DNA from: Trypanosoma brucei
Taxonomy: Eukaryota
DNA: 64,000 nt
Reading direction: 5' to 3'
Assembly (NCBI GenBank): GCA_000002445.1
Contig: CP000066.1
Coordinates: 1,120,001 to 1,184,000, forward strand
Shown: piece by piece, positions 1 through 64,000 of the stretch
How the letters are laid out: the number at the start of each line of letters is the position of its first letter
Numbering within the stretch: the stretch's first letter is position 1
Notes under the pieces: model-generated
What the model was told of the DNA's origin: nothing
The model's input: the letters and a program-made list of their open reading frames with translations, nothing else
The model's database searches: none
Position numbers and translations under genes: made by a program

Positions 1-111
1 GGATGCGGAAACTCGCAGCAGCGACTGGCATTCAACGCCGAACAAAAGGGAAGTGAAGATTCGTCCGTTACCGCATCTGCTGAGGGGGTTTATTCATATC
101 ATTGGAAAGGA

Positions 112-510
112 ATGTTTTGTCGCGGCGTGATGGGTCAATTACGATGGGCATTGGAGTGTGATAGCGTTGCCTGCCCACTGAAACGTGCCGATGGCTCCAA
201 GCACGTTTGCGACCCCTATTGGCAAGTTCTTTCGGAATACACCTGTCGGGCCCTCCTTGCGGAAATGGTTTTTTGTCGTGTTTCGGAGTATATCGTGCGC
301 GTTGAGGGTGTTTGGAGAAAATGTGGTCAGGAATTGGCGAACAAACATGTGTCGCATGGGAGTCAAAAGGAAGAAGAGGAGAGGGCGCATCCGCCGCGCA
401 CGTCGAATTGGGGTTACATACGATACATGGGGGATCATTTGTATGATGACATGTTTGGGGGAAACTTGCCAAATGAAGGGGCTCCGAAGAGATTGTCTTT
501 GATGAGGTGA
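112..510 (+). CDS. hypothetical small Cys-rich protein (132 aa), low-confidence
   Basis: ATG-initiated ORF on the same strand as the downstream plus-strand gene. No recognisable domain. It lies upstream of the polypyrimidine/AG acceptor region of the next gene, so it would be the penultimate gene of the rightward unit. Confidence 0.2.
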   Translation: MFCRGVMGQLRWALECDSVACPLKRADGSKHVCDPYWQVLSEYTCRALLAEMVFCRVSEYIVRVEGVWRKCGQELANKHVSHGSQKEEEERAHPPRTSNWGYIRYMGDHLYDDMFGGNLPNEGAPKRLSLMR

Positions 511-879
511 GGTAAAAAACAAGCGAACAAACAAAAAGTAAAACCATGGGCAAAAAGAAAAAGAAAAGAAAAGGGTCCTGTTTTTGCTCTCTTTGTTGTT
601 TATATCTGTGTGTTTGGGTTTTCTGTGGGGTTTCAACTGGGCTTCCCGAGTGATGCCGTGCCATACGTTTTTTTTTCTGCTGCCTGTTCGGCCCTGCCCA
701 TTTGTTTTTTTTTTTGCAATTCGAACCGTACAGTGGGAGAATGTGTCACTTCCGTATATGTTGGAGTTGCCTCTTCTAGCGTGATGTAGTTGGTTTTGTA
801 ACTGTGTGAATGCGCGCTTTTGAAACCGTAAACCGCTACCAAGCATATGCACATGCGTGTACAATTCCATTCGGTCTTT

Positions 880-1025
880 TTTGTTTCCATTTCTGATCCC
901 AAAACGACGACTTCACTTATATTTTCCATCCCCCTTCTGACTTTTCCCTTTCCTTTTCCCTTTCCTTCCCCCCCCCAAAAAAATTAACCGAAAAAAAACA
1001 AAAAAAAAAGTTCTAAAAAGAAGGT
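880..1025 (+). promoter_or_regulatory. polypyrimidine tract plus AG dinucleotides: predicted trans-splice acceptor/5'UTR region of the AP-1 sigma gene
   Basis: Plus strand reads ccatcccccttctgacttttccctttccttttccctttccttccccccccc, followed by A-rich sequence and AG sites about 90-100 nt upstream of the ATG at 1110. This is the classical trypanosomatid spliced-leader addition context. Confidence 0.4.
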
Positions 1026-1109
1026 GTGACGAAGGAAGGAGGTAAACCAGAAGCATATATTAAACTTGCGGTGGCCGCGCGTGCCAATTCCATCCATAAC
1101 GTCATTGGC

Positions 1110-1589
1110 ATGATAAGATATCTTTTGCTTATAAGTCGCCAAGGCAAAGTACGGTTGGCGAAGTGGTACGTTTCCATACCGAACAAAGAAAAAACTCGAA
1201 TTGTTCGTGAACTTTGCCAAACCGCTTTGGGTCGTTCCGCCCGTTTCTCCAACGTGTTGGAGCTCCGCGGCTCCAAATATGTTTGCCAGCGGTATGCGTC
1301 TCTTTATTTTATTGCCTGCATTGACAAGCAAGACAATGAATTGGCAATTTTGGAGATGATTCACCACTTCGTAGAGCTATTGGACCGATACTTTGGCAAT
1401 GTTTGCGAGCTGGACCTTATCTTCAACTTCCACCGGGCATATTTTGTGCTTGACGAAGTTATTTTGGGAGGGGAATTGGAAGACACAAGTAAGAAATCAA
1501 TATTACGGCAGATTGAAATGCACGAGGCGGCAGCGGAGGACACGGAATTATCCAGAGGATCCGGCACAAATTCCTCAAAGGCACGCTAA
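1110..1589 (+). CDS. clathrin adaptor complex AP-1 sigma (small) subunit
   Basis: Translation from the first ATG (MIRYLLLISRQGKVRLAKWY...KRYASLYFIACIDKQDNELAILEMIHHFVELLDRYFGNVCELDLIFNFHRAYFVLDEVILGGELEDTSKKSILRQIE) aligns along its whole length with AP sigma-1 chains (SRQGKLRLQKWY, RYASLYFC, DNEL, VCELDIIFNFEKAYFILDE, QDTSKKSVL). The 28 codons the ORF track adds upstream are probably 5'UTR. Confidence 0.85.
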   Translation: MIRYLLLISRQGKVRLAKWYVSIPNKEKTRIVRELCQTALGRSARFSNVLELRGSKYVCQRYASLYFIACIDKQDNELAILEMIHHFVELLDRYFGNVCELDLIFNFHRAYFVLDEVILGGELEDTSKKSILRQIEMHEAAAEDTELSRGSGTNSSKAR

Positions 1590-1740
1590 AACTCCCCTTC
1601 TTTTCCCTTCCCTTCCCTTTCCTTCCCTATCCAAAGGCGGCTAACAAAAAGAAAAAAAAAGAAGAGCATGAGGAGGAGGAGGAGGAGGAGGAGGAGGGAA
1701 AACAAAAACAAAAACAAACACAAACACACACACAAGGAGG
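1590..1740. repeat. simple-sequence block: (CCCTT)-type polypyrimidine, (GAG)n about 10 units at about 1668-1698, (CA)n/(CAAA)n at about 1700-1735
   Basis: Read directly in the sequence immediately 3' of the AP-1 sigma stop codon. Confidence 0.8.
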
Positions 1741-2645
1741 GTTCGAAATGAAGCGTGTCGCCTCCATTTTTTTTTCTTTTTCCCACCACCACTCTCGCCT
1801 CTGTAGTTGCTGCAGCTTTCTCTTCCCTTCTTTCATCTGTTGTTTTTTCCACCATTTTCTTTCTGTGTGTTTTGCTTCTCTTACAGAAATTAAACTTTTA
1901 TTCCTATTTGTATTGCCTTTTCTTTCTTGTGGAAACGTTCCGTTCACCATCAGAAGTTACTCTTGTTCCTCGCAAAGGTCGCAAAGGATTAACGTGATTA
2001 TTATTATTATCTTTAAAAGGAAGAAAGAGGGAAATAAAGAGAAGGAGAGTCAAATTTCATAGGCAACATCGCGTTAAATATGGACTAACGCGGCGATTAA
2101 GTGGTCAAAAGTTACTCGACCAACAAAGTCAATGGTATCGCCGGTAGCGTCAAAAATAAAAAGTGCATCTCACCGGATCATCCCTCAATAGCGCACCAAA
2201 CAGTCCTCCACGTGAGAGCGGAAGCAAAAGGCAGAAAAGGTGCATGAACAAATGCGGAATAAGCCCCGCGCCCTAATAGCAACAGAAATAGTAAAAATGG
2301 TATCGTCGCCGCCCAAGAAAAAAATTAAATTGTAACTCCCCCCATTCAAAACCGAAAATACGAGAAGATCATAAATAAAACAGCATTCTCACTTTGGCAG
2401 TATCGGCTTTCAAAAGATTCCACAGCTATTCACACAAAAAAAATAAATAAAATTTACACAACCCGTTTTCAAGAATAAAAAACACAGATCTATATAAAAT
2501 CCATCAAAAGCGAAAAAAAAAATAATGAACAAAGAGTAAGGGAAATGCTATACTATCAGCCGCCGCGTCTTTTCCCATAAAAAGAAATCGAGACATAAGT
2601 CTCGCCCCCGTCGCTCTTTAAAAGACCCCTCCCCTTTTTTTCCGT

Positions 2646-3510
2646 GTGGCCCAGGGCGGTGGGGAAACGGAAGGGTGTGTGTTTGTATGCTTTTGGGGCC
2701 GCCTGATTTGTCAGGGTGGCCCAGGGCGGTGGGGAAACGGAAGGGTGTGTGTTTGTATGCTTTTGGGGCCGCCTGATTTGTCAGGGTGGCCCAGGGCGGT
2801 GGGGAAACGGAAGGGTGTGTGTTTGTCTGCTTTTGGGGCCGCCTGATTTGTCAGGGTGGCCCAGGGCGGTGGGGAAATGGAAGGGTGTGTGTTTGTATGC
2901 TTTTGGGGCCGCCTGATTTGTCAGGGTGGCCCAGGGCGGTGGGGAAATGGAAGGGTGTGTGTTTGTATGCTTTTGGGGCCGCCTGATTTGTCAGGGTGGC
3001 CCAGGGCGGTGGGGAAACGGAAGGGTGTGTGTTTGTATGCTTTTGGGGCCGCCTGATTTGTCAGGGTGGCCCAGGGCGGTGGGGAAACGGAAGGGTGTGT
3101 GTTTGTATGCTTTTGGGGCCGCCTGATTTGTCAGGGTGGCCCAGGGCGGTGGGGAAATGGAAGGGTGTGTGTTTGTATGCTTTTGGGGCCGCCTGATTTG
3201 TCAGGGTGGCCCAGGGCGGTGGGGAAACGGAAAGGTGTGTGTTTGTATGCTTTTGGGGCAGCCTGATTTGTCAGGGTGGCCCAGGGCGGCGGGGAAACGG
3301 AAGGGTGTGTGTTTGTATGCTTTTGGGGCCGCCTGATTTGTCAGGGTGGCCCAGGGCGGTGGGGAAACGGAAGGGTGTGTGTTTGTATGCTTTTGGGGCA
3401 GCCTGATTTGTCAGGGTGGCCCAGGGCGGTGGGGAAACGGAAGGGTGTGTGTTTGTATGCTTTTGGGGCCGCCTGATTTGTCAGGGTGGCCCAGGGCGGT
3501 GGGGAAATGG
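2646..3510 (+). repeat. tandem array, 70-bp unit x about 12.4 copies, G-rich on plus strand (consensus GGTGGCCCAGGGCGGTGGGGAAACGGAAGGGTGTGTGTTTGTATGCTTTTGGGGCCGCCTGATTTGTCAG)
   Basis: Exact 70-nt periodicity is visible (ORF-track pseudo-ORFs start every 70 nt: 2646, 2716 ... 3346). Units are about 98% identical, with a few point variants (AAACGG/AAATGG, GTATGC/GTCTGC, GGGCC/GGGCA). Each unit carries four G3-4 tracts. Confidence 0.95.
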
Positions 3511-6500
3511 GCGGGGGGTTGTGAAGTCTTTTATGTGGGCGGTGTTTGGTGCTGGGCGAATTCGGATGTGATTGTTATGCGTTGCTTGTGTTCCTGCGTA
3601 ACCTTATTTTCCCCCTTTTTTTGAGGTGAGAGAAAAGGTTCGGAAAGGGCGAAACATGGAAGGGAAACGGGACTGCCTGGTGTCGGTTGAGCAGTTTTTC
3701 CGGCGAGTTCACTGCTCACACGCGTTTTGTGGGACAGAAAATCCGACAGCTGCCCGGAGGCAAGTGAATCGGGCGCTTGTGTGGATGGCAGGCGGGGATC
3801 GGGCGTCCGGTAAGGACGGTGATGCCGGGAAGCGCGGTCGTTAGGGCCAACGGTCGTGGCGGCGCGGTGGGGGGCGCTTGATCCTTAACTTTGGAAGGTG
3901 CGTCTCCCTTTTTTTTTTGAAGTAAACTTTGGAAGTTATTTTAACCAGGTGGACGGTGGTTGCGCTACTGTTTTAGTTTTTTTTTCTTTATGCTTTTTAG
4001 AATGCTCTTTGCGGCGGGGCGATTGAAAGTCGCCTCGGCTTGGGGGTGCGCTTTTTTTTTTATTATCATTATGCAGGCGGGAAAGCGTTGAGCTTTTCGG
4101 GGGGACGGGCTTCCGCCAAAAGCTCTTGTGGGTGGAGGTGCAGTTTTATAAGGGGCGGCAGCGACAAAGCTGTTTCTAATGCTCCCTCTTTTTTTTTTGC
4201 ATTTCGGTGGCCCTGAGGGTTAGTTCCTCAAAGAAATCCGCTGCAGCAGCTTAATTCATTCGAGCGTCATCGGAGGGACACGGGGGACTTGTATGAGGGA
4301 CGACGGGTTCGGCAAGTGGAGAGTGGCGCCGTCGCACCCTTTTTTCGAAGTCAAGAAGGTGTGCAGAGAAAACCTTTTGAATGGTTTTGGCACCGTTTTG
4401 TTTCTTTTTAGAGGAGAAAGGGGAAACACGGCCCACTTTGACGTGTGGTGTGGCTCTGGGAGAACTCTAACCGCTTATTTTCAATGAAAGCCTTTCCCTG
4501 CTCCGAGTTCCGGCGCGAAAGAGAAGCACGCGTTGGGGTTTGGGAAAGGGGGGTGCAGCAGAGAAGGCTTGGGGAGCATCCTTTCAAAACGTCCCTGCAA
4601 TCCTTCTTGCCCACCGAAATAAAAAATTTCTTCATGACCTTTCCCTAATCCATGTTTTTTTCAGAAAAAATTCATGTATTTTTTTCTTCTTAGAACTTTG
4701 CTTAAATCAGGAGTGCCTTAAATAAAGTAAGGCGCTAACACTTTCGCCGGATTTATTAAAGGGTGTTCCTACCTCAGTTCCCCCAGCTTTGAAACTTTCG
4801 ACTTTCACCAACCCATGCCCCACAAGGGTCGTCAAGTTAGTGATGTAGCGGTTCGAGATGCGCCCCGCCAAGTCGGTGTAAGAAAGGCCTGTGACCGGTT
4901 TGCCAACAACACGAAAGGCGCTAGCGTCAGGCCCGGTTGTTGCCGCCTCTGTTCGTGCTTGAGCCGCCTTGCTTAAGAAATTCGTGGCGGAGACGCTCGG
5001 CTTTTTCTTGTGAAAAGACAAACCCCCTTCCGCGGTGTTGCCCGTTTCGCATCTCCCCGGAACGGCGGAAGTTGCTTGGGGGGGGGGGGGGAGGGCGGGA
5101 TGCCCTGTGCCCGTATTCATCTGCATGCTGCGCTGGTCTTGCGTTCCGTAGTCTTGCCGATTTTGCGTCGGCTTGCTGCTTCCCGCTCCCGTTGGCCGCT
5201 CTGTTCTCTGTTCGACGGACCCCTCACGACCGGTGCTGCAACCTGTTTTTTGGAAGGGCACGTGACGTGCAACGTGCCCGGGACGACACACCCGCATTCG
5301 CCTTATCGGCCGGCGGCCCTTTAGCCGCGCGTGTATGCGGAGGGAGAAGGGGGAGGGGAGGGGATGTGCTCAGAAAGCCGCGGAGGTGCATTGGACGCTG
5401 CCTTTGACCGTGGTGAATTACATTGAGGGGTTCGTGTATTCATCTGGTTTTGGCAGCGCCAGTGGCTATGACAGTCGTTCCTTGGGGCGCATTTTATTGG
5501 GGTCGGGGTGTCAGAGGAATCTTTTCCAATTTGCCGTGCACTTTTCTCACCGCAGGGCATTGCCGCTCCGCTGCACAGGGAAGGTCCCGCTCGATGAGGC
5601 GGGTGGTCTTCTGCCCCCTATAAGAGACGCAAATCGAAGGTCAGCTCAAGTCGAATATTTACTTTCTACGGGCGCCGGGGCAACGGCCTCACCCGTTCTA
5701 AAATGGGGGACTGCAGAACGTTACCGCTCGTTCGGGAAGGGCTGGACGTGGTTGAAGGTCCGAAAACAACGAAAGCTTTGGAAAGTGTAGCGTTTACGCT
5801 GTAGCTTTCGAATATTAAGTAGCCCGCTATGGCGGCAGCCCGTTTTCCCCATAGCTTCAATGAAAGCACGGTAAGATTGGAGCAACCGAGCGGGAATCGG
5901 TGCTCATTAGCCATGGGAAAGTGATGCAAGCTCTCATCGTGATGTGTGGGGCGCCTGCGCGCCAGAGGGCGAAAGCGGGAAAGCGACAGTAGATTACTGC
6001 CCGGAGCGGCGTTTCAAAGTAACCAGTGACGTGGGCTCAATCCGACTGAGACCGGTTAAGGGAGAGCAGTTCCCCCACCGGAACCACTTGCAAACAAGGC
6101 TGCAACGTGAAAGCTGGAAAGGCTGCCGAAATTTTTGACGGTGGTCGTGGATTTGCCTTCCTGCGCACGGCAAAACCGGGGGTGGCGTAGAAAGCATCGA
6201 TCAGTTCGGACGGCGGTAGCATAACGCTAGCGGTGGAAAACGGTTTGGCCAGGGTCTCGGAGACAATGTCCAGCAGGACTCTGAAGGAGGTGAGAAAAGA
6301 CAACTAACGGCGCAGGATGGCCTTGACAACGCCGTTGCATCCGCTGACCGGTAACCGGTGGCCATGAAAAAAAGACGTGGGGCGATGGCGTGCGGACAGC
6401 CGGTGGCAGAAGCTTCCGGTATTTCCCGACGTGGCGGACGATGTGCTTTTGCCCTCCCGCACGTGATTCCGCGCTCCTTTGTGCACGCACCGTCCCCTTC

Positions 6501-7209
6501 CGCCACCAACCGAAGCTCACGGCCAATTTTAAACGGGTCGAAATGCGGTTTCGAAGGTCCCACAGCCGCGCGGCTTCGCGCTAACGAAGAACCTCTATAC
6601 GATCCGATGGCGGATTTTCGGGTGCCACAGAAAACGATATCCCACGCGGGGGAGCAACGCCCAGCCGCCCGCGGAAATTCCGAGGGGCGCTGACGCGCGA
6701 CGGGAGCGCCGTTCGGCGAATGGAACGTCTCCGGGTCCCTCTTTACCTGCGGTCCACACTACCTTCAAAATATTTGCGGGCACCTTCCCGACGAGACCTG
6801 TGCAGACAAAGTTGCAGTTCATCCAACCCAGCTTGAAACACAAAGAAACGAAAAGCAAGCATCTACGAAACCCGCGAAGCAGTGACAGCAATAACGGAGC
6901 AACTCACCCGCAGCAATCTAGGCACAGTAGATGAGTTGAGCCATCTCTTTCTTTCTTTTCAGTTACCTTACGGCAGCCCCAGGTGCACGTCCGCAAGGTA
7001 AACGCTAATAGAGGTCAGAACCATGTCGTATCGGTTGCGACGTACTTCTATCCCTTTTTCTTCGTAGTGTACCGGTCTTCCTTCACCCCATTACCTTACC
7101 TTCGCTCCCTTCCTTCAATCCCCTTTGTGGCGCAGAAGCGCCTTGCGCTTGCCGATGCCAGTCCCAGTCCATATTGAATTCGCAACTCCTCTGCAGTGCC
7201 TTTGGACCC

Positions 7210-10200
7210 CTACATTTCAATACCCTCGGCGTAGTTCTGGTAGCGGTCGTAGAGAACCGTTCGAACGTTCTCCCTGGATTCTGCGATCCGCTTCCGCATG
7301 AAGTCTGCTGCCCACGCTTCACTCTTATGCATCGCGAGGCGCCAGGACAGATCGTGAATTGTCTTTTTGGGCTTAAAGCAAGGAAGACCACTGCTGAGCA
7401 TCAGTTCAACAAGCACACAAATCTCGTGGGCGTATTGTCGAACAGCGAGGAAGCAACGAATCGTCAGGTCCACAAATAGATTGTAGCTCTCCAGATCCAC
7501 TAGAGCTTTTGCGAGGGAGGGGCTTGGTTGCTTCCCTTTCCCTTCATTCACCGGGTACCCCATGAGCTGCGCCATTTCCAGGGTTAACTTGAACGGGGAC
7601 GACTCGAAGTTGATGTCGCCTCCCGGTGAAAGGTCAAACAAAAACCCGAAGTCTATGTGCACCAAGTGGCCATAGGAGTCGATAAGAATATTGCCGTTGT
7701 GACGGTCCTTTATGTTGAGGACGAAAGAAGCGGTGGCATATGAGGCCATGCTTCGGATAAAACACTCCCGAGCGCGATGGAATCTTACGGATTCTGGGTA
7801 GCCGTAGGTCTGTACAAAGTACTCCGAGAGGTTACCTTCCACCAGTTTCCCAATCTGATCACGACTCATTGCCCGGGGAACACACTCGATAACACCACAA
7901 TCCCTCCCGGTGGCAACCACCTTGTACGGATAAAGAAAGGATGGTAGCTGGATGGAGTCAAACACACGGCGGAAGAGCCCTATCAGTTGCAATGCAAGTT
8001 GATCCTGCCTGCAATCATCCCCCATCTTGAAAATGCAGAGCTTTGACGTTACCGCTTCTTTATCCGAGCCGGTCGCCTCTCCTTGTGCATTTTCCCCGTC
8101 CCGACTATTCTGCGGAACGCAGTGAAACTCCACCATGATGGGGCACTTTGCCGCGCTCTGCATTGCACCAGCGGTGTCAGGGCGAAGGGCGACGATTCTC
8201 CAGTTGGGATCTGTGGGCAAATATAAGTGCTGTCCACCGATAGAGTCGTGGAATTCCTTATCGCGCAACCGAAGGCGGAGCCTTCCCTTTCGAAGCGGCC
8301 TCTCGATAGGCATCATTTCTCCAGACAAGGAAATAATTCGGTCAATGAAATTGAACTCACCGTCATGGAAAGCTTTCCTTGAGGCATTGAAGGAGTGCCG
8401 GATCTCCGACGCGAGCTGGGAGCACTTCCGTGCGTGCTCGCTATCTCCACCCCCTTCCGCTTGTAGGGACCAAAGGAGCTGGTGCTCAAACGTTTGGCTC
8501 CTTTTGCACATTTTCTTCAAGAAAGACGGCACGGCCCCGATTGGGTCCTCTGAAAGTATCTGAAGTATTTGAGGGAGGTAAAACGTAAGCGAGTCGCACT
8601 TTTTACACAAAAGGCTGCGAAGGGCGTACGCGGAGACCTGCGGGTACCGAGTCGCATACCGCGCGTGCAGATGGCGGAGGGACTGCACAAGACCACCGTT
8701 CCTGAAGAGGTGGAGCGCAGGATACCCGTTGACCAGCGTTACGCTGTTCAAATAGAGATCCACTGCTCCAGGTATATTGCAGTAGAGCTCTGGATTCTCA
8801 GAGACGATTTGCGCAGCCCAACCCACCACATGTCTGTTGGGAAACCGCGCCACCAACGCAACCAGTACTGCGGGGTCGCTTTCTGACGCCGCCGTGCAGT
8901 GCGATAACCATTCGCCACTGGAAATGGCGTCAAAATAGTCGCGGGACGGCGTTGAGAGGGAATCGGAAGGATGGAGCCAAACGAGGAGTCGATGGTGCTC
9001 GTGTTTGACCAGGAGTTGCAGGAGTCGGATGAGGCTCATTAGCCGTTCCCGCTCAGCGGCAATCAGGCTTTCAATGTCCGTGAAAGTTCCACCCGCAATG
9101 TCTTCACCTATCCTGCGCTGCGCGACACTTCCCACAAGCGTCAGGTTGACAAGGGTGGAATCAGCTGACTTTTCTGGTGAGGCAAAGTCCAGAAACCCAT
9201 CGCTAGAACGTGACAATGCTTTCATGTCCCTGTCCAACATTTCCATAAGTTTTCGCAAGGCCGCTAGTTCCTTCTCCGCGGCCGTGCGGTCCCGCGAGAA
9301 GTACCAAGAAGGCGGCGTCTTTTGAAACCAGTGCATCAAACAGCGATAAAAGCCTTGGCGCAGGGCTCCGACGAAGAAGGCGGGGGTTAGGGCCGGCAAA
9401 CCCTCGCGCGCACGGCACTCGTTTGCAGCTTGTAAATTACGGCAAATGAGACCTATCATCAGGACGCAGCGCGTCATTTCCGAGAAGGACGCATCTTTTG
9501 TGGAGAGCCTGGACGGAGTTTTCACAATCCTCAAGGCGAGTTGCTTTAAAAGGTGGAGAACGGGCGGGACAAATGATACTGGCCCGCCCTCATCGACATA
9601 GCACGCAATTAAAAACTCGGCGAGAAGCTTATGTGGAGAGTTCGTGGCATAATCATGTGAGTAAATGGCCGCATCCCTCCTTAACTGTGGTTTCCTGCCT
9701 GACTCCACTTCGTCAAGGCCTCTCGGTCGGGAGCCGTCAAACAGTCCAACACGATGGGTAATTGTCCACACAAATCCCTCTACAACTTCTGCTAGCAGTG
9801 GGGCTGCAAAGAGCCCCGGTCTCTCAAATAAGATCCACCTCCAGCAACTGATGGCCTTGGCCAGGGCGTCGCTTGAAAACGAACGGATGGGGTACTGCAC
9901 GATGCACCGCAGAAGGCTTATATGCATTGATGTACCAAGCCGCGCGCTCGTCAGGAGCACAACCGCGGAGCAAGCTAGTGTGTCACTTTCATGCAGCTTA
10001 TCTGACAAGGTCTGACCACTAGGTGGGGTACATGTGGACGTCCAGGAACCCCGGTGAACCGTGTCCTCCGCTTCCCCACCTTGGCAACCACGACTAAAAT
10101 CATCCACACCTATTTCACCAGACAGAGCGTTCGTCAACGTCACGAACTGCTGCTCCCTTAGTTGTTTACTCAAACCGAAGGTCTTCACAAGGTCCTCTCC

Positions 10201-13200
10201 CGCTTCCTGCAGGTGCTGAAGCAGCAACTGATCAGCACCACCATGGGTTGCTACCCGAAAGAGTGCCCTAACGTGGCCCTTTGCGTTACTCCTCCTTATG
10301 AGGCTTCGCTCACACATCGGCTTCGACGTTGCCGATAAACCCCCAGCGTTGTGTGCACGAAGGGCCAGGCTTAACCCGATGCCGGGCTCGACCGTGCCGT
10401 ACGTCGGCTGTTCAACGATGAAACGCTCGGCATGTTCCCGCAAGGCGATGGGGGAGCCTTGCTCTGCTAGCTGGGCCCAATGCACTGCAAAAGAGACGGC
10501 ATCACTCAACTGTTTTCGTCGTTCCGGGGATTCCGGATCCGCAGCGACGGCGGGGGGCTCCAACATTTGCTTTGATTGGCAGTAAAGCTCCACCTCTGCT
10601 GCACTTCCCTTTTCAAGCACGCCGATGACGTCCCACAGAAGTGGAAGAGCCTGGCAAGTCCCCACAAACGACGGGAAGGCTGATATAATTTTACTTAGTA
10701 TTTCTTTGGCGGAGCGCCTTACTGATTGAACGGCGAAACCATATAATAAGACGAGTTGTGGTACGTCCGCCTCGATCCGTTTCGCGGCCGTGTCGGGAGA
10801 CGTGGCTTTCAACGCTGAGAGATACCGATTTGTTGCAGCAGCCGTTAGGCACGACGTTGCTGCCCGGAAATCTGCACTAGCGTCGAACTCACAAATTTCG
10901 AACCGGTGGTACTGTGCAATAGTTGAGATGAAGCCGCAGGAAGCTCGGAGGATTTCGAGGGTTGCCAGCGCATGAAAAAGAAAAAGTTCAGAAAACGGCA
11001 ATCGGCGCCCCACCGACGATACACCAGGGCAGCAGTCTTCCAGGTATTGCAGCAACCCCTTTCTGTAAGGCTTTATGGCGTGGCTGTCAGTGCTGTAGTT
11101 GCGCAAATGACGTTCCAAAAGTTCAATATCACTCATGACCTGTTGGTAATCGGTGGATCGCATGCGCAAAAGCTGTGGTGATAAAGAGGCAAGGAGGCGC
11201 ACGCACTTCGTTTGGTTCCAAGACAACACGTACTCACCCCCACGGGGTTGCTTAACATCTGATGATCCCTCCGCACCTTTTCCCTCAGCTTGCGTTAGGA
11301 GCATCACCTTGGAAGTAAAGCCATAATACGTAAGCATCAGCCAATAGGAGCGCAGCTGGGCGGCGTCGCTGTCATCATAGAGTGGAAGACTCATGCTATT
11401 AGGCTGAATGCCACTGTGGTGCATGAAAGAGTCTGTACTTTCCAACTGCTTGAACCTCTGCACGTTATCACGGTAACTCTTGAGACACTGTACGTCTTTT
11501 TCAGGCAAAAGTGTGAGAAGCTGGCAGAGCAGACACAACGGTTGCAGGAACAGCGAAAGCGTCGCAAGGGCCACCTCGCTCATATCGGAACGCATATGGT
11601 GACCGTTCTGCGTTTCCTTCCCACCGTCAATGTTAGTGTCGTAAATAATCCCGGAGCCTGGCCACAAACAGTTGATCATGCATCGGAGGACCGAGTGTAG
11701 TAGGAGACGCAGTACCTTTCCCTCGTTGTTGATCGCCTCAACAAGAGGCGATTTGTTCCATTCATCGCCGGCATCGCCCGAAGCATTGTGGGGTAAATCT
11801 CGAAGCGCCTCACGGACCATCGCAAGGACACGATCATGGCAACGCCGAGTAAGGTGCCAAAAAGCGTCCGCCGTGACCTGTAGTTCGTTGCCTGGAAACT
11901 GTTTATTTGTATGCGACAATTCGATACACCGAGTGTGGGCTCGCAGAGTGTCCTCCACCGTATCAAACAGCAGCTGGGTGTACCGACGTAGACTCTCGTA
12001 AGGCAACGGATTGCACAACGAATGGTGCCTCGACAAGAGAACACGGTTCATCATCTCAAAGCACACAGAAAAGCGCAGCGATACGTCGACGGGACCTTGA
12101 TCCAAACGTCCCTCAACGTTACTCCCTGCTTCATCAGCACCGTCCCCCAACTGCTGCAACCCGTCATTTCGCGTTACAGCATCGTTGACCTCTGTGCTGA
12201 CAAGGGCGCGTATGTAAGCATTTGTGGCACACAGTCCCTGCAAGCAGAGCGCGGCGGTTCGGCTTCTCGTCTCCACATTGGATGATGTGGCAATTCCCAG
12301 ATTTCCCGCCCTTAAAATGCAACGAATGAGTTCATGTGTTACTTGTTCAACACCACCGTAAAATTTGTTGGAAAATTGTATTCTCCTCATTTTGGCCCCT
12401 AAGACCGAGAAGGGATGTGTACTTGTCGACAGCGCTCTGCCATCGGTGGATGCGACGAACGCCAGAACTTTTGCACTGTGCTCCGCAATATCTTGGTGAA
12501 GCGACACCACCGGCCCAGCCGTACCAATCGCGGCGAAAGCACTCTTGGGTAGGAGAAGAAACTTAACGATGTTGCCAATCACCCCGAGGCGAAGGGCGTC
12601 TTCCTCCATGGAGGGCACATACCCCGCATCACCTGAGCCGTTACCACGCTCGTGTTGTTGTCCGCTGTGCGCGTTGTGTTGGCAAGTGCTGTTGACTATG
12701 GCGTAGCACCGAATACGCTCCAGCTCCGCTTGGAGCAAGCTCACCACTACAGCACGCAGGCTGGTCCCATACAATACAAAACTACGATTTTGAACCTTGC
12801 CCCATTTGTCCTCAGAATCCTGAAGAACCGCCCAGACGCCTTCAATGAGCGTTTCGGCTTCGACAACCTCCCTTCGGTCAACAAAATTAGATATTGAACA
12901 GCAGGAAGTAGTTCCCCCATCCCCATTTCCCCCACTACGTGCTGCACTGTCGCCCGGACAGGAAATTGACATCGCAGTTTCCTTCAGCCACCCCATTAGA
13001 AGCCTCAGCGTAGCTGCCACTAATCGCGCCTGGATGCCCTCCCTTCGCTGGAGGCCCCTGAGTATATATTCCGGCCGTAACAGCGTTAGACACCAATAGC
13101 GCAATTTGGTATAGCAGACACCATGAACCGATGATAGTGCTTCCACAAGGTAACACAAAAGCTCCTTGTATGGAGGATCCCTTCGATGTGAGGATGTAAC

Positions 13201-14148
13201 GAGCGTATCCGTTAGGTTGTGCAGGTGCTCTATGAGCTCCGTGCCGAGATCCACGTTGCCGGCTTCTCCAGCGATGGCGATTCCCTCAAGCGCACCGAGT
13301 GCAATGGAGTTGTCTACGCACTCGTCTGCATTTGAGGGAATGCATTGAACGAGGAGTGGATCGACGACATGCGCCCCAAAACCCACTAAACCTTCCCTAC
13401 TCAACTCGACACTACCATCACCAACATCCTTGCCAGCATAAGTAGACGTGGGACAACCCGCCTTCTCCCTTTCCAACCCTCCGCTGCCACTGCTTGCATG
13501 CCGAAGGTGGATGCCACATGCAACAAGTGAAGAGACAAACCCCCGAATGTCAACCCCCAATGAAAAAGTTGTTGCGTTGAGCTGTTGCATAAGTGAGGTG
13601 TACAAAGAAACGCACTCCAGATAGAACGATTTTGTGCGATCAAATGGGAGTGAGCGGCACTCGACCGCTAGAGCCACAAGCGCGATTAGCACTGGAGCAT
13701 TCTTCCCAGAAATACGACCCTGTCCCGCAATCAAATCCTTCGCTTGTGACATCTCGAATAGCTGCGTTACTCGTGGGTGAAGCAACATGTAACCACTGTT
13801 GACAACCGAGAGGGCATGTGTGGTTGGCATGGCACCACCGTGCAGATGCTGGGGCATACTTACACTTGACAAAGAGGCCAACCATGGGTCTGTACGACTT
13901 CTCCCGAACAGCACATCCGCACCCGAATAGCCCTCTTGCATGCACGGGCCCAACAATTCCTCCCTCCCGGAGACGGCGAGCGGCGCGTCGCCCCACCTCG
14001 GACCTCCGCTACCGAGCGCAAGCGCCTGTGGCGAATTATCCGTTGCGGGGGTGTCTAGCGGTTGTCGACGCAGTTGGTAGCCAAGCACACGAGCAAAGGC
14101 GAATGCAGGAGAGTGGCTGACCCATGAGGGGAACCTGATGTCGTCCAT
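7210..14148 (-). CDS. phosphatidylinositol 4-kinase, type III alpha-like (2312 aa)
   Basis: ATG at 14146-14148 verified. The C-terminal catalytic domain has the PI3/PI4-kinase signature motifs GDDCRQD (catalytic loop) and HIDFGFLF (DFG/activation loop). The lipid-kinase accessory region (...LSEYFVQTYGYPESVRF...) and a very long N-terminal HEAT/armadillo-like region are as expected for the approximately 2000+ aa PI4KIII-alpha class. Confidence 0.9.
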   Translation of the reverse strand: MDDIRFPSWVSHSPAFAFARVLGYQLRRQPLDTPATDNSPQALALGSGGPRWGDAPLAVSGREELLGPCMQEGYSGADVLFGRSRTDPWLASLSSVSMPQHLHGGAMPTTHALSVVNSGYMLLHPRVTQLFEMSQAKDLIAGQGRISGKNAPVLIALVALAVECRSLPFDRTKSFYLECVSLYTSLMQQLNATTFSLGVDIRGFVSSLVACGIHLRHASSGSGGLEREKAGCPTSTYAGKDVGDGSVELSREGLVGFGAHVVDPLLVQCIPSNADECVDNSIALGALEGIAIAGEAGNVDLGTELIEHLHNLTDTLVTSSHRRDPPYKELLCYLVEALSSVHGVCYTKLRYWCLTLLRPEYILRGLQRREGIQARLVAATLRLLMGWLKETAMSISCPGDSAARSGGNGDGGTTSCCSISNFVDRREVVEAETLIEGVWAVLQDSEDKWGKVQNRSFVLYGTSLRAVVVSLLQAELERIRCYAIVNSTCQHNAHSGQQHERGNGSGDAGYVPSMEEDALRLGVIGNIVKFLLLPKSAFAAIGTAGPVVSLHQDIAEHSAKVLAFVASTDGRALSTSTHPFSVLGAKMRRIQFSNKFYGGVEQVTHELIRCILRAGNLGIATSSNVETRSRTAALCLQGLCATNAYIRALVSTEVNDAVTRNDGLQQLGDGADEAGSNVEGRLDQGPVDVSLRFSVCFEMMNRVLLSRHHSLCNPLPYESLRRYTQLLFDTVEDTLRAHTRCIELSHTNKQFPGNELQVTADAFWHLTRRCHDRVLAMVREALRDLPHNASGDAGDEWNKSPLVEAINNEGKVLRLLLHSVLRCMINCLWPGSGIIYDTNIDGGKETQNGHHMRSDMSEVALATLSLFLQPLCLLCQLLTLLPEKDVQCLKSYRDNVQRFKQLESTDSFMHHSGIQPNSMSLPLYDDSDAAQLRSYWLMLTYYGFTSKVMLLTQAEGKGAEGSSDVKQPRGGEYVLSWNQTKCVRLLASLSPQLLRMRSTDYQQVMSDIELLERHLRNYSTDSHAIKPYRKGLLQYLEDCCPGVSSVGRRLPFSELFLFHALATLEILRASCGFISTIAQYHRFEICEFDASADFRAATSCLTAAATNRYLSALKATSPDTAAKRIEADVPQLVLLYGFAVQSVRRSAKEILSKIISAFPSFVGTCQALPLLWDVIGVLEKGSAAEVELYCQSKQMLEPPAVAADPESPERRKQLSDAVSFAVHWAQLAEQGSPIALREHAERFIVEQPTYGTVEPGIGLSLALRAHNAGGLSATSKPMCERSLIRRSNAKGHVRALFRVATHGGADQLLLQHLQEAGEDLVKTFGLSKQLREQQFVTLTNALSGEIGVDDFSRGCQGGEAEDTVHRGSWTSTCTPPSGQTLSDKLHESDTLACSAVVLLTSARLGTSMHISLLRCIVQYPIRSFSSDALAKAISCWRWILFERPGLFAAPLLAEVVEGFVWTITHRVGLFDGSRPRGLDEVESGRKPQLRRDAAIYSHDYATNSPHKLLAEFLIACYVDEGGPVSFVPPVLHLLKQLALRIVKTPSRLSTKDASFSEMTRCVLMIGLICRNLQAANECRAREGLPALTPAFFVGALRQGFYRCLMHWFQKTPPSWYFSRDRTAAEKELAALRKLMEMLDRDMKALSRSSDGFLDFASPEKSADSTLVNLTLVGSVAQRRIGEDIAGGTFTDIESLIAAERERLMSLIRLLQLLVKHEHHRLLVWLHPSDSLSTPSRDYFDAISSGEWLSHCTAASESDPAVLVALVARFPNRHVVGWAAQIVSENPELYCNIPGAVDLYLNSVTLVNGYPALHLFRNGGLVQSLRHLHARYATRYPQVSAYALRSLLCKKCDSLTFYLPQILQILSEDPIGAVPSFLKKMCKRSQTFEHQLLWSLQAEGGGDSEHARKCSQLASEIRHSFNASRKAFHDGEFNFIDRIISLSGEMMPIERPLRKGRLRLRLRDKEFHDSIGGQHLYLPTDPNWRIVALRPDTAGAMQSAAKCPIMVEFHCVPQNSRDGENAQGEATGSDKEAVTSKLCIFKMGDDCRQDQLALQLIGLFRRVFDSIQLPSFLYPYKVVATGRDCGVIECVPRAMSRDQIGKLVEGNLSEYFVQTYGYPESVRFHRARECFIRSMASYATASFVLNIKDRHNGNILIDSYGHLVHIDFGFLFDLSPGGDINFESSPFKLTLEMAQLMGYPVNEGKGKQPSPSLAKALVDLESYNLFVDLTIRCFLAVRQYAHEICVLVELMLSSGLPCFKPKKTIHDLSWRLAMHKSEAWAADFMRKRIAESRENVRTVLYDRYQNYAEGIEM

Positions 14149-15384
14149 ATCGAAAGTGGTATAATAAAAAGGATTTGGGGCAGCGATGCGGCGGAGGTCA
14201 GAACCACAAGAGCGAACGCACGTGCCTTCTCCCCAAATCCTTTTCCTTGTCTCTCCCCCTACTTTTCCTATCCGAACTCCTCTTCAGCACCCACTCAACA
14301 GCCCTAATCTTGTGATGTAGGGGGATACGTAACACTTGAAACTACAAACGACGGGGGGGGGGGAGAAAAAGAAAAAAAAAGCGAAAGCAAAGAGGTGACA
14401 ATTTAGGACATTAGAGTGCCCATTGGGCGTCTTTAAACTCTACCAACCTGACTCATCTCCGAGGGCTCTCTGCGAACGCGCATCGTTTAAAAGTTCCCAT
14501 TCCAACTCCTAACGACCCACAACATTATTTCCCAATGTGCTTCTTTGTTTCTCTCAACCTCAAAGGCGCGAACTATTCTTCGTCCACTGCACTGAGAGAA
14601 ACTGGGAAAACGAAGGGACTCCGTGTTGCCCATAAGAACACTGTCCGCCGCCTGTAATCCCAACCACTACCCACCTTTCGTTTCCCATTTCATCACCGAC
14701 CCGACATTCGCCTGAAAACTCGGGGAAGCAGCGGAACCACATTAATTACGCAGCGTTTGGTCACGTGGAGATACAGCGACAAGCAGGAGGAGGTTACCCG
14801 AATCGAAAATAGCGGCGGCTCAATGGGGCCAGTACGCACCAAAAAAGAAAAACAAACATGCCGCAGTTGGCGCAACACGTTGCACAATCTGTGAGCGTGG
14901 TACAAAAGCGAAATATTTGCGGCGATCGGTACCGACGGCATGCGCCGTAAGTAGTACTTTACCCCTTCCAAGAAGAGGGTTCGCACAATTGCCTCTGCCT
15001 TATGCGCTCTCTCCATTTCACTGGTACCACCACTGACCCCATCAACAACATCAGGGAACATCGATGTTTCTTTTGCTCACGGATGTCCTCTCTGGTGGCG
15101 GTGTGGTGGGGGAGGGAAGGGAAGGAGTGGGGGATAAAAAAAAGAGACGCGAAATTTGCCTTCAGATGCGGACGGGGAAATGAACAATCCATGCAGAAGG
15201 TGAACAAGCCAACATACACATCCGTCTGGCGAACCAACCCCCTTCACCGCCGTGACTCCTCGCAACAGATGCGTGACGCGTAAATGTGCGCTACCCTGTC
15301 GAACACACACACGCACACACATATAGAAACCGATTCCCACCAAATTTGCGCTTTGCCCCCTTTCTACACTTTTCTGTGTGTTAT

Positions 15385-18300
15385 CTATTCAAGTGGCGGT
15401 AGGTCAGTATAGGTTGGTGAGCGTGCAATGGCGTCCGCAAGATCCTGTTCAAACAAATTTTCCAGAGCACGTAAAGAGGCGATGTGGAGGGCTTGCGCCC
15501 TCGTAAGTGCCGCACCAAACCCCACCAATTGCACCTCGCCCTTCCTTGTTTCCCTCCTATGCCTCTGTAAGTAAATGCGGCACTGAAATCCACCACCGTT
15601 GCTCGGCTGTTGCTCGACACGCAGCCAGCGCTCATTGCGAAACTCCCGAGTAACACACCGTCGCAAAAGTGTGTAAGGCCGAGGAGGACCTGCCGACTCT
15701 GCTCGCTCAAGTTGACGCTGGAGGTCTCGCAAAACGGCTGCTGGCAACACTTCCACCACTGGTGCCGTAAGTATTTCTTCAGCAAAGGAATGAATCTCCT
15801 TGGAGTGTGCTGAAAGATACGTCAGTGCTCTTGGGAAGCTCTGCCGACATGCGAGAAGCAGCACGTCACGCACCCCCTCGCGCTTTGACGTGGCGACTGC
15901 CCGCGCAACCGCCAAACCCCCCGCCCTCGAGAAGGAAAGAGTCACGAACCAATACCCTCCAAGCTCCCTTGCATCAATATCAACCACCTGTTGCTCCACC
16001 GTGGAAGGTGATGCTCCATCGTCCTCAATGGCAGTAGCAGTGCCGGTAGACACACCAAAGAAGGTGTTGAACATGTAGAGCGAAAGTTCACGCGAATTGG
16101 TTATGGGTGGGGGGGCGTGGCACTCATATTCTGTCCACAACTGTTCACCCTTGTCGCCAGCTAGTCGGTTCGTGGCCGCCCTCAGCGCACTACACAGCAC
16201 ACATGCAGCGCTCTCGCCCTCCTCACCAATACGTTCGCTGACAAGCAAGTCACCTTTCTGGCCACATACAGCGGCACGAAAGCGGGCACGGAATGGTCGC
16301 AGCAGGTACTCGACACTTCCATCGTTCCCCGCCTCCTCTTCAGCGCCATCCGATTCCTGCTGCTCCAAACTCCATGTGAAAGGGGCCATGCTTGGCGCTT
16401 GTTCCTCCAACAGCAGCATAACCTGGTGGACGAACGATTCCGACCCAACTCGAAACACAGAGTTGTACACGTTTTGTGCATCCTGGTCGGGATTCACTGC
16501 GTCGCCACGGTTCAGCTTCGCGTACGCCTCAAGTTCCTTTGGAAAGTACCTTTTTGCGAGCGAATAAACGAGGACACGTCGGGCATGTTTAACCTGCGGA
16601 TACGGAGGTGACACGGCGACGACACGCCGCTGCTCTTCACCCTCCACCTGCGCCTCCATCTCCGCAACCCACTGGGGAAGACCCAAGTCACCTGATGCGT
16701 TGCGTAACCTCACCCTCAAGTTGTGCCACCCCAAATCTTCCTCGGCAAAGGCAGAAACAAGCGAAAAAATGTTTCCCATATGCTCCACTCGCTTTTCACG
16801 GGGAAGAGCCCGAAATTTGCTTCCACGAGCCATTGTATCTCCAGAAAGATCAATATCTGGGTGCAACAACAGTGCATCACGGTACTGATTGGGGAAATTT
16901 TCCCTCAGTGCGTCAAGGCAAGCATTGCGCCACGCCTCACCCCTCTTCCTTGCGCGCCGCTCAATTAGAAGCTGATTCGAACGCAAACCATCATCAACTG
17001 TAAGCACTGCTGTGGCTTCGCCCGTGGCACGGTCAGTGTGATAAGTTGTCTGGTAAAAACTTCCAATGAGCTGCGAGGTTAGGGTTCCCAGGAGTGCATA
17101 GGCATTCCATTTCCCACGGTGGTTGGTAGCCACGTTGTAATTGTCATGTTTTTGAACAGCGAGGCTTAGAAGTTGCGTAGTTGGGAAGAAAACACCCCCG
17201 CCTCGTGGATCGAAGTAAACGCGACCCACCTCGGGGTACTGGTCAAGAAGGTACGTAAGCGCCTGCACATAGCAGTCAAACTCGAGGCGATAACGACCAG
17301 GACCGCTTTGCTGCCAAACAACACACCCATCTGACGTGAAGGAAGCGGTAAAGAAGTATCGATGCTTTCCGTGTGGCACGCCCTGATCACCGTCACCGTC
17401 CTTCGGCGCGGTAGAAATATCCCGTTCCTTGTCATCGCCAGCACCATCACCCTCAACACGCACCAAAGCAATATCCTCCGTTTTCTTTCCATATTCCCGG
17501 GAGAGGTGCTGCACCATCGCATCAAACTGCCAGCGCATCCGAACGAGGAGCGGCGAGGATGGGAGAAGCTGAGTGGCGATGTTTGCATCGGGCGAGAAAG
17601 TTAACTCAGCCCGTAGTGCCTGCAACGATGCGTTTTGATAGGCAACTAATGGTGTGGCCTGCCGCTTCACCTGGTGAACGCTTATGTTTCCCCGTGCGTC
17701 CTCCACGGTAACGGCAGCAGTAAATGTTGCCGCCCGAAGCACACGGTACTGTTCCTCTACGGGAATGGGCTCTGTTGGCTCAGCTCCCTCCCCGTGGCAC
17801 GTGACCGGTGATGGTGATGATGGCGACGGAGTTTCCTGGTCATGCCTCTGGGAGTCACCTTTTTCTTTTTCCAACGAACCCTCAGTGCATTCCTCGAAAC
17901 AATGGCTTTCCACAATTTTCTCCCAAGGCCGTACGAGGACCTCAACCTCACGGACGCTTTCCAACTGAACAGAAGGTGACTCCAATTCCGCACGGTAGCG
18001 ATCACGCAGCATCGCCAGGCAACGCACCAACGAGTCGTTTGCGGATTGACCACGGGCCTCTGCGCTGAAGGAAAGGGAGGGCGTCATGCCCCATTCATCA
18101 CGCTCATAGGCACGGCACCGCCACCTCAAATCTGCCCCTTGTTCTGATTCTTGCCCTTGCTTCCCAGAGGAGTTCCGCGGGGACTTAATAGAAAACTTAA
18201 GCACTCGGCTAAAGTGAACACACAACTCTCTCAGTTCATCGATGATTGCTTTAAGCTCCAATTGACGTGGCGATAGCGTCGGCTCTTCCTTGCCTTTACG

Positions 18301-19041
18301 ATAGCTACCTCTTTTTTGATATCCGCGGTTACGTCCCGTACCGCGGCACCCATGCGATGAAGCGGAGGCCCTTTGCTGTGGGTGAATAAAAACTACGTCG
18401 CTTTCTAACGCATCATTCAGCACCGCGTGCAAAACTTCCTTTGCCTCGCCTCCGCTCGCCACCGCTAGCTCTAAGGGGAAGCCTAGCAAACGACACGTAG
18501 CGGATGCTCGGTATTCCGTGACACCACACAGTTGCTGCTCTTGCTTTGATTGTTCTTCTGAATCAAATGAAGCACCCCCTCCTACGGGTTCGTCGTCTTC
18601 TACAACCTCTTCTTCTTCCTCACCGTGTGGAGCTGCCTTGGTTGAATTCCTCGAGTGGCGCCGCTGGCAACGCCGGAGCACAAGTTTGGCCTGCGGGCCA
18701 AACCTTTCCCGCAACAGCGCCTCCGCTTCTGGGAGTCCACAACCACCGTTGTCCGTGCCCACTTCTTCCACTGTTTCACCTGCAGTAAATAACTGCCGGC
18801 GCCCGTGAAGGAGGCAATCGGTCATCGGTGCCGTCACGAGTGGCAGATGAGAGCGCCTGATGGATGGGCTTCGAGTGGAACAGCTCACAGCTGCAGGACA
18901 CGTGTGGGGGGACAAGGTGCGTAACAAAGCGTAACTACGGTTCCCTACGAAGGCCCACGAACAGATGTTGTGCGGTGTGATCAGGGGCAAGAAGGCCCTC
19001 CTTCGCACAAGCGTGCTAAAGGTCATGGTGCACCTCTTCAT
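15385..19041 (-). CDS. large hypothetical protein with at least three dsRBD-like modules and an N-terminal mitochondrial-presequence-like segment
   Basis: The track ORF (to 19242) starts at TTG and first runs through a polypyrimidine-encoded FCFFFIFYFLPP stretch. The first ATG is about 19041 (MKRCTMTFSTLVRRRAFLP..., Arg/Ser-rich amphipathic). The C-terminal half contains repeated helices of the type G-x-G-x-S/T-K/R-[KR]-x-A...AA..AL (ERRARKRGEAWRNACLDALREN; ATSKREGVRDVLLLACRQ; VGFGAALTRAQALHIASLRALENL). Confidence 0.55.
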   Translation of the reverse strand: MKRCTMTFSTLVRRRAFLPLITPHNICSWAFVGNRSYALLRTLSPHTCPAAVSCSTRSPSIRRSHLPLVTAPMTDCLLHGRRQLFTAGETVEEVGTDNGGCGLPEAEALLRERFGPQAKLVLRRCQRRHSRNSTKAAPHGEEEEEVVEDDEPVGGGASFDSEEQSKQEQQLCGVTEYRASATCRLLGFPLELAVASGGEAKEVLHAVLNDALESDVVFIHPQQRASASSHGCRGTGRNRGYQKRGSYRKGKEEPTLSPRQLELKAIIDELRELCVHFSRVLKFSIKSPRNSSGKQGQESEQGADLRWRCRAYERDEWGMTPSLSFSAEARGQSANDSLVRCLAMLRDRYRAELESPSVQLESVREVEVLVRPWEKIVESHCFEECTEGSLEKEKGDSQRHDQETPSPSSPSPVTCHGEGAEPTEPIPVEEQYRVLRAATFTAAVTVEDARGNISVHQVKRQATPLVAYQNASLQALRAELTFSPDANIATQLLPSSPLLVRMRWQFDAMVQHLSREYGKKTEDIALVRVEGDGAGDDKERDISTAPKDGDGDQGVPHGKHRYFFTASFTSDGCVVWQQSGPGRYRLEFDCYVQALTYLLDQYPEVGRVYFDPRGGGVFFPTTQLLSLAVQKHDNYNVATNHRGKWNAYALLGTLTSQLIGSFYQTTYHTDRATGEATAVLTVDDGLRSNQLLIERRARKRGEAWRNACLDALRENFPNQYRDALLLHPDIDLSGDTMARGSKFRALPREKRVEHMGNIFSLVSAFAEEDLGWHNLRVRLRNASGDLGLPQWVAEMEAQVEGEEQRRVVAVSPPYPQVKHARRVLVYSLAKRYFPKELEAYAKLNRGDAVNPDQDAQNVYNSVFRVGSESFVHQVMLLLEEQAPSMAPFTWSLEQQESDGAEEEAGNDGSVEYLLRPFRARFRAAVCGQKGDLLVSERIGEEGESAACVLCSALRAATNRLAGDKGEQLWTEYECHAPPPITNSRELSLYMFNTFFGVSTGTATAIEDDGASPSTVEQQVVDIDARELGGYWFVTLSFSRAGGLAVARAVATSKREGVRDVLLLACRQSFPRALTYLSAHSKEIHSFAEEILTAPVVEVLPAAVLRDLQRQLERAESAGPPRPYTLLRRCVTREFRNERWLRVEQQPSNGGGFQCRIYLQRHRRETRKGEVQLVGFGAALTRAQALHIASLRALENLFEQDLADAIARSPTYTDLPPLE

Positions 19042-20038
19042 GTCATTGTGGGGTGGCAAAAAATAAAAAATGAAAAAAAAACAAAAAAGAGAGTGTGTGA
19101 CAGAAGTATGGAAACATTGAATAAAAGGAATAAATTCAAGTGGACGACACACAGAACGAGAGAGCGCCAACCACAAAGGGTGACTAGAAATGAAAGTGTG
19201 TCTGGAACGCGACACAGCGGAACCGTAATGGGGTATTCTCAAAAAAAAAATAGCTGGACAAACTGCCGTTAGTACAAAAATTGAGTCGTCTATGTGCCTT
19301 AGTATGCAGCGCCCTTCCCTTTCGTTTTACCCCACCTTATTCGCCCCTAAGCCCCGTTTTCTTTACCTAATTTTTTCCCCTTTTTCTCTCTTTCCAATCC
19401 ATCCTCTTACCACACAGTATTGTACGCTCAGTCAGCGATTACCGTGGCGCATAACTACCCCTTCCACATCTACACGCGACGGTAAATCGTACATCAACAC
19501 AGAAGAACAATAAAGAACAACGACAACGAAAATAAAATGACCACGCGTGCTAAAGCCGCTGCGACACAAATATATATATATATATATAAAGTACGGAGCT
19601 GCACCTACATACTCATGTCCTTCCTTTCATGTGTGCTGGTGTGCTGTGGCACCTCCCATTGGGGATACGTGTGCGTTACGTTTTACTCCAAACGCCCGTG
19701 GGACGACATGCTTTAGGTGGTAACGTCACTCAGGAGGAGGCAAATAATTTTTTATTTGGCCTTCTTTTCTTTTTCACCCTCTCATTCACACACAACGCCA
19801 AGGAACGCTGTTAATCCCTTCTCTGAAAAGAGTCAGCACGCGCAGCCTACACACAAGCATAGAGCCTACCCCCTCAATAAAAGGGAGAGGGATGGAGGAA
19901 ACGAGATCACGTATTGACTGTAGCCACGGATTTCCGATGAGTTATGCCGCTGGCCTCTCATTCTTTCCTCTTCACTCTGTTTCCTCCTCCCTTTTCTCCA
20001 TCTCCCCTATCTTCGTTCCCTTTGCGCACTGCCACTCC

Positions 20039-20041
<3 letters not shown>

Positions 20042-20072
<31 letters not shown>
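20042..20072. repeat. (AT)n microsatellite, about 15 units, followed by (GT)n
   Basis: Read directly. Similar (TA)n tracts at about 19571-19588, 48701-48714, 51565-51590 (preceded by (CA)n 51551-51565), 53093-53110, 55544-55563, all in intergenic DNA. Confidence 0.9.
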
Positions 20073-20076
<4 letters not shown>

Positions 20077-20258
20077 CGTGTGTGTATGCGTGCGCAAGTT
20101 CACCCACCCGCTATTCCTAACAGAGGAAAACAACACACCCCACTAATCATACCCAGTCGCCCAGCAGGCCACACTCGCATGGTCGAAAATAAATCGCGAA
20201 TTAAAAATAAAAAAAGATATAAAAGAATGCATGCGTGGGGAGGGAAGGGTGCTGAATA

Positions 20259-22118
20259 CTAAATGAAGAAGCATGGAATAGCTACCTTCGACATCGCCGT
20301 TGCCCGCACAGCGGCATCTGTGACGGCTCGCGGCATATACAAATACTCGCGGAGATGCAGCAGTTCCTCGAACATTGCTTTGCTGAGATCACTGTCCAGA
20401 AACCCAAACATATTCGGGATGAAAACGGTTTCGGCCTTTAGACTATAGGCGAGCGCCAGCACTTCCTCCGCCTTCGCAGGCCCTTTGAGGGAGCTGAACA
20501 TGGCGTACACACAAACAGCGGCCAGCGGGTTCAATTCTTGAGACTCGCCTTTCCCCGCTCCTCCTGGGCGCAGCCGCAATACGACAACATCTGTAATCCC
20601 ACCGCCTGTTGACGGTCTGTGTACAAACGAAGACAAACCTTCCCCCACAATGGACGTGAGGAGGTCATCTACGGACTGGGTGAGGTAAGCCACATCAAAC
20701 AAAGTTTCCGCCTGAGAGGTGATAAAGCTGTGCAGATGGTGTAACTGCTCGGTGTTCTTACGATCAACGAGTTCCCATCTGGCACAACGACCGGCATTAT
20801 CACAAAAAGATTTAGTAAGTGCATTTTTAGTGATAATATCTGCACGGAGTACGTCATCGTACTGGAAAAAGTCGGGAAAAACTTCCGTAGCATACCGCCT
20901 CTTGAAGACGTGGCCGGGTGCTATAGACCTTCTCGACCACTTCACCAAACCAACGGCCGGAATGGGGAGCTGAAGGTAACTGCGGAATACGGCAGTTGTT
21001 GCCCCACTGCTCAGCAGAAGTTTGTGCATCTCCTCCAGAAGCAGCGGCGTACGGTTGGCGCCTCTCAGAGCCGGGTGAAGCGCCAACTGCGTTATCAAAA
21101 AGGGGTTCTCAATACGAGCACCACCACTCTTGAGTGCGACGGAACCACCTAAAGGCACAGCCATGACCAAACCAGAAATGTCCTCCTCTTTTCCGTCACC
21201 GTTATTCGGCTTCCGTAAGGCGCCAACTACTTTTGCACGCGGGAGAACAGCTGCAGTAACTGCTGGCTCAGCAGGGGGAAGCCAACTATGGAAACCATGC
21301 CCCTCCTGCGCAAGCTCCAACCCACTCAACCCGCGGAGGATCAAACTGTGGTGGGCATCCGTCAGCTGAGAGACGGTAATATCAGCACTAGCCGTGGCTG
21401 AGGCGGTACGCTCCGCTTTCCAAAATGCTCGCGGCCTGGAGTTTTCCTCAATAGGTGGGGCTGGCTTTGTCATCGTGAACCGAGGTGGCGGGACGGCAAA
21501 CAACTCAAGTACCTCTTCATAGCTTTTAACAAGATCCGCTGCCTGGGGAAACGTCTCAGCCAAAAGCTTCACGACGTCATTGTACTGATTCAGTGTCGCA
21601 ATGTCCACTGGGGTCATTTTCTTTTCGTCCGTTGTGAAGGGAACATTGCTATCAATGAGGTGCTGAAGCAATGCAATATTTCCACTGTCCGCAGCGTAAT
21701 GCATCGCGTTCCTTCCGTGGTTGTCCCTGAAAGTGGTGGGATCGGCGGAGGTAAGAGCAGCAAACTCCCTGAAGGAAACAAGGTCCCCCATCTTGGCCAA
21801 ACGCAACAACTCGAAATCTCCCACTATGCCCCGTCTCACGCATGGACTAGTTTCTAATGTGTGGCCCAATGGCTCCTCCATCGGTTCAGCAAACATACAC
21901 ACTCCAGCCGCATTTTCAGCTCCCGTAAAAAAGTCTTCGTCAGAATCATTGCTACACTCGGAGCCCTCATCATACCCGGGAACGTCTTCCTGCTGTTCAT
22001 GTTGTTGGGCTCCTGCTGAAGCAGTTGAAGGGTGACCCCTCCCTTCCAGTTCGGAGCGCAGCTCACGCAGGCGAGCTTCCTTTGCTTTACGCTCCTCATC
22101 AGTCAATGGCGTCTGCAT
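20259..22118 (-). CDS. ankyrin-repeat-containing protein (619 aa) with N-terminal coiled-coil/acidic region
   Basis: ATG verified at 22116-22118. Residues around 125-190 show consecutive ankyrin repeat consensus (GRNAMHYAADSGNIALLQHLIDSN...MTPVDIATLNQYNDVVKLL). The remainder has no recognised domain. Confidence 0.6.
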   Translation of the reverse strand: MQTPLTDEERKAKEARLRELRSELEGRGHPSTASAGAQQHEQQEDVPGYDEGSECSNDSDEDFFTGAENAAGVCMFAEPMEEPLGHTLETSPCVRRGIVGDFELLRLAKMGDLVSFREFAALTSADPTTFRDNHGRNAMHYAADSGNIALLQHLIDSNVPFTTDEKKMTPVDIATLNQYNDVVKLLAETFPQAADLVKSYEEVLELFAVPPPRFTMTKPAPPIEENSRPRAFWKAERTASATASADITVSQLTDAHHSLILRGLSGLELAQEGHGFHSWLPPAEPAVTAAVLPRAKVVGALRKPNNGDGKEEDISGLVMAVPLGGSVALKSGGARIENPFLITQLALHPALRGANRTPLLLEEMHKLLLSSGATTAVFRSYLQLPIPAVGLVKWSRRSIAPGHVFKRRYATEVFPDFFQYDDVLRADIITKNALTKSFCDNAGRCARWELVDRKNTEQLHHLHSFITSQAETLFDVAYLTQSVDDLLTSIVGEGLSSFVHRPSTGGGITDVVVLRLRPGGAGKGESQELNPLAAVCVYAMFSSLKGPAKAEEVLALAYSLKAETVFIPNMFGFLDSDLSKAMFEELLHLREYLYMPRAVTDAAVRATAMSKVAIPCFFI

Positions 22119-22655
22119 CGCTTGTGAGTTTCCACTTTTGCTTTTCGTCGTGTATTCGCCCCCTCTTTGTTTTTTTTAAATTTATCTATCTGATAACTTA
22201 AATGCTGCACAGGCGTTGTTCAAACCACGCGGTAGTTACACAGCCAACCCTAAATGGGAGTTAGGGAAGGACAAAGAAAAAAACAAAACGTCTTCCTAGC
22301 GCCCACAAACGAGCACAATCCCTTCTCACCCTCTTACGCCTTCTTTTATTTTCTTTCCATGTATGCGATGTAGCGAATAGCAAAAGAAAAAAAAGAAAGT
22401 CATGAGAGGGAAAAAAAAACAAGTGGACGCTTGGGGAAAAAACAGTGCACAAGAGCATGGCAATGGTTGAACCCAACCGTGAAATGCTCAGGGTCGACGT
22501 AAAGGCACACCGCTGGCACCGACGGTCGTCAGCGCTTTGAAAACTCACACAGTCACCTCACACACGGAAAAGAGAATTGGAATCAGTCCACCAGGGAGTT
22601 GCTGCACTGTCTCACGTTCACTACACCCGGCAAACAAAGTTCGCACCGACGGATA

Positions 22656-23153
22656 TCAACCACTGCCGACCGATGAGCAAAACTTCTCGTTCTTTAGGCG
22701 TTCGGCCGGTGCGGTGATGGTGGTGGCACCGGGGACGTACGGTGTGTACTCAGGTGAAGGGACCGGCTCCACCGCCTCCAACAAAATATTAAGCGCTACA
22801 AGAAGTAGGGCTGCAGCAGCTGCGAAACCCCATACTATGTTCCAGTTGGTGAATTTGTCTGCGTCAACAAGCTGTTGCTCTACCGCGGCCTGCTCCCTGA
22901 TGCGAACCGCCTCCGAGCCAAGCTTCACACCGCCATGGCGTCGACTCACCTCCACCTTCTCTGGATTCCGCCACTTCTTAGGACACGTGTTGTGCTCAAT
23001 GAAGGCACATTTCGAACAAATAAGAGGGGCTGAAGGCGACGAACCGGCAAAGGCAGCAGCGCTGCCGCCGCCTCTGCTGCGCAACAAGCCACGCGGCACC
23101 AGGAAACCAGTCGTGCACGTGGCTAAGCAGCAACCTGCATAGCTCGAAAACAT
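22656..23153 (-). CDS. hypothetical small membrane protein (about 165 aa from first ATG), low confidence
   Basis: Sits in the 1.3 kb gap between the ankyrin gene and the ASNSD gene on the coding strand of the polycistron. The track ORF starts at TTG; the first ATG is at 23153. Predicted TM helix WNIVWGFAAAAALLLVALNILL and a Cys-rich segment CSKCAFIEHNTCPKK. A plus-strand ORF overlaps it, so it could be noise. Confidence 0.25.
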   Translation of the reverse strand: MFSSYAGCCLATCTTGFLVPRGLLRSRGGGSAAAFAGSSPSAPLICSKCAFIEHNTCPKKWRNPEKVEVSRRHGGVKLGSEAVRIREQAAVEQQLVDADKFTNWNIVWGFAAAAALLLVALNILLEAVEPVPSPEYTPYVPGATTITAPAERLKNEKFCSSVGSG

Positions 23154-23430
23154 TAATAACGCCCCAACGAGAGTGCAAGCCCACCAATACGCGTGCAACA
23201 GTCTGTCGCACCTGCAGCCAGAGTCCAAGCGGGCAAAACATCGGATAATTAAGCGGGGAAAACGGTAGAGGGGAAAAGAAAGAGGATATCCTGCTGTAAA
23301 CCGATACCAGTTTCACAAAATGGAAAACACGAAGTGATATTTAAACAACCAATAAACAACGGCTGGGCGTGGGTGGGAGAAAATTTTCTCTTCTTGCTAC
23401 GCTTGCATCTTACAATTTTAAGCGAACAAA

Positions 23431-26001
23431 TCAGGGAGAGCTGCAGCATTGCTTCGCAATGCGTGAGCCGAACTGTATCGCACGCTTTTGCAGCCGTACA
23501 ACGTCGCCAAGTCCCAATAGCGCGGCACAGCGCCGCAAAATTTTCTTGTCTCCTACACCGGGTGTGCCACCAGCCCCTGTAAAGCTACAGACCGACGACA
23601 CGGCCAGTTCCAGCACCGAATCATCCACCGCCCCTGCTGAAGTGACACCAGTTTCATCAGATGGCGTGTGGTGGTCGCTAGAGACAAGATGCTGGTGCGC
23701 CCCCGCCACCACTGCACCAAGCACGGCAAGTACTCCCTCATCCAGATAAGGATATCGACCCTCCCTACCACTGTCACTCACCACCCGGTCGTCCCTGCCG
23801 AGATTGCGTTCCCATAGCCGTGAAAAGTCGTGATCAAGTTCTCCAACAAGGCCGCGAATACCACGGCGCTCAAAAGCTCGACGGTGCCGCGTATAACCAC
23901 CGAGGGTTTCGTCAGCACCCATCCCGAGCAACAGGACACGAGCTTCACATTCGTATTCTTCGACGCAGTAACCGAGCGGTGAATCTTCCTCGGTGATTTG
24001 CAGCCATTTAGCAGGCCGCGTGCGCTGTACCCGCGCCACGTCCTCATCCCGAACAAGCCTTATAGCCTTCGACGGTGCTTCGTTTCCTTTCGCGAACGCA
24101 ACCAAACCAGCAAGTGATGCGTCATTCAAGTACTGTCCAAGTTTCTTGTAGCCGTACTGCGACAGCGTGGGGCGGAGCGCAGCGGCGTACTCTTTCCCTA
24201 GTGTCGACAAGAGAACGGGAGCAGTTGCGCATTCCCCACCAGACGCCTCCAACTCTTCTATCATGACATCGATTAAAGGGGAAAACTTCGCAAATTTGCC
24301 ACCGACTTCGTGACCAGACTCCATATCTGTGTTGGCGTCAGAGTTAGCCCCCCCTTCTGATAGTCGATATAGCTTGTGCCGCAATTGATACGCCTTTCTT
24401 GCGGCAAGTTGCTCCGCAACCTGGCTGTCTTGCGTGATGCGTTGCATGCGACCCCGACCCCGTGCAGCGTGCCATAGCGCGGTACCGATACTGATGTCAA
24501 TATCGGTGTCTTTGGGAAATATGAGTCGTCGTATATGCGCATCATCGCTACCAACAGGCACGTCAATCAGTACTAACCTCCACTCCCTCTGCGCCTGCGT
24601 TGCCGCCCCAACCGTTCCGTTAGCCTTATCGTTGGGTTCAACTGCCGGAAGCTGAAGAAGTTGCTCAACTGCGTTAAACGTTGCAAGCCTATCCGGTGTC
24701 AGTTCCGGGGCATCTCCGAAGGCCACGTTGATTAGTTCTATAGGCGTCGCTGTCGGCAAGACATAGTGGGCGATAGCGGCCAATATAGTGCTATCGATGC
24801 CCCCTGAGAACAAAACACCAATGGGCGTGGCCGTATCACCACCACAGTGATCGGCGCGTACACGCACTGAAACTGCCTCCCATAGGGCCGACAAATAGCT
24901 TGATGCAGCCCACATGCCGAACGCTGTCAATTCCTGCATCACGGCGTGGTGGGATATCCTGCCTTTGTTCAAAAGGTACCTCAGCGTGTGCGGGTATTCT
25001 TCCTCCCTTCTGTTCAGCAACTGCGCTTGTACACCGCATGGTGGACGCACCAAAGGGTGGGCACAGTGACTCAATTTCCATGGGTAATGCGCCAACGACG
25101 ATCCAACATTCGAGACCGCTGCCGCACTGAGAGTGAATAAGCCCGTGTTTGGGAGCTCCTTCCAACAGCCGAACCGCAAGGAAGAGCAACCGTCCGCTGT
25201 AGGTGTATTATCCCCGTCGGTTCCCAAAACACCGTTTTCATTGTGGGTATCATTGCATTCGTACTTGCACCGCTTCCTTAGCCCCGACAGTCCGCTTCCT
25301 GCCGCGCAGTGGCCATCGTGTTCCACAGCAACGGAAGATATAACAAATTCCACCACCGATCCGCATTCTGCCGACGCGGCCGTCGCTGCATGCGTCAGAA
25401 GTGATCGCCTCCCCAGTGGGTCTCGACCAAACATGAAAAGGTGCAGCAAATGAGCGTAGTAGACAAAGGCGAAGGGTCCTTTCACTTCCGTTTCCAGGAA
25501 ACTCACACACAATTCTGCGAATGCAGCCTGCGCTACACTTAAGTTGTCTGCACGTACATGGTTGTCACCGAATGTGCAGTCCTGGGAGATCGCGCTGCAT
25601 TCACGCTCAAGCTGAAACAAGCGGTTGCCAATGGCAGCGGTATCCGAACCACACGGTGCCAGCTGTATGCTGCCGCCGAACACCTCCCCGTTCCATTGAA
25701 GAAATGACGGGCAAGTTGACTGATCACCACCGTTGCATTCGGTTACGAGGGACTCACTTCCTAATAGTAAAGGCTGCACCACTGGCTCGCTACCACCACG
25801 CAGTCGAAGTACGCCACTGGCAGCCTCCACAAATACATGTGCATTAACATGTCTCTTCAGCACTGACCAGGCGTCGTGTCCACGTCGACGTACCGCCTCG
25901 AAGAGGGAAGTGCGTGACACATTGCCCTTTTTGCATAGTTTCACGTGGTAGTCATCATCTCTTACGTGCTGCGCATGAATTACGCAACCGATGCCACACA
26001 T
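23431..26001 (-). CDS. asparagine-synthetase-domain-containing protein (ASNSD1-like; class II glutamine amidotransferase + PP-loop ATP pyrophosphatase)
   Basis: The true start is MCGIGCVIH (ATG 25999-26001 verified). Cys2 following the initiator Met is the Ntn-hydrolase nucleophile of class II amidotransferases. The PP-loop motif LFSGGIDST is present mid-protein. The 34 N-terminal codons in the track ORF derive from a polypyrimidine tract (FCFNVCTPFFFFV). Confidence 0.7.
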   Translation of the reverse strand: MCGIGCVIHAQHVRDDDYHVKLCKKGNVSRTSLFEAVRRRGHDAWSVLKRHVNAHVFVEAASGVLRLRGGSEPVVQPLLLGSESLVTECNGGDQSTCPSFLQWNGEVFGGSIQLAPCGSDTAAIGNRLFQLERECSAISQDCTFGDNHVRADNLSVAQAAFAELCVSFLETEVKGPFAFVYYAHLLHLFMFGRDPLGRRSLLTHAATAASAECGSVVEFVISSVAVEHDGHCAAGSGLSGLRKRCKYECNDTHNENGVLGTDGDNTPTADGCSSLRFGCWKELPNTGLFTLSAAAVSNVGSSLAHYPWKLSHCAHPLVRPPCGVQAQLLNRREEEYPHTLRYLLNKGRISHHAVMQELTAFGMWAASSYLSALWEAVSVRVRADHCGGDTATPIGVLFSGGIDSTILAAIAHYVLPTATPIELINVAFGDAPELTPDRLATFNAVEQLLQLPAVEPNDKANGTVGAATQAQREWRLVLIDVPVGSDDAHIRRLIFPKDTDIDISIGTALWHAARGRGRMQRITQDSQVAEQLAARKAYQLRHKLYRLSEGGANSDANTDMESGHEVGGKFAKFSPLIDVMIEELEASGGECATAPVLLSTLGKEYAAALRPTLSQYGYKKLGQYLNDASLAGLVAFAKGNEAPSKAIRLVRDEDVARVQRTRPAKWLQITEEDSPLGYCVEEYECEARVLLLGMGADETLGGYTRHRRAFERRGIRGLVGELDHDFSRLWERNLGRDDRVVSDSGREGRYPYLDEGVLAVLGAVVAGAHQHLVSSDHHTPSDETGVTSAGAVDDSVLELAVSSVCSFTGAGGTPGVGDKKILRRCAALLGLGDVVRLQKRAIQFGSRIAKQCCSSP

Positions 26002-27608
26002 TCGCAGCCTTCTTTCTCCCATGTACGCACACGAATATGTAGACACAAAGAAAAAGAAAGGGGTGCAGACATTAAAGCAAAAGGAAGGAGAACTGGGATG
26101 CATTCACGCCAGTAACGGACAGTCCTGTGGTTACATGCAGCAATGCACAGGTAACAAGTGCATCAAGAGACGGCCCAGAGGCGAAATTAGATAGACAAAG
26201 TCAGAACATGGAACCAAAAAAAAAAAACAGTACCAAAACGACGATATACAAACATATGGTTATTTATGCATGTATTACATGTTAAACCAAATTAATTATA
26301 CAAGCCGTTTTTATATCCTTACCATTAGTAGCTCCAAAGGTGAACCCATTACCTTTCCATCAGAAACACAATGTCGTATCTAATTATAAGTTGCAAAAGC
26401 AACGTCACTGCGAGGTCCACCCCCACATCCGGGTTTAAGAACCATAACAGTGACAGCAAATCACGCGAATCACTAAATATTAGCACCGTGTAAGCAACAA
26501 ATAGCGCGGATATAAACGCATCCGGTAGGTGAAGTGCATCAGAAAAGTGGGCAGGCAGCCGATTCACGTCATTTTTCCACCAACTAAAACACACACGGCA
26601 AAACATAACATGAAAATAAAGAAGCAGCCTTGGCACCACCTTGTGGATAAAATGAGGGAGGAAACAGTTCGTGGATCCACAATACAATACTGAGGTAATG
26701 CATTTGGAACACGCCACTCATTAACGTTCACCGAAGAAGCAAGAGGCAGTAAAGCCGGCATGACTACGAAAAAAAAAAAGAAACGAAATAGCCGTTCCCA
26801 GCCAGAGTGGCACACTTCAAAACATGACACAATGCATCCTCCCTCACTTGCCAAAGTAAGAGCAGGAAGATCGAGAATTACAGAATGTACGATGCTCGAA
26901 TAAAATTGCCATTTACAAGTTTACGTACCCTTTTCTCTTTGTTATTTCCCTCTTTTTAATCACATATCAGCTGCTTACCATCATTTTATTCCTTAGACCT
27001 TCCAGAATCCTCACACCCCACGCCCCTTTAAGGTTAAGGGACATTAATAAACAATTTTTGAGCATAAGCAGTTCCAGCGGAGGACTCAAGAGCCTCAAAA
27101 GGCCATCCCACTAACCTATAAATTCCACACCTCAAGTGTCAACAGCAGCTTTTCCAAACACACACACAAACACAAAAAAAAAACGGAGCAGTGGGAACGC
27201 CAATGAGCAGGAAATACGAAAAATGGAATAAACAGCGAGAGACTGCAACCAGACAGCACACGACAACCATTCAAAACGTATTTAAAAAACATTATATATT
27301 CATTCCCACTACCTTTACACAACAACAATATCAGCAATATATCCACAACAAGATTTCGAAATTTATACAACAAAACACAGAATAAAAGGAAAAAAATATA
27401 TACATATGTATAAGCTACGCAAAGAAAAAAAAAGTACATGTAAAAAGGATTATAAACAGATCATTAATAAAAAAACTAAGGCCAAATAAACATACTACAC
27501 ACCAGCATAATTGATGAAAACGAGAACCGTAACACAGACTCAATTAACAAAACAGCAACTTACAATACAAGAGATCAACGACACAAAACATTTTGTTCAC
27601 CCGAAACG

Positions 27609-27731
27609 TTACGTCTCCCGCAGATGTGTCGCAAAAACGGAGAATCCGTAAGTCGATGATACAACAAGACCAGCATAAACTCCTGCCATCAGCATGCGTA
27701 CTCGCGCAAGGTCATCGACAAGGTAAACCAT
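27609..27731 (-). pseudogene. 5' gene remnant (40 codons) of a nodulin-like MFS copy, marking the downstream end of the tandem array
   Basis: Reverse-complement reads ATGGTTTACCTTGTCGATGACCTTGCGCGAGTACGCATGCTGATGGCAGGAGTTTATGCTGGTCTTGTTGTATCATCGACTTACGGATTCTCCGTTTTTGCGACACATCTGCGGGAGACGTAA. This gives MVYLVDDLARVRMLMAGVYAGLVVSSTYGFSVFATHLRET*, identical to the N-terminus of copies B/C. It is preceded by the same conserved upstream block (27732 to about 27975) and followed by unrelated sequence. Confidence 0.75.
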
Positions 27732-28264
27732 AACTGCAGGGACTGCGGGTCGGTTTGTTCTGAGTGGAAGTGCGCAAGTAGTAGCTCTATTTTACTCTTT
27801 GTGTGGAAACATTTGTCAGGTAAAGAAGAAAAATGAGTAATAAGAGTGTTAGAAAAGGAATCCATAGAGAGGTAAAGGGAAGCACTGATATGTATCACTG
27901 CCGTGTTGCAACGGCTTCGTGACGGAAAAAACAAAGGTTTCGCAGAGACTGGGAAACTGACCACGTAAAATCATTCAAATAGCGTTTTATTTTTACCACA
28001 AGGTGGAAGAGCGAAACGTGGCTACCTGCTCACACGAACAAAACACTCTAAGGTAAAACAAAATCCGCCCATCAACCACTAAGAGTGATCAAATGGCACA
28101 CCCTCTTGCTTGCAAGAAGCAACACAATGTGGGAGTGAGGAGCAATTATTATATTGATTAGTAGTCACATCAAGGATAAATTCAACGTAACAAGATTTAT
28201 GAGATAGAGGCAAATGCATATTTTCAATTTAGAGTTCAGGTACGGCAACAGCTGTAAAACAACC

Positions 28265-30052
28265 CTACTGCTGCGCTGCTCCGCCACTGTGTGAGCCCCC
28301 TTCATTTGGCTGCCCCGCATCCTCTGTAACAGGAGCAGCGACACCACTCATCTCATCAGCTGGCTCATTACACCTGTTCTGCTCAGCATTAATGAAACGC
28401 GAAAATCTGAAGTGGACAATCGCTGCAGCGATTACTGCCACAATATTGACACCCATCAGTATGAGCATCTGGTTTTTGACACACGAAGGGTTTTTACACT
28501 CGGGTTTCGTACCAAGCTTCTCAGCCTCAGCATCGTACATACCACCGAACATGAAGAGGTTGAGCGCTATCGTTGACACAATTCCGGAGGAAAAGCCGAA
28601 GTTATAGTGCTTTCCCAAATCCTGTGAATACATTATACGAAACGCAAGCACAACACTTCCCCAACCTGCTCCGTTACCCAGCGACCCAAGGAAGAAAGGA
28701 AGGATCAGCGCGTTAGCGGGAAGCAACGCGAAGAGCAGGAAGGCGATGCACAACATCAGAGGGCAAAATGGGAGCGCAATTGTTGTGGGAAACGTTTTAA
28801 GCCCCTCTCGCTGCCGCCGTGTCAGCACCATATCCAGATATCCCATAGACATGCGACCAACAGCACTGCCAACAGATATCATGGTGATATACAGTGTTAG
28901 AGTGGAGCTTTTCTTCTCACCGTAACTTTTGCTCTCATAAATTTGTGCAGCGTTCATCTGCATGACGACCGCAGTACCCCACACGCCGAAGCATGTAAGC
29001 CACATGCACCAAAGATCCACGGTAAGCAAGTGCTGCCAGAAGGACCCGCTGTACTGCGGCAATGGCTTCACCTCGTTCTTCGTTGTAGCTACCGCTGATT
29101 CGGTCACAACATCCTCCAGTGCCTCTCCAATTGTGTCCATATCCGTAGGGCGCACTGGAGTATATCGTCCAAGCCATTGAAACGGCAACGCAACGACACA
29201 AAATGATGCCATCATGAGCACTGCAATAATCGAAAAGGCCAAATAGGCAGCCGGAGGAAGCTTTACATATCCACCAATGAGTGATTGTGTGGTGAGAAAC
29301 AACAGCAGGCTGAGGACGAGTCCCACAGCTGTCTTCATCCTTCTGGGAGGCGCAGGCTGGTTCATGTATAACTGAAGTGTCTGCTGTCGCTTCGTCCACT
29401 CCTCTTCACTTAGCCGTTGCTTCCGCCACGCACAAGGAAAGTACATGGGAAGCCGAATGAGAACGAAGGCAATGAGTGACACGACCACCAACTGTATGGC
29501 AACAAAGTACGCGAAACCCGAGTAGTTGTTTTTTTCCACATCATCGGATGTGGTATCCTTAAACCACCCGTTGAAGTAAGCCATTAGCACTCCGGTACCG
29601 AGACCACCAATTGTCTTGGACACGAGCACAATGTAACCCCTGTCAAGTGGAAACTGCAGCATCAGTGGCATAACAGAACTTACATCCAAGATAGGAAATG
29701 CACAGTATACAAGGGCATTAAAAAAAGACAAAAGGCCAACGCCTGGACTCGCTATCTTTCTGTCGAAGGTGAGACCAAAAAGCAGGAAGCCCAAGAATCC
29801 AAGGAAACCAGCAATTGGCAGGACCACCATCGGACCAGCGTAATCGAACAGGGCGCCGCTGGGAAAACTGAAATACATAATGCAATTGCCAACGGTACTG
29901 ATAGTTGTAACTTCAGTTTGTGTTAAATTGAGTTTTTTCTTCAGGAATGGCGTGAAAATCGAAAAGCAGTATGCCTTTGAGACACCCAACTCCGCATACA
30001 TGCCTGACATCAGCATCCGCATACGGGCAAGGTCATCGACAAGGTAAACCAT
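28265..30052 (-). CDS. nodulin-like major facilitator superfamily membrane protein, array copy A (595 aa; N-term type alpha, C-term type long)
   Basis: ATG verified. About 12 predicted TM segments. The N-terminal domain matches the Nodulin-like pattern (Y-x-F-S...L-x-L-[ST]-Q-[ST]...ISTVG...G...G-x-L-x-D...P). C-terminal tail ...VTEDAGQPNEGGSHSGGAAQQ. Confidence 0.8.
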   Translation of the reverse strand: MVYLVDDLARMRMLMSGMYAELGVSKAYCFSIFTPFLKKKLNLTQTEVTTISTVGNCIMYFSFPSGALFDYAGPMVVLPIAGFLGFLGFLLFGLTFDRKIASPGVGLLSFFNALVYCAFPILDVSSVMPLMLQFPLDRGYIVLVSKTIGGLGTGVLMAYFNGWFKDTTSDDVEKNNYSGFAYFVAIQLVVVSLIAFVLIRLPMYFPCAWRKQRLSEEEWTKRQQTLQLYMNQPAPPRRMKTAVGLVLSLLLFLTTQSLIGGYVKLPPAAYLAFSIIAVLMMASFCVVALPFQWLGRYTPVRPTDMDTIGEALEDVVTESAVATTKNEVKPLPQYSGSFWQHLLTVDLWCMWLTCFGVWGTAVVMQMNAAQIYESKSYGEKKSSTLTLYITMISVGSAVGRMSMGYLDMVLTRRQREGLKTFPTTIALPFCPLMLCIAFLLFALLPANALILPFFLGSLGNGAGWGSVVLAFRIMYSQDLGKHYNFGFSSGIVSTIALNLFMFGGMYDAEAEKLGTKPECKNPSCVKNQMLILMGVNIVAVIAAAIVHFRFSRFINAEQNRCNEPADEMSGVAAPVTEDAGQPNEGGSHSGGAAQQ

Positions 30053-30300
30053 AACTGCAGGGACTGCGGGTCGGTTTGTTCTGAGTGGAAGTGCGCAAGT
30101 AGTAGCTCTATTTTACTCTTTGTGTGGAAACATTTGTCAGGTAAAGAAGAAAAATGAGTAATAAGAGTGTTAGAAAAGGAATCCATAGAGAGGTAAAGGG
30201 AAGCACTGATATGTATCACTGCCGTGTTGCAACGGCTTCGTGACGGAAAAAACAAAGGTTTCGCAGAGACTGGGAAACTGACCACGGAAAACCATTCAAA
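30053..30300 (-). promoter_or_regulatory. conserved upstream block (polypyrimidine tract + AG acceptor) repeated 5' of array copies A-D and of the gene remnant
   Basis: Minus-strand reads ...ccctttacctctctatggattccttttctaacactcttattactcatttttcttctttacctgacaaatgtttccacacaaagagtaaaatagag...ATG. Equivalent blocks at 27732 to about 27975, 32314 to about 32560, 34650 to about 34900, 36969 to about 37215. Absent upstream of copy E. Confidence 0.5.
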
Positions 30301-30561
30301 TAGCGTTTCTAAACTGTCGTGCAGAAAAGAATGAAGTAAAGGTAGGACCGTTGTAGGAAATATATATTTCGTGAATTTGTTAAAAGAAAAAAAAACAACA
30401 TCATAAAAAACGACAGATGGCAACACTACTCATGATAATGAAGCCGCCATTAAAAAAATAATGAAAAAAAAATAACGGTACAACGAAGTTTTGATTATAA
30501 AAGAAACCAAGCATAAAATATAACCCTACTGCACTCCCGTAATGTCACCGTGGTCACCTCC

Positions 30562-32313
30562 TTAATTTTCTTTTTCTGAATCCTCTGTAACAGGAGCAGC
30601 GACACCACTCATCTCATCAGCTGGCTCATTACACCTGTTCTGCTCAGCATTAATGAAACGCGAAAATCTGAAGTGGACAATCGCTGCACCGACCGCTGCC
30701 ACAACATTGACACCCATCAGTATGAGCATCTGGTTTTTGACACACGAAGGTTGCTTACACTCGGGTTTCGTACCAAGCTTCTCAGCCTCAGCATCGTACA
30801 TACCACCGAACATGAAGAGGTTGAGCGCTATCGTTGACACAATTCCGGAGGAAAAGCCGAAGTTATAGTGCTTTCCCAAATCCTGTGAATACATTATACG
30901 AAACGCAAGCACACCACTTCCCCAACCTGCTCCGTTACCCAAAGCCCCAAGGAAGAAAGGAAGGATCAGCGCGTTAGCGGGAAGCAACGCGAAGAGCAGG
31001 AAGGCGATGCACAACATCAGAGGGCAAAATGGGAGCGCAATTGTTGTGGGAAACGTTTTAAGCCCCTCTCGCTGCCGCCGTGTCAGCACCATATCCAGAT
31101 ATCCCATAGACATGCGACCAACAGCACTGCCAACAGACATCATGGTGATATACAGTGTTAGAGTGGAGCTTTTCTTCTCACCGTAACTTTTGCTCTCATA
31201 AATTTGGGCAGCGTTCATCTGCATGACAGTTCCAGTACCCCACATACCAAAGCATGTAAGCCACATGCACCAAAGATCCACGGTAAGCAAGTGCTGCCAG
31301 AAGGACCCACTGTACTGCGGCAATGGCTTCACCTCGTTCTTCGTTGTAGCCACCGCTGATTCGGTCACAACATCCTCCAGTGCCTCTCCAATTGTGTCCA
31401 TATCCGTAGGGCGCACTGGAGTATATCGTCCAAGCCATTGAAACGGCAACGCAACGACACAAAATGATGCCATCATGAGCACTGCAATAATCGAAAAGGC
31501 CAAATAGGCAGCCGGAGGAAGCTTTACATATCCACCAATGAGTGATTGTGTGGTGAGAAACAACAGCAGGCTGAGGACGAGTCCCACAGCTATCTTCATC
31601 CTTCTGGGAGGCGCAGGCTGGTTCATGTATAACTGAAGTGTCTGCTGTCGCTTCGTCCACTCCTCTTCACTTAGCCGTTGCTTCCGCCACGCACAAGGAA
31701 AGTACATGGGCATGCGAGTTACGCTGAGAGCAATGAGTGACACGACCACCAACTGTATGGCAACAAAGTACGCGAAACCCGAGTAGTTGTTATTGCTCAA
31801 GTCATCGGATGTGGTATCCTTAAACCACCCGTTGAAGTAAGCCATTAGCACCCCGGTACCGAGACCACTGATTGTCTTGGACACGAGCACAACATAACCC
31901 CTGTCAAGTGGAAACTGCAGCATCAGTGGCATAATCGTCGAAACATCCAACCACGGCGTCCCCAGATAAAGAATAGCGTTAAAAGTGGAGAAGAGACCGA
32001 CGCTGGGGTTCGCTATCTTTCCATCGAAGGTGAGGCCAAAAAGCAGGAAGCCCAAGAATCCAAGGAAACCAGCAATTGGCAGGACCACCATCGGACCAGC
32101 GTAATCGAACAGGGCACCACCAATAAAACTGCAGTAACCGATGCAATTGCCAACGGTACTGATAGTTGTAATGTCACTCTGTGAAAGACGATATTTCTCC
32201 CGCAGATGTGCCGCAAAAACAGAGAATCCGTAAGTCGATGATACAACAAGACCAGCATAAACTCCTGCCATCAGCATGCGTACTCGCGCAAGGTCATCGA
32301 CAAGGTAAACCAT
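30562..32313 (-). CDS. nodulin-like MFS membrane protein, array copy B (583 aa; N-term type beta, C-term ...VTEDSEKEN)
   Basis: ATG verified at 32311-32313. The core is >95% identical to the other copies. Unique short C-terminal tail and unique 3' flank (30427-30561). Confidence 0.8.
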   Translation of the reverse strand: MVYLVDDLARVRMLMAGVYAGLVVSSTYGFSVFAAHLREKYRLSQSDITTISTVGNCIGYCSFIGGALFDYAGPMVVLPIAGFLGFLGFLLFGLTFDGKIANPSVGLFSTFNAILYLGTPWLDVSTIMPLMLQFPLDRGYVVLVSKTISGLGTGVLMAYFNGWFKDTTSDDLSNNNYSGFAYFVAIQLVVVSLIALSVTRMPMYFPCAWRKQRLSEEEWTKRQQTLQLYMNQPAPPRRMKIAVGLVLSLLLFLTTQSLIGGYVKLPPAAYLAFSIIAVLMMASFCVVALPFQWLGRYTPVRPTDMDTIGEALEDVVTESAVATTKNEVKPLPQYSGSFWQHLLTVDLWCMWLTCFGMWGTGTVMQMNAAQIYESKSYGEKKSSTLTLYITMMSVGSAVGRMSMGYLDMVLTRRQREGLKTFPTTIALPFCPLMLCIAFLLFALLPANALILPFFLGALGNGAGWGSGVLAFRIMYSQDLGKHYNFGFSSGIVSTIALNLFMFGGMYDAEAEKLGTKPECKQPSCVKNQMLILMGVNVVAAVGAAIVHFRFSRFINAEQNRCNEPADEMSGVAAPVTEDSEKEN

Positions 32314-32861
32314 AACTGCAGGGACTGCGGGTCGGTTTGTTCTGAGTGGAAGTGCGCAAGTAGTAGCTCTATTTTACTCTTTGTGTGGAAACATTTGTCA
32401 GGTAAAGAAGAAAAATGAGTAATAAGAGTGTTAGAAAAGGAATCCATAGAGAGGTAAAGGGAAGCACTGATATGTATCACTGCCGTGTTGCAACGGCTTC
32501 GTGACGGAAAAAACAAAGGTTTCGCAGAGACTGGGAAACTGACCACGTAAAATCATTCAAACAGCGTTTCTAAACTGTCGTGCAGTAAAGAATAAAGTAA
32601 AGGAAGAGCGAAACGTGGCTGCCTGCTCACACGAACAAAACACTCTAAGGTAAAACAAAATCCACCCATCAACCACTAAGAGTGATCAAACGGCACACCC
32701 TCTTGTTTGCAAGAAGCAACACAATGTGGGAGTGAGGAGCAATTATTATATTGATTAGTAGTCACATCAAGGATAAATTCAACGTAACAAGATTTATGAG
32801 ATAGAGGCAAATGCATATTTTCAATTTAGAGTTCAGGTACGGCAACAGCTGTAAAACAACC

Positions 32862-34649
32862 CTACTGCTGCGCTGCTCCGCCACTGTGTGAGCCCCCTTC
32901 ATTTGGCTGCCCCGCATCCTCTGTAACAGGAGCAGCGACACCACTCATCTCATCAGCTGGCTCATTACACCTGTTCTGCTCAGCATTAATGAAACGCGAA
33001 AATCTGAAGTGGACAATCGCTGCAGCGACCGCTGCCACAACATTGACACCCATCAGTATGAGCATCTGGTTTTTGACACACGAAGGGTTTTTACACTCGG
33101 GTTTCGTACCAAGCTTCTCAGCCTCAGCATCGTACATACCACCGAACATGAAGAGGTTGAGCGCTATTGTCGCTGCGACACCGGAGGAAAAGCCGAAGTT
33201 ATAGTGCTTTCCCAAATCCTGTGAATACATTATACGAAACGCAAGCACACCACTTCCCCAACCTGCTCCGTTGCCCAAAGCCCCAAGGAAGAAAGGAAGG
33301 ATCAGCGCGTTAGCGGGAAGCAACGCGAAGAGCAGGAAGGCGATGCACAACATCAGAGGGCAAAATGGGAGCGCAATTGTTGTGGGAAACGTTTTAAGCC
33401 CCTCTCGCTGCCGCCGTGTCAGCACCATATCCAGATATCCCATAGACATGCGACCAACAGCACTGCCAACAGACATCATGGTGATATACAGTGTTAGAGT
33501 GGAGCTTTTCTTCCCACCGTAACTTTTGCTCTCATAAATTTGGGCAGCGTTCATCTGCATGACAGTTCCAGTACCCCACATACCAAAGCATGTAAGCCAC
33601 ATGCACCAAAGATCCACGGTAAGCAAGTGCTGCCAGAAGGACCCACTGTACTGCGGCAATGGCTTCACCTCGTTCTTCGTTGTAGCTACCGCTGATTCGG
33701 TCACAACATCCTCCAGTGCCTCTCCAATTGTGTCCATATCCGTAGGGCGCACTGGAGTATATCGTCCAAGCCATTGAAACGGCAACGCAACGACACAAAA
33801 TGATGCCATCATGAGCACTGCAATAATCGAAAAGGCCAAATAGGCAGCCGGAGGAAGCTTTACATATCCACCAATGAGTGATTGTGTGGTGAGAAACAAC
33901 AGCAGGCTGAGGACGAGTCCCACAGCTATCTTCATCCTTCTGGGAGGCGCAGGCTGGTTCATGTATAACTGAAGTGTCTGCTGTCGCTTCGTCCACTCCT
34001 CTTCACTTAGCCGTTGCTTCCGCCACGCACAAGGAAAGTACATGGGCATGCGAGTTACGCTGAGAGCAATGAGTGACACGACCACCAACTGTATGGCAAC
34101 AAAGTACGCGAAACCCGAGTAGTTGTTATTGCTCAAGTCATCGGATGTGGTATCCTTAAACCACCCGTTGAAGTAAGCCATTAGCACCCCGGTACCGAGA
34201 CCACTGATTGTCTTGGACACGAGCACAACATAACCCCTGTCAAGTGGAAACTGCAGCATCAGTGGCATAATCGTCGAAACATCCAACCACGGCGTCCCCA
34301 GATAAAGAATAGCGTTAAAAGTGGAGAAGAGACCGACGCTGGGGTTCGCTATCTTTCCATCGAAGGTGAGGCCAAAAAGCAGGAAGCCCAAGAATCCAAG
34401 GAAACCAGCAATTGGCAGGACCACCATCGGACCAGCGTAATCGAACAGGGCACCACCAATAAAACTGCAGTAACCGATGCAATTGCCAACGGTACTGATA
34501 GTTGTAATTTCACTCTGTGAAAGACGATATTGCTTGCGCATGTAGACGGAAAAAAGGGAGAATCCGTAAGTCGATGATACAACAAGACCAGCATAAACTC
34601 CTGCCATCAGCATGCGTACTCGCGCAAGGTCATCGACAAGGTAAACCAT
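32862..34649 (-). CDS. nodulin-like MFS membrane protein, array copy C (595 aa; N-term type beta, C-term type long)
   Basis: ATG verified at 34647-34649. 3' flank 32547-32861 is identical in type to that of copies A and E. Confidence 0.8.
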   Translation of the reverse strand: MVYLVDDLARVRMLMAGVYAGLVVSSTYGFSLFSVYMRKQYRLSQSEITTISTVGNCIGYCSFIGGALFDYAGPMVVLPIAGFLGFLGFLLFGLTFDGKIANPSVGLFSTFNAILYLGTPWLDVSTIMPLMLQFPLDRGYVVLVSKTISGLGTGVLMAYFNGWFKDTTSDDLSNNNYSGFAYFVAIQLVVVSLIALSVTRMPMYFPCAWRKQRLSEEEWTKRQQTLQLYMNQPAPPRRMKIAVGLVLSLLLFLTTQSLIGGYVKLPPAAYLAFSIIAVLMMASFCVVALPFQWLGRYTPVRPTDMDTIGEALEDVVTESAVATTKNEVKPLPQYSGSFWQHLLTVDLWCMWLTCFGMWGTGTVMQMNAAQIYESKSYGGKKSSTLTLYITMMSVGSAVGRMSMGYLDMVLTRRQREGLKTFPTTIALPFCPLMLCIAFLLFALLPANALILPFFLGALGNGAGWGSGVLAFRIMYSQDLGKHYNFGFSSGVAATIALNLFMFGGMYDAEAEKLGTKPECKNPSCVKNQMLILMGVNVVAAVAAAIVHFRFSRFINAEQNRCNEPADEMSGVAAPVTEDAGQPNEGGSHSGGAAQQ

Positions 34650-35210
34650 AACTGCAGGGACTGCGGGTCGGTTTGTTCTGAGTGGAAGTGCGCAAGTAGT
34701 AGCTCTATTTTACTCTTTGTGTGGAAACATTTGTCAGGTAAAGAAGAAAAATGAGTAATAAGAGTGTTAGAAAAGGAATCCATAGAGAGGTAAAGGGAAG
34801 CACTGATATGTATCACTGCCGTGTTGCAACGGCTTCGTGACGGAAAAAACAAAGGTTTCGCAGAGACTGGGAAACTGACCACGTAAAATCATTCAAATAG
34901 CGTTTTATTTTTACCACAAAGTGGAAGAGAGAAAAAGAAGAGTTAGGAAAAAAAAAACGTTCGAAGACAGAAAAAATAGTAACCCACTAATCACTGAGAG
35001 TGGATATACAACATACTTTTAATACTAAAAAAAAATTTAAAAACTTATTTCTTGAATCGGGCCGCACCCTCACGCAGAAACAACAACCACATCTAACAGA
35101 AAAGAAAACATACGATTTTTAACACAAAGAAGGATAACACACGGTAAGACAGAAAAATACTATGGAAATATGCAAAAAATACTATTTCGTTTTTCTTAAC
35201 CCCCCAAAAA

Positions 35211-36968
35211 TTATTGCTTCTTTCCTGAATGTCCACCGCTAGTAACAGGAGCAGCGACACCACTCATCTCATCAGCTGGCTCATTACACCTGTTCTGCTC
35301 AGCATTAATGAAACGCGAAAATCTGAAGTGGACAATCGCTGCACCGACCGCTGCCACAACATTGACACCCATCAGTATGAGCATCTGGTTTTTGACACAC
35401 GAAGGTTGCTTACACTCGGGTTTCGTACCAAGCTTCTCAGCCTCAGCATCGTACATACCACCGAACATGAAGCGGTTGAGCGCTATTGTCGCTGCGACAC
35501 CGGAGGAAAAGCCGAAGTGGTAGTGCTTTCCCAAATCCTGTGAATACATTATACGAAACGCAAGCACAACACTTCCCCAACCTGCTCCGTTACCCAAAGC
35601 CCCAAGGAAGAAAGGAAGGATCAGCGCGTTAGCGGGAAGCAACGCGAAGAGCAGGAAGGCGATGCACAACATCAGAGGGCAAAATGGGAGCGCAATTGTT
35701 GTGGGAAACGTTTTAAGCCCCTCTCGCTGCCGCCGTGTCAGCACCATATCCAGATATCCCATAGACATGCGACCAACAGCACTGCCAACAGATATCATGG
35801 TGATATACAGTGTTAGAGTGGAGCTTTTCTTCTCACCGTAACTTTTGCTCTCATAAATTTGGGCAGCGTTCATCTGCATGACGACCGCAGTACCCCACAC
35901 GCCAAAGCATGTAAGCCACATGCACCAAAGATCCACGGTAAGCAAGTGCTGCCAGAAGGACCCGCTGTACTGCGGCAATGGCTTCACCTCGTTCTTCGTT
36001 GTAGCTACCGCTGATTCGGTCACAACATCCTCCAGTGCCTCTCCAATTGTGTCCATATCCGTAGGGCGCACTGGAGTATATCGTCCAAGCCATTGAAACG
36101 GCAACGCAACGACACAAAATGATGCCATCATGAGCACTGCAATAATCGAAAAGGCCAAATAGGCAGCCGGAGGAAGCTTTACATATCCACCAATGAGTGA
36201 TTGTGTGGTGAGAAACAACAGCAGGCTGAGGACGAGTCCCACAGCTATCTTCATCCTTCTGGGAGGCGCAGGCTGGTTCATGTATAACTGAAGTGTCTGC
36301 TGTCGCTTCGTCCACTCCTCTTCACTTAGCCGTTGCTTCCGCCACGCACAAGGAAAATACATGGGCATGCGAGTTACGCTGAGAGCAATGAGTGACACGA
36401 CCACCAACTGTATGGCAACAAAGTACGCGAAACCCGAGTAGTTGTTTTTTTCCACATCATCGGATGTGGTATCCTTAAACCACCCGTTGAAGTAAGCCAT
36501 TAGCACCCCGGTACCGAGACCACTGATTGTCTTGGACACGAGCACAACATAACCCCTGTCAAGTGGAAACTGCAGCATCAGTGGCATAATCGTCGAAACA
36601 TCCAACCAAGAAAATGTGCAATTTACGAGAGCATTGTAAAAGCAAAAGAGACCGACGCTGGGGTTCGCTATCTTTCCATCGAAGGTGAGACCAAAAAGCA
36701 GGAAGCCCAAGAATCCAAGGAAACCAGCAATTGGCAGGACCACCATCGGACCAGCGTAATCGAACAGGGCACCACCAGGGAAACTGAAGTACAGCATGCA
36801 GGTTCCAACGGTACTGATAGTTGTAATGTCTCCCTGTGTCATATTAAATTTGCTCCTTAAGAATGGCGTGAAAATCGAAAAGCAGTATGCCTTTGAGACA
36901 CCCAATCCAGCATAAACTCCTGCCATCAGCATCCGCATACGGGCAAGGTCATCGACAAGGTAAACCAT
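35211..36968 (-). CDS. nodulin-like MFS membrane protein, array copy D (585 aa; N-term type alpha, C-term ...PVTSGGHSGKKQ)
   Basis: ATG verified at 36966-36968. Unique C-terminal tail and unique AT-rich 3' flank (34883-35210). Confidence 0.8.
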   Translation of the reverse strand: MVYLVDDLARMRMLMAGVYAGLGVSKAYCFSIFTPFLRSKFNMTQGDITTISTVGTCMLYFSFPGGALFDYAGPMVVLPIAGFLGFLGFLLFGLTFDGKIANPSVGLFCFYNALVNCTFSWLDVSTIMPLMLQFPLDRGYVVLVSKTISGLGTGVLMAYFNGWFKDTTSDDVEKNNYSGFAYFVAIQLVVVSLIALSVTRMPMYFPCAWRKQRLSEEEWTKRQQTLQLYMNQPAPPRRMKIAVGLVLSLLLFLTTQSLIGGYVKLPPAAYLAFSIIAVLMMASFCVVALPFQWLGRYTPVRPTDMDTIGEALEDVVTESAVATTKNEVKPLPQYSGSFWQHLLTVDLWCMWLTCFGVWGTAVVMQMNAAQIYESKSYGEKKSSTLTLYITMISVGSAVGRMSMGYLDMVLTRRQREGLKTFPTTIALPFCPLMLCIAFLLFALLPANALILPFFLGALGNGAGWGSVVLAFRIMYSQDLGKHYHFGFSSGVAATIALNRFMFGGMYDAEAEKLGTKPECKQPSCVKNQMLILMGVNVVAAVGAAIVHFRFSRFINAEQNRCNEPADEMSGVAAPVTSGGHSGKKQ

Positions 36969-37501
36969 AACTGCAGGGACTGCGGGTCGGTTTGTTCTGA
37001 GTGGAAGTGCGCAAGTAGTAGCTCTATTTTACTCTTTGTGTGGAAACATTTGTCAGGTAAAGAAGAAAAATGAGTGATAAGAGTGTTAGAAAAGGAATCC
37101 ATAGAGAGGTAAAGGGAAGCACTGATATGTATCACTGCCGTGTTGCAACGGCTTCGTGACGGAAAAAACAAAGGTTTCGCAGAGAATGGGAAACTGACCA
37201 CGTAAAATCATTCAAATAGCGTTTTATTTTTACCACAAAGTGGAAGAGCGAAACGTGGCTGCCTGCTCACACGAACAAAACACTCTAAGGTAAAACAAAA
37301 TCCGCCCATCAACCACTAAGAGTGATCAAATGGCACACCCTCTTGCTTGCAAGAAGCAACACAATGTGGGAGTGAGGAGCAATTATTATATTGATTAGTA
37401 GTCACATCAAGGATAAATTCAACGTAACAAGATTTATGAGATAGAGGCAAATGCATATTTTCAATTTAGAGTTCAGGTACGGCAACAGCTGTAAAACAAC
37501 C

Positions 37502-39289
37502 CTACTGCTGCGCTGCTCCGCCACTGTGTGAGCCCCCTTCATTTGGCTGCCCCGCATCCTCTGTAACAGGAGCAGCGACACCACTCATCTCATCAGCTGG
37601 CTCATTACACCTGTTCTGCTCAGCATTAATGAAACGCGAAAATCTGAAGTGGACAATCGCTGCAGCGACCGCTGCCACAATATTGACACCCATCAGTATG
37701 AGCATCTGGTTTTTGACACACGAAGGGTTTTTACACTCGGGTTTCGTACCAAGCTTCTCAGCCTCAGCATCGTACATACCACCGAACATGAAGAGGTTGA
37801 GCGCTATCGTTGACACAATTCCAGAACTGTAGCCGAAGTGGTAGTGCTTTCCCAAATCCTGTGAATACATCGTACGAATTACAAGCACACAACACCCCCA
37901 ACCTGCTCCGTTGCCCAAAGCCCCAAGGAAGAAAGGAAGGATCAGCGCGTTAGCGGGAAGCAACGCGAAGAGCAGGAAGGCGATGCACAACATCAGAGGA
38001 CCAAATGGGAGCGCAATTGTTGTGGGAAACGTTTTAAGCCCCTCTCGCTGCCGCCGTGTCAGCACCATATCCGTGAACCCCATAGACACGCGACCAACAG
38101 CACTGCCAACAGACATCATGGTGATATACAGTGTTAGAGTGGAGCTTTTCTTCCCGCCGTAACTTTTGCTCTCATAAATTTGTGCAGCGTTCATCTGCAT
38201 GACAGTTCCAGTACCCCACACGCCGAAGCATGTAAGCCACATGCACCAAAGATCCACGGTAAGCAAGTGCTGCCAGAAGGACCCACTGTACTGCGGCAAT
38301 GGCTTCACCTCGTTCTTCGTTGTAGCCACCGCTGATTCGGTCACAACATCCTCCAGTGCCTCTCCAATTGTGTCCATATCCGTAGGGCGCACTGGAGTAT
38401 ATCGTCCAAGCCATTGAAACGGCAACGCAACGACACAAAATGATGCCATCATGAGCACTGCAATAATCGAAAAGGCCAAATAGGCAGCCGGAGGAAGCTT
38501 TACATATCCGCCAATGAGTGATTGTGTGGTGAGAAACAACAGCAGGCTGAGGACGAGTCCCACAGCTATCTTCATCCTTCTGGGAGGCGCAGGCTGGTTC
38601 ATGTATAACTGAAGTGTCTGCTGTCGCTTCGTCCACTCCTCTTCACTTAGCCGTTGCTTCCGCCACGCACAAGGAAAGTACATGGGCATGCGAGTTACGC
38701 TGAGAGCAATGAGTGACACGATCAGCAATCTAGCGGCAATGAAGTACATGAAACCCGAGTAGTTGTTTTTTTCCACATCATCGGATGTGGTATCCTTAAA
38801 CCACCCGTTGAAGTAAGCCATTAGCACCCCGGTACCGAGACCACTGATTGTCTTCAACACGAGCACAACATAACCCCTGTCAAGTGGAAACTGCAATATC
38901 GCCGGCATGATCGTTGCAACATCTAATGTTGGGATCCCCGAATAAACTATTGCGTCGAAGACACAGAAAAGGGTTAAAGTCGGGTTCGCTATCTTTCCAT
39001 CGAAGGTGAGACCAAAAAGCAGGAAGCCCAAAGACCCTAGAAACCCACCAAGGGGGAGTAGCACCATCGGACCAGCGTAATCGAACAGAGCACCGATTGG
39101 AAAGCTGCAGTAACCGATGCAATTGCCGACGGTACTGATAGTTGCAATTTCACTTTGCGACAGACGATACTTTTTTCGCAGAAGAACGGCCATTAATGTG
39201 AAGCAATATGGGGCCGCTGTAGAAGCCATTGTATACACCCCGGAAGCTAACATGCGTACTCGCGCAAGGTCATCGATAATATACGTCAT
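37502..39289 (-). CDS. nodulin-like MFS membrane protein, array copy E (595 aa; divergent N-term type gamma MTYIIDDLARVRMLASGVYTMASTAAPYCF..., C-term type long)
   Basis: ATG verified at 39287-39289. First copy in transcription order. Unique upstream flank (39290 to about 39520) lacks the conserved block. About 60 substitutions are concentrated in the first roughly 190 residues. Confidence 0.8.
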   Translation of the reverse strand: MTYIIDDLARVRMLASGVYTMASTAAPYCFTLMAVLLRKKYRLSQSEIATISTVGNCIGYCSFPIGALFDYAGPMVLLPLGGFLGSLGFLLFGLTFDGKIANPTLTLFCVFDAIVYSGIPTLDVATIMPAILQFPLDRGYVVLVLKTISGLGTGVLMAYFNGWFKDTTSDDVEKNNYSGFMYFIAARLLIVSLIALSVTRMPMYFPCAWRKQRLSEEEWTKRQQTLQLYMNQPAPPRRMKIAVGLVLSLLLFLTTQSLIGGYVKLPPAAYLAFSIIAVLMMASFCVVALPFQWLGRYTPVRPTDMDTIGEALEDVVTESAVATTKNEVKPLPQYSGSFWQHLLTVDLWCMWLTCFGVWGTGTVMQMNAAQIYESKSYGGKKSSTLTLYITMMSVGSAVGRVSMGFTDMVLTRRQREGLKTFPTTIALPFGPLMLCIAFLLFALLPANALILPFFLGALGNGAGWGCCVLVIRTMYSQDLGKHYHFGYSSGIVSTIALNLFMFGGMYDAEAEKLGTKPECKNPSCVKNQMLILMGVNIVAAVAAAIVHFRFSRFINAEQNRCNEPADEMSGVAAPVTEDAGQPNEGGSHSGGAAQQ

Positions 39290-40790
39290 TTTGTGACCTT
39301 TCTGTGTGTACAGGTTGCACTATACTGTTTCGAGTTTGTAAGGGGAATGGGTATCGTTGTTGCTGAGGAATACTGCTTCCTTTCTTGGCTGGTTTTTGTT
39401 TTACTTTCGCATTACCTATCTGTAAGTTTGTTTTTGAAGAGTAGTTGATTGCTAATGGGCTATGCCGACACAGTTTGCTGTTAATTATTGTCGCTTCTGC
39501 TTTTTTTTAAAAAAAGAAAAAAATGCTCATCTTAAAACTGTTTAATATTCTTGGGGGGAGGGGAGTGTCTTCATTTCTTGCAGAGTACCTATGGCGCAGT
39601 ATTTGCTATTGTGGCCACACTTCGTGGCAGCAAAGCCCCTCAAACATCTCTGCTGCGAAGCACGATTACCAGCATTGTTATTTGGATTCATTTATGCGAT
39701 GCTTTGCATTTCCTCCCCCGACACGGCAGTCTTTAAGTGTTCGGGAGCTCCCTCGTGATGGCACCTCCTGGCAGCGTACTAAAATGTTTAGCGCAATTTT
39801 CGTTTGTTGCACGTCTCGATCTCTGAGGGCAATGACACTGGGAAGAACATGGAAAGGTTCCGGTCCCCAGCTCTTAGACCCTCATTATACCACGGGTAGT
39901 TGGTGGATCTAGCGCTTTGCCTCGGAAGGGAAAACTGTGCTCCCGCTGTCGCGATTTGTCAACATCGCAGCGTTACAAAGAAAAAAAGCGAAGGCGTACA
40001 AGTTAATGGGCAAACGGTTGTGTAAAATGTATGCCATGTGGGTGGGTGTGGAGAGGGGGGGGATAAAGGTGAGCACGGAAACGCTGACGGTACGCCAAAT
40101 GCATCAGCTTCAAGTTGTACGGCCATCGGCAGCGTAACGTTGTAATAGAGTTCCGTTTTTTAAAGGAAAAGACAAAGGGCAACAGCAAAACAATAGGGTT
40201 GTAAGGCATGCAGAGAGAAGAGTGAGAATAATTGGCCAAAACCAAGCACAGACACCAATCCCTCAACAGCACTAACCAGAGAGACAGCAACCAACGGCGA
40301 AGAAGAGCAATGGAAGGGAAAGTGCTAACGTAGTTTCAAGGTGATGCGTCCCGCGGTGCCATTAAAAGGACCGAGACTTGCCAGACACCAGCGCCCCACC
40401 GTGTGCAGTAAACAGAGACAAGGTGACCCACGAGTCACGAAAAATAAAGGGCGTGAACATCTCGTCCATACAGCATGGGGTGACTCACGTCACAAAGCCC
40501 AAACTACTGATGTTATCCACATCCCGGCGTGGTGGTCACCCGCTTCTATCAAGTGACTAGCTACTCGGCAGCAAAAGAATGGGGGGAGGAAGTGCTAGCA
40601 TAAACACTCATAATGAAGATCTTAGAGTTACAACAAAGGAGGGAAAGTGTGGGGAAGCATGCATAACATGCGCTCCGTGGGATTGTGTTACATGCCGTTC
40701 GCGAACAGGCAACTTCTTTAGTGTGTATTGGACCGCTGACAGAGACCAATTAAAATCATCCTCGGAACTTCCTTAAACCAGACTATCAGA

Positions 40791-42863
40791 CTAGCGACGC
40801 AGTAAGAAGGCGAAGAGTACACCCATTAATGGCACGACGACGATGGCAGCTACCAAGTGAATAGTGATAAGTGGTTTACTCTTCAACCACATCAGCCACA
40901 TTCCTCCTTGTGGTGCGGGAAACAACAACAAACTCTTGTTCTTCGGCAGAGCCAACGTCTCTTCCGCGTTGCAACGCACCACACCACTCCCAAACCCGCT
41001 GCTCGTGGAAAGATCGCTTGCCCTCTCCACAGCGCGGCACGAGCGCCGACTATTTTCACCGTTACCATACGATACAACAGTTGATTGATCTCGGCATTCA
41101 TGGAATGGTAGAGCAGAAACCACGACGTTCTGCGCAATATCTGCGGTCAATACATCATTTAGTGACGAAACAGCGACGGAAGAGATGGGCTCACGGTGCA
41201 ACGCTGGTAGCCACTTGGCCCCTCGCCGCTCCTTTGGTGGACGGAGTGTTCGCGTTTGAAAGCTACCGTTATCACTATATGAAACGGCTGCAAGCGCCCC
41301 GTCGACTGTTCCAACGAGCCAGTTGTGGGGGATGGCGGTTCCAACTCCCTCCCCTCGCATAGCAGCCCCGTCTGAGCTCTCCCTACAATAATAGCAGGGG
41401 CTGATGGAAGTAACGCCATCATTCACCACAGGTGATGGTTCGGGTGAGAAGTACACGCGCAACGCGAGCCTCCTTCGCCTGGTTCTCCCCACGTCGTTCG
41501 CAGCACATGACTCATCAACGACACCACAAGGGAGTTCAGAAGCGTTTGTTGCAGCAACATCATCGCAAGGGGAAGATGTGCTAACCACCCGAGCCGACAG
41601 CATGTACGACTGGTTGCTCATGACATTGAAGACAACGAGAACAATCCTAGCCACTAGCATCTCCCCGCGCACACCCTCCTCGCAATGTAGGCGACGGGCC
41701 CGTCTCCACAATTCACTGGCTACACAGGGCTTGACGTTTTCAACCCCAAACAACTGCACTATTCGCATTGACGATTTCATCAACGAAAAAGGAATACGGC
41801 AATCCTTTCCAGTGAGCACACAAAAATCATCAAGCCTCGTACCAACACGTCTGCTCTCGCTCCGCCTGCTGCTCCAGTCAACCCCACCGCCGATGGAAGC
41901 GGCCAGCTCAGATGCCGTGGTCGAGACCAATCTTTCGTGTATTTGCAACTTCATGGCGGACAATCGAAGCGTTTTGTCCTGCACAAGAACTGCGATGATT
42001 AGATAATCGGAGTATCGCTGGTACCCTTTCGCCCCGTCCTTGGTTTTACTTTTTTTGGGCACAAAGAAACGGTTGGCGTGAAGATCATTGACACGAGCTG
42101 GAAGCGACCAGCTGGCGAGGGGTTCTACGCTCTCCACTAGTGAAGGCGATATTCCCGGCGATGATTGCTTATAATCAGGTGTGCTGCCCCCGCACGTACC
42201 TTCATTACCACTGAGTTCGCCACTGCCAGTTGATAGCGGCTTCCGTAGTAAAGAAGAAAGCTCATACACCAAAATCCCTTCCTCATCGTGGGCAACAACG
42301 ACAGCACCTTGGACGATTGCAATAGGCTTCTTGTCTGGGTTCTTGGGGTCAGCGGGAACACTAACACGGGCCTGTCGCCTTAAAGTGAGGCCCTTTGTTT
42401 CAGGGTCCCTCCACACATCAATCAGCGTAAAGCACGTAATGTGACTAATCGCCAGATAGCCCAATACACCCTCCGACAACTTGGTTTTGTCATTGCACAT
42501 CAAAAAGGACGATGCGCACCAAGGTATATCCCCTTCCAAGTCAATGGCTGTGACAAAACTCCACGGCCTCGAGGGCAATTGGTCCTCCCGCTTTGCCTTT
42601 ATTGAATCCTCATCGGGGCCCTGGAGGGTGCTAACGGAAACAATGGCGAGCAAATTGGCCATACCAAACCGCCTGCCTCCTCCTCCCGCTCCAACAACGG
42701 CATAGCGGTCGTCCAACCACCGCGTGAAGTACACAGGCGAAGGGAACTGCATACAATTGGCAGCCTTCCCAGACGCCGCCACAACATCCGCTGCTGAAAG
42801 TGAAGGGGGCCCCTCGCTACTCATTGTTTCCGAGGACGGAAATACCTTGGTGTCCGCGTTCAT
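40791..42863 (-). CDS. SEC12: Sec12/PREB-like guanine-nucleotide exchange factor (WD40 propeller + C-terminal TM anchor)
   Basis: ATG verified. N-terminal PVYFTRWLDDRYAVVGAGGGGRRFGMANLLAIVSV parallels yeast Sec12 ...[27 protein letters not shown]. Single C-terminal TM helix (LITIHLVAAIVVVPLMGVLFAFLL) gives type-II topology, as in Sec12. Confidence 0.55.
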   Translation of the reverse strand: MNADTKVFPSSETMSSEGPPSLSAADVVAASGKAANCMQFPSPVYFTRWLDDRYAVVGAGGGGRRFGMANLLAIVSVSTLQGPDEDSIKAKREDQLPSRPWSFVTAIDLEGDIPWCASSFLMCNDKTKLSEGVLGYLAISHITCFTLIDVWRDPETKGLTLRRQARVSVPADPKNPDKKPIAIVQGAVVVAHDEEGILVYELSSLLRKPLSTGSGELSGNEGTCGGSTPDYKQSSPGISPSLVESVEPLASWSLPARVNDLHANRFFVPKKSKTKDGAKGYQRYSDYLIIAVLVQDKTLRLSAMKLQIHERLVSTTASELAASIGGGVDWSSRRSESRRVGTRLDDFCVLTGKDCRIPFSLMKSSMRIVQLFGVENVKPCVASELWRRARRLHCEEGVRGEMLVARIVLVVFNVMSNQSYMLSARVVSTSSPCDDVAATNASELPCGVVDESCAANDVGRTRRRRLALRVYFSPEPSPVVNDGVTSISPCYYCRESSDGAAMRGEGVGTAIPHNWLVGTVDGALAAVSYSDNGSFQTRTLRPPKERRGAKWLPALHREPISSVAVSSLNDVLTADIAQNVVVSALPFHECRDQSTVVSYGNGENSRRSCRAVERASDLSTSSGFGSGVVRCNAEETLALPKNKSLLLFPAPQGGMWLMWLKSKPLITIHLVAAIVVVPLMGVLFAFLLRR

Positions 42864-43486
42864 TGTTGTGAATGATACGATAGGGAAGAAAGCAAAAAAA
42901 AAAAAGAGAGAGAGAAGTGCTGGAGGCAGCGGACAATCACAACCGAAGAAACCGGCACTGAATTCAAGAGGTTTTAAAAAGCCAGCGGCAGTTTCGGTGA
43001 ATGTCCAGGGGAAGCAGGAATTATTAAATCCGCGACGTCTCCACCAAAAGGGGCTGCGATGCCCCGCCTAAGTTTCATATATAATTTTTTTTTTGACTCC
43101 CCGCAAAATAGGAACACAGCTCAACGTGGCGCCACTCACATTACGTCCACGTGTTCCGGGGGCAAGCAACAGCCAGAACAGCCCCAGCTGGAAAGCGAAA
43201 GAGTTCTTCCTGACGTCGAAGCCCAAACAAGAACAAAGGAGGCGACAGCGCTCCGCACAAAAAAGGAGAGGCACGTACATATACTTATGTATCTGCATGC
43301 ATATGCACGGAAGTAGAAAGGGAAACACCTGCATGTCCAGACGTAACCAAATGCATAACTCCTTTTGTCATGCGCACTTCCGCCCAGTTGTAACCCCTAG
43401 TCACATTCTTCCCTTCTCCTCCACCGTTGCTGCCACTCAACTCCATCCGTGTCTTAGTCCCCACGAACATATCAAGCCCAGGCGAT

Positions 43487-44068
43487 TTAATTCACCCTCC
43501 ACCGATAGTTGAAACGATCGTTATGAATCTGCTTCATCGTCGCAACGTGCTTTGGTACGACATTAACCATTGGGAGTGCACGCACCTGCCGGCGGACCGC
43601 CGCAGACTTCCGCTCCCGGGCCACATTATCTGTTGCATTCCAAGGATCCCCAAGTGCCGCATTCACTGCTGCCTGCCCATACGTGTTCACCAGACGCGCT
43701 TGATCCTCCAGGACCTTCATTGTCTTGAACTGCATGAATGCAATAAACGACTTTTGCAATCTCCGGTGCCAGCGGCGCCGGAGCATCTCCCCCTCGCGTA
43801 GTTTGCACTCCGTTGAGTTCGATTTTTCCTGATATGAGCGGAACAACTGAAAGTGACGCAGCCGTGAGTGGTGCACGTAATGCATGATACGTCGATCCAC
43901 CAGCGTTATTGGCTCATTGGGCCGCACTTCCTCAACCATCGGCGTGCGCCCGTAGAAGTGACTGATACCACCGTGAGCACCCTTCCACTTACTGTACTTC
44001 ATAGTTCCCATCGCCTTGCGGTGGTACATCATGTAACCACCCAACCATAGGCGGGTTGTGTGGAGCAT
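43487..44068 (-). CDS. hypothetical protein (193 aa from first ATG)
   Basis: The track ORF (to 44119) begins at GTG; first ATG at 44066-44068 verified. No recognised domain. On the coding strand of the polycistron. Confidence 0.45.
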   Translation of the reverse strand: MLHTTRLWLGGYMMYHRKAMGTMKYSKWKGAHGGISHFYGRTPMVEEVRPNEPITLVDRRIMHYVHHSRLRHFQLFRSYQEKSNSTECKLREGEMLRRRWHRRLQKSFIAFMQFKTMKVLEDQARLVNTYGQAAVNAALGDPWNATDNVARERKSAAVRRQVRALPMVNVVPKHVATMKQIHNDRFNYRWRVN

Positions 44069-44409
44069 GGTGCCGATAATTATCACTTTTAAAACTGCAC
44101 ACGGGTCAACAGAACACACAACGGCGCCCGTGAAGTGATTGACACCGAGGAACCCCCAGCTATCCTGGTGTGTTACTGAGTCGTGGTTTGAGTTTGAGCG
44201 GTGATTAATGAAAAGAACAGAAGGTAGAGTAAGTAAACCAAGTCGGGCAGTACCAATTTAAAAACGCGAGTGGGGTAAAAGCGAGGCCACGCAAACAGCA
44301 TCCCAGAGTGTGCTGCAGGGGGATACTGGTGTTTTTTTTCTTCGCAAATTGTTATCCTTACGCGGCCCACACCAATTCCATTGTAACGGCCACTCCATGA
44401 AACCTTGTG

Positions 44410-46095
44410 TTACTGTCTGGTGAGTTCACAAACCGCAGCCACATAATAAAACGTTGTTATATCCCTTTCCTCCGTGGCACCCTCCTTCTCCTCCACCTCA
44501 CAGCCATGTGGGAGGACGACCATAAGCACGATGGCGTAGTAACTCGTCAACTGGTTCCACCGGTTATTGCAGAGCCAGTGCACATACGCCTCCTTCCGAC
44601 CTCCGCTGTTGATATTCTTTTGCCAACCCTTTACAATCGCGGCTGCGTGAGACGCAAGGGGATCCACGCCTATGACTTCGCTATGAGCGGCTGCCCCATC
44701 ATCGACAGCGACATCTTCGATTTCTTCCACTTTTATTTCTGCATTCTTTTTATTTTTCATCTGTTGTCTAATTGAAGCACTGGTGCGAATCAGGGATATC
44801 ACCTGGTCCGCCTCCCCAGTTAGCACACCAAAGCAGCAATGCCGACCAGCAAGGTCCATTAACTCCTCTTGTACAACTTGCTCTTGACCACTTCCCGATA
44901 CGTCGTAGTGATGGGGGTCCAGATCGCTCGGGGAAAAATACAAAGAAGGCGGTAACCTTCCGATCGAGTGCGAGTCATCTTCCTTCGCCACCAGATGCGG
45001 TATAAACGGGCGTTGGCGTCCATCGGACACGCGAATGGAGCGCAGGAACGGCGGTAACCCAAAAAACTCGGCAACGTGCAGGAGACGCGCTAGCGCTTCC
45101 GCACGGTCATATTTTTGTAAAATGTAGGCTCCAGAGGAAATGCGTAGCGGCATAACGAATGGCGAGCCCCAAGACTCACCGCACGGTACACACTCATTCA
45201 CTTTCTCCAGTAAGTTCCTTACCACATCTTGTTCTCCCTGGCGCATGGCACTCACTTCAGGCATGGGCTCCACAAAGTCGATCTGGCCTGCTGATGGACC
45301 GAAGAGTAATTTTGCAACTTCACCTTTCGTACCTACACGGCGTAGCGCGGGAACCAAGCGAAGGTGGAACTCCCGCATTTGCTGTAAGCGTCTCAAGCAT
45401 TCTAGACGTCTGCGTAAAGCACACGGACTTGTTGGTAGCAATTCTGAAGCTGTACTATTGATGGTGCCAGTACGACCTCCATGAGTAAGCAATATGGAAA
45501 ACTTCATTGGAACCGCAGCCTCCGAAAGCTCCACTAGCTTACGCACCAACCTCCAGCGTTGATGGGGTGGGAGAGTTACCGGTACCCCGTTATTTTGAGT
45601 GAGGCTCCTGCCACCTTGAAGACCGTTTTCCACGTAAATGGTAGGCTGTAAAAGCCATGTGGCATCCACGAGAGCCTGTACAGCTACCAGTAGCCGATCC
45701 TCCGTGAGGGCTGAAAACGGGAAGCGCGGCTCTCCCGACATGAAGGGCAATAATTGATCCACCTCTACAAGTGTTCCAATGTTGGCTAAAGACTGCACCA
45801 AAATAGCTGGTCTGCACATACCGCGCCAGAGGTTCACTTCTGGTGCTGTCGGAAGAATGTGTAGGCGGTTTCCCCGCGGCTGTTGTTTCCCGACAGGGGA
45901 TGGTTGTACGCCCACGGCACCTGCAGCCCCCGACCTTTTCCCAGATTGCGGCATAACATCCGAATTTTGACGACCGGATGCCTTCCATGGAGCTGCAGCA
46001 GACGGTACCTTCTTGCTATGGCGCTGCACCGGTGGCTTCACATTGGATGACGCCACAGACTGCTTCTTTGATGCTGCAGGCCGCCGCCGTACCAT
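44410..46095 (-). CDS. hypothetical protein (561 aa), basic N-terminus
   Basis: ATG verified at 46093-46095. Lys/Arg/Ser-rich first 70 residues (possible NLS). No confident domain assignment. Confidence 0.55.
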   Translation of the reverse strand: MVRRRPAASKKQSVASSNVKPPVQRHSKKVPSAAAPWKASGRQNSDVMPQSGKRSGAAGAVGVQPSPVGKQQPRGNRLHILPTAPEVNLWRGMCRPAILVQSLANIGTLVEVDQLLPFMSGEPRFPFSALTEDRLLVAVQALVDATWLLQPTIYVENGLQGGRSLTQNNGVPVTLPPHQRWRLVRKLVELSEAAVPMKFSILLTHGGRTGTINSTASELLPTSPCALRRRLECLRRLQQMREFHLRLVPALRRVGTKGEVAKLLFGPSAGQIDFVEPMPEVSAMRQGEQDVVRNLLEKVNECVPCGESWGSPFVMPLRISSGAYILQKYDRAEALARLLHVAEFFGLPPFLRSIRVSDGRQRPFIPHLVAKEDDSHSIGRLPPSLYFSPSDLDPHHYDVSGSGQEQVVQEELMDLAGRHCCFGVLTGEADQVISLIRTSASIRQQMKNKKNAEIKVEEIEDVAVDDGAAAHSEVIGVDPLASHAAAIVKGWQKNINSGGRKEAYVHWLCNNRWNQLTSYYAIVLMVVLPHGCEVEEKEGATEERDITTFYYVAAVCELTRQ

Positions 46096-47016
46096 ATAAC
46101 TTCGTAGGGGTCTCTACGCATTAACAAGGGTGATTGCAGTTTTTTTTTTAAAAAATGTGAGGGGATAACATCGCGAAACGGAAAAGACCCATAAATGAGG
46201 ATTACGAGACGGAGCACCATGAACCAAATTGTCTTCGAATAGCTGAGGCAAACACAAAAAGTTGCGGTTTCGCTCGAAGAGGAGGGGATGGGGGGAACAG
46301 CCGAGGAAACAAAATGGCAACAGTTTCCACGAAGCGTAGTCAACAGAGCTCACAAGGATGTGAGGGGAAACCGTCAATGGGCAATACCCTCTCTGAGACG
46401 CACACGCACACGCAAAGGCACACATCTAAAGGCGTGTTTTTGCTCCCTCAAGTGTAGGCAAGCGTTATTAGTGATGTGGCTGCGACTATCGACACACAGG
46501 GAAGAGGAGGGAAAAAAAAACACGATGTAGACATTTGCCCTATTGGCCATTTTAGTTTTCCCCTCTCATTCTTCGGTTTCATTCACCACTCAAACTCGGC
46601 GGCAACTTAGCCGACATTTTCCAACTCTAGACTTTCCAAATGGCCGCAACGGTTAGGCACATTTACTGCACTCACTGACTGAAACGAGGTTAGAAAAGGG
46701 GGAAAAAAGAGAATAACATCAGTGACAACGACAACAACTAACCTTCCTCCCCCACCCCCAAAAAAAGAAAAAGAAAATGTTGAAAATTTATACATACATA
46801 CAAACACAAAGCCCAGTTACTCCTCCCCTCCTTCTGTGCTCTCCAATAAGTCCCGGTCATTTCTTCTTTTCTCTTTTAACCCTCTCAGAAGAGAGCAGAG
46901 CGTGACAGCAAGCAAACAATAATAAAAATGAATAAACAAATAAATAAACGGAGAAGTTTAGCACAACAGCAAAACAATGCCACTAATATTTATAAACAAA
47001 CCCAGGAGGGCTTTCC

Positions 47017-48369
47017 TCAGCCCAGCAAATAACGCTTCACCAATTCACACCCACGCGTACGGATTGCATAGAGCTGCAGCACCCAATACAAACCGTCTCG
47101 CACCCTCCTATCCTCCCGTGCAACGCCGCCACCACAACCCATTGAACCCTCAATATCATCCGGCAGCTCAACACCACTGCACCAACTTCCAAAAAACTGT
47201 GGAACCACAACCCATACAAATTGCCCATCCCCAGAGAAGAAACACGACTGCAAGCCGCAGTGTTTGATGCACCCACCAGTAGTGCTGAAGGAGTTAGAAG
47301 AATTTCCGCGCCCGCTGTTTTGTGTAACGGTGGCTTGCGCAAAGCTTCGCAGCTCCGCACCACCGTCTGCTGAGGCAGCGGGACAGGCTGGCTGCTCCGA
47401 CAACTCATCGCAATCAGCGCTACCACAACGAAATACGTGCAATGTCCCGCGGCTGCTCAGAGCGGCGAGCTGGCGGCCGTTTGAACGACCCGTTGAGTCA
47501 AACGCGAGAGAATGTATGCGCGCCTTCGTCACGCCGCGACGGAACACAAAAAGTAACCGTGCACTCGGTATTTCAAACACCTTCACCGTTGTGCCGCGGG
47601 AAGAAGCTGTTGCCAGCCGGCTTCCATCGCGCGTCATAGCGAGACACACAATTGGGCCCCGGTGCGCCTGCACGATTGCCACGCGCTCTACAGAAGGGCT
47701 GCGACCGCCATGAGGCTCAGTGTTTGGTTCCACCTTGCCGCCTAACCGCTTTCCACAAACCTGAGCAACCCACACATCCCCGAGTCCGTTGTCAGACTGC
47801 GGATACGCTAAATAAGTTACGGGCTCCCCGCGCGGGTCCATCGTGGGTTCGGAGAGTTGAACCAACCCACTGGGGTTGCGAGGCTTAGTGGTGCTTAATT
47901 TCGCCAGATGCCGCAGCGTGGCCAGGTCCATAACATGCACACAATCCTCTAGAATTACAACTAGCAGCTCGCTGTTCATACGCACACCCACAACAGCCGC
48001 CTCAAAGCTCGCGGTGGCGATAACTTCATCTGCGCAGACATCGTAAAGTTGGAGAGCGCGTGGTGTTGTCATTACTCTCCCCTCTTCTCCTCCTCTTCCT
48101 TCCCCCATATTGTCAGACCTCCAACTACCGGTCACCCCACCACAACTCAGAACAAATGCAATGAGAGGAGTTTCACCAAGTACTGCTACAACACCAGGAA
48201 TGCCGTCCACTTTACGACAGCTTTGAACCGTTGATGCTTCACCGGCGGCGGGGATCAATTTCCGTGGAGATTTTCCCACGTCAAGGTGATACCCACGGAG
48301 TCCATCACGACAACCAAGCAACAGAAAGGCTCCACCAGCACTCGAGGCCAACGCGCAGACGTCGCTCAT
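47017..48369 (-). CDS. ATG18: Atg18/WIPI-family PROPPIN (WD-repeat phosphoinositide-binding beta-propeller)
   Basis: ATG verified. LATASSRGTTVKVFEIPSARLLFVFRRGVTKARIHSLAFDSTG matches yeast Atg18 [41 protein letters not shown], including the diagnostic FRRG PI3P/PI(3,5)P2-binding motif. Size (450 aa) and WD-like repeats are consistent. Confidence 0.8.
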   Translation of the reverse strand: MSDVCALASSAGGAFLLLGCRDGLRGYHLDVGKSPRKLIPAAGEASTVQSCRKVDGIPGVVAVLGETPLIAFVLSCGGVTGSWRSDNMGEGRGGEEGRVMTTPRALQLYDVCADEVIATASFEAAVVGVRMNSELLVVILEDCVHVMDLATLRHLAKLSTTKPRNPSGLVQLSEPTMDPRGEPVTYLAYPQSDNGLGDVWVAQVCGKRLGGKVEPNTEPHGGRSPSVERVAIVQAHRGPIVCLAMTRDGSRLATASSRGTTVKVFEIPSARLLFVFRRGVTKARIHSLAFDSTGRSNGRQLAALSSRGTLHVFRCGSADCDELSEQPACPAASADGGAELRSFAQATVTQNSGRGNSSNSFSTTGGCIKHCGLQSCFFSGDGQFVWVVVPQFFGSWCSGVELPDDIEGSMGCGGGVAREDRRVRDGLYWVLQLYAIRTRGCELVKRYLLG

Positions 48370-50159
48370 GCGTGAAAGTACCCCTCAGTTCCCGTTTGCC
48401 GAAGTCTGCACGCTACGTTGTGCTTCGGGAAGGGAAATGACATTTTCGGCATGCGGTAAAGCAACAGTAAAAAGAAAAGAAAAGAACACAACAAAAGAAT
48501 GATAATTACAAAGGCAATATAGAAAGATAGTAAAAGGGAAGCCTAAGCACGTGACACCCTCATTGCAGAGCGCAAAAAAAAAAAAAGGTGTATGCCACGA
48601 AAATGAGGTTCACAGAATTTCCTCACCCTCCCTCCTCCTTCGTTCAATTATACTTACCACCTCTTCTCTTATTTTGCCCATCTGGTCGATTAGATGGTAC
48701 TATATATATATATAATCGGTACTAACCTTATTTATTAGATATCGAGAGAGAGCTGACGACACAGCGACAGTAAAGTTGACTCAAACGACAGCAGACAATC
48801 TAAAACTGTTCCCGCCTTCGTTTTCCTTTCCTTCTGCTGTTTCCATTTTCTTTTCCTCTTTTCATTTCCGTATGATTAACAATTTTTTTTTAAAAATTAA
48901 AACTAGTGTTATTCGTTTCCCTAACAGTCACAAGCTCTTCTTTTCCTCTGTGAATCGTATCTGACCTCAGCTACCTCTTTTTTGTGTCCCCTTCCCCCAT
49001 TGACGCCTGCCCCCTCCCCACTCCAAATGCATTTTAGACAGTAAGTAGGAAAAGAACAATGACACCAACAAACATGACGGCTGCCGGCAGCAACAACAAA
49101 AACCAACAAAAACCAACAACAATAATAATAATGATAATAATAAAATTAAAACAGCGCTAACGATGAAGCAACAAAATAGGAAACTTCAGTGCTTCATCAC
49201 ATGCGCAAAACATCTCATCATTCCCACTCCCTCTCGCCCCCGTCAAGACATACTCCCCTAACCTTATTAGTGGTAATCCCGTCGTCTCCCTTCCCTTCCA
49301 CTTGGAACAAAATATAAAATTGACACGTGACAACACTTCCGGGATGTAAGTGAAACAAACCAATAAAAACAATGCAAAAATGAAAATAAAAATAAAAATG
49401 AGATGAGATGAAAGAACTAAACAAAAAAGGGGGGTAAACAAATGAAAAGAACTGCGGGTACCACCTTTCAACCGCTAGGAAATTGTTGGTAAAGACGAGC
49501 AAAGCCGAAAAACAGAAAAGAAAAAGAAAGAAAACGCCAGCACTGACCAAAGGTGAGAACGAATCATCATCAAAACAGGACGGGATATGGGCAGACACAT
49601 TTTCTGAGTGCAGCCGGTGGAGTGCTCACCCACGAACAAAAAGAAAAGAAAAAAAAAAGAAACATCGCAAAAAACAATAACAACGTGCGATCATACATTC
49701 CTTGCACGGCACAACCTGTTATCCTTTCCCCCCTTTTCCTTTTTTTTTTACTCTGCTTCAAGCGTGATCAAAAAGTCTACGTGCGCACCAACATAAATTC
49801 TCCCCCTTTCAGCGTTTACTGTTTTTTTTCCTTCTCCTGCGCGGAAGATGGGGATACGGCACGAGAAATGTGCTTTGTGTAACATTCACTACCTACATAT
49901 TTTTAAATAAATATATAAATATACCTGTTTATGTTCATCTTTAATAGGTTCTCGGCCCTTTATGTCGTTTCCTCTTTTTTCCCCCCCTTCTGCGACCGCC
50001 ACAGAGACGGAGGAGAGTACCGTACTCAAGTGGGAAGGGTAATGTAACGTGCAGCAGCAGAAGCAAAGCGAAGGAACAAGTGCTTACTGGTACCTGACGA
50101 AACTTCCACTGTCTCGCACCCGCAATGTATTTTCACACCGCCTCGGTTCCAGACAACTC

Positions 50160-51125
50160 TTATAACTGCGGCGGGTTCTCGAACAACAAATTTGCTGCTC
50201 GTTCAATGCTTCGCTTTGCCTTGAAGAAGGCTACTTTACACTGCTCTCGTGTGAAACCTAGCTGCATCAATTGTTCAATCTTTTCCTCTTCCACCTCCGT
50301 AGGAACACGGTCCAAATAGCGTTGCGTCTCACTACCATCTTCATCCTGCTGCTCAACAACAGCTTCATCATCCAAGTCACTTGCTGCTGCCAAAAACTGT
50401 GACATTACTTCCTCTAACATTTCTTCGTCAAATTCTTCATCCTCTTCCGTTGTCATCACGCCCTCTTCTCTGTCCCGCTGCAGCTCCTCAAAAAAGTTGT
50501 CATTACAGACAAGGTCGAGAAAGGCCTGGCGGTTTTTGGCTATGAGTTCCAAAAGCACCGGATCGTCCGCACTAATTTGCCGTAACACCCCTTCCGGGTC
50601 GGCGAGAAAACGCTGCCGCATCTCAATGAGGTTTGGAACCTCGAAGAGGCGTGCGAGCATTGCCTCCTGACCATCGTCATCATCATCATCATCATCACTT
50701 CCATCACTTCCATCATTCTCATCAAACTCACTTTCCTCGTCCCCATCGGCTTCTTCCGTCCCGCTCTTCTCAACGCCAGTGACGGCTTCAGAATTCCCTT
50801 CCATAGTTCCTGCTGTGGTTGGTGGGGGCGGTACTGCAGATCCATTTTCCTTTGATTTCCCGCTCCCGCTCCCACTCTCCTCTCGCTCATGCTTCGCTAC
50901 CACCGTAATGGTGTCACCATCCTGAATACCAATATTGCGCAGTAAACGTTTATCGTCATTGAGGTCGAAAGTGGCATGCTGCAAGCGAAAACTACCTAAT
51001 GGAAGGCGGAAGTTTATTGCGATGACGGTGCGCAAGTTGTTGAGTGTTGCTTCGGGGTTGGAAATTGTGAGTTCCTTCGTGTTATTACCCGACCCCCCAC
51101 CACCGAGTTTCGCTATCAGCTTCAT
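50160..51125 (-). CDS. RAD23: RAD23-like protein: N-terminal ubiquitin-like domain, poly-Asp/Glu linker, XPC-binding (Sti1-like) domain, C-terminal UBA
   Basis: First ATG at 51123-51125 verified ([10 protein letters not shown]...); the 52 upstream codons in the track ORF are low-complexity FLFLSFL. UBL: ...[59 protein letters not shown], compare RAD23 [85 protein letters not shown]. No internal UBA1. Confidence 0.6.
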   Translation of the reverse strand: [321 protein letters not shown]

Positions 51126-51549
51126 TGGTTTATTGGTTGCGCGCACACGGGCACGCTTTACCGCTCCTCTACTAAACGGAATTATATTCAAACACAAAAA
51201 GGAAAGGAAGAGAAAGGAAAGAAAAGGAAAGGGAGGCAAAAACAAAGAAAAATTGTATGGTAAGCCTTGGCATACACCCACAGTAGTGACACACCGCCTG
51301 AAGACGATAGAAAGAATTGCGCGGGGAGGTGGTAGAGAATTGACAGACTGACAAACGGGTGAAAAATGGAAAAAATGAACAAACAGGGTCTACAGCGAGA
51401 GGAACGTATAATACCAGCGTGTGATGAGGAGGGAAAAGAGGGAAAATAAAGCAGCACAAGGTAAACGCGTGCACACAAACCTCTCTAAAAGAGGAGGGAT
51501 GAATCTGTTAATGGAGTGAGTTTGATTCCGTGCCATTTCAACGTACAAG

Positions 51550-51587
<38 letters not shown>

Positions 51588-51659
51588 TAAACGTGCTTGC
51601 CTTCTGAAGCTGGGACCATGTGCTTCACTCCGCCAAGAGGCGACATCAAACTCGTCAGC

Positions 51660-52073
51660 CTAACGAATGCGTGCAAAATCCGCGTCTGTAGAGCCGAAGG
51701 GACAGTGGCCACTGCCCGGTAAGGCCCATACGCTGTTTGGCAGCGCACTTCCAGTCCACACGGCTACATGAGAATTAATGCGAAGCAACTCCTCCATTGC
51801 CCACGAGGGATCCGTCAGCGGTGGGCAACTGCGCACAAATTGCGCCGCCAACGGCACGTCGTCATCGTCATAAACCGCACACACGTCAAATTCACTGCAT
51901 GTGCCGGTGGTGCTGCCGCTCCGCGTGCCCCTTTCCTTTTTGTCATTTTCATCAGAATGTGAAGCCTCCGACTGCCTGATATTCTTCATTCCTTCCTGTT
52001 GGGCGTGCAGTAATTGCATTTCTTGCAGCAACTCCGTCCGAATGCGGATATCGGAGGGATTATTGCTGGACAT
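51660..52073 (-). CDS. hypothetical small protein (137 aa)
   Basis: ATG verified at 52071-52073. On the coding strand. No recognised domain. Confidence 0.4.
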   Translation of the reverse strand: MSSNNPSDIRIRTELLQEMQLLHAQQEGMKNIRQSEASHSDENDKKERGTRSGSTTGTCSEFDVCAVYDDDDVPLAAQFVRSCPPLTDPSWAMEELLRINSHVAVWTGSALPNSVWALPGSGHCPFGSTDADFARIR

Positions 52074-53209
52074 GGCAACACCAAACTATATCGCGAACGC
52101 ACGACTGTTTCCTGAACTTTTGAAACTTGTAAGCAGCAAGGCAAAGGCGCGTGTTTTCAAAGCGTTACATTTTTAACACACCAAATAGAAGAGGGGAGAA
52201 ATCAACAGAGGAAGGAACAAACGGCCATGCACAAAAGATAGAAAAGAGCAAAAGGTCGCAATCCAATTAAAAACCGATCTCTCGTGAAGTGGCACCGGAA
52301 TTAAACTCGATTCACCACTGCGACGAAAATACGATAATCCTTCGCAAAAGTTAGGTCAAATTTCACATCTCCCATAACCGTTAATACGTAAAAGTCACTT
52401 CATTCCTCTTTCAATTGCACGACCCGCACAACCGCGCCGATCACATTATGTGACGGCAATGCCGCCGACAGCGAGGCAAAATCCGTAACCGAATCACTAT
52501 TCATTCATTTCGCTCACACAAGCATATATACAGCAGAGCGAAAAAAGAAAAAAGGAATTAACAAAAAAAAACGGAAGCAGAGAAAAGCAACAAAACGTAG
52601 AGGGAAGTGCAAAAGCAGAAGCAAAAAAAAACCTCAGCTGTACGGGACGGCCGGCGGACCATCTTTCATTTTCCATACGTCAAATAAAGAGGCAATGATC
52701 AAACAAATAAAGTGTAGCAAAAATGCAAACACGCACATTCACAAGTTGAAAAAAAAAACACTGAAACCACAATCCGGAATTGTGGCAGGCCGTTCCCGGA
52801 CGGCTCACTTCACATGGGGGAAAAAAAGAGAAACGAATTAAAGTTAATTAGAATAAATTGAAGGATAGACATATACATGCATATGTTTAAAGATATTTGC
52901 TCATGACTAGGCATGGAACCCGAATTATTACCACATCTACAACACACACCGACAGCGTTCCTGCGTATATTTATTGTTTTTTTTTATTACGCCACTCGGA
53001 GGTAATCAACTTATTTGGTGTATCCACATCTTTTCCCCCTTGCTGTTTAGGCTCGTGTCTGTGCGCACTAAGGCAATTGTTTTTCCTCAGACATATATAT
53101 ATATATATATTCTTTTGGCGATGGCAGCCCTCTCTGCCCGCTTCACTCGCACCATACATCTCAAAAAAAAAAGGGGGGGGGCAGGGGTGCACCCCGGTTC
53201 GTTACATGT

Positions 53210-54436
53210 TTAAAGGCTTGCATTTCCATTGCGGTCTTTTGTTAGTGACGGTACCGCTTTGCGCGGTTCCGGTAATGCTCGGGGCAACGGGGAGGACGCG
53301 AAAGTTCCAACGTTTGTGGTCCGCTCGCCCAGCAGTACCGCATTGGTATCATTCCCCCATAAACCGTTCCCCCGCAGCTGGCAATTCCCCAAACCAGTGC
53401 CGACACAAGGAATACTGATGGGAGCCGCTTGAGTGGGCAACAGTACAGAAGTGTTTGGACCTTTCTTTTCCATTGAAGCCTTGGGGGATGAGGCCCATGA
53501 GCCCTTGAAGGGAGGTACTTTGCTTACGGGTGTGTGAACTTTCTCATTTGTAGGGCTGGCGGTGGAGCGGATCATAATGCATTTTCGTGGCGATCCGTGT
53601 TCAGACACATCTATTGGTGGCAGCGGGCTGCTGACACGGATGTTACTTTTGCCGCACATCGACTCAAGCGACTCCCTCGTTAAAACCAAACGAGGAACGT
53701 CCTCATTAACATCGTCCCCATGGCACTCCCTCTCATTATCCACCCCGAATCGTACGTTGGAGTCCTCCCTGATCATAACAACTTCCCTCCTCGATGGGCT
53801 CCGCGGCTCACACCCCTTAAGGGGCCTTCGCGTTTGAGAGGCCATCGCCGACGGGCTGCCGTTATCGGCTATACTGCTCGCCGCGGATGCTTTCTGATTA
53901 TGTGTAATACTCGCCTTAAAAGTTCTCGATGTCATGGAGCCTGGACTCGATGCTCTAGGACTCTTGCATGAGCAACCGCCCTTCCCATCCCGGCGGTAGA
54001 GTGGCGACCCAACCGACATTACCTTTTTGTGTGTGGTACCCAACCTGCTCCGTAGGACATTAATGGCAGCAGCCATGTCGATGCTACCAATAATAGAGTT
54101 ACAAGGGGAGGCTCCCATTTGATGTTCAGCATCCGTTGGTGAGTCGTCAACAGCCTCGCTGAAACTCGCACACGATGGCGATAGCGATTCCTCTGGATAT
54201 GATAGCGCTGTGCTGGATTTATAACTAACGTCACTTGACACAACGTGCGAATATGACGGGTCTGCAACGCCTCTGGCGAGCACCCCCACGCTCGTGTAAT
54301 GGATATCATTATTAGGTGTCATCACTTCACGTTCCTGCTTGGCACTACCACCCTGATCTGTGCCAAGATTTTCTTCTTCCTGACTTACACTCGCATCTGA
54401 TGTAACCTCTCGTGGATTTGGACCCTCTGCCGGCAT
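53210..54436 (-). CDS. hypothetical Ser/Pro-rich protein (about 408 aa from first ATG)
   Basis: The track ORF (to 54487) starts at GTG; first ATG at 54434-54436. Low-complexity, serine-rich, probably disordered. Confidence 0.4.
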   Translation of the reverse strand: MPAEGPNPREVTSDASVSQEEENLGTDQGGSAKQEREVMTPNNDIHYTSVGVLARGVADPSYSHVVSSDVSYKSSTALSYPEESLSPSCASFSEAVDDSPTDAEHQMGASPCNSIIGSIDMAAAINVLRSRLGTTHKKVMSVGSPLYRRDGKGGCSCKSPRASSPGSMTSRTFKASITHNQKASAASSIADNGSPSAMASQTRRPLKGCEPRSPSRREVVMIREDSNVRFGVDNERECHGDDVNEDVPRLVLTRESLESMCGKSNIRVSSPLPPIDVSEHGSPRKCIMIRSTASPTNEKVHTPVSKVPPFKGSWASSPKASMEKKGPNTSVLLPTQAAPISIPCVGTGLGNCQLRGNGLWGNDTNAVLLGERTTNVGTFASSPLPRALPEPRKAVPSLTKDRNGNASL

Positions 54437-56214
54437 TTCGAGAGTTTTTAGCCTTTGCCAAATATTGATGAACCCGCCGCGGCGCACTCGAAAGAGTTTT
54501 CAACCGGATGCAAGTAGGTGGTAACGTACCGTAAAGGCAAGACACCTGCTGTCAAGCGACAATTAATGTTAAAAAAAAAAAGGGCGGCACCCCACTGGTT
54601 GTTCGAACAAGTACTGAGCTGTCTTCCAGTTCTCCTGCTTAAGGGTCCGCTTCACCTTATTTTCCCCAGCGCCTTCCCTTCGTTTATGCTCTCTTCCTTT
54701 TCTTCTTCAATCGCTTTTTCTGTCTTTTTTCAAGGACTGGAATCCACTGAACCGTCCCTATTTCTCTTCGCCTTTTCCGTTCGCGAAGGATCGCGCAGGC
54801 ACGCACACGGCGCAAAAAAAAATGTGAGGAAAAAGGTAAAGAGGACAAAAGAATCAGAAAGCACGAATCATTTGAGGGAGAAAAAAAAAACAACGAATGC
54901 ACACATGAAGAGGACTAAGCGTTAAAGTATATGCACGCATCACCGCCACAAGTCATATCACAAAGACAAACGGTACGAGGATTTAACGACGCGTGGAGAG
55001 CAGACGCCGTAATTGAAGCACACGCAAAAACGGCAGGACGCTGCGAAAAGGAGGAAGAAAAAAACGTGCACATGGCCTAACACCAATTGCAGAAGAAAAG
55101 GGGGAGGAATGAAAAGGCGTTGAATAGGCCGAATGAGGAACGCGTACGGAACACCAGAGGAGTGGGAAAATAAAAATAAAAACCTGCAGCAACGAAGACA
55201 GTAACAACCAATCAACTAGCCCAGGAAAAACAAAGAAAAAGGGAAATTATATCTTCAACACCCACGCGATAACTACTGAGTAAAAATAGATGAAGTACCC
55301 GCCCTCAGTGGCAAAACGAGGGGGAAAAATAATTCCCGGCACGAACAAAAGAACACACAGTGACATCGTCAGCAGTGGGTCGCTTACAGTTTCTGCTTCA
55401 CGCAATGGCGACAGTCCTCCTCCTTTACCCTTCTCTCTTTTGTAATGTCTCATTAGCGTATTTTATCTTTCTCTTCCGTTCACTTTCTTGTTTGCAACCC
55501 CCTTTTGTTGCCCCCCCCCCCGTTCCCTCCCCATCACTTTGAATATATATATATATATATATACATAAACATACATGTATATACAATTTAGCCGTTTACT
55601 TAGAAGAACCCGCTGCAAACGCTGCGCGCGAGCAGGGTAAAAGAACAACAATCTGAAAAGGAGAGGGGAAAATGAAAGGGGAAAAAAGAGAAATCAAAAA
55701 TAATGATCATAAAAGTTGACTAACCGCTAACCACTTGACAAAAATCCGGAGCCAGAGTTCGCCCATAACCAACTTTCCTCCCTTTTCTTCCCCTCCCTTC
55801 ACTCTAGGTTCACAACTACTCTTTACTTACCCTTTTGTTATTTAATACCAACCTCCCGTCCGGTGCAGAGTGTTGTCTCCACCAGTATGTGTGCGCCTGT
55901 GACACCTTATCCCTCATCTTTTTCTCATCCTGCTAGGACCTGTTCCAACCTTTCGAAAAAGTAGTGTGGAAACAGCCGAAGTTATTCTTCCTGCCTTCCT
56001 CTTTGTTTTAGTTTTCTTATGGTTTTTTCCTTTCGTCCTTCCTTCCTTCTTTCTTCCTTTTTTTCTTTTCCCCCTTGCCTTCCTCCCCATCCTCCTTTAG
56101 AAACAATACTAAAAGGATGGAAGGTGCATGTAGTCAAATCTAGCACTCGCCACACTTTGCACTCTCACTAACACACGTGCGAAGTCACCTTACCTCTACG
56201 CCAGTCTGCCCTTT

Positions 56215-58152
56215 TCAGTCCACCTTGATGCTTCCATATATTTTGCGAACAAACATAATTCCCGATGTGAGCCCCACTGCTCCCGCTGCCAGCCCATAGG
56301 CATACGATATCAATCCCATGTACAAGAAATACAGTAAAGAGGAAGCAAAAGTGTGAATTGCCAATTGCGTCATGTAGAAGAAAATCGAGTAAACGAAGAG
56401 CGGCACACCGAACCCACCAGGGATGAAGAATGCGGGCCACCACCACTGGTGATTCTCACGGCACAGAACGTAATATAGATGGAACACTGTGACAAGAGCT
56501 GTTATGATGACCCAAATAAAGCTCACCAACGCCAGAAACCCAAACACATAATACACCTGCCCAGACCACAGCGCCTGCAGGACAAAGTTGAGCTCTAATA
56601 TGATTGTACATAGCGGAAAGATGGGAGGAACCACCAGTAAAAACAGAGTCCGATTCATATACGTCTGTGGTGGAATCTCGCGCGCTAAACGGCCAACAGC
56701 GACAGGATTAGCGAGGGACTCCTGGCGGAATGAGAACGAGGCGCCGAGGACGGTAAGTGGAACACTGATAAGAATCCACAGCGACAGTAGAATAAACAAG
56801 AGCGAAAATGGAATCGTTCCCGAAGAGCCATGGGAATAATTGATGATATTGGCGAAGGTGTAGACGCCAACGATGGCGCCAGGGAAGGCGCAGCCGCAGA
56901 AAAAGATGTGCTTCCACTCACATCGTCCAAAGTACTTGAGCAAGAAGCCGCACACGTACCCAGACACAACTGACATAAACACGAACAGAAATATAACAGC
57001 ACTCAAAAGAGCACCGCGGCGGGCGGGAGAAAGGAAACCAAGCAAAGCAAATAACATTGTTCCGGCGCTCATGCCCAACACCTGGTACCCATTTCCAGTT
57101 AGGGCGGCAAGCAGTGGGGCGCGGTCTGGCGGCCGAAACACATCAGCATGAACAAGCTTCCAACCGCTTTCCTCCTCACCATCTTCCAGAACGGGGGAGT
57201 TGTAGCGGCTGAAGTCCTTGTGGAGAGTACGCATGAGAATGGTTGCGACAGAGGCGGCACACATGAGCACGACAACTAAACTGCTGCAGACATAAAGCCA
57301 GTGAAATGCAGGACTGGAATCTGCAACCGAGCTGTGGAGGTATTCATCCCACCGGGTGGCCCAAATAACATCAGATTTCTCCCATTTGACGCCATACGAC
57401 CAGTGCACAACGGCTCCCCCACGCACATCATCGGTGGTAAGATAGTCTAACGCGCTCCCAGTGGCGGACATATCCGCATTACAACTCAGCCCGTCATCAC
57501 TGTGTTTGATGCTATAAGGCGTGGCCTTAAGTCCAACTACCATGAATTTGTTAGGGTCATGAGGGGCATGATTGTACTTGATCACAAATTCAAGGTGATT
57601 GTTAATGAGTGTTTTACCGGTGCAGGCACTGGGCGTGCCAATCCAATAGCCGCGGTAGAAAGTGTGACGCATGTCCTTTGGGACGGAGGCACAATGAGCA
57701 AGCAAGTCCGGTGGCACCTCTCCGAAAACGGGAAGGTTGTCGATGTTCATGAAACCGCGATACCCCTTTTCAATGGAGCCCTCCAAGTCATCTATATTAC
57801 TCAAAATGGTCTTAGTGTTGGCAACTGCGTCACAGTTTGGAAGCACGGTACAGTTCGTGTTTTTCTTCATGTTTGTGACGTACAAGGAATTCTGTATACG
57901 ATCTCCCCATATGATTTCACCGATGGACTCGTCCTTTGTAATGATTTCACTCGGCCTACAGAAGGGAAGCGTGTAGTACTCCTTTGGGAACAACACCTGA
58001 AGTGAGCGAAGTGAGTTCACCCAAAAATGAACCTCGTCACCTTCAGCATAGTACCTGGGTTGAACACCTGGAATGTAAAAGGCGTCAGTCACAGCCAATG
58101 CAGAGATGAGGAAGGCAAAGACGCCAAGCGCAACACACGAGAAGCGAGTCAT
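56215..58152 (-). CDS. transmembrane 9 superfamily (TM9SF/EMP70 nonaspanin) protein
   Basis: First ATG 58150-58152 verified (MTRFSCVALGVFAFLISALA signal peptide). FYIPGVQPRYYAEGDEV...VNSLRSLQVLFPKEYYTLPFCRP...ESIGEIIWGDRIQNSLY matches the TM9SF luminal-domain consensus (FYLPG.AP, LPYEYY.LPFC.P, ENLGEVL.GDRI.NS). Followed by nine predicted TM helices. 645 aa is typical. Confidence 0.85.
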   Translation of the reverse strand: MTRFSCVALGVFAFLISALAVTDAFYIPGVQPRYYAEGDEVHFWVNSLRSLQVLFPKEYYTLPFCRPSEIITKDESIGEIIWGDRIQNSLYVTNMKKNTNCTVLPNCDAVANTKTILSNIDDLEGSIEKGYRGFMNIDNLPVFGEVPPDLLAHCASVPKDMRHTFYRGYWIGTPSACTGKTLINNHLEFVIKYNHAPHDPNKFMVVGLKATPYSIKHSDDGLSCNADMSATGSALDYLTTDDVRGGAVVHWSYGVKWEKSDVIWATRWDEYLHSSVADSSPAFHWLYVCSSLVVVLMCAASVATILMRTLHKDFSRYNSPVLEDGEEESGWKLVHADVFRPPDRAPLLAALTGNGYQVLGMSAGTMLFALLGFLSPARRGALLSAVIFLFVFMSVVSGYVCGFLLKYFGRCEWKHIFFCGCAFPGAIVGVYTFANIINYSHGSSGTIPFSLLFILLSLWILISVPLTVLGASFSFRQESLANPVAVGRLAREIPPQTYMNRTLFLLVVPPIFPLCTIILELNFVLQALWSGQVYYVFGFLALVSFIWVIITALVTVFHLYYVLCRENHQWWWPAFFIPGGFGVPLFVYSIFFYMTQLAIHTFASSLLYFLYMGLISYAYGLAAGAVGLTSGIMFVRKIYGSIKVD

Positions 58153-58788
58153 TCCGACCGCCTCCGCGTGCGCACGTGGGTAAATATGTAAAAAAAAAAA
58201 TGGCGATACGCTCAAAATAAGTGAAGAGAAGGTTTCTTTAATGTTGTTGTTTTGGGTGTAAGTGAGGGAAACAAAGATGTGGGTCAACAGAGAAGGTGAG
58301 AGGTGAAAGCGGTTAGTAAAAGAGCTCAAGAACGAAAAACTGGATTCAATGGAAGTCAGAGAAAAAATAGAATGCACCAAATAGAGCCACGCACCGCGAA
58401 GCATGCCCGCGTGCAAGTGGTGCTCATTCTTTCAACAGGATGCCGTCCAAGGGACTGCAACACACTTTTCAAATGGGGTGAAAGGGAGGGGGAACAACGT
58501 AAAAACATGTCCGTAACTATAAATTTTTCGTTACACACGTGCCAACGAAAAAAAAAAGGAGGTCAGTAAGAACGTGGTACCGGTGACATAGAAAGGATGG
58601 AAGACAATGACTCCCCAATTCACATCAGCAAAAACTCTCTTCACCACGCCAATGTCAAAAAGCCGAAGGCTGGACAGCAGCCACACCCCCGCTCTCCGCA
58701 CGAACCACTCGCTGGGGCCTAATTGCGCAACAGCCTTCACCCAAACCTGCACGAGTAAACCCATTTGTATCGTACCCTCGCATTTCCA

Positions 58789-59454
58789 TCACACCAAATC
58801 ATTGCGCCATGCCGCACGAGTGGGGACGCTGTCGGTTTGACCAGAATTTAGCAAGGCAGACCTCTCAACAGACGTTTTCGCAGGGTTTCCAACATTTTCC
58901 CTTGCTCTGTATGCCCCATTTCCCCCAACAGCGCGGGACGTCACGGGTGATGATGCGAGGATGATGTCCTGCAATTCGCGACGCCTACAAATGACAGCTG
59001 TCATGCCGCATGTTATGCCAAACCCCGACACCACTGACAACCACCACGCAAAGCCACCGCCCGTTACTCGCCATCCCACCAAGCAGCAGAAGAAAAAATA
59101 GATGACATAGGTTGTGAAAGCAAAGTCTAGTGCGAATTTACGGCGTTGTATAGTGTGTGCGAGTGGGTAGGACACCACAAGTGCAGTCATCACGTGCATG
59201 AAAAAGAACCGCGAGGCGGACCCATCAGCCATGTCCTCAACATGAACCATAAACAATGAACGCAGTGGTATGTGGAAGCAACGACTAAGCAACTTCAAGT
59301 ATGAAATGTTTTCGCTATGAGAGAAAAGGAGCAGCAACACGCCTAACGCAACGCGGACCATGGCCATGATCAAAAAGAAGGCACTCACTACATGAAGTAT
59401 TTGAACGGACACAAAACGTGGATCACTAAGCGATGCCCCCAAAGGGATCGCCAT
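58789..59454 (-). CDS. SYS1: Sys1-family Golgi integral membrane protein
   Basis: ATG verified. Four predicted TM helices. RRKFALDFAFTTYVIYFFF...ICRRRELQDI parallels yeast Sys1 RSKIAWDFAITIHAIHFIVVF...TTRWRELRDT. Confidence 0.55.
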   Translation of the reverse strand: MAIPLGASLSDPRFVSVQILHVVSAFFLIMAMVRVALGVLLLLFSHSENISYLKLLSRCFHIPLRSLFMVHVEDMADGSASRFFFMHVMTALVVSYPLAHTIQRRKFALDFAFTTYVIYFFFCCLVGWRVTGGGFAWWLSVVSGFGITCGMTAVICRRRELQDIILASSPVTSRAVGGNGAYRARENVGNPAKTSVERSALLNSGQTDSVPTRAAWRNDLV

Positions 59455-59907
59455 ACGTTTCGCTTCACGTTGATACTTTAATCGCGACTGTACCGTCTCG
59501 TAACTTGTTTCTCCGCCTCAGCTGCCCACTCGGAGCCCGGCGCCCCTTTTTGGGTCCACCCAACTTGCTTTTTTTTTCTTCTTGTCTGTTGTCGCCGAAG
59601 TCTCTTCAGCCTCCCCCTCCCTTCCTTCACTGCTTTTCAGCTCTACCACCAGAGTAATGAAGCAAAGGCATAGGGGAAAAGTGAAAAAAAAAAACGAGTC
59701 CGGGAAGAGCATCAGGGAAGCCTGGAACGATACACAAGTACACTGATAATTTCCATAAAAAATGAGAGAGGGTGACGTAGCGGTAGACGCTCCCGTAACA
59801 AACTATTTGTCCCCACCAAGAGAAACCCTGACAATAGTCGCGTCCCAGCGAGTTCGCTGCAAGTCGCACACCAACCACCTCTTCTCCGCACAGCACATAC
59901 ACTGGCA

Positions 59908-62900
59908 TCACTCAAGAAGCCCAGACTGCACGATATGTGCCAGGTTGTGCTCCGCGCTTAGCAGAGTGTCCACCGCGCGCTGTAGCTCTGCCGGTAGTGG
60001 CCTCAATCCACTCCAATGTGATTTTGCCGCGGCCCTAAGCTCTAGAAGTGTACTAAGGGATTCAGACCCACGCGTAACAACGGGAACGAAGCCATCCACC
60101 ACCGCTAAACCCGGCACATCATCCATGACGGCCAAAGTGCGAGGGTCATTGCAACATGCACTGGCCAACAAAAGCGCAAACGGGGTGGTAAATACTCCAA
60201 ACACCGGTTGGATCATACAGTGAGTGTCCCCACTAGTTGGAATCTTGTCAAACGCGGCAAAACAAGGAAGCGAACTGTAGACGCGGCTGGATGCAGTGGC
60301 GCCAGCGCCGGCAGATCCATCTCCGCTTTTTGCCACCACCCCGCCCCGCGGCTGACTAACACCACAAGAAACAAGCAGAGGGGGCGGCACACGCACGTTC
60401 AGAACCCTCTTCAGATCCTTAGACTCCACTGTGACCTGCGACGTCGCATTATGAGCTACTGCCCTCTTCTGTACGAAAGCGCGCGGGAATGAGGCAAACG
60501 TAACAGCGAGGCGCAGTCGACCCTCCCGTGACGGCGCAAGTCCGTCTGTTAACGGTTGGCATAACGCTTCCGCTGTGGGAATAGGCGAAGAGGTAAGAAG
60601 TACCCTGAGAGGGTCGAAGGCGGGCACACTTGCCTCAACGTGCTCAACTAATCGCCGCAGCCTTGGGACTATAATGTTAAGGAAGCGCTGCGCATCCTCA
60701 CTGAGAGCCGGCAACATAAGCTCAAGTACGTCATAACCACCAACCTCACCTCCACGACACGAGGAGCGGTGGCCATCAACAATTGACCCGCGGCCTGTTA
60801 GTGAAGATAACACTAGTGCTAGCACTCGAAGGCAGAGGTGTTGACAGTCCATCAAGAATCCAGCAAGGAGCAACTTGGCAAATTGCAGCGGCAGCGCGCC
60901 ATTCACTGACACCTGCTCACCACCATGTTGGGGAAGCGGCGGTGGCACGCAAGCTGCTAGAAGCGATAACGCCACTGTTATTAGATTAACTCCCTCAGCA
61001 TCGCCTTGCGATCTGCGCTCCAAATCCTCAGGGGAAGTGAGACCCATGGAAATGAAAAGATTGCGTGCGGCAGAAGGGAGTGTAAGAGGTTTGGGCGAGG
61101 TAAGTAATCCGAGTTCGCATTGAACCGCTGAAAGAAGCAACTGCAGTTCCTGTGAATCAAAAAATCCTTCCCCCCTTCGCAGAGATTGAACAAGTTGGGC
61201 ATATTGCTCCGTTCGTGGTTTCGAAGGAAAGGGGATTTTATGCTCCGAGAGGAGTGCGTGAAGAGGTCCAATAAGCTTCCCTTCATCAGCGACGTGAGAA
61301 GCGCCTTCAACTCTCAACTGCGGGTGGGACCGGAACATCTGTGCAGTCGCCTGAAACGCCGACTTCAACTGAAGCTGTTTAAATAGCTCGGCGATGGCCC
61401 TGTTCCTTGATTCTTCCTCGTTGTCGCAATACTCGCCTTTACCTGTCATGCGCAGACCGCTCTCATCTTCCATTTCCAACAGCGTGATAAGCGTCACCTG
61501 AGAAGATGGGCCAGTTGTAGCACGCTCCTTTACCATCAAGCGCAATGGTTTAAACGGCGCATGCAACACCGTGTAAAGTGCCATGACGGACAGCTTACCG
61601 CGAGGTGTAAAGTCACGGAGGGAGGAATCGTATATATCCTTGCTCTGATTCCGCAGTATCACACGCTTACTGTCGGTTACGCCGTCCGGCAGACGGCTAT
61701 TTTTTATAACACCAACTATGTATTCATAATGCATAGCGGCACGCGCCACAGATTCGTACCCTTCATCTCCCGCACCACGTGCCACAAAGTGGGTACCTAA
61801 AATTGGTTGCTCCACGAGGTACCGTCGGTTCGGTACCCTTCCGTACACTTCAAAGCGAAATGAGTACGGAGGTGGTGAAGGAAGTCCAGAGGCAGCACAC
61901 TTCTGGGGCAGTTGAGACCTGGCATTTGTGAAGAGCGGAAGGGCTTCGACGATATCAAGACCGGTGTCCTCTAGCTCCACACCACTCCTGGGAGCTCTCT
62001 TCTGTTCAAAAAGCGCATCGAAAATTAGGTGTTCTTTGCACCTCTTTATGTATGCGCGGCAGGCGGTGAGGTAACTTCCCCACACGAATGGCTTCCGACA
62101 CTCGGACCGCGGTGGTACCGTAGGCACCACTGGCTTCTCCTTATGCATATCGGGAAGACTCTTCAGTCCTGGCGGGGATTCTGTGTTGGCGGGCATCAGC
62201 GGGTCACCAGGCATGGGGGCCGGCCGACCCCTCCGACGTGCATTTCCAGCAAACTCCGCTTGCCTTGAACCACTGTAAACGGGCACGCCGAGAGCACCAA
62301 GCGTAAAGATAGCGTGCATGCAACATAAAGTATAGGCCTCCTTCTTCGTAGAGGCGCAGCCAACTGCATGTCGGCGGCCGAACTGTGTTGGTAGAGGAAT
62401 TTCAGCAATGGCACGGTGCACAAACCCATGGAGAGGGCTGCTGACATTGTACTGTCTTGTTACGCGGGAGACATCGACACCCATTCGTCGGCAATAAAAG
62501 TCGAAGAGACGCGGCGCGGTCTGAAGGATATCCGACGAATGCACTGACACTAACTTCGACAAATCGCACAATGTGTCGTCTTTTAGGTCAACGGAAGTAG
62601 GTGCACTCGGGGCCATCGTACTTCCCATGCTTGGAGTGCTTGACGTGACGTCGGGGAGACGTTGTGAGGGCGGAGGCGACTCCATCGCCGGCATTTCTTC
62701 CTTCGGTACAGATTCCCGCATCTTCGTTGTCGCCTCTTTTGAAAGTCGCGCCCACAGGCACGACTTTTCGTGCTCTTTACGCACGGGTGGGGGAATACAA
62801 ACAATTTGTCGTCTCTGTCCAGGTCCGAGCGGTGCCCAGCGCCCAAGGAGAGCTGCCGCACCGCTGTGTTTCTTCTGCAAGGCTGGAAGATCGTACATCG

Positions 62901-64000
62901 CAACCCCAATCTCGTCCAGAACGAGTTCAGCATGTACGGCGCACATCACCATCGCCTCGTCCTCCCTGTACGCCTCTCCGTGAGCCACTACACATTCAAA
63001 TGTTTCAGGCACTGGCAACACAGCCTTGCATATCCAACGCTTCAGTCCCTCATCAGCGTCGCTACTGACAGTAGTTTTCAACACACTCTCAAGCCGCTTG
63101 CCGTGCCGCTCCAGGTAGTCCCTCAAGCGCACTATGGCAAAGCGATCCGATTGCCTTACCGAAGGGAGCGTGTGCACGTAGTTACGTCCTTCTTCCACGT
63201 TTGTGTTTGGGTTGACAATAATATAACCATCGGCATCAGGCTTTAACGACCAGTCACTCTTCGGTAGCTCCGCACGTGCCCGCTGCAGTCGCGACTCTTC
63301 CGTGCCCATGAAGTTAGCTTGCTTCCCTGTGCCCCCTGATCCCTTGGTGAGGCACCGGGCTGGTGAAAGTCCAGGAACCATGATGCGACCAACGTGACTC
63401 ACCACATAGCGATACGGCGGCGGCAGCTTCGTGCTACGTGTGAGGTTCTGAGGAGCCTTTCCTTCATGAGACTGATTTTCTGGCTCACTGCCCAAAGGTC
63501 TGTTCAGGACCTCGAGGACGTGGAGAGCATGCATTGAGGCAGCAGTCTCCGCCTCTAGCTCCGATGTCCCTATTCCTATGGCCACGAAGGATGGTAGCAG
63601 TTCATCCGCATCACCGGCCATTACTTTTTGGTCTTTGTTTTCCTCCTCACTCCCCCTCACGGGGGTCACTGGCACCGTCACCGTGGCGCGATAGACGTGG
63701 TGATCTTTTATTCCAAGGGCTTCCACAAAAAATGGTGAGGCCGCGCTGCCGTGGCAGGTCCCGTGCTGGGTTATATAATCCATAAACTTGCGACGAGCGG
63801 ATAGAACAAGTGCGTCTAACTCCGTTACGTGAGTATAATTTTCAATTGCCTTGGCATGGCTCATGAGGAGCGACTCCAGCGAGGCTGCCACATCACCCGA
63901 GGCCACCTCGTCTGCCTCTTTGGCTAACTGTAATGGTGGAGGTGAAGGTCTGTCATAATGATACTCGCAGTCGTCCGGTCCACAGCACCACCGATTTACT
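59908..64000 (-). CDS. very large protein (>=1360 aa) with at least five dsRBD-like helix motifs; 5' end lies beyond the window
   Basis: The reading frame stays open from 63906 to the window edge (no stop in ...VNRWCCGPDDCEYHYDRPSPPPLQLAKEADEV-ASGD...), and the track 'start' at 63906 is a GTG. Repeated motifs: IGIGTSELEAETAASMHALHVLEVL; VAHGEAYREDEAMVMCAVHAELVLDEIG; VGCASTKKEAYTLCCMHAIFTLGALG; VARGAGDEGYESVARAAMHYEYIVGVI; MTGKGEYCDNEEESRNRAIAELFKQLQL. Confidence 0.55.
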   Translation of the reverse strand, partial: VNRWCCGPDDCEYHYDRPSPPPLQLAKEADEVASGDVAASLESLLMSHAKAIENYTHVTELDALVLSARRKFMDYITQHGTCHGSAASPFFVEALGIKDHHVYRATVTVPVTPVRGSEEENKDQKVMAGDADELLPSFVAIGIGTSELEAETAASMHALHVLEVLNRPLGSEPENQSHEGKAPQNLTRSTKLPPPYRYVVSHVGRIMVPGLSPARCLTKGSGGTGKQANFMGTEESRLQRARAELPKSDWSLKPDADGYIIVNPNTNVEEGRNYVHTLPSVRQSDRFAIVRLRDYLERHGKRLESVLKTTVSSDADEGLKRWICKAVLPVPETFECVVAHGEAYREDEAMVMCAVHAELVLDEIGVAMYDLPALQKKHSGAAALLGRWAPLGPGQRRQIVCIPPPVRKEHEKSCLWARLSKEATTKMRESVPKEEMPAMESPPPSQRLPDVTSSTPSMGSTMAPSAPTSVDLKDDTLCDLSKLVSVHSSDILQTAPRLFDFYCRRMGVDVSRVTRQYNVSSPLHGFVHRAIAEIPLPTQFGRRHAVGCASTKKEAYTLCCMHAIFTLGALGVPVYSGSRQAEFAGNARRRGRPAPMPGDPLMPANTESPPGLKSLPDMHKEKPVVPTVPPRSECRKPFVWGSYLTACRAYIKRCKEHLIFDALFEQKRAPRSGVELEDTGLDIVEALPLFTNARSQLPQKCAASGLPSPPPYSFRFEVYGRVPNRRYLVEQPILGTHFVARGAGDEGYESVARAAMHYEYIVGVIKNSRLPDGVTDSKRVILRNQSKDIYDSSLRDFTPRGKLSVMALYTVLHAPFKPLRLMVKERATTGPSSQVTLITLLEMEDESGLRMTGKGEYCDNEEESRNRAIAELFKQLQLKSAFQATAQMFRSHPQLRVEGASHVADEGKLIGPLHALLSEHKIPFPSKPRTEQYAQLVQSLRRGEGFFDSQELQLLLSAVQCELGLLTSPKPLTLPSAARNLFISMGLTSPEDLERRSQGDAEGVNLITVALSLLAACVPPPLPQHGGEQVSVNGALPLQFAKLLLAGFLMDCQHLCLRVLALVLSSLTGRGSIVDGHRSSCRGGEVGGYDVLELMLPALSEDAQRFLNIIVPRLRRLVEHVEASVPAFDPLRVLLTSSPIPTAEALCQPLTDGLAPSREGRLRLAVTFASFPRAFVQKRAVAHNATSQVTVESKDLKRVLNVRVPPPLLVSCGVSQPRGGVVAKSGDGSAGAGATASSRVYSSLPCFAAFDKIPTSGDTHCMIQPVFGVFTTPFALLLASACCNDPRTLAVMDDVPGLAVVDGFVPVVTRGSESLSTLLELRAAAKSHWSGLRPLPAELQRAVDTLLSAEHNLAHIVQSGLLE

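What the first reader, a model, noticed from the sequence alone, without database searches (positions are those of the whole stretch)
1590..7209. Convergent strand-switch region lacking tRNA/snRNA genes but with a layered architecture
A plus-strand unit (AP-1 sigma, 1110-1589) and a >56 kb minus-strand unit (from PI4K at 7210 onward) terminate head-to-head. The 5.6 kb between them is organised in distinct blocks. Microsatellites lie at 1590-1740. An A-rich block with 80-85% A+T on the plus strand lies at 2040-2640. The 70-bp G-rich array follows. Then comes a G+T-rich segment with four oligo(T)9-10 runs (3511-4700). Last is a 2.5 kb GC-rich block. Many convergent switch regions in trypanosomatids host pol III genes. 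I could not find any A-box/B-box tRNA pair or T-loop motif here. Termination would then rely on chromatin (base J, H3.V) or on the repeat elements themselves.
Basis: partly seen in the sequence, partly recalled or inferred. Interest (0 to 1): 0.5.

Follow-up and report, generated by a model that had tools for sequence, protein, structure and literature searches.

The report
Ordinary trypanosome transcription termination zone
This 5.6 kb stretch is the gap on Trypanosoma brucei chromosome 3 where two long gene clusters transcribed towards each other both stop; it has no tRNA or other small-RNA genes, as is normal for this parasite, and published mutant data indicate that stopping here depends on the modified DNA base J.

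Summary
The window is T. brucei brucei TREU927 chromosome 3. The convergent junction is real: AP-1 sigma (+, 1110-1589) faces PI4K Tb927.3.4020 (-, 7210-14148), and every ORF of at least 250 aa up to 63906 is on the minus strand.

No tRNA, A/B box or Rfam RNA lies in the gap. The orthologous gaps of T. cruzi, T. melophagium and L. panamensis also have none. This is the rule in T. brucei: only 9 tRNA loci sit in its 64-72 convergent regions.

Most of the layering is real: the microsatellites, the 70-bp G-rich array (12.3 copies) and the four T9-10 runs. The "80-85% A+T" block is in fact 60% A+T.

The gap is not annotation-free. ORF 4707-5297(-) is Tb927.3.4010. It is frameshifted in two sister strains and shows no coding signal, so it is spurious.

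Schulz et al. 2016 list this ORF as nearly silent in wild type and about 11-fold derepressed without base J. That places J-dependent minus-strand termination between 7209 and 5297.

Composition and strain divergence suggest a PI4K 3'UTR at about 5651-7209. Plus-strand polarity runs from about 2640 to 5640.

The array varies from 5.4 to 12.3 to about 36 copies between strains.

Verdict: a known kind of element at an already studied locus. Low interest.

The parts
1110..1589 (+). AP-1 sigma (clathrin adaptor small chain) CDS, the last gene of the plus-strand unit
   Evidence: ORF listed. The protein is identical in T. brucei Lister 427, T. b. gambiense and T. equiperdum and has Pfam Clat_adaptor_s.
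1590..1740 (.). Microsatellite block: (CCCTT)n, (GAG)9 and (ACAAAC)n
   Evidence: TRF. It is part of the fastest-diverging stretch between strains; 1590-2039 differs by 5.3-5.8% substitutions.
1741..2039 (+). T/C-rich tract with plus-strand polarity (T 41%, T9 run at 1767, several AG dinucleotides). It probably serves as the polypyrimidine/splice-acceptor-like signal that sets AP-1 sigma polyadenylation (inferred).
   Evidence: Composition and runs. TA skew +0.32 on the plus strand. Sequence read.
2040..2640 (-). Island of reversed polarity: A/C-rich on the plus strand, so G+T-rich (0.61-0.66) on the minus strand. Its origin is unexplained.
   Evidence: A 39.9%, A+T 60.1%. TA skew -0.31 to -0.41 on the plus strand, whereas all 15 calibration intergenic regions have T>A on the sense strand.
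2646..3507 (+). 70-bp G-rich minisatellite, 12.3 copies, G 44% on the plus strand, with moderate G-quadruplex potential. Copy number differs between strains.
   Evidence: TRF. 5.4 copies in Lister 427 and 34.5+2.0 in T. b. gambiense. The T. equiperdum contig breaks inside it. G4Hunter and PQS counts.
3508..4440 (+). Unique G+T-rich zone with plus-strand polarity. It contains the cluster of four T9-10 tracts (3909-4198).
   Evidence: G+T 0.58-0.72, TA skew +0.13 to +0.40. Runs. Cluster statistic.
4707..5297 (-). Annotated ORF Tb927.3.4010. It is a chance ORF, not a gene, but it is useful as a published expression probe inside the termination zone.
   Evidence: Exact match to XP_843993.1 in a singleton cluster. 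Frameshifted with several stops in Lister 427 and gambiense. No codon-usage signal. No Pfam hit. Not called in the other two annotations. Expression data from PMC4721952.
5078..5091 (+). G14 homopolymer, variable in length between strains. It is the frameshift site of the Tb927.3.4010 ORF and the strongest G4Hunter peak in the interval.
   Evidence: Local excess of strain differences at 4908-5207.
5651..7209 (-). Conserved block with minus-strand polarity next to the PI4K stop codon. Inferred to be the PI4K 3'UTR.
   Evidence: 0.71% substitutions between strains, against 1.0% in the PI4K CDS and 2.7% in an ordinary intergenic region. TA skew turns negative on the plus strand from about 5640. 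No coding signal.
7210..14148 (-). PI 4-kinase alpha CDS (Tb927.3.4020), the last real gene of the minus-strand unit, which spans more than 56 kb
   Evidence: ORF of 2312 aa. Pfam PI4K_N/PI3Ka/PI3_PI4_kinase in orthologous calls. Papers use this gene ID.

Best explanation
This is a conventional RNA polymerase II termination zone, a convergent strand-switch region, on T. brucei chromosome 3. It contains no genes of its own.

SHOWN
- Two polycistronic units converge on the interval.
- No Pol III gene and no credible protein-coding gene lies between them.
- In published RNA-seq, the minus-strand signal over 4707-5297 is nearly absent in wild type and rises about 11-fold when base J is removed. 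Plus-strand signal over the same segment is about 12-fold higher than minus-strand signal in wild type and also rises without J.

INFERRED
- The minus-strand unit ends within about 0.1-1.9 kb of the PI4K stop codon, after a conserved 3'UTR of about 1.5 kb (5651-7209).
- The plus-strand unit processes AP-1 sigma mRNA near 1.6-1.9 kb. A decaying tail of polymerase then runs through the minisatellite and the G/T-rich zone to about 5.6 kb, where the compositional polarity flips.
- Base J, with a smaller contribution from H3.V at this site, marks the chromatin in which elongating polymerases stop.
- The tandem G-rich, T-containing array and its G-run and T-run flank are probably where J is laid down. 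This rests on what is known for J elsewhere, not on data for this locus.
For: - Organism and locus. The AP-1 sigma protein is identical in three T. brucei-group assemblies. ORF 4707-5297 equals Tb927.3.4010 of TREU927 chromosome 3.
- Convergence.
- Absence of Pol III and Rfam genes here and in the orthologous gaps of T. cruzi, T. melophagium and L. panamensis. The junction is therefore ancient and has always lacked Pol III genes.
- No coding content. The codon-usage scan reaches at most 11.5 bits, against 10-23 in real CDS. No Pfam hit. No conserved peptide against other species. Tb927.3.4010 is frameshifted and ORF 5335-5790 is truncated in sister strains.
- Locus-specific published data from PMC4721952, S6 Table and S2 Data. 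Tb927.3.4010 sense log2 RPKM: WT -3.64, J-null -0.17, H3.V-null -2.31, double null -0.67. Antisense (plus strand): 0.02, 1.97, 0.73, 2.36.
- General mechanism: J and H3.V mark convergent regions, and their loss causes readthrough.
- Polarity map and its calibration.
- Strain divergence gradient, with 5651-7209 at 0.71%.
- Plus-strand G4-prone sites are about 16-fold denser in the interval. G4s are enriched at T. brucei termination sites (PMC13316426). J entry sites in Leishmania lie next to G-rich, G4-capable sequence (PMC4344527).
Against: - No J-IP, H3.V/H4.V ChIP, Pol II occupancy or nascent-RNA track for this locus could be examined here.
- The expression evidence is one annotated ORF, measured in polyA+ RNA at very low absolute levels (0.08 to 0.9 RPKM). 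In the S6 Table the "mutant value" column is the same for the J-null and double-null rows. The S2 Data values differ and are used instead.
- PolyA+ abundance reflects RNA stability as well as transcription.
- The 3'UTR assignment and the plus-strand tail are inferred from composition and conservation only.
- Strict four-tract G4 motifs in the array are not conserved between strains: 10 of about 12 units in TREU927, 1 of about 5 in Lister 427 and 8 of about 34 in gambiense.
- T. cruzi and T. melophagium have no tandem array at this junction, so the array is not required for a terminator here.
Confidence: 0.85

Rival explanations
1. The G-rich 70-bp array, with the flanking G-runs and T-tracts, is itself the terminator. 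When the plus-strand unit transcribes it, the G-rich non-template strand and G-rich RNA form G-quadruplexes and R-loops that stall Pol II. Base J would be secondary.
For: - 17 plus-strand G4Hunter>=1.5 sites lie between 2653 and 5510, against 11 in the other 58 kb.
- The G-rich strand has the orientation expected to affect plus-strand transcription.
- G4s are enriched at T. brucei termination sites, and a G4 ligand lowers expression of genes associated with those sites (PMC13316426).
- T. vivax also has a GC-rich tandem repeat about 630 bp after AP-1 sigma.
Against: - Plus-strand polyA+ RNA is still detected 1.2-1.8 kb beyond the array in wild type, at about 1 RPKM, and it rises without J.
- Strict G4 motifs are not conserved between strains, and copy number varies 7-fold.
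- There is no array in T. cruzi or T. melophagium.
- The array cannot explain minus-strand termination, which happens before 5297, about 1.8 kb before the array is reached.
Confidence: 0.15
2. The interval hides a small transcription start region. The G+T-rich plus strand (2640-4440) and the G+T-rich minus strand of the island (2040-2640) would act as a weak divergent pair of GT-rich Pol II promoters. The gap would then be two convergent junctions around a mini divergent one, producing non-coding RNA.
For: - GT-rich sequence on the coding strand, with long G and T runs, drives directional Pol II initiation in T. brucei (PMC5579346).
- G+T is 0.58-0.72 on the plus strand over 2640-4440 and 0.61-0.66 on the minus strand over 2040-2640. 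Ordinary sense-strand intergenic DNA has 0.555+-0.026.
- There are four T10-type tracts and a G14 tract.
- Over 4707-5297, wild-type plus-strand RNA exceeds minus-strand RNA about 12-fold.
Against: - The plus-strand signal is only about 1 RPKM. Readthrough from AP-1 sigma explains it more simply.
- It increases when J is lost, as readthrough does.
- No H2A.Z, H4K10ac or primary-transcript data were available.
- Published analyses treat the locus as a plain convergent region; the distance to the cSSR edge of 592 equals the gene length.
Confidence: 0.07
3. A real gene sits in the gap. It could be a protein gene (Tb927.3.4010, or the 104-107 aa ORF at 1748-2062 that is annotated in T. b. gambiense) or an undescribed small RNA. 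The interval would then not be purely a termination zone.
For: - Tb927.3.4010 is in the reference annotation.
- ORF 1748-2062 stays open in three strains despite three indels and is called in the gambiense annotation.
- 4441-7209 is as conserved between strains as CDS.
- Rfam only contains families that have already been described.
Against: - Tb927.3.4010 is frameshifted in two strains. It has no codon-usage signal, no Pfam hit and about 0.08 RPKM in wild type.
- ORF 1748-2062 is a low-complexity translation of a pyrimidine tract. Its codon score is negative, and at least 6 of its 9 substitutions change the amino acid. One indel lies in a (CAC)n repeat and is in frame by construction.
- No peptide or DNA conservation with other species.
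- No tRNA-type promoter boxes, which trypanosomatid Pol III small-RNA genes depend on (the dependence is from established knowledge).
Confidence: 0.04

Closest known systems
T. brucei convergent strand-switch regions / Pol II transcription termination sites marked by base J, H3.V and H4.V (Siegel 2009; Reynolds 2014, 2016; Schulz 2016)
   Same: - Two polycistronic units meet 3' to 3'.
- The gap of 5.6 kb is within the published size range.
- A silent ORF at the end of one unit is derepressed when J, or J plus H3.V, is lost.
- G-rich, G4-prone sequence is present.
   Different: Nothing essential. At this site J loss has the larger effect and H3.V loss alone a small one: sense -3.64 to -2.31. 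If this is the chromosome 3 entry 1122114-1136077 of Reynolds' S2 Table, small-RNA output is low: 15 RPM, against thousands at siRNA-rich junctions. That mapping is by elimination and is not proven.
Leishmania major chromosome 3 type convergent region, with a tRNA gene at the termination point (Martinez-Calvillo 2004; Padilla-Mejia 2009)
   Same: Convergent Pol II units terminate in a short gap.
   Different: There is no tRNA or other Pol III gene here or at the orthologous junction in four other trypanosomatids. In L. major 14 of 39 such regions carry tRNAs. In T. brucei only 9 tRNA loci do.
J 'entry' sequences and tandem repeats as base J targets (Genest 2015; van Leeuwen 2000, the latter from memory)
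   Same: A tandem, strand-biased, G-rich, T-containing repeat with runs of 3-4 G, like the G-rich flanks of J sites in Leishmania.
   Different: J was not measured here. The sequence is unrelated to telomeric GGGTTA. The G4 motif is not conserved between strains.
VSG-associated '70-bp repeats' of T. brucei
   Same: Only the period of 70 bp and a short GT-rich stretch.
   Different: This unit is 60% G+C with 44% G and has no TAA/TRR triplet runs. It lies in a housekeeping core region rather than upstream of a VSG. No reference VSG repeat sequence was available for alignment.
GT-rich dispersed Pol II promoters of T. brucei (Wedel 2017)
   Same: Long G and T runs and a high G+T fraction on one strand.
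   Different: The location is a termination zone. No evidence of initiation or of H2A.Z was available.

Membership tests
Trypanosomatid convergent strand-switch region (Pol II termination site) | Two polycistronic units on opposite strands whose 3' ends face each other | tested here: met
   AP-1 sigma (+) ends at 1589 and PI4K (-) ends at 7210. All large ORFs from 7210 to 63906 are on the minus strand, and the upstream genes in L001/L002 are on the plus strand.
Trypanosomatid convergent strand-switch region (Pol II termination site) | No genuine protein-coding gene between the two terminal genes | tested here: met
   No codon-usage signal, no Pfam hit and no cross-species peptide. The annotated Tb927.3.4010 is frameshifted in sister strains.
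Trypanosomatid convergent strand-switch region (Pol II termination site) | Enrichment of base J and histone variants H3.V/H4.V | not testable with these tools
   No ChIP or J-IP tracks were accessible. The papers state that both marks occur at convergent regions in general.
Trypanosomatid convergent strand-switch region (Pol II termination site) | Transcripts within the region increase when J and/or H3.V are removed | tested here: met
   Taken from published tables rather than computed here. Tb927.3.4010 sense and antisense RPKM rise in J-null and double-null cells (PMC4721952, S6 Table and S2 Data).
Pol III-gene-containing convergent region | At least one tRNA, snRNA, 5S or 7SL gene in the gap | tested here: not met
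   ARAGORN finds 0. Rfam finds none at gathering score and only noise at E<=10. No A/B boxes.
siRNA-producing convergent region (overlapping dual-strand transcription) | Abundant 21-27 nt sense and antisense small RNAs from an overlap zone | not testable with these tools
   The probable entry in Reynolds' S2 Table shows 15 RPM in wild type with no significant change in the H3.V knockout. The coordinate mapping is by elimination only. No long inverted repeats are present.
T. brucei centromeric repeat region | A+T-rich arrays tens of kb long, flanked by retroelements or rRNA genes (from memory of Obado 2007 and Echeverry 2012) | tested here: not met
   The array is 0.37-2.5 kb, 60% G+C, and flanked by unique sequence.
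GT-rich Pol II promoter / transcription start region | GT-rich sequence with G and T runs on the coding strand | tested here: met
   G+T is 0.58-0.72 on the plus strand over 2640-4440. T10 tracts and a G14 tract are present.
GT-rich Pol II promoter / transcription start region | Transcription initiation with H2A.Z and H4K10ac chromatin | not testable with these tools
   No data were accessible.
VSG-associated 70-bp repeat | A+T-rich unit with TAA/TRR triplet runs, upstream of VSG genes (from memory) | tested here: not met
   The unit consensus is 60% G+C and lacks triplet runs. Its context is a housekeeping core region.

The most novel reading that the evidence does not exclude
The strain-variable G-rich minisatellite (5, 12 or about 36 copies), together with its G-run and T-tract flank, is the DNA-encoded nucleation site for base J/H3.V chromatin at this terminator. 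Its copy number would then tune how far the plus-strand unit reads into the antisense of PI4K. Alternatively it acts as a weak GT-rich promoter for antisense RNA. Either way, termination strength at this junction would be heritable and allele-specific.
Probability: 0.12. Interest if true: 0.5.

Novelty: already known. Interest (0 to 1): 0.15.

Why it matters
It matters little beyond tidying the annotation.
- The locus is one of the 64-72 convergent termination regions of the T. brucei reference genome and is already included in published genome-wide analyses of base J and H3.V.
- Tb927.3.4010 should be treated as a chance ORF, not a gene. It remains a handy readout of readthrough.
- The likely convergence point is about 1.5 kb from PI4K, not at the repeat array.
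- The array is a natural copy-number series across strains. It could be used to ask whether tandem G-rich repeats recruit base J or affect termination.

Tried and rejected
- The homologue search with full-length PI4K returned only the T. brucei protein and distant fungal and animal kinases, because kinase-domain words swamped the candidate list. I switched to AP-1 sigma.
- The T. congolense and T. vivax contigs end 0.5-1 kb after AP-1 sigma, so their gaps could not be compared.
- The T. rangeli contig has adenylate-cyclase fragments in place of PI4K.
- DNA and peptide comparisons of the gap with T. cruzi, T. melophagium, T. vivax and T. congolense gave only chance-level hits.
- The exact look-up of Tb927.3.4010 in the contig index found nothing. 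TREU927 is apparently not indexed there, so I could not get chromosome coordinates.
- Assigning the locus to Reynolds' chromosome 3 entry 1122114-1136077 rests on elimination and gene numbering only.
- The supplements of Kim 2021 do not mention the locus. The supplements of the 2026 G4 ChIP paper are not held.
- I could not establish whether the array is one of the classical T. brucei genotyping minisatellites (MS42, 292).
- The bacterial-type promoter and terminator scan was at chance level and is irrelevant for a eukaryote.
- The inverted-repeat search found only A-run/T-run pairings.
- Rejected: a retroelement or pseudogene origin for 4700-7209. There is no Pfam hit, no repeat elsewhere in the window and no coding periodicity.
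- Rejected: a centromere (see the membership test).
- I ran no further search on the gap ORFs, because the strain comparison already showed frameshifts and stops.

Full report
IDENTITY OF THE WINDOW

The 159-aa protein encoded at 1110-1589 is identical in T. brucei Lister 427 (CM010674.1), T. b. gambiense DAL972 chromosome 3 (FN554966.1) and a T. equiperdum contig. ORF 4707-5297 on the minus strand matches exactly XP_843993.1, "hypothetical protein Tb927.3.4010 [T. b. brucei TREU927]", on a contig of 1,653,225 bp. The window is therefore TREU927 chromosome 3. The neighbouring 2312-aa kinase is Tb927.3.4020, an ID used in the literature. An H/ACA snoRNA named for chromosome 3 (TB3Cs2H1) lies at 39820-39886.

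CHECK OF THE OBSERVATION

The convergent arrangement is real. AP-1 sigma (+) ends at 1589 and PI4K (-) ends at 7210. All 16 ORFs of at least 250 aa from 7210 to 63906 are on the minus strand. The genes upstream of AP-1 sigma in the sister assemblies are on the plus strand. "Head-to-head" should read tail-to-tail.

Features that are present at the stated coordinates:
- The microsatellites.
- The 70-bp array at 2646-3507, with 12.3 copies and 98% matches.
- The four T9-10 tracts at 3909, 3977, 4052 and 4189. They are clustered well beyond chance.

Features that do not hold as stated:
- The "A-rich block" is 39.9% A and 60.1% A+T, not 80-85%.
- The "GC-rich block" is 56.6% G+C, only slightly above the adjacent CDS at 53.7%.

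Evidence on Pol III genes:
- ARAGORN finds no tRNA anywhere in the window.
- Rfam finds nothing at gathering score in the interval, and only sub-threshold miRNA-like noise over the microsatellites at E<=10.
- Consensus A-box and B-box patterns with up to 1 mismatch have no hit in the interval. Their window-wide counts are at chance level.

IS ANYTHING ENCODED IN THE GAP?

I trained a codon-usage log-odds scan on the window's own genes. It scores 10-23 bits per 300 nt in AP-1 sigma and PI4K. Across the gap it stays at or below about 5 bits, with one bump of 11.5 bits at 5390-5689. The ten longest stop-free translations have no Pfam match. No peptide or DNA similarity to the orthologous gaps of other trypanosomes was found. 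No part of the gap is repeated elsewhere in the window.

The individual ORFs fare as follows.
- Tb927.3.4010 is frameshifted at the poly-G tract in both Lister 427 and gambiense, with several downstream stops. Neither of those annotations calls it.
- The ORF under the 11.5-bit bump (5335-5790) has a premature stop in both sister strains, and most of its substitutions change the amino acid.
- ORF 1748-2062 is called in gambiense and stays open in all three strains. However, it is a low-complexity translation of a pyrimidine tract with a negative codon score.

I conclude that the gap has no credible protein gene.

EVIDENCE FROM ELSEWHERE

The AP-1 sigma / PI4K convergent junction is conserved in three other species:
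- T. cruzi, with a 3.8 kb gap. AP-1 sigma is tandemly amplified there.
- T. melophagium, with a 1.9 kb gap.
- One L. panamensis assembly, with a 2.2 kb gap.

None of these loci has a tRNA or an Rfam RNA. The gap sequences are unrelated to each other. Only T. vivax shows another tandem repeat, a 120-bp GC-rich one at the end of its contig. T. cruzi and T. melophagium have none.

Within T. brucei the 70-bp array has 5.4 copies in Lister 427, 12.3 in TREU927 and 34.5+2.0 in gambiense. The T. equiperdum contig breaks inside it.

PUBLISHED DATA ON THIS LOCUS

Schulz et al. 2016 (PMC4721952) list Tb927.3.4010 among genes changed more than 4-fold. Sense RPKM goes from 0.079 in wild type to 0.885 in J-null cells (Q=0.03), and Q=0.006 in J/H3.V double-null cells. 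The "distance to cSSR edge" is 592, which is the gene's own length. They therefore place the convergent region immediately 3' of this ORF.

Their S2 Data give these log2 RPKM values:

Strand over 4707-5297 | WT | J-null | H3.V-null | double null
Sense (minus) | -3.64 | -0.17 | -2.31 | -0.67
Antisense (plus) | 0.02 | 1.97 | 0.73 | 2.36

In wild type the minus-strand unit is effectively finished before 5297. A low plus-strand signal, about 12 times the minus-strand signal, still crosses 4707-5297. Both depend mainly on base J.

The general model is laid out: J and H3.V mark convergent regions, and their loss causes readthrough.

Reynolds et al. 2016 list three chromosome 3 convergent regions. 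Only the entry at 1,122,114-1,136,077 is compatible with this locus lying at about 1.0 Mb in the shorter gambiense chromosome. That entry has 15 small-RNA RPM in wild type, which is low. This mapping is an inference.

IS THE LACK OF POL III GENES UNUSUAL?

It is not. T. brucei has 66 tRNA genes in 26 loci on eight chromosomes. Of these loci 34.6%, that is 9, lie in convergent regions (PMC2695483). There are 64 such regions (PMC3607257) or 72 (PMC4721609). Roughly six in seven therefore have none.

I calibrated a polarity signature on the 15 intergenic regions of the minus-strand unit. The sense strand always has T>A (mean skew +0.17). Its G+T fraction is 0.555+-0.026. A>=9 runs on the plus strand, which are T runs on the sense strand, outnumber T>=9 runs 26 to 6 there.

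Applied to the gap, the signature gives four zones:
- 1740-2039 has plus polarity.
- 2040-2640 has strong minus polarity. This island is unexplained.
- 2640-4440 and 4890-5640 have plus polarity, with G+T up to 0.72.
- 5640-7209 has mild minus polarity.

The compositional convergence point is thus near 5.65 kb, not at the array. This agrees with the RNA-seq asymmetry over 4707-5297.

Substitution divergence between strains falls steadily across the gap:

Region | Substitutions between strains
1590-2039 | 5.3-5.8%
2040-2645 | 3.8%
3508-4440 | about 2%
4441-5650 | 1.24%
5651-7209 | 0.71%
PI4K CDS (comparison) | about 1.0%
Ordinary intergenic region (comparison) | 2.7%

I read 5651-7209 as the PI4K 3'UTR. 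This is an inference.

G4Hunter>=1.5 sites on the plus strand number 17 between 2653 and 5510, against 11 in the remaining 58 kb. Strict four-tract motifs in the array are not conserved between strains.

MECHANISM

Shown: the convergent units, the absence of genes, and J-dependent silencing of the distal minus-strand segment.

Inferred:
- Polymerases of the minus unit stop soon after the PI4K 3'UTR.
- Polymerases of the plus unit fade across the array and the G/T-rich zone.
- Base J, with some help from H3.V, defines the stop chromatin.
- The tandem G-rich repeat and its flanks are plausible J targets, by analogy with G-rich J entry sites in Leishmania and with G4 enrichment at T. brucei termination sites.

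Rivals: an intrinsic G4/R-loop terminator, a cryptic GT-rich promoter, or a hidden gene. Each is less likely, for the reasons given in its entry.

VERDICT

The element is a standard, previously analysed kind at a locus already covered by published datasets. Novelty: already known. Interest: low.

Noticed in passing
window 39820-39886 (-): H/ACA snoRNA TB3Cs2H1 (Rfam RF01545, 91 bits, E=2.6e-17) in the intergenic region after the transporter array. It is the only Rfam hit in the window.
   Followed up: no
window 28265-39289 (-): Five tandem genes, alternating between 595 aa and 583/585 aa. Both types match Pfam Nodulin-like (MFS-type transporters).
   Followed up: partly
L007 199-10504; L008 250-18347: In T. 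cruzi (PRFA01000010.1) AP-1 sigma is amplified into a tandem array of at least ten identical 167-aa copies with a period of about 1.96 kb, directly upstream of the same convergent junction. T. brucei, T. melophagium and Leishmania have one copy.
   Followed up: no
L010 vs L011 (L. panamensis NC_025875.1 vs CP009398.2): The two assembly versions disagree on the orientation of the two-gene block that contains AP-1 sigma relative to PI4K and the 1256-aa gene. In one version AP-1 sigma converges on PI4K; in the other it converges on the 1256-aa gene. This is either an assembly error or a real inversion between strand-switch regions.
   Followed up: no
L005 11113-11461 (T. vivax SOPI01000050.1): A 120-bp GC-rich tandem repeat starts about 630 bp after AP-1 sigma and runs into the end of the contig. 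It is unrelated in sequence to the T. brucei 70-bp unit.
   Followed up: partly
window 2040-2640: A 600-bp island whose strand composition is the reverse of its neighbours: G+T 0.61-0.66 on the minus strand, with A10 and A8 runs on the plus strand. There is no ORF, no repeat and no known element. The cause is unknown; an old inversion is possible.
   Followed up: partly
window 1748-2062 (+); L002 10638-10961: A 104-107 aa low-complexity ORF over the pyrimidine tract stays open in three strains despite three indels, and it is annotated in T. b. gambiense. It is probably spurious.
   Followed up: partly
window 5078-5091: A G14 homopolymer whose length differs between strains. It creates the frameshifts that break Tb927.3.4010 outside TREU927.
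   Followed up: yes
L012 9771-11069 (T. rangeli MKGL01000394.1): In T. rangeli the region downstream of AP-1 sigma carries adenylate-cyclase-like fragments on the minus strand instead of PI4K. Synteny at this junction is therefore not universal.
   Followed up: no

What the first reader, a model, noticed from the sequence alone, without database searches (positions are those of the whole stretch)
2646..3510. Near-perfect 70-bp G-rich tandem array (12.4 units) inside a convergent strand-switch region
The unit is GC-rich and G/T-skewed, with four G3-G4 tracts per 70 nt (GGG-CGGT-GGGG-AAACGGAA-GGG-...-GGGG). The plus strand could therefore fold into about 12 consecutive G-quadruplexes, or support R-loops, exactly where the rightward unit ends. 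It is not the AT-rich (TRR)-containing '70-bp repeat' that flanks VSG genes. It also does not resemble the telomeric, 177-bp, 50-bp or centromeric CIR repeats I know from trypanosomes. Its high unit identity (about 98%) implies recent homogenisation. It is a candidate termination/chromatin-boundary element, or a species-specific satellite seeded at this strand-switch region.
Basis: partly seen in the sequence, partly recalled or inferred. Interest (0 to 1): 0.65.

Follow-up and report, generated by a model that had tools for sequence, protein, structure and literature searches.

The report
Variable 70-bp minisatellite between converging genes
This is a real G-rich 70-bp tandem repeat between two converging gene clusters on Trypanosoma brucei chromosome 3, but it behaves like an ordinary fast-evolving, copy-number-variable minisatellite rather than a conserved stop signal for transcription.

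Summary
Window 2646-3510 holds 12.36 head-to-tail copies of an exact 70-bp unit (98% identical, 60% GC, G:C 385:133). The array lies 1,057 bp downstream of the AP-1 sigma gene (Tb927.3.4000, + strand). It is 3.7 kb from the stop of PI4K-alpha (Tb927.3.4020, - strand), so it sits inside a true convergent strand-switch region.

The same array occupies the same place in other T. brucei-group assemblies, with different copy numbers: 5.4 in Lister 427 and at least 36 in T. b. gambiense, whose array contains an assembly gap. A T. equiperdum contig breaks inside it. Units are more alike within an allele (0.95-0.98) than between alleles (0.92-0.94), while the unique flanks are about 0.98 identical. 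That pattern is concerted evolution.

The convergent junction itself is conserved in T. cruzi and T. melophagium, but neither has an array there.

G-quadruplex potential is marginal. No unit has a canonical motif, G4Hunter is about 1.6, the third G-tract is lost in most units of other strains, and G4-aware RNA folding picks hairpins. By composition it is the most R-loop-prone segment of the window.

Best reading: a Trypanozoon-specific hypervariable minisatellite. A role in base-J or R-loop termination is not excluded but is unsupported. Genome-wide dispersal could not be tested.

The parts
2646..3510 (+). 70-bp tandem array: 12 full units plus 25 nt. The G-rich strand is the + strand. Consensus unit: GTGGCCCAGGGCGGTGGGGAAACGGAAGGGTGTGTGTTTGTATGCTTTTGGGGCCGCCTGATTTGTCAGG
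   Evidence: TRF; unit listing; variant positions 15, 23, 28, 42 and 55; syntenic arrays at L001 11547-11918 and L002 11545-14181
2626..2643 (+). 18-nt polypyrimidine tract directly abutting the array. The first downstream AG (2653-2654) lies in unit 1. It is a candidate trans-splicing and polyadenylation signal (inferred, not tested).
   Evidence: Direct reading of the sequence; the same junction is present in the T. equiperdum contig L003
1110..1589 (+). AP-1 sigma adaptin gene (Tb927.3.4000), the last gene of the rightward transcription unit
   Evidence: Pfam Clat_adaptor_s, E = 2.7e-51; identical protein in three T. brucei-group assemblies; gene identifier from PMC2443814
1590..7209 (.). 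Convergent strand-switch region, 5.6 kb. It has no tRNA, no Rfam family and no ORF with a Pfam match.
   Evidence: 97.6-97.9% identical to Lister 427 and gambiense outside the array
3484..3511 (+). The only canonical (loops 1-7) G4 motif touching the array. It is formed by the last partial unit plus the flanking GGGCGGGGGG.
   Evidence: Regex scan
5078..5099 (+). Canonical G4 motif on a long G run in the unique part of the strand-switch region. A second one lies at 5342-5363.
   Evidence: Regex and G4Hunter scan; inverted-repeat listing shows the G run
7210..14148 (-). PI4K-alpha gene (Tb927.3.4020), the last gene of the leftward transcription unit
   Evidence: Pfam PI3_PI4_kinase, PI4K_N and PI3Ka; gene identifier from PMC7595295

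Best explanation
The array is a locus-specific, hypervariable GC-rich minisatellite (VNTR). It arose in the Trypanozoon lineage inside the non-coding spacer of an old, conserved convergent junction (AP-1 sigma -> <- PI4K-alpha).

Shown: it gains and loses whole 70-bp units, and the units are homogenised within each allele. Inferred: the processes responsible are replication slippage, unequal sister-chromatid exchange and gene conversion.

Its G-richness and R-loop-prone composition are properties of the unit that happened to be amplified. They are not a selected structure. The array probably sits in, or at the edge of, the zone where rightward RNA polymerase II transcription runs out. It probably acquires the generic chromatin of convergent regions (H3.V, H4.V, base J) passively, without being required for termination. 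This last step is inferred and untested.
For: - The same array sits at the same syntenic position with very different copy numbers: 12.4 in the window, 5.4 in the Lister 427 assembly, and at least 36 in gambiense DAL972. A T. equiperdum contig breaks 1.6 units into it.
- Alleles carry different interspersed variant units, including 65-, 66-, 69- and 71-bp forms.
- Mean unit identity is 0.983, 0.954 and 0.948 within alleles but 0.923-0.938 between alleles. The unique flanks are 0.976-0.979 identical.
- The boundaries are sharp, with no degenerate copies in the flanks. No other copy exists in the 64-kb window.
- The convergent junction is conserved in T. cruzi (3.8 kb) and T. melophagium (1.9 kb), and neither has an array there.
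- The G-tract that gives the best G4 motif is not conserved between alleles.
- It is neither coding nor an RNA gene: 70 is not a multiple of 3, every 210-bp frame cycle on the + strand has a stop and no ORF of 50 aa or more lies on the - strand, there is no Rfam match, and unit folds have z-scores of -1 to -2.
- Tschudi et al. inspected all arrays with units over 10 bp and more than 10 copies and found small RNAs only from CIR147.
Against: - The array is the single most G-rich segment of the window. It accounts for all 15 of the 1,270 500-nt windows with at least 40% G and for 13 of the 28 + strand G-cluster motifs. The G-rich strand is the non-template strand for the rightward unit, which is the orientation that favours R-loops and G4s.
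- G-richness as measured by G4Hunter persists in all three alleles even though the exact tracts change.
- Base-J entry sites in Leishmania are G-rich with runs of 3-4 G, and tandem repeats are base-J targets in T. brucei.
- T. vivax has a different GC-rich tandem repeat at the same junction. This could hint that the site favours or uses arrays.
- Genome-wide uniqueness of the 70-mer was not testable.
Confidence: 0.65

Rival explanations
1. The array is a functional termination or chromatin-boundary element. Rightward transcription of the C-rich template yields G-rich RNA that forms R-loops, or the displaced G-rich strand forms G4s. Either structure would stall RNA polymerase II directly or act as a JBP2 entry site that nucleates base J and H3.V chromatin at the end of the Tb927.3.4000 unit.
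For: - Position 1 kb after the last gene of the rightward unit.
- The only segment of the window with at least 40% G, carrying 13 G-cluster initiation motifs in the correct orientation.
- G4Hunter of at least 1.57 in 11 of 12 units.
- Literature: G-rich sequences with runs of 3-4 G flank base-J entry sites, and tandem repeats are base-J targets (PMC4344527). Base J and H3.V mark convergent regions and promote termination in T. brucei (PMC4721609; PMC5359979).
Against: - Absent from the orthologous convergent junction in T. cruzi and T. melophagium.
- Copy number varies at least 7-fold between strains.
- The G-tract needed for the best G4 motif is lost in most Lister 427 and gambiense units.
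- No canonical G4 motif within any unit.
- G4-aware RNA folding prefers hairpins.
- DRIP-seq shows little R-loop enrichment at T. brucei convergent regions, mostly at tRNA genes (PMC6294496).
- T(N)12A doublets occur once per unit against 2.4 expected.
- No repeat array was seen at the two syntenic junctions examined in other species, and the papers read describe termination sites by chromatin marks rather than by any repeat element. Other T. brucei convergent regions were not examined here.
Confidence: 0.2
2. The array is expressed as RNA, either as the 5' part of a trans-spliced non-coding transcript starting at the AG at 2653-2654, or as a long 3'UTR extension of the developmentally regulated AP-1 sigma mRNA. 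In this reading it acts post-transcriptionally, for example as a protein-binding G-rich repeat.
For: An 18-nt polypyrimidine tract (2626-2643) directly precedes the array, with an AG in unit 1. AP-1 sigma (Tb927.3.4000) is 6-7-fold stage-regulated in PMC2443814. Two- and three-unit RNAs fold into stable inter-unit hairpins (z = -2.8 for two units).
Against: There is no Rfam family. Single-unit folds are no better than shuffles (z about -1). Copy number and unit sequence vary freely between strains. No transcript data could be examined.
Confidence: 0.07
3. The array is one copy of a dispersed satellite, or is related to the centromere.
For: Genome-wide occurrence could not be tested. T. brucei centromeres lie between transcription units and consist of tandem repeats.
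Against: The chromosome 3 centromere repeat is 120 bp, and other centromeres carry 29-, 59- or 147-bp units (PMC3447711). There is no rRNA gene or retroelement signal nearby. No other copy exists in 64 kb of window plus about 40 kb of syntenic loci. The array is short, 0.4 to at least 2.6 kb.
Confidence: 0.05
4. The array is an assembly artefact.
For: The gambiense array contains an N-gap and the T. equiperdum contig ends inside the array. Copy numbers in any single assembly, including the window, may therefore be wrong.
Against: The array is present at the same position, with the same flanks, in four independent assemblies including the chromosome-scale Lister 427 assembly GCA_003543875.1.
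Confidence: 0.02

Closest known systems
Classical GC-rich hypervariable minisatellites (VNTRs), including the T. brucei typing markers MS42, CRAM, 292 and MORF2-REP
   Same: Unit length is in the 10-100 bp range. The array is GC-rich with strong purine/pyrimidine strand asymmetry. It sits at a fixed locus with strain-specific copy number. It contains interspersed variant units and shows within-allele homogenisation.
   Different: It is not MORF2-REP, a 102-bp coding repeat, and CRAM is also a coding repeat (from my own knowledge, not checked here). Identity with MS42 or 292 could not be checked because no primer or sequence data were accessible. No paper in the searchable library contains the unit sequence.
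VSG-associated 70-bp repeats of T. brucei
   Same: A nominal unit length of about 70 bp, tandem organisation, and the same organism.
   Different: From established knowledge, the VSG repeats are AT-rich, contain (TRR)n runs, lie upstream of VSG genes in expression sites and subtelomeric arrays, and are imperfect in length. This unit is 60% GC, has no triplet run, is exactly 70 bp, and lies in a chromosome-core housekeeping region between AP-1 sigma and PI4K-alpha.
T. brucei centromeric repeats (CIR147; 29-, 59- and 120-bp arrays)
   Same: Tandem arrays located between transcription units.
   Different: The chromosome 3 centromere carries a 120-bp array. Centromeric arrays are AT-rich and far longer (from my own knowledge). 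CIR147 yields siRNAs, whereas no other tandem array does.
G-rich base-J entry sequences at convergent strand-switch regions (Leishmania; Genest et al. 2015)
   Same: G/C strand bias, runs of 3-4 G, and a location in a convergent strand-switch region.
   Different: Those were defined functionally, by SMRT detection of base J on plasmids in Leishmania, and they are not tandem arrays. No base-J data could be examined here, and the T(N)12A maintenance doublet is under-represented. This is a resemblance in composition only.

Membership tests
Minisatellite / VNTR | Head-to-tail tandem units of about 10-100 bp | tested here: met
   Period 70, 12.3 copies, 98% matches
Minisatellite / VNTR | Copy-number polymorphism between individuals or strains at one fixed locus | tested here: met
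   12.4, 5.4 and at least 36 copies at the syntenic site. There is an assembly caveat for gambiense (N-gap) and T. equiperdum (contig break).
Minisatellite / VNTR | Internal variant repeats and concerted evolution (units more alike within an allele than between alleles) | tested here: met
   Within alleles 0.948-0.983, between alleles 0.923-0.938, flanks 0.976-0.979
Minisatellite / VNTR | Single locus rather than dispersed | not testable with these tools
   No kinetoplastid genome can be searched by DNA. There are no other copies in the window or the syntenic loci. The peptide and metagenome searches found nothing, which is uninformative.
VSG-associated 70-bp repeat | AT-rich unit containing (TRR)n triplet runs, upstream of VSG genes | tested here: not met
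   60% GC, no triplet run in the unit, and housekeeping genes on both sides
T. brucei centromeric repeat | Chromosome-specific unit (120 bp on chromosome 3; 147 bp for CIR147) in long AT-rich arrays | tested here: not met
   The unit is 70 bp, GC-rich, and the array is under 1 kb. The chromosome 3 centromere unit is 120 bp according to PMC3447711.
Canonical G-quadruplex motif array | G3+ N1-7 G3+ N1-7 G3+ N1-7 G3+ in each unit | tested here: not met
   No motif within units and one at the 3' junction. Ten units qualify only with an 8-nt loop. Lister 427 has 2 and gambiense has 8 of at least 34 units.
Canonical G-quadruplex motif array | G4Hunter (window 25) above the threshold used for T. brucei (1.57) | tested here: inconclusive
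   11 of 12 window units reach 1.57 (per-unit median 1.64, maximum 1.68). In Lister 427, 2 of 5 units pass, and in gambiense 21 of 34. G4-aware RNA minimum-free-energy folds contain no quadruplex.
R-loop-forming sequence (G-cluster initiation zone plus G-rich elongation zone) | At least 3 G3+ clusters within 10-nt spacers, followed by at least 100 nt with 40% G or more on the non-template strand | tested here: met
   13 initiation motifs and 44.5% G over 865 nt. It is the only such segment in the window, and it is in the correct orientation for the rightward unit. This is sequence prediction only.
R-loop-forming sequence (G-cluster initiation zone plus G-rich elongation zone) | RNA-DNA hybrid detected in vivo | not testable with these tools
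   Published DRIP-seq reports weak signal at convergent regions in general.
Trypanosomatid Pol II termination site (marked by base J, H3.V and H4.V) | Enrichment of base J, H3.V or H4.V and a drop in nascent RNA | not testable with these tools
   Only general statements from PMC4721609 and PMC5359979 were available. Tandem repeats are masked in at least one chromatin study.
Trypanosomatid Pol II termination site (marked by base J, H3.V and H4.V) | If the array is the functional element: conservation at the orthologous junction in other species | tested here: not met
   No array in T. cruzi or T. melophagium, and no sequence similarity
Tandem RNA-gene cluster (snoRNA or other) | Match to a known RNA family, or a fold clearly more stable than shuffles | tested here: not met
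   No Rfam match at E <= 1 within the array. Single-unit z-scores are -1.0 to -2.1.

The most novel reading that the evidence does not exclude
The array is a lineage-specific nucleation site for termination chromatin. Its G-rich, R-loop-prone tandem units would recruit JBP2, base J and H3.V, and so set where the Tb927.3.4000 transcription unit stops. Copy number would then tune read-through into the PI4K-alpha antisense zone and the output of DCL2-dependent siRNAs from this convergent unit (probably CTU7 of Tschudi et al.). The unrelated GC-rich array at the same junction in T. vivax would be an independent solution to the same need.
Probability: 0.12. Interest if true: 0.6.

Novelty: new member of a known kind. 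Interest (0 to 1): 0.25.

Why it matters
As an ordinary minisatellite it has practical value only. It is a single PCR-sized, highly polymorphic marker in the chromosome core that separates T. brucei-group strains, with copy numbers of 5, 12 and at least 36 and strain-specific variant-unit maps.

It is also a site where short-read assemblies break and where chromatin and small-RNA analyses are usually masked.

It would matter more if copy number turned out to modulate termination or siRNA production at this convergent junction. No DNA sequence determinant of RNA polymerase II termination is described for T. brucei in the papers read here. This locus offers natural alleles of very different length in which to test the idea.

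Tried and rejected
- Protein coding: rejected. 70 is not a multiple of 3, the + strand ORFs stop every 210 bp and no ORF of 50 aa or more lies on the - strand within the array, and the 66-aa repeat peptide has no relative in 5.8 billion proteins.
- RNA-gene array (for example 70-nt H/ACA snoRNAs): rejected. No Rfam match even at E <= 1, and the folds are unremarkable.
- tRNA or other Pol III genes in the strand-switch region: none.
- Degenerate retroelement or pseudogene in the 3.5-7.2 kb GC-rich spacer: no Pfam match for 11 ORFs. The six-frame translation is full of stops.
- Ancestral or degenerate units in the flanks: none above shuffle level.
- Homology between the T. brucei 70-mer and the T. 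vivax 120-mer: none.
- Dispersal test through repeat-encoded peptides: uninformative, because gene callers do not call ORFs in the array even at the known loci. The metagenome scan was empty.
- Identifying the window's own assembly through its exact PI4K protein: not on record.
- The PI4K homologue search recovered only a T. congolense fragment, whose flank shows no array. The T. congolense state stays unresolved because both contigs end inside the strand-switch region.
- Literature search for the unit sequence and for a named chromosome 3 minisatellite: nothing found. MORF2-REP was excluded because its unit is 102 bp.
- The bacterial promoter and terminator scan is irrelevant for this organism and was at shuffle level.

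Full report
**Observation**

Tandem Repeats Finder gives 2646..3507, period 70, 12.3 copies, 98% matches, no indels and score 1668. It is by far the strongest repeat in the window. Reading the sequence shows 12 exact 70-bp units followed by 25 nt of a thirteenth, ending at 3510. Only five positions vary among the 12 units: 15, 23, 28, 42 and 55. Unit-derived 20- and 28-mers occur 13 and 12 times, against 0.02 and 0 expected from shuffles. All copies are on the + strand and inside the array. The array is 60% GC with G 385 and C 133.

**Organism and context**

- A full-length match to the trypanosomatid snoRNA TB3Cs2H1 lies at 39820-39886.
- The ORF at 1110..1589 (+) is an AP-1 sigma adaptin (Pfam E = 2.7e-51). 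Its protein is identical in T. brucei Lister 427 (GCA_003543875.1), T. b. gambiense DAL972 chromosome 3 (FN554966.1) and T. equiperdum OVI.
- The next gene, 7210..14148 (-), is PI4K-alpha.
- The literature identifies the two genes as Tb927.3.4000 and Tb927.3.4020.
- All genes upstream of AP-1 sigma in the syntenic loci are on the + strand. Every long ORF from PI4K to the end of the window is on the - strand.
- So 1590-7209 is a genuine convergent strand-switch region. The array begins 1,057 bp after the AP-1 sigma stop and ends 3.7 kb before the PI4K stop.
- The region has no tRNA, no Rfam family even at E <= 1, and no ORF with a Pfam match.
- An 18-nt polypyrimidine tract (2626-2643) abuts the array, and the first AG lies in unit 1. 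In trypanosomes that arrangement usually marks a trans-splicing and polyadenylation site. This is an inference; it was not tested.

**Comparison within the T. brucei group**

The same repeat lies at the same position in each assembly:

| Assembly | Copies | Note |
|---|---|---|
| Window | 12.4 | Closest to T. equiperdum OVI |
| Lister 427 | 5.4 | L001 11547-11918 |
| T. b. gambiense DAL972 | 34.5 + 2 | An N-gap lies between the two blocks, so at least 36 is a lower bound |
| T. equiperdum OVI | unknown | The contig ends 1.6 units into the array |

The differences in distance from AP-1 sigma to PI4K (5,123, 5,621 and 7,390 bp) largely track the array length.

The alleles carry different variant units, including 65-, 66-, 69- and 71-bp forms in gambiense. 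Mean pairwise unit identity is 0.983 (window), 0.954 (Lister 427) and 0.948 (gambiense) within alleles. Between alleles it is only 0.923-0.938. The unique right flank is 97.6-97.9% identical between strains. This is the signature of concerted evolution with rapid turnover, which is minisatellite behaviour.

The window itself is closest to T. equiperdum OVI (99.1% over 2.76 kb) and 96.6% identical to Lister 427 and DAL972. Its exact PI4K protein is not on record, so its assembly was not identified.

**Comparison across species**

- The AP-1 sigma -> <- PI4K-alpha convergent junction is conserved in T. cruzi (3.8 kb spacer, with AP-1 sigma itself tandemly amplified) and in T. melophagium (1.9 kb spacer).
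- Neither species has a tandem array there. Neither spacer shows meaningful similarity to the T. brucei spacer; the only hits are four low-complexity matches of 26-34 nt in T. melophagium.
- T. congolense is unresolved. Both contigs end inside the spacer and neither shows an array.
- The T. vivax contig ends 981 bp after AP-1 sigma in a different, C-rich 120-bp repeat that has no similarity to the 70-mer.
- The 70-bp array is therefore a Trypanozoon-lineage acquisition at an old junction.

**G-quadruplex and R-loop potential**

- Each unit has five G3+ tracts, counting the one across the junction.
- No unit contains a canonical motif with loops of 1-7 nt. With an 8-nt loop, 10 window units qualify (GGG-7-GGG-4-GGGG-8-GGG).
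- That motif depends on GGAAGGG, which is GGAAAGG in most Lister 427 and gambiense units. Those alleles have only 2 and 8 such motifs.
- The median per-unit G4Hunter maximum (window 25) is 1.64 in the window, 1.44 in Lister 427 and 1.72 in gambiense. A recent T. brucei study used a threshold of 1.57 and predicted 13,409 sites genome-wide. G-richness persists, but the specific tract arrangement does not.
- ViennaRNA folding with the G-quadruplex term never places a quadruplex in the minimum-free-energy fold of three-unit transcripts. Inter-unit hairpins win.
- The three canonical + strand motifs of the region lie at the array's 3' edge and in the unique spacer: 3484-3511, 5078-5099 and 5342-5363.
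- By composition the array is the most R-loop-prone segment of the window. All 15 of the 1,270 500-nt windows with at least 40% G overlap it, and it holds 13 of the 28 + strand G-cluster motifs. The G-rich strand is the non-template strand for rightward transcription.

**What the literature adds**

- Tschudi et al. 2012 found DCL2-dependent siRNAs at all 49 convergent transcription units. Chromosome 3 has three. CTU7 (1,120,900-1,132,400; 669 reads per million) is probably this junction, judging by gene order. That link is my inference and is not verified.
- The same authors inspected every tandem array with a unit over 10 bp and more than 10 copies. Only CIR147 produced small RNAs. They also report that the chromosome 3 centromere carries a 120-bp array.
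- Briggs et al. 2018 found little DRIP-seq enrichment at convergent regions, mostly at tRNA genes.
- Genest et al. 2015 found that base-J entry sequences in Leishmania are G-rich with runs of 3-4 G. They cite earlier work showing that tandem repeats are base-J targets in T. brucei. However, the T(N)12A maintenance doublet occurs once per unit here, against 2.4 expected.
- Tandem repeats are catalogued by TriTrypDB and are masked in at least one chromatin study. This locus is therefore likely under-examined rather than unknown.
- No paper in the library contains the unit sequence.

**Interpretation**

The best-supported reading (about 0.65) is a locus-specific, hypervariable, GC-rich minisatellite that arose in the Trypanozoon lineage. 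Shown: it changes by gain and loss of whole units and is homogenised within alleles. Inferred: the mechanisms are replication slippage, unequal sister-chromatid exchange and gene conversion. Any termination-type chromatin over it is a passive consequence of where it lies.

The functional rival, an R-loop, G4 or base-J nucleating terminator (about 0.2), draws on position, orientation and composition. It is weakened by four things: the lack of conservation at the orthologous junction, free variation in copy number, loss of the key G-tract in other alleles, and the generally weak R-loop signal at convergent regions.

Expression as part of a spliced non-coding RNA or a 3'UTR (about 0.07), a dispersed or centromeric satellite (about 0.05) and an assembly artefact (about 0.02) are less likely. 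The evidence for and against each is given under the rival explanations.

**Limits**

No kinetoplastid genome could be searched by DNA. Copy numbers are taken from assemblies and may be wrong, most obviously for gambiense. No epigenomic or transcript data could be examined at locus level.

**Verdict**

This is a new member of a known kind (a minisatellite) and is of low to moderate interest (0.25). It has a modest chance (about 0.12) of being a copy-number-tunable termination or siRNA-modulating element, which would be considerably more interesting.

Noticed in passing
L005 11113-11461 (T. vivax contig SOPI01000050.1, contig end): The T. vivax contig ends 981 bp after the AP-1 sigma stop. It ends inside a C-rich 120-bp tandem repeat (2.5 copies, 95%) followed by repeats of about 26-30 bp. 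These are unrelated to the T. brucei 70-mer. This may be a second, independent GC-rich array at the same conserved convergent junction.
   Followed up: partly
L007 199-10504 and L006 10001-14417 (T. cruzi): The AP-1 sigma gene is tandemly amplified in T. cruzi, with at least 6 copies at about 1.96-kb spacing. It is single-copy in T. brucei, T. vivax and T. melophagium.
   Followed up: no
window 28265-39289 (-): Five tandem ORFs of 583-595 aa at about 2.3-kb spacing. The first matches Pfam Nodulin-like (an MFS-type transporter), so this is a tandem gene array.
   Followed up: partly
window 39820-39886 (-): A full-length match (91 bits) to the trypanosomatid H/ACA snoRNA TB3Cs2H1, which ties the window to T. 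brucei chromosome 3.
   Followed up: yes
window 3511-7209: The 3.7 kb between the array and the PI4K stop is GC-rich (0.50-0.58). It has no convincing ORF, Pfam match or Rfam match, yet it is 97.6-97.9% conserved between T. brucei strains. It carries the canonical + strand G4 motifs (5078-5099 on a G14 run, and 5342-5363). Its nature is unexplained.
   Followed up: partly
L002 about 13890-14030 (T. b. gambiense DAL972 chromosome 3): An assembly gap (run of N) lies inside the 70-bp array, so the reference copy number for gambiense is only a lower bound.
   Followed up: yes
window 2626-2654: An 18-nt polypyrimidine tract abuts the array, and the first AG lies in unit 1. This is a candidate spliced-leader acceptor, which would put the array at the 5' end of a processed RNA.
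   Followed up: no
window 15385-19242 (-): A 1,285-aa ORF with no Pfam domain lies between PI4K-alpha and an ankyrin-repeat protein.
   Followed up: no
window 1670-1735 and 20042-20076: Short microsatellites are present: (GAG)9 and an AAAACAAACACA repeat just downstream of AP-1 sigma, and (AT)17 further along. The repeat just after AP-1 sigma differs between strains: an AAACAC hexamer array in L001 and L002, and an AAAAACAAACAC 12-mer in L003.
   Followed up: no

What the first reader, a model, noticed from the sequence alone, without database searches (positions are those of the whole stretch)
15385..19041. Two giant proteins in the same polycistron built from repeated dsRBD-like helix modules
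Both the 1285-aa ORF (15385-19242) and the >=1360-aa ORF at the window edge (59908-64000) contain multiple copies of a motif resembling the C-terminal alpha-helix of double-stranded-RNA-binding domains (G-x-[GA]-x-[ST]-[KR]-[KR]-E-[AG]...A-A-x-x-A-L-x-x-L). Examples are VGCASTKKEAYTLCCMHAIFTLGAL, ERRARKRGEAWRNACLDALREN and VGFGAALTRAQALHIASLRAL. The 15.4-19.2 kb protein also has an Arg/Ser-rich N-terminus typical of trypanosome mitochondrial presequences. Large multi-dsRBD proteins are unusual. In kinetoplastids they might relate to mitochondrial RNA editing/processing or to RNAi. I do not recognise either as a named protein.
Basis: inference. Interest (0 to 1): 0.55.

Follow-up and report, generated by a model that had tools for sequence, protein, structure and literature searches.

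The report
Two mitochondrial multi-dsRBD proteins of trypanosomes
Two large, unnamed Trypanosoma brucei mitochondrial proteins are built from tandem double-stranded-RNA-binding-domain folds (nine in one, at least five in the other), and proteomics places both near the mitochondrial RNA editing and processing machinery, so they are good but still untested candidates for new RNA-handling factors.

Summary
The window is T. brucei TREU927 chromosome 3.

**Protein 1** (15385-19041, minus strand, 1218 aa) is Tb927.3.4030 / UniProt Q57WD9.
- It has no Pfam hit and no sequence match in the PDB.
- An AlphaFold2 model built on a 40-sequence alignment (mean pLDDT 80) shows nine tandem alpha-beta-beta-beta-alpha modules behind a basic, acid-free N-terminus.
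- Profile comparison links modules M5, M6, M8 and M9 to each other. M8 also links to Pfam-validated dsRBDs (E 1e-5).

**Protein 2** (59908-window end) is the C-terminal 1363 aa of Tb927.3.4210 / Q580M1 (1809 aa).
- The whole protein matches Pfam dsrm at E 2.8e-12.
- It has five mutually homologous dsRBDs, three of them inside the window.

The two proteins are not specific paralogues.

Published proteomics places both in mitochondria. BioID and TurboID detect them near mitochondrial RNA editing and processing baits. No paper in the searched library discusses Tb927.3.4030 in its text, and Tb927.3.4210 is mentioned once, as uncharacterised.

RNA binding and any role in editing are inferred, not shown. 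This is a new member of a known kind, of moderate interest.

The parts
15385..19041 (-). Protein 1 coding sequence (1218 aa plus stop) = Tb927.3.4030 / Q57WD9. TriTrypDB starts it at the second Met (window 19026; 1213 aa, 135.25 kDa).
   Evidence: Identical to P0038 / XP_843995.1. The mass computed from Met6 is 135.25 kDa, as listed for Tb927.3.4030 / Q57WD9 in PMC5436138. TriTrypDB length of 1213 aa is quoted in PMC6329795 suppl..
18832..19041 (-). Basic, acid-free N-terminus (about 70 aa): probable mitochondrial presequence.
   Evidence: 10 K/R, 0 D/E, 17 S/T, pI 11.7. pLDDT below 50. TargetP-positive and in the mitochondrial proteome set. The cleavage site was not determined.
18403..18738 (-). 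Module M1 (aa 102-213): alpha-beta-[48-aa disordered acidic loop]-beta-beta-alpha.
   Evidence: DSSP of model mf13583be2a8e: H42-54 E59-66 E115-125 E128-137 H140-153, model numbering +60. hhalign M1-M8 48-62%. No conserved basic patch.
17983..18270 (-). Module M2 (aa 258-353): alpha-beta-beta-beta-alpha.
   Evidence: H198-217 E220-226 E247-254 E263-271 H274-293, pLDDT mostly 80-96. No sequence-level link to dsRBD.
17599..17961 (-). Module M3 (aa 361-481): alpha-beta-[54-aa disordered loop]-beta-beta-alpha.
   Evidence: H301-313 E316-324 E379-387 E393-401 H404-421. Loop length.
17239..17550 (-). Module M4 (aa 498-601): alpha-beta-[32-aa loop]-beta-beta-alpha.
   Evidence: H438-457 E465-471 E504-510 E513-520 H523-541, pLDDT above 90 in the structured parts.
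16897..17103 (-). Module M5 (aa 647-715): compact dsRBD-like module holding ERRARKRGEAW. It has a conserved basic cluster at the beta3-alpha2 junction.
   Evidence: H587-599 E603-609 E616-622 E630-637 H640-655. Four positions are basic in at least 70% of 33 homologues. hhalign: 48% / E 1.9e-4 to the dsRBD profile of protein 2, and 91-94% to M8 and M9.
16546..16770 (-). Module M6 (aa 758-832): dsRBD-like, with conserved K/R-x-x-R-R at the start of alpha2.
   Evidence: H698-710 E712-721 E731-739 E745-750 H757-772. Three conserved basic positions. hhalign 87-91% to M8 and M9.
16162..16434 (-). Module M7 (aa 870-960): alpha-beta-beta-beta-alpha, acidic (pI 4.6).
   Evidence: H810-821 E829-835 E860-867 E872-878 H885-900. 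pI. No sequence-level link.
15838..16095 (-). Module M8 (aa 983-1068): dsRBD-like, holding ATSKREGVRD. It gives the best sequence link to bona fide dsRBDs.
   Evidence: H923-935 E960-967 E970-977 E983-990 H993-1008. hhalign against the Pfam-validated dsRBD profile of protein 2: 81.9%, E 1.1e-5. Three conserved basic positions.
15454..15678 (-). Module M9 (aa 1122-1196): C-terminal dsRBD-like module (VGFGAALTRAQALHIASLRAL), very basic (pI 11.3, net +8).
   Evidence: H1062-1074 E1079-1086 E1092-1099 E1110-1118 H1121-1136, pLDDT 76-96. hhalign 34% / E 4.3e-4 to the protein 2 dsRBD profile and 87-94% to M5 and M6. Charge. It is probably the region behind UniProt's 'DRBM domain-containing' name (inference).
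59908..63999 (-). Protein 2, C-terminal 1363 aa plus stop of Tb927.3.4210 / Q580M1 (1809 aa in NCBI; 192.82 kDa from Met40). The N-terminal 446 aa, holding dsRBDs D1 and D2, lie beyond the window.
   Evidence: The mass matches PMC5436138. Whole-protein Pfam dsrm is E 2.8e-12, 47.5 bits.
63493..63882 (-). Protein 2 dsRBD D3 (aa 486-615 of the full protein).
   Evidence: hhalign against D1/D2/D4/D5 gives 46-97%. Pfam dsrm alone is E 0.12.
62893..63162 (-). Protein 2 dsRBD D4 (aa 726-815).
   Evidence: hhalign 98-99% to D1, D2 and D5. No Pfam hit when scanned alone.
62275..62541 (-). Protein 2 dsRBD D5 (aa 933-1021), holding VGCASTKKEAYTLCCMHAIFTLGAL.
   Evidence: Pfam dsrm E 3.8e-4, 21.4 bits, over in-window residues 498-564. 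Scanned alone it gives E 2.9e-3. hhalign 98% to D1, D2 and D4.
61369..61941 (-). Protein 2 candidate modules D6 (aa 1133-1211) and D7 (aa 1243-1323). These are dsRBD-like by eye only.
   Evidence: hhalign D6 against D3 is 19%, and D7 is below 3%. No Pfam hit.
59911..61368 (-). Protein 2 C-terminal region of about 485 aa, of unknown fold.
   Evidence: No Pfam family at E <= 10 (protein 8). No PDB sequence match.

Best explanation
Protein 1 (Tb927.3.4030) is a nuclear-encoded protein found throughout kinetoplastids and imported into the mitochondrion. Behind a basic presequence, the mature chain is essentially a string of nine very divergent dsRBD-fold modules. They are joined by short helical linkers, and M1, M3 and M4 carry long disordered acidic insertions in the beta1-beta2 loop.

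Protein 2 (Tb927.3.4210) is a second, unrelated mitochondrial protein. It has five clearly homologous dsRBDs of the type also found in the editing helicase KREH2/REH2, two further candidate modules, and a C-terminal domain of about 485 aa of unknown fold. It has no recognisable helicase core.

Proposed mechanism (inferred, by analogy with Staufen, TRBP and Loquacious): a subset of modules binds A-form duplex RNA. In protein 1 the candidates are M5, M6 and M8, which keep a conserved basic cluster at the beta3-alpha2 junction, and the highly basic M9. The degenerate or acidic modules (M1-M4, M7) would act as protein-contact or spacer domains. Each protein would then be a multivalent adaptor that holds or coats duplex RNA in the mitochondrial matrix. 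Likely substrates are guide RNA:mRNA hybrids and sense:antisense precursor duplexes. The adaptor would tether these to the RNA processing and editing complexes.

Shown here: gene identity, fold, number of modules, conservation, and the lack of paralogy between the two proteins. Taken from papers: mitochondrial location and proximity to RESC, MERS1, KPAF4, KPAP1 and GRBC2. Inferred: RNA binding, which modules bind, the substrates, and the role.
For: Identity:
- Searches give exact sequence, UniProt accession and mass matches to Tb927.3.4030 and Tb927.3.4210.

Fold of protein 1:
- The AF2 model has mean pLDDT 80.1 and shows nine alpha-beta-beta-beta-alpha units.
- Foldseek top hits are TARBP2 (E 1e-4, probability 1.0) and DGCR8, then Dicer partners and MLE dsRBD1-2.
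- The same picture already appeared with the poorer first model.

Homology:
- hhalign gives M8 against the dsRBD profile of protein 2 at E 1.1e-5, M5 at 1.9e-4 and M9 at 4.3e-4.
- M5, M6, M8 and M9 mostly match each other at 87-94%.
- UniRef names protein 1 'DRBM domain-containing'.

Candidate RNA-binding surface:
- Basic positions are conserved in M5 (4), M6 (3) and M8 (3).
- M9 has net charge +8.

Protein 2:
- Pfam dsrm scores 47.5 bits for the whole protein.
- D1-D5 are mutually homologous.
- Precomputed Pfam annotation lists PF00035 and PF26536 in all orthologues.

Conservation:
- The library search found 39 family members, one of them clustering with a Bodo saltans protein.

Location and partners:
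- PMC5436138 supplements.
- PMC11381364.
- PMC6329795 TAP and BioID tables.
Against: - No experiment shows RNA binding by either protein.
- Protein 1 fails Pfam dsrm, both as a whole and module by module. Its profile finds no dsRBD in PDB sequences.
- The canonical GPxH loop was not seen in the beta1-beta2 loops printed. Most modules lack the KKxAK-type basic helix start.
- The purifications in which the proteins were seen are large ribonucleoprotein preparations with hundreds of preys. Tb927.3.4030 was not found in the stored part of the RESC TurboID tables.
- The fold searches do not report which module matched which target.
Confidence: 0.6

Rival explanations
1. Protein 1 is a pure protein-protein scaffold. 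Its nine modules are 'type B' dsRBD folds that have lost RNA binding, like Staufen dsRBD5 or TRBP/Loqs dsRBD3. It organises a mitochondrial protein complex, and its presence in RNA-processing pull-downs comes through protein partners or is incidental.
Against: M5, M6 and M8 keep family-wide conserved Lys/Arg exactly at the beta3-alpha2 junction, and M9 has net charge +8. The protein is seen in BioID or TAP of four RNA-processing baits. In known multi-dsRBD proteins at least one domain binds RNA (established knowledge).
Confidence: 0.25
2. Protein 1 is a mitoribosome biogenesis or rRNA-binding factor rather than an mRNA/gRNA factor, analogous to the dsRBD-containing mitoribosomal protein mL44.
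Against: No chain in the PDB matches protein 1 by sequence, although T. brucei mitoribosomes and their assembly intermediates have been solved (my knowledge). The protein is not ticked in the 'Mitochondrial Ribosomes' column of the PMC5436138 reference table. The baits that recover it are mRNA-processing factors.
Confidence: 0.1
3. The repeated 'motif' is coincidental Ala/Leu-rich helices and there is no dsRBD fold.
For: The literal consensus occurs 0 times in protein 1. Pfam finds nothing in protein 1. A shallow-alignment self-comparison was not significant.
Confidence: 0.02
4. The proteins work in cytoplasmic or nuclear RNA interference.
For: The fold matches are dominated by Dicer partners.
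Against: Both proteins are in mitochondrial proteomes, are TargetP-positive and are reduced on ATOM40 knock-down. They are biotinylated by matrix RNA-processing baits. No RNase III, PAZ or helicase domain was found.
Confidence: 0.02

Closest known systems
Staufen (Drosophila Staufen, human STAU1/2)
   Different: Staufen has four or five dsRBDs that Pfam recognises and it is cytoplasmic. Protein 1 has nine, none of them recognised by Pfam, and it is mitochondrial and restricted to kinetoplastids. No detectable sequence homology to Staufen was found.
TRBP / PACT / Loquacious / R2D2 / DGCR8 (Dicer and Drosha partner proteins)
   Same: Two or three tandem dsRBDs. These are the top Foldseek matches, spanning several consecutive modules (TARBP2 E 1e-4 over 337 columns; DGCR8 2.2e-3 over 250 columns).
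   Different: They are small proteins tied to RNase III enzymes of the RNAi/miRNA pathways. No such link exists here, and the compartment is different.
KREH2 (REH2), the T. brucei mitochondrial RNA editing helicase with N-terminal dsRBDs
   Same: Same organelle and same process neighbourhood. Protein 2 and all its orthologues carry the Pfam family named after the REH2 dsRBD (PF26536, precomputed) and are named 'REH2 DRSM domain-containing'. REH2 and protein 2 appear in the same GRBC2 BioID list.
   Different: Protein 2 has no detectable helicase, HA2 or OB domain. Protein 1 has no specific similarity to protein 2. I could not fetch the KREH2 sequence, so no direct comparison was made.
Bacterial RNase III and mitoribosomal protein mL44
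   Different: No RNase III catalytic domain was found in protein 1 (no Pfam family at E <= 1), and protein 1 matches no solved chain by sequence, mitoribosomal ones included.

Membership tests
dsRBD fold (Pfam PF00035 dsrm / PROSITE DRBM) | alpha1-beta1-beta2-beta3-alpha2 topology in a unit of about 65-70 residues | tested here: met
   Nine such units in protein 1 in a model with mean pLDDT 80.1. Three of them have long loop insertions. Protein 2 was not modelled.
dsRBD fold (Pfam PF00035 dsrm / PROSITE DRBM) | Three-dimensional similarity to experimentally solved dsRBDs | tested here: met
dsRBD fold (Pfam PF00035 dsrm / PROSITE DRBM) | Sequence match to the family profile above the curated threshold | tested here: not met
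   Protein 1 gives no Pfam hit, whole or per module. Only indirect links exist: hhalign M8 against the protein 2 dsRBD profile at E 1.1e-5 and UniRef's 'DRBM domain-containing' label. Full-length protein 2 does meet it (47.5 bits against 23). Its in-window part alone scores 21.4 bits, just under the threshold.
dsRBD fold (Pfam PF00035 dsrm / PROSITE DRBM) | Conserved dsRNA-contact motifs (alpha1 Glu/Gln, GPxH-type beta1-beta2 loop, KKxAK-type start of alpha2) | tested here: inconclusive
   A conserved basic cluster at the beta3-alpha2 junction is present in M5, M6 and M8 only. No GPxH motif was seen in the beta1-beta2 loops printed. M1, M2 and M9 have no conserved basic residue there.
dsRBD fold (Pfam PF00035 dsrm / PROSITE DRBM) | Binding of double-stranded RNA | not testable with these tools
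   Needs gel-shift or CLIP experiments.
KREH2/REH2-type dsRBD proteins (Pfam PF26536) | Match to PF26536 | tested here: inconclusive
   Listed as a precomputed domain for protein 2 and 24 relatives, but my own Pfam scan of P0013 returned only PF00035. The model may be missing from the local copy.
KREH2/REH2-type dsRBD proteins (Pfam PF26536) | DEAH/RHA helicase core with HA2 and OB domains | tested here: not met
   No helicase, HA2 or OB family in full-length protein 2 or in its C-terminal 490 aa. Protein 2 is therefore not a KREH2-like helicase.
RNase III family | RNase III catalytic domain | tested here: not met
   No Pfam family at E <= 1 in protein 1, and only dsrm in protein 2.
Mitochondrial matrix protein of T. 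brucei | N-terminal presequence, detection in mitochondria, dependence on the ATOM import channel | tested here: met
   N-terminal composition. In PMC5436138 both proteins are in the mitochondrial proteome set and are TargetP-positive. Abundance ratios after ATOM40 RNAi are 0.79-0.82 for protein 1 and 0.68-0.86 for protein 2. This is literature evidence, not my own test. The sub-mitochondrial location was not checked.

The most novel reading that the evidence does not exclude
Tb927.3.4030 and Tb927.3.4210 could be missing, dedicated duplex-RNA handling factors of kinetoplastid mitochondria. Their long arrays of dsRBD folds would coat or measure extended guide RNA:mRNA or sense:antisense duplexes, so that these are handed to, or protected from, the helicases (KREH2, KREH1) and the 3' processome. 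The nine-module protein would then be a new kind of 'duplex ruler or clamp' that couples editing progression to mRNA 3' processing.
Probability: 0.2. Interest if true: 0.7.

Novelty: new member of a known kind. Interest (0 to 1): 0.45.

Why it matters
U-insertion/deletion editing and guide-RNA biogenesis in trypanosome mitochondria run on RNA duplexes. These are gRNA:mRNA anchors that grow as editing proceeds, and sense:antisense precursor pairs. Apart from the helicase KREH2 and the RNase III-type endonucleases, few dedicated duplex-binding proteins are known there (my knowledge).

This analysis shows that two abundant, conserved, uncharacterised mitochondrial proteins consist largely of dsRBD folds. 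Both turn up next to RESC, the polyadenylation complex and the MERS1 complex. That gives concrete candidates and concrete residues to mutate: the basic clusters in M5, M6 and M8.

Nine tandem dsRBD folds in one chain is more than in the multi-dsRBD proteins I know of (my knowledge, not surveyed). None of the nine is seen by Pfam, which shows how much of this fold family stays hidden in divergent eukaryotes. Both proteins were found only among kinetoplastids and unassigned metagenome sequences. Whether they are essential was not assessed.

Tried and rejected
Searches on protein 1 that found nothing:
- Pfam on the whole protein and on nine separate segments.
- PDB sequence searches with the single sequence and with the family profile.
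- Pfam on nine distant homologues (only a Dicer_dimer hint at E 0.041).

Comparisons that found nothing:
- BLASTP of protein 1 against protein 2 gave no similarity, so the paralogue idea was dropped.
- hhalign self-comparison and module matrices on the 12-sequence alignment showed no significant internal repeats. The signal appeared only after 21 more distant homologues were added.

Structure and homologue searches:
- The first AF2 run on a 13-sequence alignment was poor (mean pLDDT 48). Its fold hits pointed the same way but could not have stood alone.
- The third homologue search, run with the alignment, added only one sequence.
- Two representative-library submissions failed on length limits.

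Ideas considered and dropped:
- A solved mitoribosome or assembly-factor protein: there is no PDB sequence match.

Literature:
- Searches for Tb927.3.4030, the old gene IDs and the UniProt accessions found no paper text.
- The 2026 editing review mentions neither gene.
- In a kDNA-loss screen, Tb927.3.4210 is marginal (logFC 2.3, FDR 0.108) and Tb927.3.4030 is not listed. No conclusion was drawn from this.

Full report
**What is there**

The window is Trypanosoma brucei TREU927 chromosome 3.
- The 2312-aa ORF at 7210-14148 lies next to protein 1. I take it to be phosphatidylinositol 4-kinase alpha, Tb927.3.4020, from its position and its PI3/4-kinase sequence motifs read by eye (gene ID from PMC7595295; no Pfam scan was run on it).
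- Every ORF of 200 aa or more that looks like a gene, from 7 kb to the window end, lies on the minus strand. This is the usual trypanosome directional gene cluster. Co-transcription there carries no functional meaning (established knowledge).
- The finding's ORF is real. It runs 15385-19242 if counted from an upstream TTG (1285 aa) and 15385-19041 from the first ATG (1218 aa).
- That translation is identical to XP_843995.1 / UniProt Q57WD9.
- The second ORF is open from the stop at 59908 to the window edge, 1363 codons. It is the C-terminal three quarters of the 1809-aa XP_844013.1 / Q580M1.
- The supplementary tables of Peikert et al. 2017 give Tb927.3.4030 = Q57WD9 = 135.25 kDa and Tb927.3.4210 = Q580M1 = 192.82 kDa. 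The masses I compute from the second Met of protein 1 and from Met40 of protein 2 are 135.25 and 192.82 kDa. The gene identities are therefore settled.

**Checking the observation**

The consensus as written is not a repeat, however. Used as a pattern it hits protein 1 zero times and protein 2 once.

Sequence methods at first saw nothing in protein 1:
- No Pfam family, for the whole protein or for nine separate segments.
- No PDB chain, by sequence or by family profile.
- Only E 0.15-0.5 for internal similarity on a 12-sequence alignment.

Protein 2 is easier:
- The in-window part has one dsrm hit just under threshold (21.4 bits against 23).
- The whole protein passes clearly (47.5 bits, E 2.8e-12).
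- All 25 relatives carry the precomputed domain PF26536 and all but two also carry PF00035; PF26536 is the family behind the UniRef name 'REH2 DRSM domain-containing protein'.

**Structure of protein 1**

The first AlphaFold2 run used 13 trypanosomatid sequences and was poor (mean pLDDT 48).

An exhaustive HMMER search of the 50%-identity representative library found 39 family members. One clusters with a Bodo saltans protein. The more distant ones come from unnamed metagenome contigs.

With a 40-sequence alignment the model reached mean pLDDT 80.1, with 608 of 1158 residues at 90 or above. Its secondary structure is a regular series of nine alpha-beta-beta-beta-alpha units:

| Module | Residues | Note |
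|---|---|---|
| M1 | 102-213 | 48-aa disordered, largely acidic beta1-beta2 loop |
| M2 | 258-353 | |
| M3 | 361-481 | 54-aa disordered loop |
| M4 | 498-601 | 32-aa disordered loop |
| M5 | 647-715 | |
| M6 | 758-832 | |
| M7 | 870-960 | |
| M8 | 983-1068 | |
| M9 | 1122-1196 | |

The units are separated by short helical linkers (loop lengths).

Two independent fold searches agree on what these units are.
- Foldseek ranks TARBP2 first (E 1e-4, probability 1.00, 337 aligned columns, i.e. several consecutive modules). DGCR8, DCL4, R2D2, Loqs-PB and MLE dsRBD1-2 follow.

**Homology, not only fold**

With the deeper family alignment (33 sequences), profile-profile comparison becomes informative.
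- M8 matches a profile built from the Pfam-validated dsRBDs of protein 2 at 82% probability, E 1.1e-5.
- M5 matches it at E 1.9e-4 and M9 at E 4.3e-4.
- M5, M6, M8 and M9 mostly match one another at 87-94% (M5-M6 and M8-M9 are weaker, 18-39%).
- M1 matches M8 at 48-62%.
- M2, M3, M4 and M7 are dsRBD-like by structure only.

Within protein 2, D1, D2, D4 and D5 match each other at 98-99% and D3 at 46-97%. D6 and D7 remain candidates. D1 and D2 lie outside the window.

Protein 1 and protein 2 show no specific similarity (best BLASTP E 0.26). They share a domain superfamily and are not paralogues.

**What the modules might do**

In the 33-sequence family alignment, Lys/Arg is kept in at least 70% of sequences at the beta3-alpha2 junction in three modules. 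This is where canonical dsRBDs carry the KKxAK motif that contacts the RNA backbone.

| Module | Conserved basic positions | Local sequence |
|---|---|---|
| M5 | 4 | ERRARKRGEAW |
| M6 | 3 | VKHARR |
| M8 | 3 | RAVATSKRE |

- M9 has no such cluster but is very basic overall (pI 11.3, net +8).
- M1, M3, M4, M7 and M8 are acidic overall.
- No GPxH-type loop was seen in the printed beta1-beta2 loops.

The pattern resembles Staufen or TRBP, in which a few modules are RNA-competent and the rest are degenerate and probably serve as protein contacts or spacers. This is inference.

**Where the proteins are and what they are near (literature)**

- Both proteins are in the mitochondrial reference set of Peikert et al. 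(earlier mitochondrial proteomes plus TargetP).
- Both fall after knock-down of the import channel ATOM40. Ratios are 0.79-0.82 for protein 1 with 27-47 peptides, and 0.68-0.86 for protein 2 (PMC5436138).
- Wackowski et al. 2024 describe Tb927.3.4210 as an uncharacterised mitochondrial protein. It was more enriched in RESC6 and RESC8 TurboID than any known editing or processing protein (PMC11381364).
- In the supplementary tables of Mesitov et al. 2019, Tb927.3.4030 appears in KPAF4 and KPAP1 tandem-affinity purifications and in MERS1 and KPAF4 BioID. Tb927.3.4210 appears in GRBC2 and MERS1 BioID. Their values are similar to those of REH2, MRP1 and the PAMC proteins in the same lists (PMC6329795).
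- These preparations hold hundreds of proteins, so the data show neighbourhood and not function.
- No paper text in the library mentions Tb927.3.4030, and a 2026 review of the editing complexes mentions neither gene.

**Verdict**

The RNAi alternative, the paralogue idea and the idea of a solved mitoribosomal protein are rejected.

The best explanation has two parts. Both proteins are multivalent duplex-RNA adaptors in the mitochondrial matrix. In protein 1, M5, M6, M8 and perhaps M9 would bind RNA, and the other modules would hold partners.
- I put about 0.9 on 'mitochondrial multi-dsRBD-fold protein'.
- I put about 0.5 on 'binds duplex RNA and acts in RNA processing or editing'.
- The combined explanation gets 0.6.

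The main rival is a pure protein scaffold (0.25).

The kind of protein is known and the databases already hint at dsRBDs, so I class this as a new member of a known kind. Two features are not described in the searched literature and are directly testable: the nine-module architecture, which Pfam does not see, and the convergence of two such proteins on the editing and processing neighbourhood.

Noticed in passing
window 28265-39289 (minus strand): Tandem array of five genes alternating 595 / 583 / 595 / 585 / 595 aa. The two I scanned (one of each length class) match Pfam Nodulin-like (PF06813, E 1e-8 to 7e-8), i.e. putative MFS-type transporters. The alternation suggests a duplicated two-gene unit.
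   Followed up: partly
window 2646-3507: A G+C-rich 70-bp unit repeated 12.3 times at 98% identity, lying between the small ORFs at the window start and the PI4K gene. The surrounding 2-4 kb has an unusually strong positive GC skew (+0.295). It does not resemble what I recall of the AT-rich VSG-associated 70-bp repeats. Function unknown.
   Followed up: no
window 39820-39886 (minus strand): H/ACA snoRNA TB3Cs2H1 (Rfam RF01545, 91 bits, E 2.6e-17), just downstream of the transporter array. It is the only Rfam hit in the window.
   Followed up: no
protein 2 (P0013) residues 257, 448, 832 and about 1036; in-window copies at 63982-63996 and 62830-62844: Each of the dsRBDs D1, D2, D4 and D5 is followed by a conserved tail of the form Q..H.E.A...GRWAP.PGD...P(S/T)PP.L. 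The repeated unit of protein 2 is therefore larger than a dsRBD. I do not know what the tail does or whether KREH2 shares it.
   Followed up: partly
protein 1 residues 127-174, 385-438 and 532-563 (window about 18520-18663, 17728-17889, 17353-17448): Three of the nine modules (M1, M3, M4) carry 32-54-residue disordered insertions, largely acidic or Ser/Pro-rich, in the beta1-beta2 loop. In canonical dsRBDs this loop contacts the RNA minor groove. The insertions vary in length and sequence between species.
   Followed up: partly
window 59908-63999 (Tb927.3.4210), literature: In a genome-wide RNAi screen for kinetoplast DNA loss (PMC13191291), Tb927.3.4210 is listed with logFC 2.3, P 0.014, FDR 0.108. 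This is marginal. Tb927.3.4030 is not in the stored list.
   Followed up: no
window 40791-46095 region (Tb927.3.4130 and Tb927.3.4140 by numbering; exact ORFs not assigned): Two further 'hypothetical conserved' genes between the two dsRBD proteins are also in the mitochondrial reference set of PMC5436138. The 690-aa and 561-aa ORFs there have no Pfam family.
   Followed up: no

What the first reader, a model, noticed from the sequence alone, without database searches (positions are those of the whole stretch)
27609..39289. Mosaic tandem array of nodulin-like MFS genes: three N-terminal domain types x three C-terminal/3'-flank types on an invariant core
All five intact copies share an almost identical core of about 430 aa (from MPLMLQFPLDRGY to ...NRCNEPADEMSGVAAPVT). 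The first roughly 130-190 residues come in three forms. Alpha is in copies A and D (ARMRMLM.G.YA.LGVSKAYCFSIFTPFL). Beta is in B, C and the truncated remnant (ARVRMLMAGVYAGLVVSSTYGFS.F). Gamma is in E. The tails and downstream flanks come in three forms: long ...EDAGQPNEGGSHSGGAAQQ in A, C and E; ...EDSEKEN in B; ...SGGHSGKKQ in D. The combinations are reshuffled (A alpha/long, B beta/short1, C beta/long, D alpha/short2, E gamma/long). This patchwork is the signature of repeated segmental gene conversion or unequal crossing-over. The variability sits in the nodulin-like N-terminal membrane domain and the cytosolic tail, so paralogues may differ in substrate or gating and in regulation.
Basis: seen in the sequence. 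Interest (0 to 1): 0.7.

Follow-up and report, generated by a model that had tools for sequence, protein, structure and literature searches.

The report
Trypanosome pyruvate transporter gene array
This is the known five-gene pyruvate-exporter array (TbPT, Tb927.3.4070-4110) on Trypanosoma brucei chromosome 3, and its gene-conversion patchwork was published in 2007 and 2010, so the finding is real but not new.

Summary
Five minus-strand genes of 583-595 aa plus a 40-codon remnant lie at 27609-39289. They have three N-terminal clades and three tail/3'UTR types, as described.

The window is T. b. brucei TREU927 chromosome 3. The ORFs match GenBank AAZ10440-44 exactly. This is the TbPT pyruvate/H+ transporter family (Sanchez 2013), not the PAD array.

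Recombination is supported by my PHI-type permutation test (p<0.0005). It was already published for this array: Jackson 2007 ("Tb17", Fig. 3) and Jackson 2010 (PHI p<0.001, 6-9 breakpoints).

The core is not invariant: 46 of 449 positions vary. The core is the part being reshuffled and homogenised, and its patches differ between TREU927, T. b. gambiense, T. b. equiperdum and the cloned TbPT0. The N-terminal 135 residues and the 3'UTR types stay fixed by position.

The deep divergence sits in islands at TM1-TM2 and TM4 (pS 0.4-0.97), flanked by homogenised sequence (pS about 0.03).

One possibly new point: nine isoform-defining residues recur as the same residue pairs in the T. congolense array. 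T. vivax shows the same island architecture. This suggests selection is maintaining distinct transporter isoforms.

The parts
27609..27731 (-). Truncated sixth copy (remnant R). It has a B-type 5' end. Homology to the other copies stops about 118 nt after the ATG (about 27614). This marks the 3' boundary of the array.
   Evidence: The remnant is conserved in DAL972. T. congolense has an analogous remnant, TCIL3000_3_2720.
27732..27979 (-). Shared 248-nt block upstream of the remnant ATG. It contains a polypyrimidine tract and is probably the splice-acceptor/5'UTR region. The same block precedes A, B, C and D but not E.
   Evidence: It is about 100% identical in all copies.
27980..28264 (-). 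Long-type 3'UTR-specific segment of copy A. It is 37% U and has no UAUUUUU motif.
   Evidence: It is near-identical to the flank of E, and to most of C's flank.
28265..30052 (-). Copy A = Tb927.3.4070 (AAZ10440). N-terminus is alpha subtype A, with the long tail.
30301..30561 (-). B-type 3'UTR-specific segment. It is 44% U with 2 UAUUUUU motifs and 3 U runs of 7 or more. It begins with the relic of the long-tail coding sequence.
30562..32313 (-). Copy B = Tb927.3.4080 (AAZ10441). Beta N-terminus. Its tail EDSEKEN was created by a premature TAA.
32562..32861 (-). 3' flank of copy C. It is long type for about 265 nt, then switches to the B-type distal motif (TTTACTTTATTCTTTACTGCACGACAGTTTAG). 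This is a conversion patch in an otherwise B-like gene.
   Evidence: It matches the event described by Jackson 2007.
32862..34649 (-). Copy C = Tb927.3.4090 (AAZ10442). Beta N-terminus, long tail. It differs from B mainly in four clustered patches: nt 93-141, 1470-1482, 1560-1563 and the tail.
34898..35210 (-). D-type 3'UTR-specific segment. It is 46% U with 3 UAUUUUU motifs.
35211..36968 (-). Copy D = Tb927.3.4100 (AAZ10443). N-terminus is alpha subtype D, tail SGGHSGKKQ. It is the closest window copy to the functionally characterised TbPT0 clone (97.7% over 577 aa).
36774..36938 (-). Divergence island 1 in copy D coordinates (aa 11-65, TM1 to the first half of TM2). Paralogue pS is 0.42-0.90. 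It holds the isoform-defining residues 21, 23, 26, 27, 56, 58 and 59.
36576..36659 (-). Divergence island 2 in copy D coordinates (aa 104-131, TM4). Paralogue pS is 0.43-0.97. It holds residues 114, 117 and 127.
37217..37501 (-). Long-type 3'UTR-specific segment of copy E.
37502..39289 (-). Copy E = Tb927.3.4110 (AAZ10444). It is the first gene of the array in the direction of transcription. Gamma N-terminus, long tail. Its 5' flank is unique, so repeat homology starts at its ATG.
37808..37895 (-). E-specific core patch (CDS nt 1395-1482, 'GCCVLVIRT...HFGY'). In the DAL972 orthologue this patch is replaced by c/d-type sequence. It is a subspecies-specific conversion tract.
   Evidence: 40 of the 44 E/e differences lie in the core; about 25 of them fall between nt 1395 and 1482.

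Best explanation
The region is the TbPT array of Trypanosoma brucei brucei TREU927 chromosome 3 (Tb927.3.4070-4110). It holds five tandem genes for plasma-membrane pyruvate/H+ MFS transporters of the Nodulin-like family, plus a 5' remnant of a sixth copy. All are transcribed polycistronically in the order E>D>C>B>A>remnant.

Shown here. Non-reciprocal gene conversion between copies keeps most of each gene, and the 248-nt block upstream of each ATG, almost identical within a genome. This is concerted evolution. It also scatters short patches among copies, so the core mosaic differs from strain to strain. Three compartments resist homogenisation and stay fixed by array position:
- two old divergence islands, in TM1-TM2 and in TM4;
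- a small patch in TM6;
- the C-terminal tail together with about 260-310 nt of 3'UTR.

Inferred.
- The islands persist because selection keeps functionally different N-domain cavity residues, for example Lys26/Ala27 versus Ser26/Thr27 in TM1.
- The three 3'UTR types confer different mRNA regulation.
- E is the most divergent copy because it sits at the array edge, where there is no upstream homology.
For: Identity.
- The window ORFs end in exact copies of TREU927 proteins AAZ10440-44.
- 'Pyruvate transporter 0' (AFV15805) is 97.7% identical to D.
- Papers name Tb927.3.4070 as the pyruvate transporter and describe the TbPT family as an essential H+/pyruvate exporter.

Fold.
- Pfam PF06813 is hit above threshold.
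- The AF2 model has pLDDT 90.2 and pTM 0.89.
- The best Foldseek hits are the SfMCT lactate transporter and OxlT.

Recombination.
- PHI-type permutation: observed 0.245 versus 0.385 expected, p<0.0005.
- Incompatible split patterns occur along the CDS: DA|ECB, DC|EBA and DB|ECA.
- Published results agree: PHI p<0.001, 6 LRT breakpoints and 9 GARD breakpoints, and a 3'UTR conversion of copy 3.

Concerted evolution.
- Core paralogue dS is 0.03-0.10, similar to orthologue dS of 0.03-0.08. N-terminal paralogue dS is 0.25-0.92, against orthologue dS of 0.02-0.06.
- Three sites are fixed in all five copies of one genome and differ in all five copies of the other.
- Core trees cluster by species (Jackson 2007).

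Islands.
- pS is 0.42-0.97 in aa 11-65 and aa 104-131. It is 0.03-0.17 in aa 66-103 and aa 132-171.
- In T. vivax, islands of 73-78% identity sit inside 100% identical genes.

Strain differences. The N-terminal 135 aa are stable while core patches are reshuffled in DAL972, T. b. equiperdum and the TbPT0 clone.

Selection hint.
- 9 of 10 coincident isoform-defining sites carry the same residue pair in T. congolense (hypergeometric P = 5.7e-9).
- Variation is concentrated in TM1 (24 positions), TM4 (20) and TM2 (10). The large loop at aa 289-344 has none.
- Position 27 aligns with the SfMCT ligand-gate residue L28.

Regulation hint.
- The B and D 3'UTRs are U-rich with UAUUUUU motifs. The long type has none.
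- The two copies listed as about 5-fold up in bloodstream forms.4070 and .4090, both carry the long 3'UTR.
Against: - There is no pairwise signal of positive selection in the islands (pN/pS 0.3-0.5). Persistence could simply reflect divergence too great for conversion to start.
- An NJ tree of aa 11-135 still groups copies by species. The sharing with T. congolense therefore covers individual residues, not whole segments, and could be convergence.
- T. congolense DNA could not be obtained, so codons could not be compared.
- The T. congolense proteins come from a 2011 draft assembly.
- The TbPT0 clone's D-N-terminus-plus-long-tail combination could be a PCR chimera. Published primers anneal to the shared ends.
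- Transport has been shown only for the TbPT0 clone (recalled from Sanchez 2013, which is not held). No isoform-specific function or expression has been measured for B, D or E.
Confidence: 0.85

Rival explanations
1. Assembly artefact. The array would be a collapse or chimera of allelic or dispersed copies, and the mosaic would be created by the assembler.
For: Near-identical 2.3-kb repeats are hard to assemble. The exact-protein look-up of window ORFs B and E returned nothing. For B this is because of different annotated start codons. For E (595 aa in both) it is unexplained.
Against: The independently assembled DAL972 chromosome has the same five genes, in the same order, with the same lengths, N-terminal types and tail types, and the same remnant. 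The window ORFs equal GenBank AAZ10440-44. Jackson 2007 reports single reads spanning breakpoints for most events.
Confidence: 0.02
2. Simple divergence after duplication, with no recombination. The patchwork would reflect uneven mutation or constraint along the gene.
For: Purifying selection (pN/pS 0.1-0.5) could keep parts of the protein similar.
Against: Synonymous sites are homogenised too. D-B pS is 0.03 in aa 66-103 but 0.43-0.49 in the flanking islands. 38.5% of informative site pairs are incompatible, and they are clustered by distance (PHI p<0.0005). Core patches differ between subspecies at orthologous positions. Three substitutions are shared by all five paralogues of one genome.
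Confidence: 0.03
3. Reciprocal unequal crossing-over, rather than non-crossover gene conversion, is the main generator of the mosaic.
For: The terminal 5' remnant and the tandem layout show that unequal exchange created the array in the first place. T. vivax has more copies, with 7 or more start motifs.
Against: Copy number, order and remnant are identical in TREU927 and DAL972, even though their core patches differ. B and C differ by internal patches of 4-50 nt with identical sequence on both sides. A single crossover cannot produce that.
Confidence: 0.1
4. Contingency-like diversification. Conversion would be used to create new surface-protein variants under host immune pressure. This idea was floated for Tb17 by Jackson 2007.
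For: It is a surface membrane protein. Jackson 2007 suggested that conversion may disperse motifs faster than it homogenises them. Strain-specific core mosaics exist.
Against: Variation lies mainly in transmembrane helices. The large loop at aa 289-344 has no variable position at all. pN/pS is below 1. The N-terminal types are stable between strains, and the same residues recur in T. congolense. That is the opposite of rapid diversification.
Confidence: 0.05

Closest known systems
TbPT0-TbPT4 pyruvate transporter family of T. brucei (Sanchez 2013, J Biol Chem 288:14428; Tb927.3.4070-4110)
   Same: It is this locus. The window ORFs equal the TREU927 proteins. The cloned 'pyruvate transporter 0' is 97.7% identical to copy D. 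It is a five-member cluster, up-regulated in bloodstream forms, and an essential H+/pyruvate exporter.
   Different: Nothing structural differs. The cloned TbPT0 is a mosaic not present in TREU927: D N-terminus, B/C and A core patches, and the long tail. It may be a strain variant or a PCR chimera.
Array 'Tb17' in Jackson 2007 (BMC Evol Biol 7:54) and array 17 in Jackson et al. 2010 (PLoS NTD 4:e658)
   Same: It is the same array, and the same conclusion was reached: concerted evolution plus gene-conversion mosaics. The details are a 206-bp 3'UTR conversion of copy 3, PHI p<0.001, 6-9 breakpoints, and 5 copies in both subspecies.
   Different: In the passages I could read, those papers treat whole genes and report species-specific clades. 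They do not describe the discrete TM1-TM2 and TM4 divergence islands, the recurrence of the same isoform residues in T. congolense, or the mapping onto the MFS fold.
PAD (proteins associated with differentiation) array, Tb927.7.5930-6000, chromosome 7
   Same: It is also a tandem array of Nodulin-like MFS carboxylate transporters in T. brucei. It also shows recombination (array 61).
   Different: It is only about 30% identical (P0055), lies on another chromosome, and has a different function (citrate/cis-aconitate signal reception). The window array is not PAD.
T. brucei hexose transporter THT1/THT2 array (array 105 in Jackson 2010)
   Same: It is a tandem transporter array with conserved coding cores and recombination signals. 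From my own knowledge, not checked here, its isoform-specific 3'UTRs drive stage-specific expression.
   Different: It belongs to a different MFS family (sugar porters). In THT the isoform differences in kinetics and stage expression have been shown experimentally. For TbPT they have not.
SLC16/MCT monocarboxylate transporters and the bacterial homologue SfMCT (PDB 6G9X/6HCL)
   Same: It is the closest solved fold (Foldseek E about 1e-8, TM-score 0.71-0.82 normalised to target length). It is the only sequence-detectable PDB relative (E = 1e-6 over TM1-TM3). It is also an H+-coupled monocarboxylate transporter.
   Different: Identity is 11-14%. TbPT has two extra helices between the bundles (a 6+2+6 arrangement) and belongs to Pfam Nodulin-like, not MCT. 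The SLC16 signature residues were not tested.

Membership tests
Nodulin-like MFS (Pfam PF06813) | Match to the PF06813 profile above the gathering score | tested here: met
   A scores 32.8 bits and E 38.8 bits, against a cut-off of 24.7. All homologues carry PF06813.
Major facilitator superfamily fold | Two six-helix bundles with pseudo-twofold symmetry | tested here: met
   The AF2 model has pLDDT 90.2 and pTM 0.89, with helices arranged 6+2+6. 371 PDB MFS chains match at E<=0.001, led by SfMCT and OxlT.
TbPT pyruvate transporter family (Tb927.3.4070-4110) | Sequence identity to the annotated TREU927 genes and to cloned TbPT0 | tested here: met
   All five ORFs end in exact copies of AAZ10440-44. 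TbPT0 (AFV15805) is 97.7% identical to D. The contig is 1,653,225 bp.
TbPT pyruvate transporter family (Tb927.3.4070-4110) | Five clustered members on chromosome 3, flanked by syntenic genes | tested here: met
   Five genes plus a remnant lie between a 690-aa hypothetical gene and an Asn-synthase-like gene. The layout is the same in DAL972.
TbPT pyruvate transporter family (Tb927.3.4070-4110) | High-affinity H+-coupled pyruvate transport, and essentiality in bloodstream forms | not testable with these tools
   This rests on the literature only. The primary paper, PMC3656298, is not held. Activity of individual copies A-E is unknown.
PAD carboxylate transporter family | Close sequence relationship to PAD1-8 on chromosome 7 | tested here: not met
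   PAD-type proteins (P0051, P0053, P0055) are 30-31% identical and come from other contigs.
Multigene array under concerted evolution by gene conversion | Paralogues within a genome are more alike than orthologues between species | tested here: met
   The core tree gives 100% bootstrap for the T. congolense and T. vivax clades and for T. brucei copies A-D. E joins them without a supported node. Jackson 2007's SH test agrees.
Multigene array under concerted evolution by gene conversion | Statistical evidence of recombination and phylogenetic incongruence along the alignment | tested here: met
   PHI-type permutation p<0.0005 in both subspecies. Published PHI p<0.001, with 6 LRT and 9 GARD breakpoints.
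Multigene array under concerted evolution by gene conversion | Substitutions spread to all copies within one lineage | tested here: met
   Sites 741, 837 and 1689 are fixed in all five TREU927 copies and differ in all five DAL972 copies. Seven further sites show a 4/5 or better versus 4/5 or better pattern, giving ten in all.
Selection-maintained divergence islands within a converting gene family | Sharp islands of high synonymous divergence flanked by homogenised sequence | tested here: met
   pS is 0.42-0.97 in the islands and 0.03-0.17 between them. In T. vivax, islands are 73-78% identical within 100% identical genes.
Selection-maintained divergence islands within a converting gene family | Functional difference between the isoforms defined by the islands | not testable with these tools
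   Only indirect evidence is available: the same residue pairs in T. congolense, the TM1/TM2/TM4/TM7 location, and alignment to SfMCT L28. pN/pS is below 1.
SLC16 / MCT family | Sequence membership and the conserved TM8 arginine / TM1 lysine signature | not tested
   Only a remote N-terminal HMM match (E = 1e-6) and fold similarity were found.

The most novel reading that the evidence does not exclude
The array may encode at least three functionally distinct transporter isoforms: A-like, D-like and B/C-like. They would be defined by a handful of residues in cavity-lining helices:
- TM1: positions 21, 23, 26, 27
- TM2: positions 56, 58, 59
- TM4: positions 114, 127
- TM5: position 149

Selection would have kept these residues distinct since before the T. 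brucei / T. congolense split, while gene conversion erased almost every other paralogue difference. T. vivax would have arrived at, or retained, the same architecture.

The isoforms would differ in substrate range or kinetics, for example pyruvate versus other 2-oxo or aromatic keto acids, and would be paired with different 3'UTR regulatory types.

In the passages I could read of the papers that analysed this array, I saw no description of this.
Probability: 0.35. Interest if true: 0.55.

Novelty: already known. Interest (0 to 1): 0.25.

Why it matters
As given, the finding re-discovers a published case. The locus is the essential bloodstream-form pyruvate exporter of T. brucei, a proposed drug target. 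Its gene-conversion mosaic was used as a textbook figure in 2007.

The remaining value is practical and modest.
- Any copy-specific work on TbPT (RNAi, tagging, PCR cloning, read mapping) has to allow for a core that is reshuffled between strains. Only the first 135 codons and the 3'UTRs identify a copy reliably.
- If the conserved TM1/TM2/TM4 islands mark functionally different isoforms, the 'pyruvate transporter' is really a small set of carriers. Inhibitor design and metabolic models would then need to treat them separately.
- The array would also be a clean natural example of selection holding a few sites against gene conversion.

Tried and rejected
- PAD array hypothesis (my first guess from 'nodulin-like MFS array in a trypanosome'). 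Rejected: PAD-type proteins are only about 30% identical and lie on other contigs.
- Reading Sanchez 2013. It is not held under its DOI or its PMC id. Its content is cited only through other papers and from memory.
- Fetching T. congolense DNA for a codon-level test of ancestry versus convergence. P0005 is not on record.
- Exact-protein look-ups of window copies B and E, to find other strains. Nothing is on record. For B this is because TREU927 annotates an internal start. For E it is unexplained.
- Testing whether the N-terminal types form trans-species clades. An NJ tree of aa 11-135 clusters by species, so whole-segment orthology is rejected. Only site-level sharing remains.
- Looking for positive selection. 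Pairwise pN/pS is below 1 in every sizeable segment. The only values at or above 1 are in the 30-codon TM6 patch and rest on very few sites (D-B: 0.2 synonymous and 4.8 non-synonymous differences; E-B: 1.10). These are not interpretable.
- Two-gene-unit duplication as the explanation for the alternating long 3'UTR (spacing 4597/4640 nt). Rejected in favour of a conversion patch, because C is B-like on both sides of the long-type segment.
- Getting 3D coordinates to measure cavity exposure.
- tRNA scan of the window: none found.


Full report
OBSERVATION

Five long ORFs lie head-to-tail on the minus strand:
- A 28265-30052
- B 30562-32313
- C 32862-34649
- D 35211-36968
- E 37502-39289

A 40-codon ORF with a B-type start sits at 27609-27731. 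The repeat period is 2261-2336 nt. The quoted alpha, beta and gamma N-terminal motifs and the three tails are all present, in the copies stated. All copies match Pfam Nodulin-like above threshold.

Four corrections of detail are needed.
- E reads MPAILQFPLDRGY, not MPLMLQFPLDRGY.
- The 'invariant' core (aa 128-576) has 46 of 449 variable positions and is 92-99% identical pairwise.
- A and D share only 79.5% identity over aa 1-127.
- The three tails are homologous. B's short tail results from an in-frame TAA, and the relic of the long-tail reading frame and its original stop are still visible downstream.

IDENTITY

The window is Trypanosoma brucei brucei TREU927 chromosome 3. The five ORFs end in exact copies of GenBank AAZ10440-AAZ10444. 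In locus-tag order, A = Tb927.3.4070 through E = Tb927.3.4110.

This is not the PAD array. PAD-type proteins are about 30% identical. It is the TbPT pyruvate transporter cluster. A GenBank protein named 'pyruvate transporter 0' (AFV15805) is 97.7% identical to D.

Reviews and later papers describe TbPT0/PT1 (Tb927.3.4070) as follows:
- a plasma-membrane, proton-coupled pyruvate exporter;
- lethal in bloodstream forms when knocked down;
- up-regulated in bloodstream forms.

The primary paper (Sanchez 2013) is not in the library.

An AlphaFold model of D is confident (pLDDT 90.2, pTM 0.89). It shows a 6+2+6 helix MFS. Its best solved-structure matches are the SLC16-like L-lactate transporter SfMCT and the oxalate transporter OxlT. 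SfMCT is also the only PDB relative detectable by sequence.

ANATOMY OF THE REPEAT

Each intergenic region has two parts. A type-specific segment of 261-313 nt directly follows the divergence point inside the last codons. A 248-nt block, about 100% identical in all copies, then precedes the next ATG. This block is pyrimidine-rich and is presumably the splice-acceptor/5'UTR region.

E, the first gene transcribed, has an unrelated 5' flank. Repeat homology starts at its ATG. It ends about 118 nt into the remnant.

The remnant is conserved in T. b. gambiense DAL972. T. congolense has an analogous N-terminal fragment at the same end of its array, next to its A-like copy.

RECOMBINATION

Among the five window copies, 38.5% of informative site pairs are incompatible. 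Incompatibility rises with distance: the PHI-type statistic is 0.245 observed against 0.385 in permutations, p<0.0005. DAL972 gives the same result.

The N-terminal third supports ((A,D),(B,C),E). The 3' part of the CDS instead shows DC|EBA (nt 1470-1482) and DB|ECA (nt 1560-1747).

B and C are identical over almost the whole gene. They differ mainly in four clustered patches: nt 93-141, 1470-1482, 1560-1563 and the tail.

C's long-type tail and 3'UTR are flanked on both sides by B-like sequence, so they form a conversion patch.

This has already been published.
- Jackson 2007 used this array ('Tb17', Tb927.3.4070) as Figure 3. The paper inferred conversion of the 3'UTR of copy 3 by copy 5, showed species-specific clades, and discussed a possible diversifying role of conversion.
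- Jackson et al. 2010 list it as array 17. There are five copies in both subspecies, PHI p<0.001, 6 LRT breakpoints and 9 GARD breakpoints.

WHERE CONVERSION ACTS

In CDS nt 1-600, positional orthologues are nearly identical (dS 0.02-0.06). Paralogues are old (dS 0.25-0.92, except C-B at 0.035). In nt 601-1731, paralogue dS (0.03-0.10) equals orthologue dS (0.03-0.08). Three substitutions are fixed in all five copies of one genome and differ in all five copies of the other.

E and its DAL972 orthologue differ at 40 core sites. About 25 of these fall between nt 1395 and 1482, which is one tract.

Painting other T. brucei sequences onto the window copies shows the following:
- The D-lineage gene keeps its first 135 residues unchanged in TREU927, DAL972, T. 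b. equiperdum and the TbPT0 clone.
- It carries a different combination of core patches in each of them.
- The clone also has the long tail. This could be a PCR chimera, because published primers anneal to the shared ends.

The N-terminus and tail types are therefore the stable, position-specific part. The core is what is being homogenised and reshuffled.

Copy number and order are unchanged between subspecies, and the patches are short. This points to non-crossover conversion rather than unequal crossing-over.

DIVERGENCE ISLANDS

The N-terminal divergence is not uniform:
- aa 11-65 (TM1 to the first half of TM2): pS 0.42-0.90
- aa 104-131 (TM4): pS 0.43-0.97
- aa 66-103 and aa 132-171, between the islands: pS 0.03-0.17 among A-D

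pN/pS is 0.3-0.5 throughout, so there is no pairwise sign of positive selection.

Of 112 paralogue-variable positions, 24 are in TM1, 20 in TM4 and 10 in TM2. TM3 has 4, all specific to E. The large loop at aa 289-344 has none. This argues against immune-driven surface diversification.

CROSS-SPECIES PATTERN (possibly new)

The T. congolense array has two well-supported N-terminal groups. Their 18 fixed differences coincide with the 35 D-versus-B/C differences of T. brucei at 10 sites. Nine of these 10 carry the same residue pair in the same orientation (hypergeometric P = 5.7e-9):
- G/V at 23
- K/S at 26
- A/T at 27
- T/N at 56
- M/I at 58
- L/G at 59
- L/I at 114
- A/G at 361
- V/T at 362

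Three of the six residues unique to TCIL3000_3_2730 (E21, V127, G149) are the same residues that are unique to copy A.

Whole-segment trees nevertheless cluster by species. In T. congolense, nearly everything except these sites has been homogenised.

The T. vivax array shows the same architecture at the DNA level. It has two N-terminal types that differ in discrete islands of 73-78% identity (nt 61-120, 181-300 and 541-600, plus a weaker 90-92% patch at nt 361-420). These sit inside genes that are otherwise 100% identical.

In the HMM alignment to SfMCT, TbPT position 27 aligns with L28 (posterior about 0.8) and position 26 with L27. L28 is the TM1 residue that gates the ligand site in the crystal structures.

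I read this as selection holding a few cavity-helix residues against conversion. That implies functionally different isoforms. The reading is inferred, not shown. Convergence and draft-assembly error in T. congolense cannot be excluded, because no T. congolense DNA could be retrieved.

REGULATION

The type-specific 3' segments correspond to the 3'UTRs. The B and D types are 44-46% U, with 2-3 UAUUUUU motifs and runs of 7 or more U. The long type (A, C, E) is 37% U with none.

The only two copies listed as about 5-fold up in cultured bloodstream forms in one microarray study are .4070 and .4090. Both carry the long type.

From general knowledge of trypanosome gene regulation, not tested here, U-rich 3'UTR elements destabilise mRNAs in bloodstream forms. 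Differential regulation by 3'UTR type is therefore a reasonable but unproven reading.

VERDICT

The finding is real and correctly described, and its mechanism was correctly guessed. It is an already characterised locus whose mosaic evolution is in print. The one addition worth a specialist's attention is the conserved island architecture and the shared isoform residues across salivarian trypanosomes.

Noticed in passing
window 2646-3507: A G-rich tandem repeat with a 70-nt period, 12.3 copies and 98% matches. It lies in an ORF-poor stretch (about 1-7200) at the downstream end of the minus-strand gene run. GC skew is strongly positive there (+0.30 at 2-4 kb), opposite to the rest of the window. 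This may be a strand-switch or termination region.
   Followed up: no
window 28935-29399, 31196-31660, 33532-33996, 35851-36315, 38172-38636: A 154-aa GTG-start ORF recurs in another frame of the minus strand inside the homogenised core of every copy. It is most likely a by-product of the repeated CDS rather than a gene.
   Followed up: no
window 30023-30052, 32278-32313, 34614-34649, 36939-36968: The TREU927 GenBank proteins for A-D start at internal Met11 or Met13. E and all DAL972 orthologues start at the upstream ATG. The MVYLVDDLAR/MxxxVDDL start is conserved across trypanosomatids, so the upstream ATG is probably the true start and the TREU927 annotation is inconsistent.
   Followed up: partly
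L002 3038-18708 (T. vivax SOPI01000639.1): The T. vivax array has at least seven start motifs. Several gene calls are shortened or garbled (356, 464 and 582 aa). P0019 looks frameshifted between about residues 90 and 180, so some copies may be pseudogenes or carry assembly errors.
   Followed up: partly
T. congolense proteins P0069 and P0070 (TCIL3000_3_2770 and _2720): Both are annotated with the same 67-residue N-terminal extension (MSVCVCSRCLL...). This is probably an over-extended ORF through the shared upstream block. P0070 is a 226-aa truncated copy at the array end, mirroring the T. brucei remnant.
   Followed up: partly
window 26104-27626: A low-GC stretch (about 0.40) of 1.5 kb lies between the remnant and the Asn-synthase-like gene. 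It has no similarity elsewhere in the window and is 96% identical to DAL972. It is presumably the long 3'UTR/intergenic region that replaced the rest of the sixth copy.
   Followed up: partly
window 23431-26103: The 890-aa flanking ORF matches Pfam Asn_synthase over only about 60 residues (aa 409-467). It is a divergent asparagine-synthase-domain protein of unclear function.
   Followed up: no
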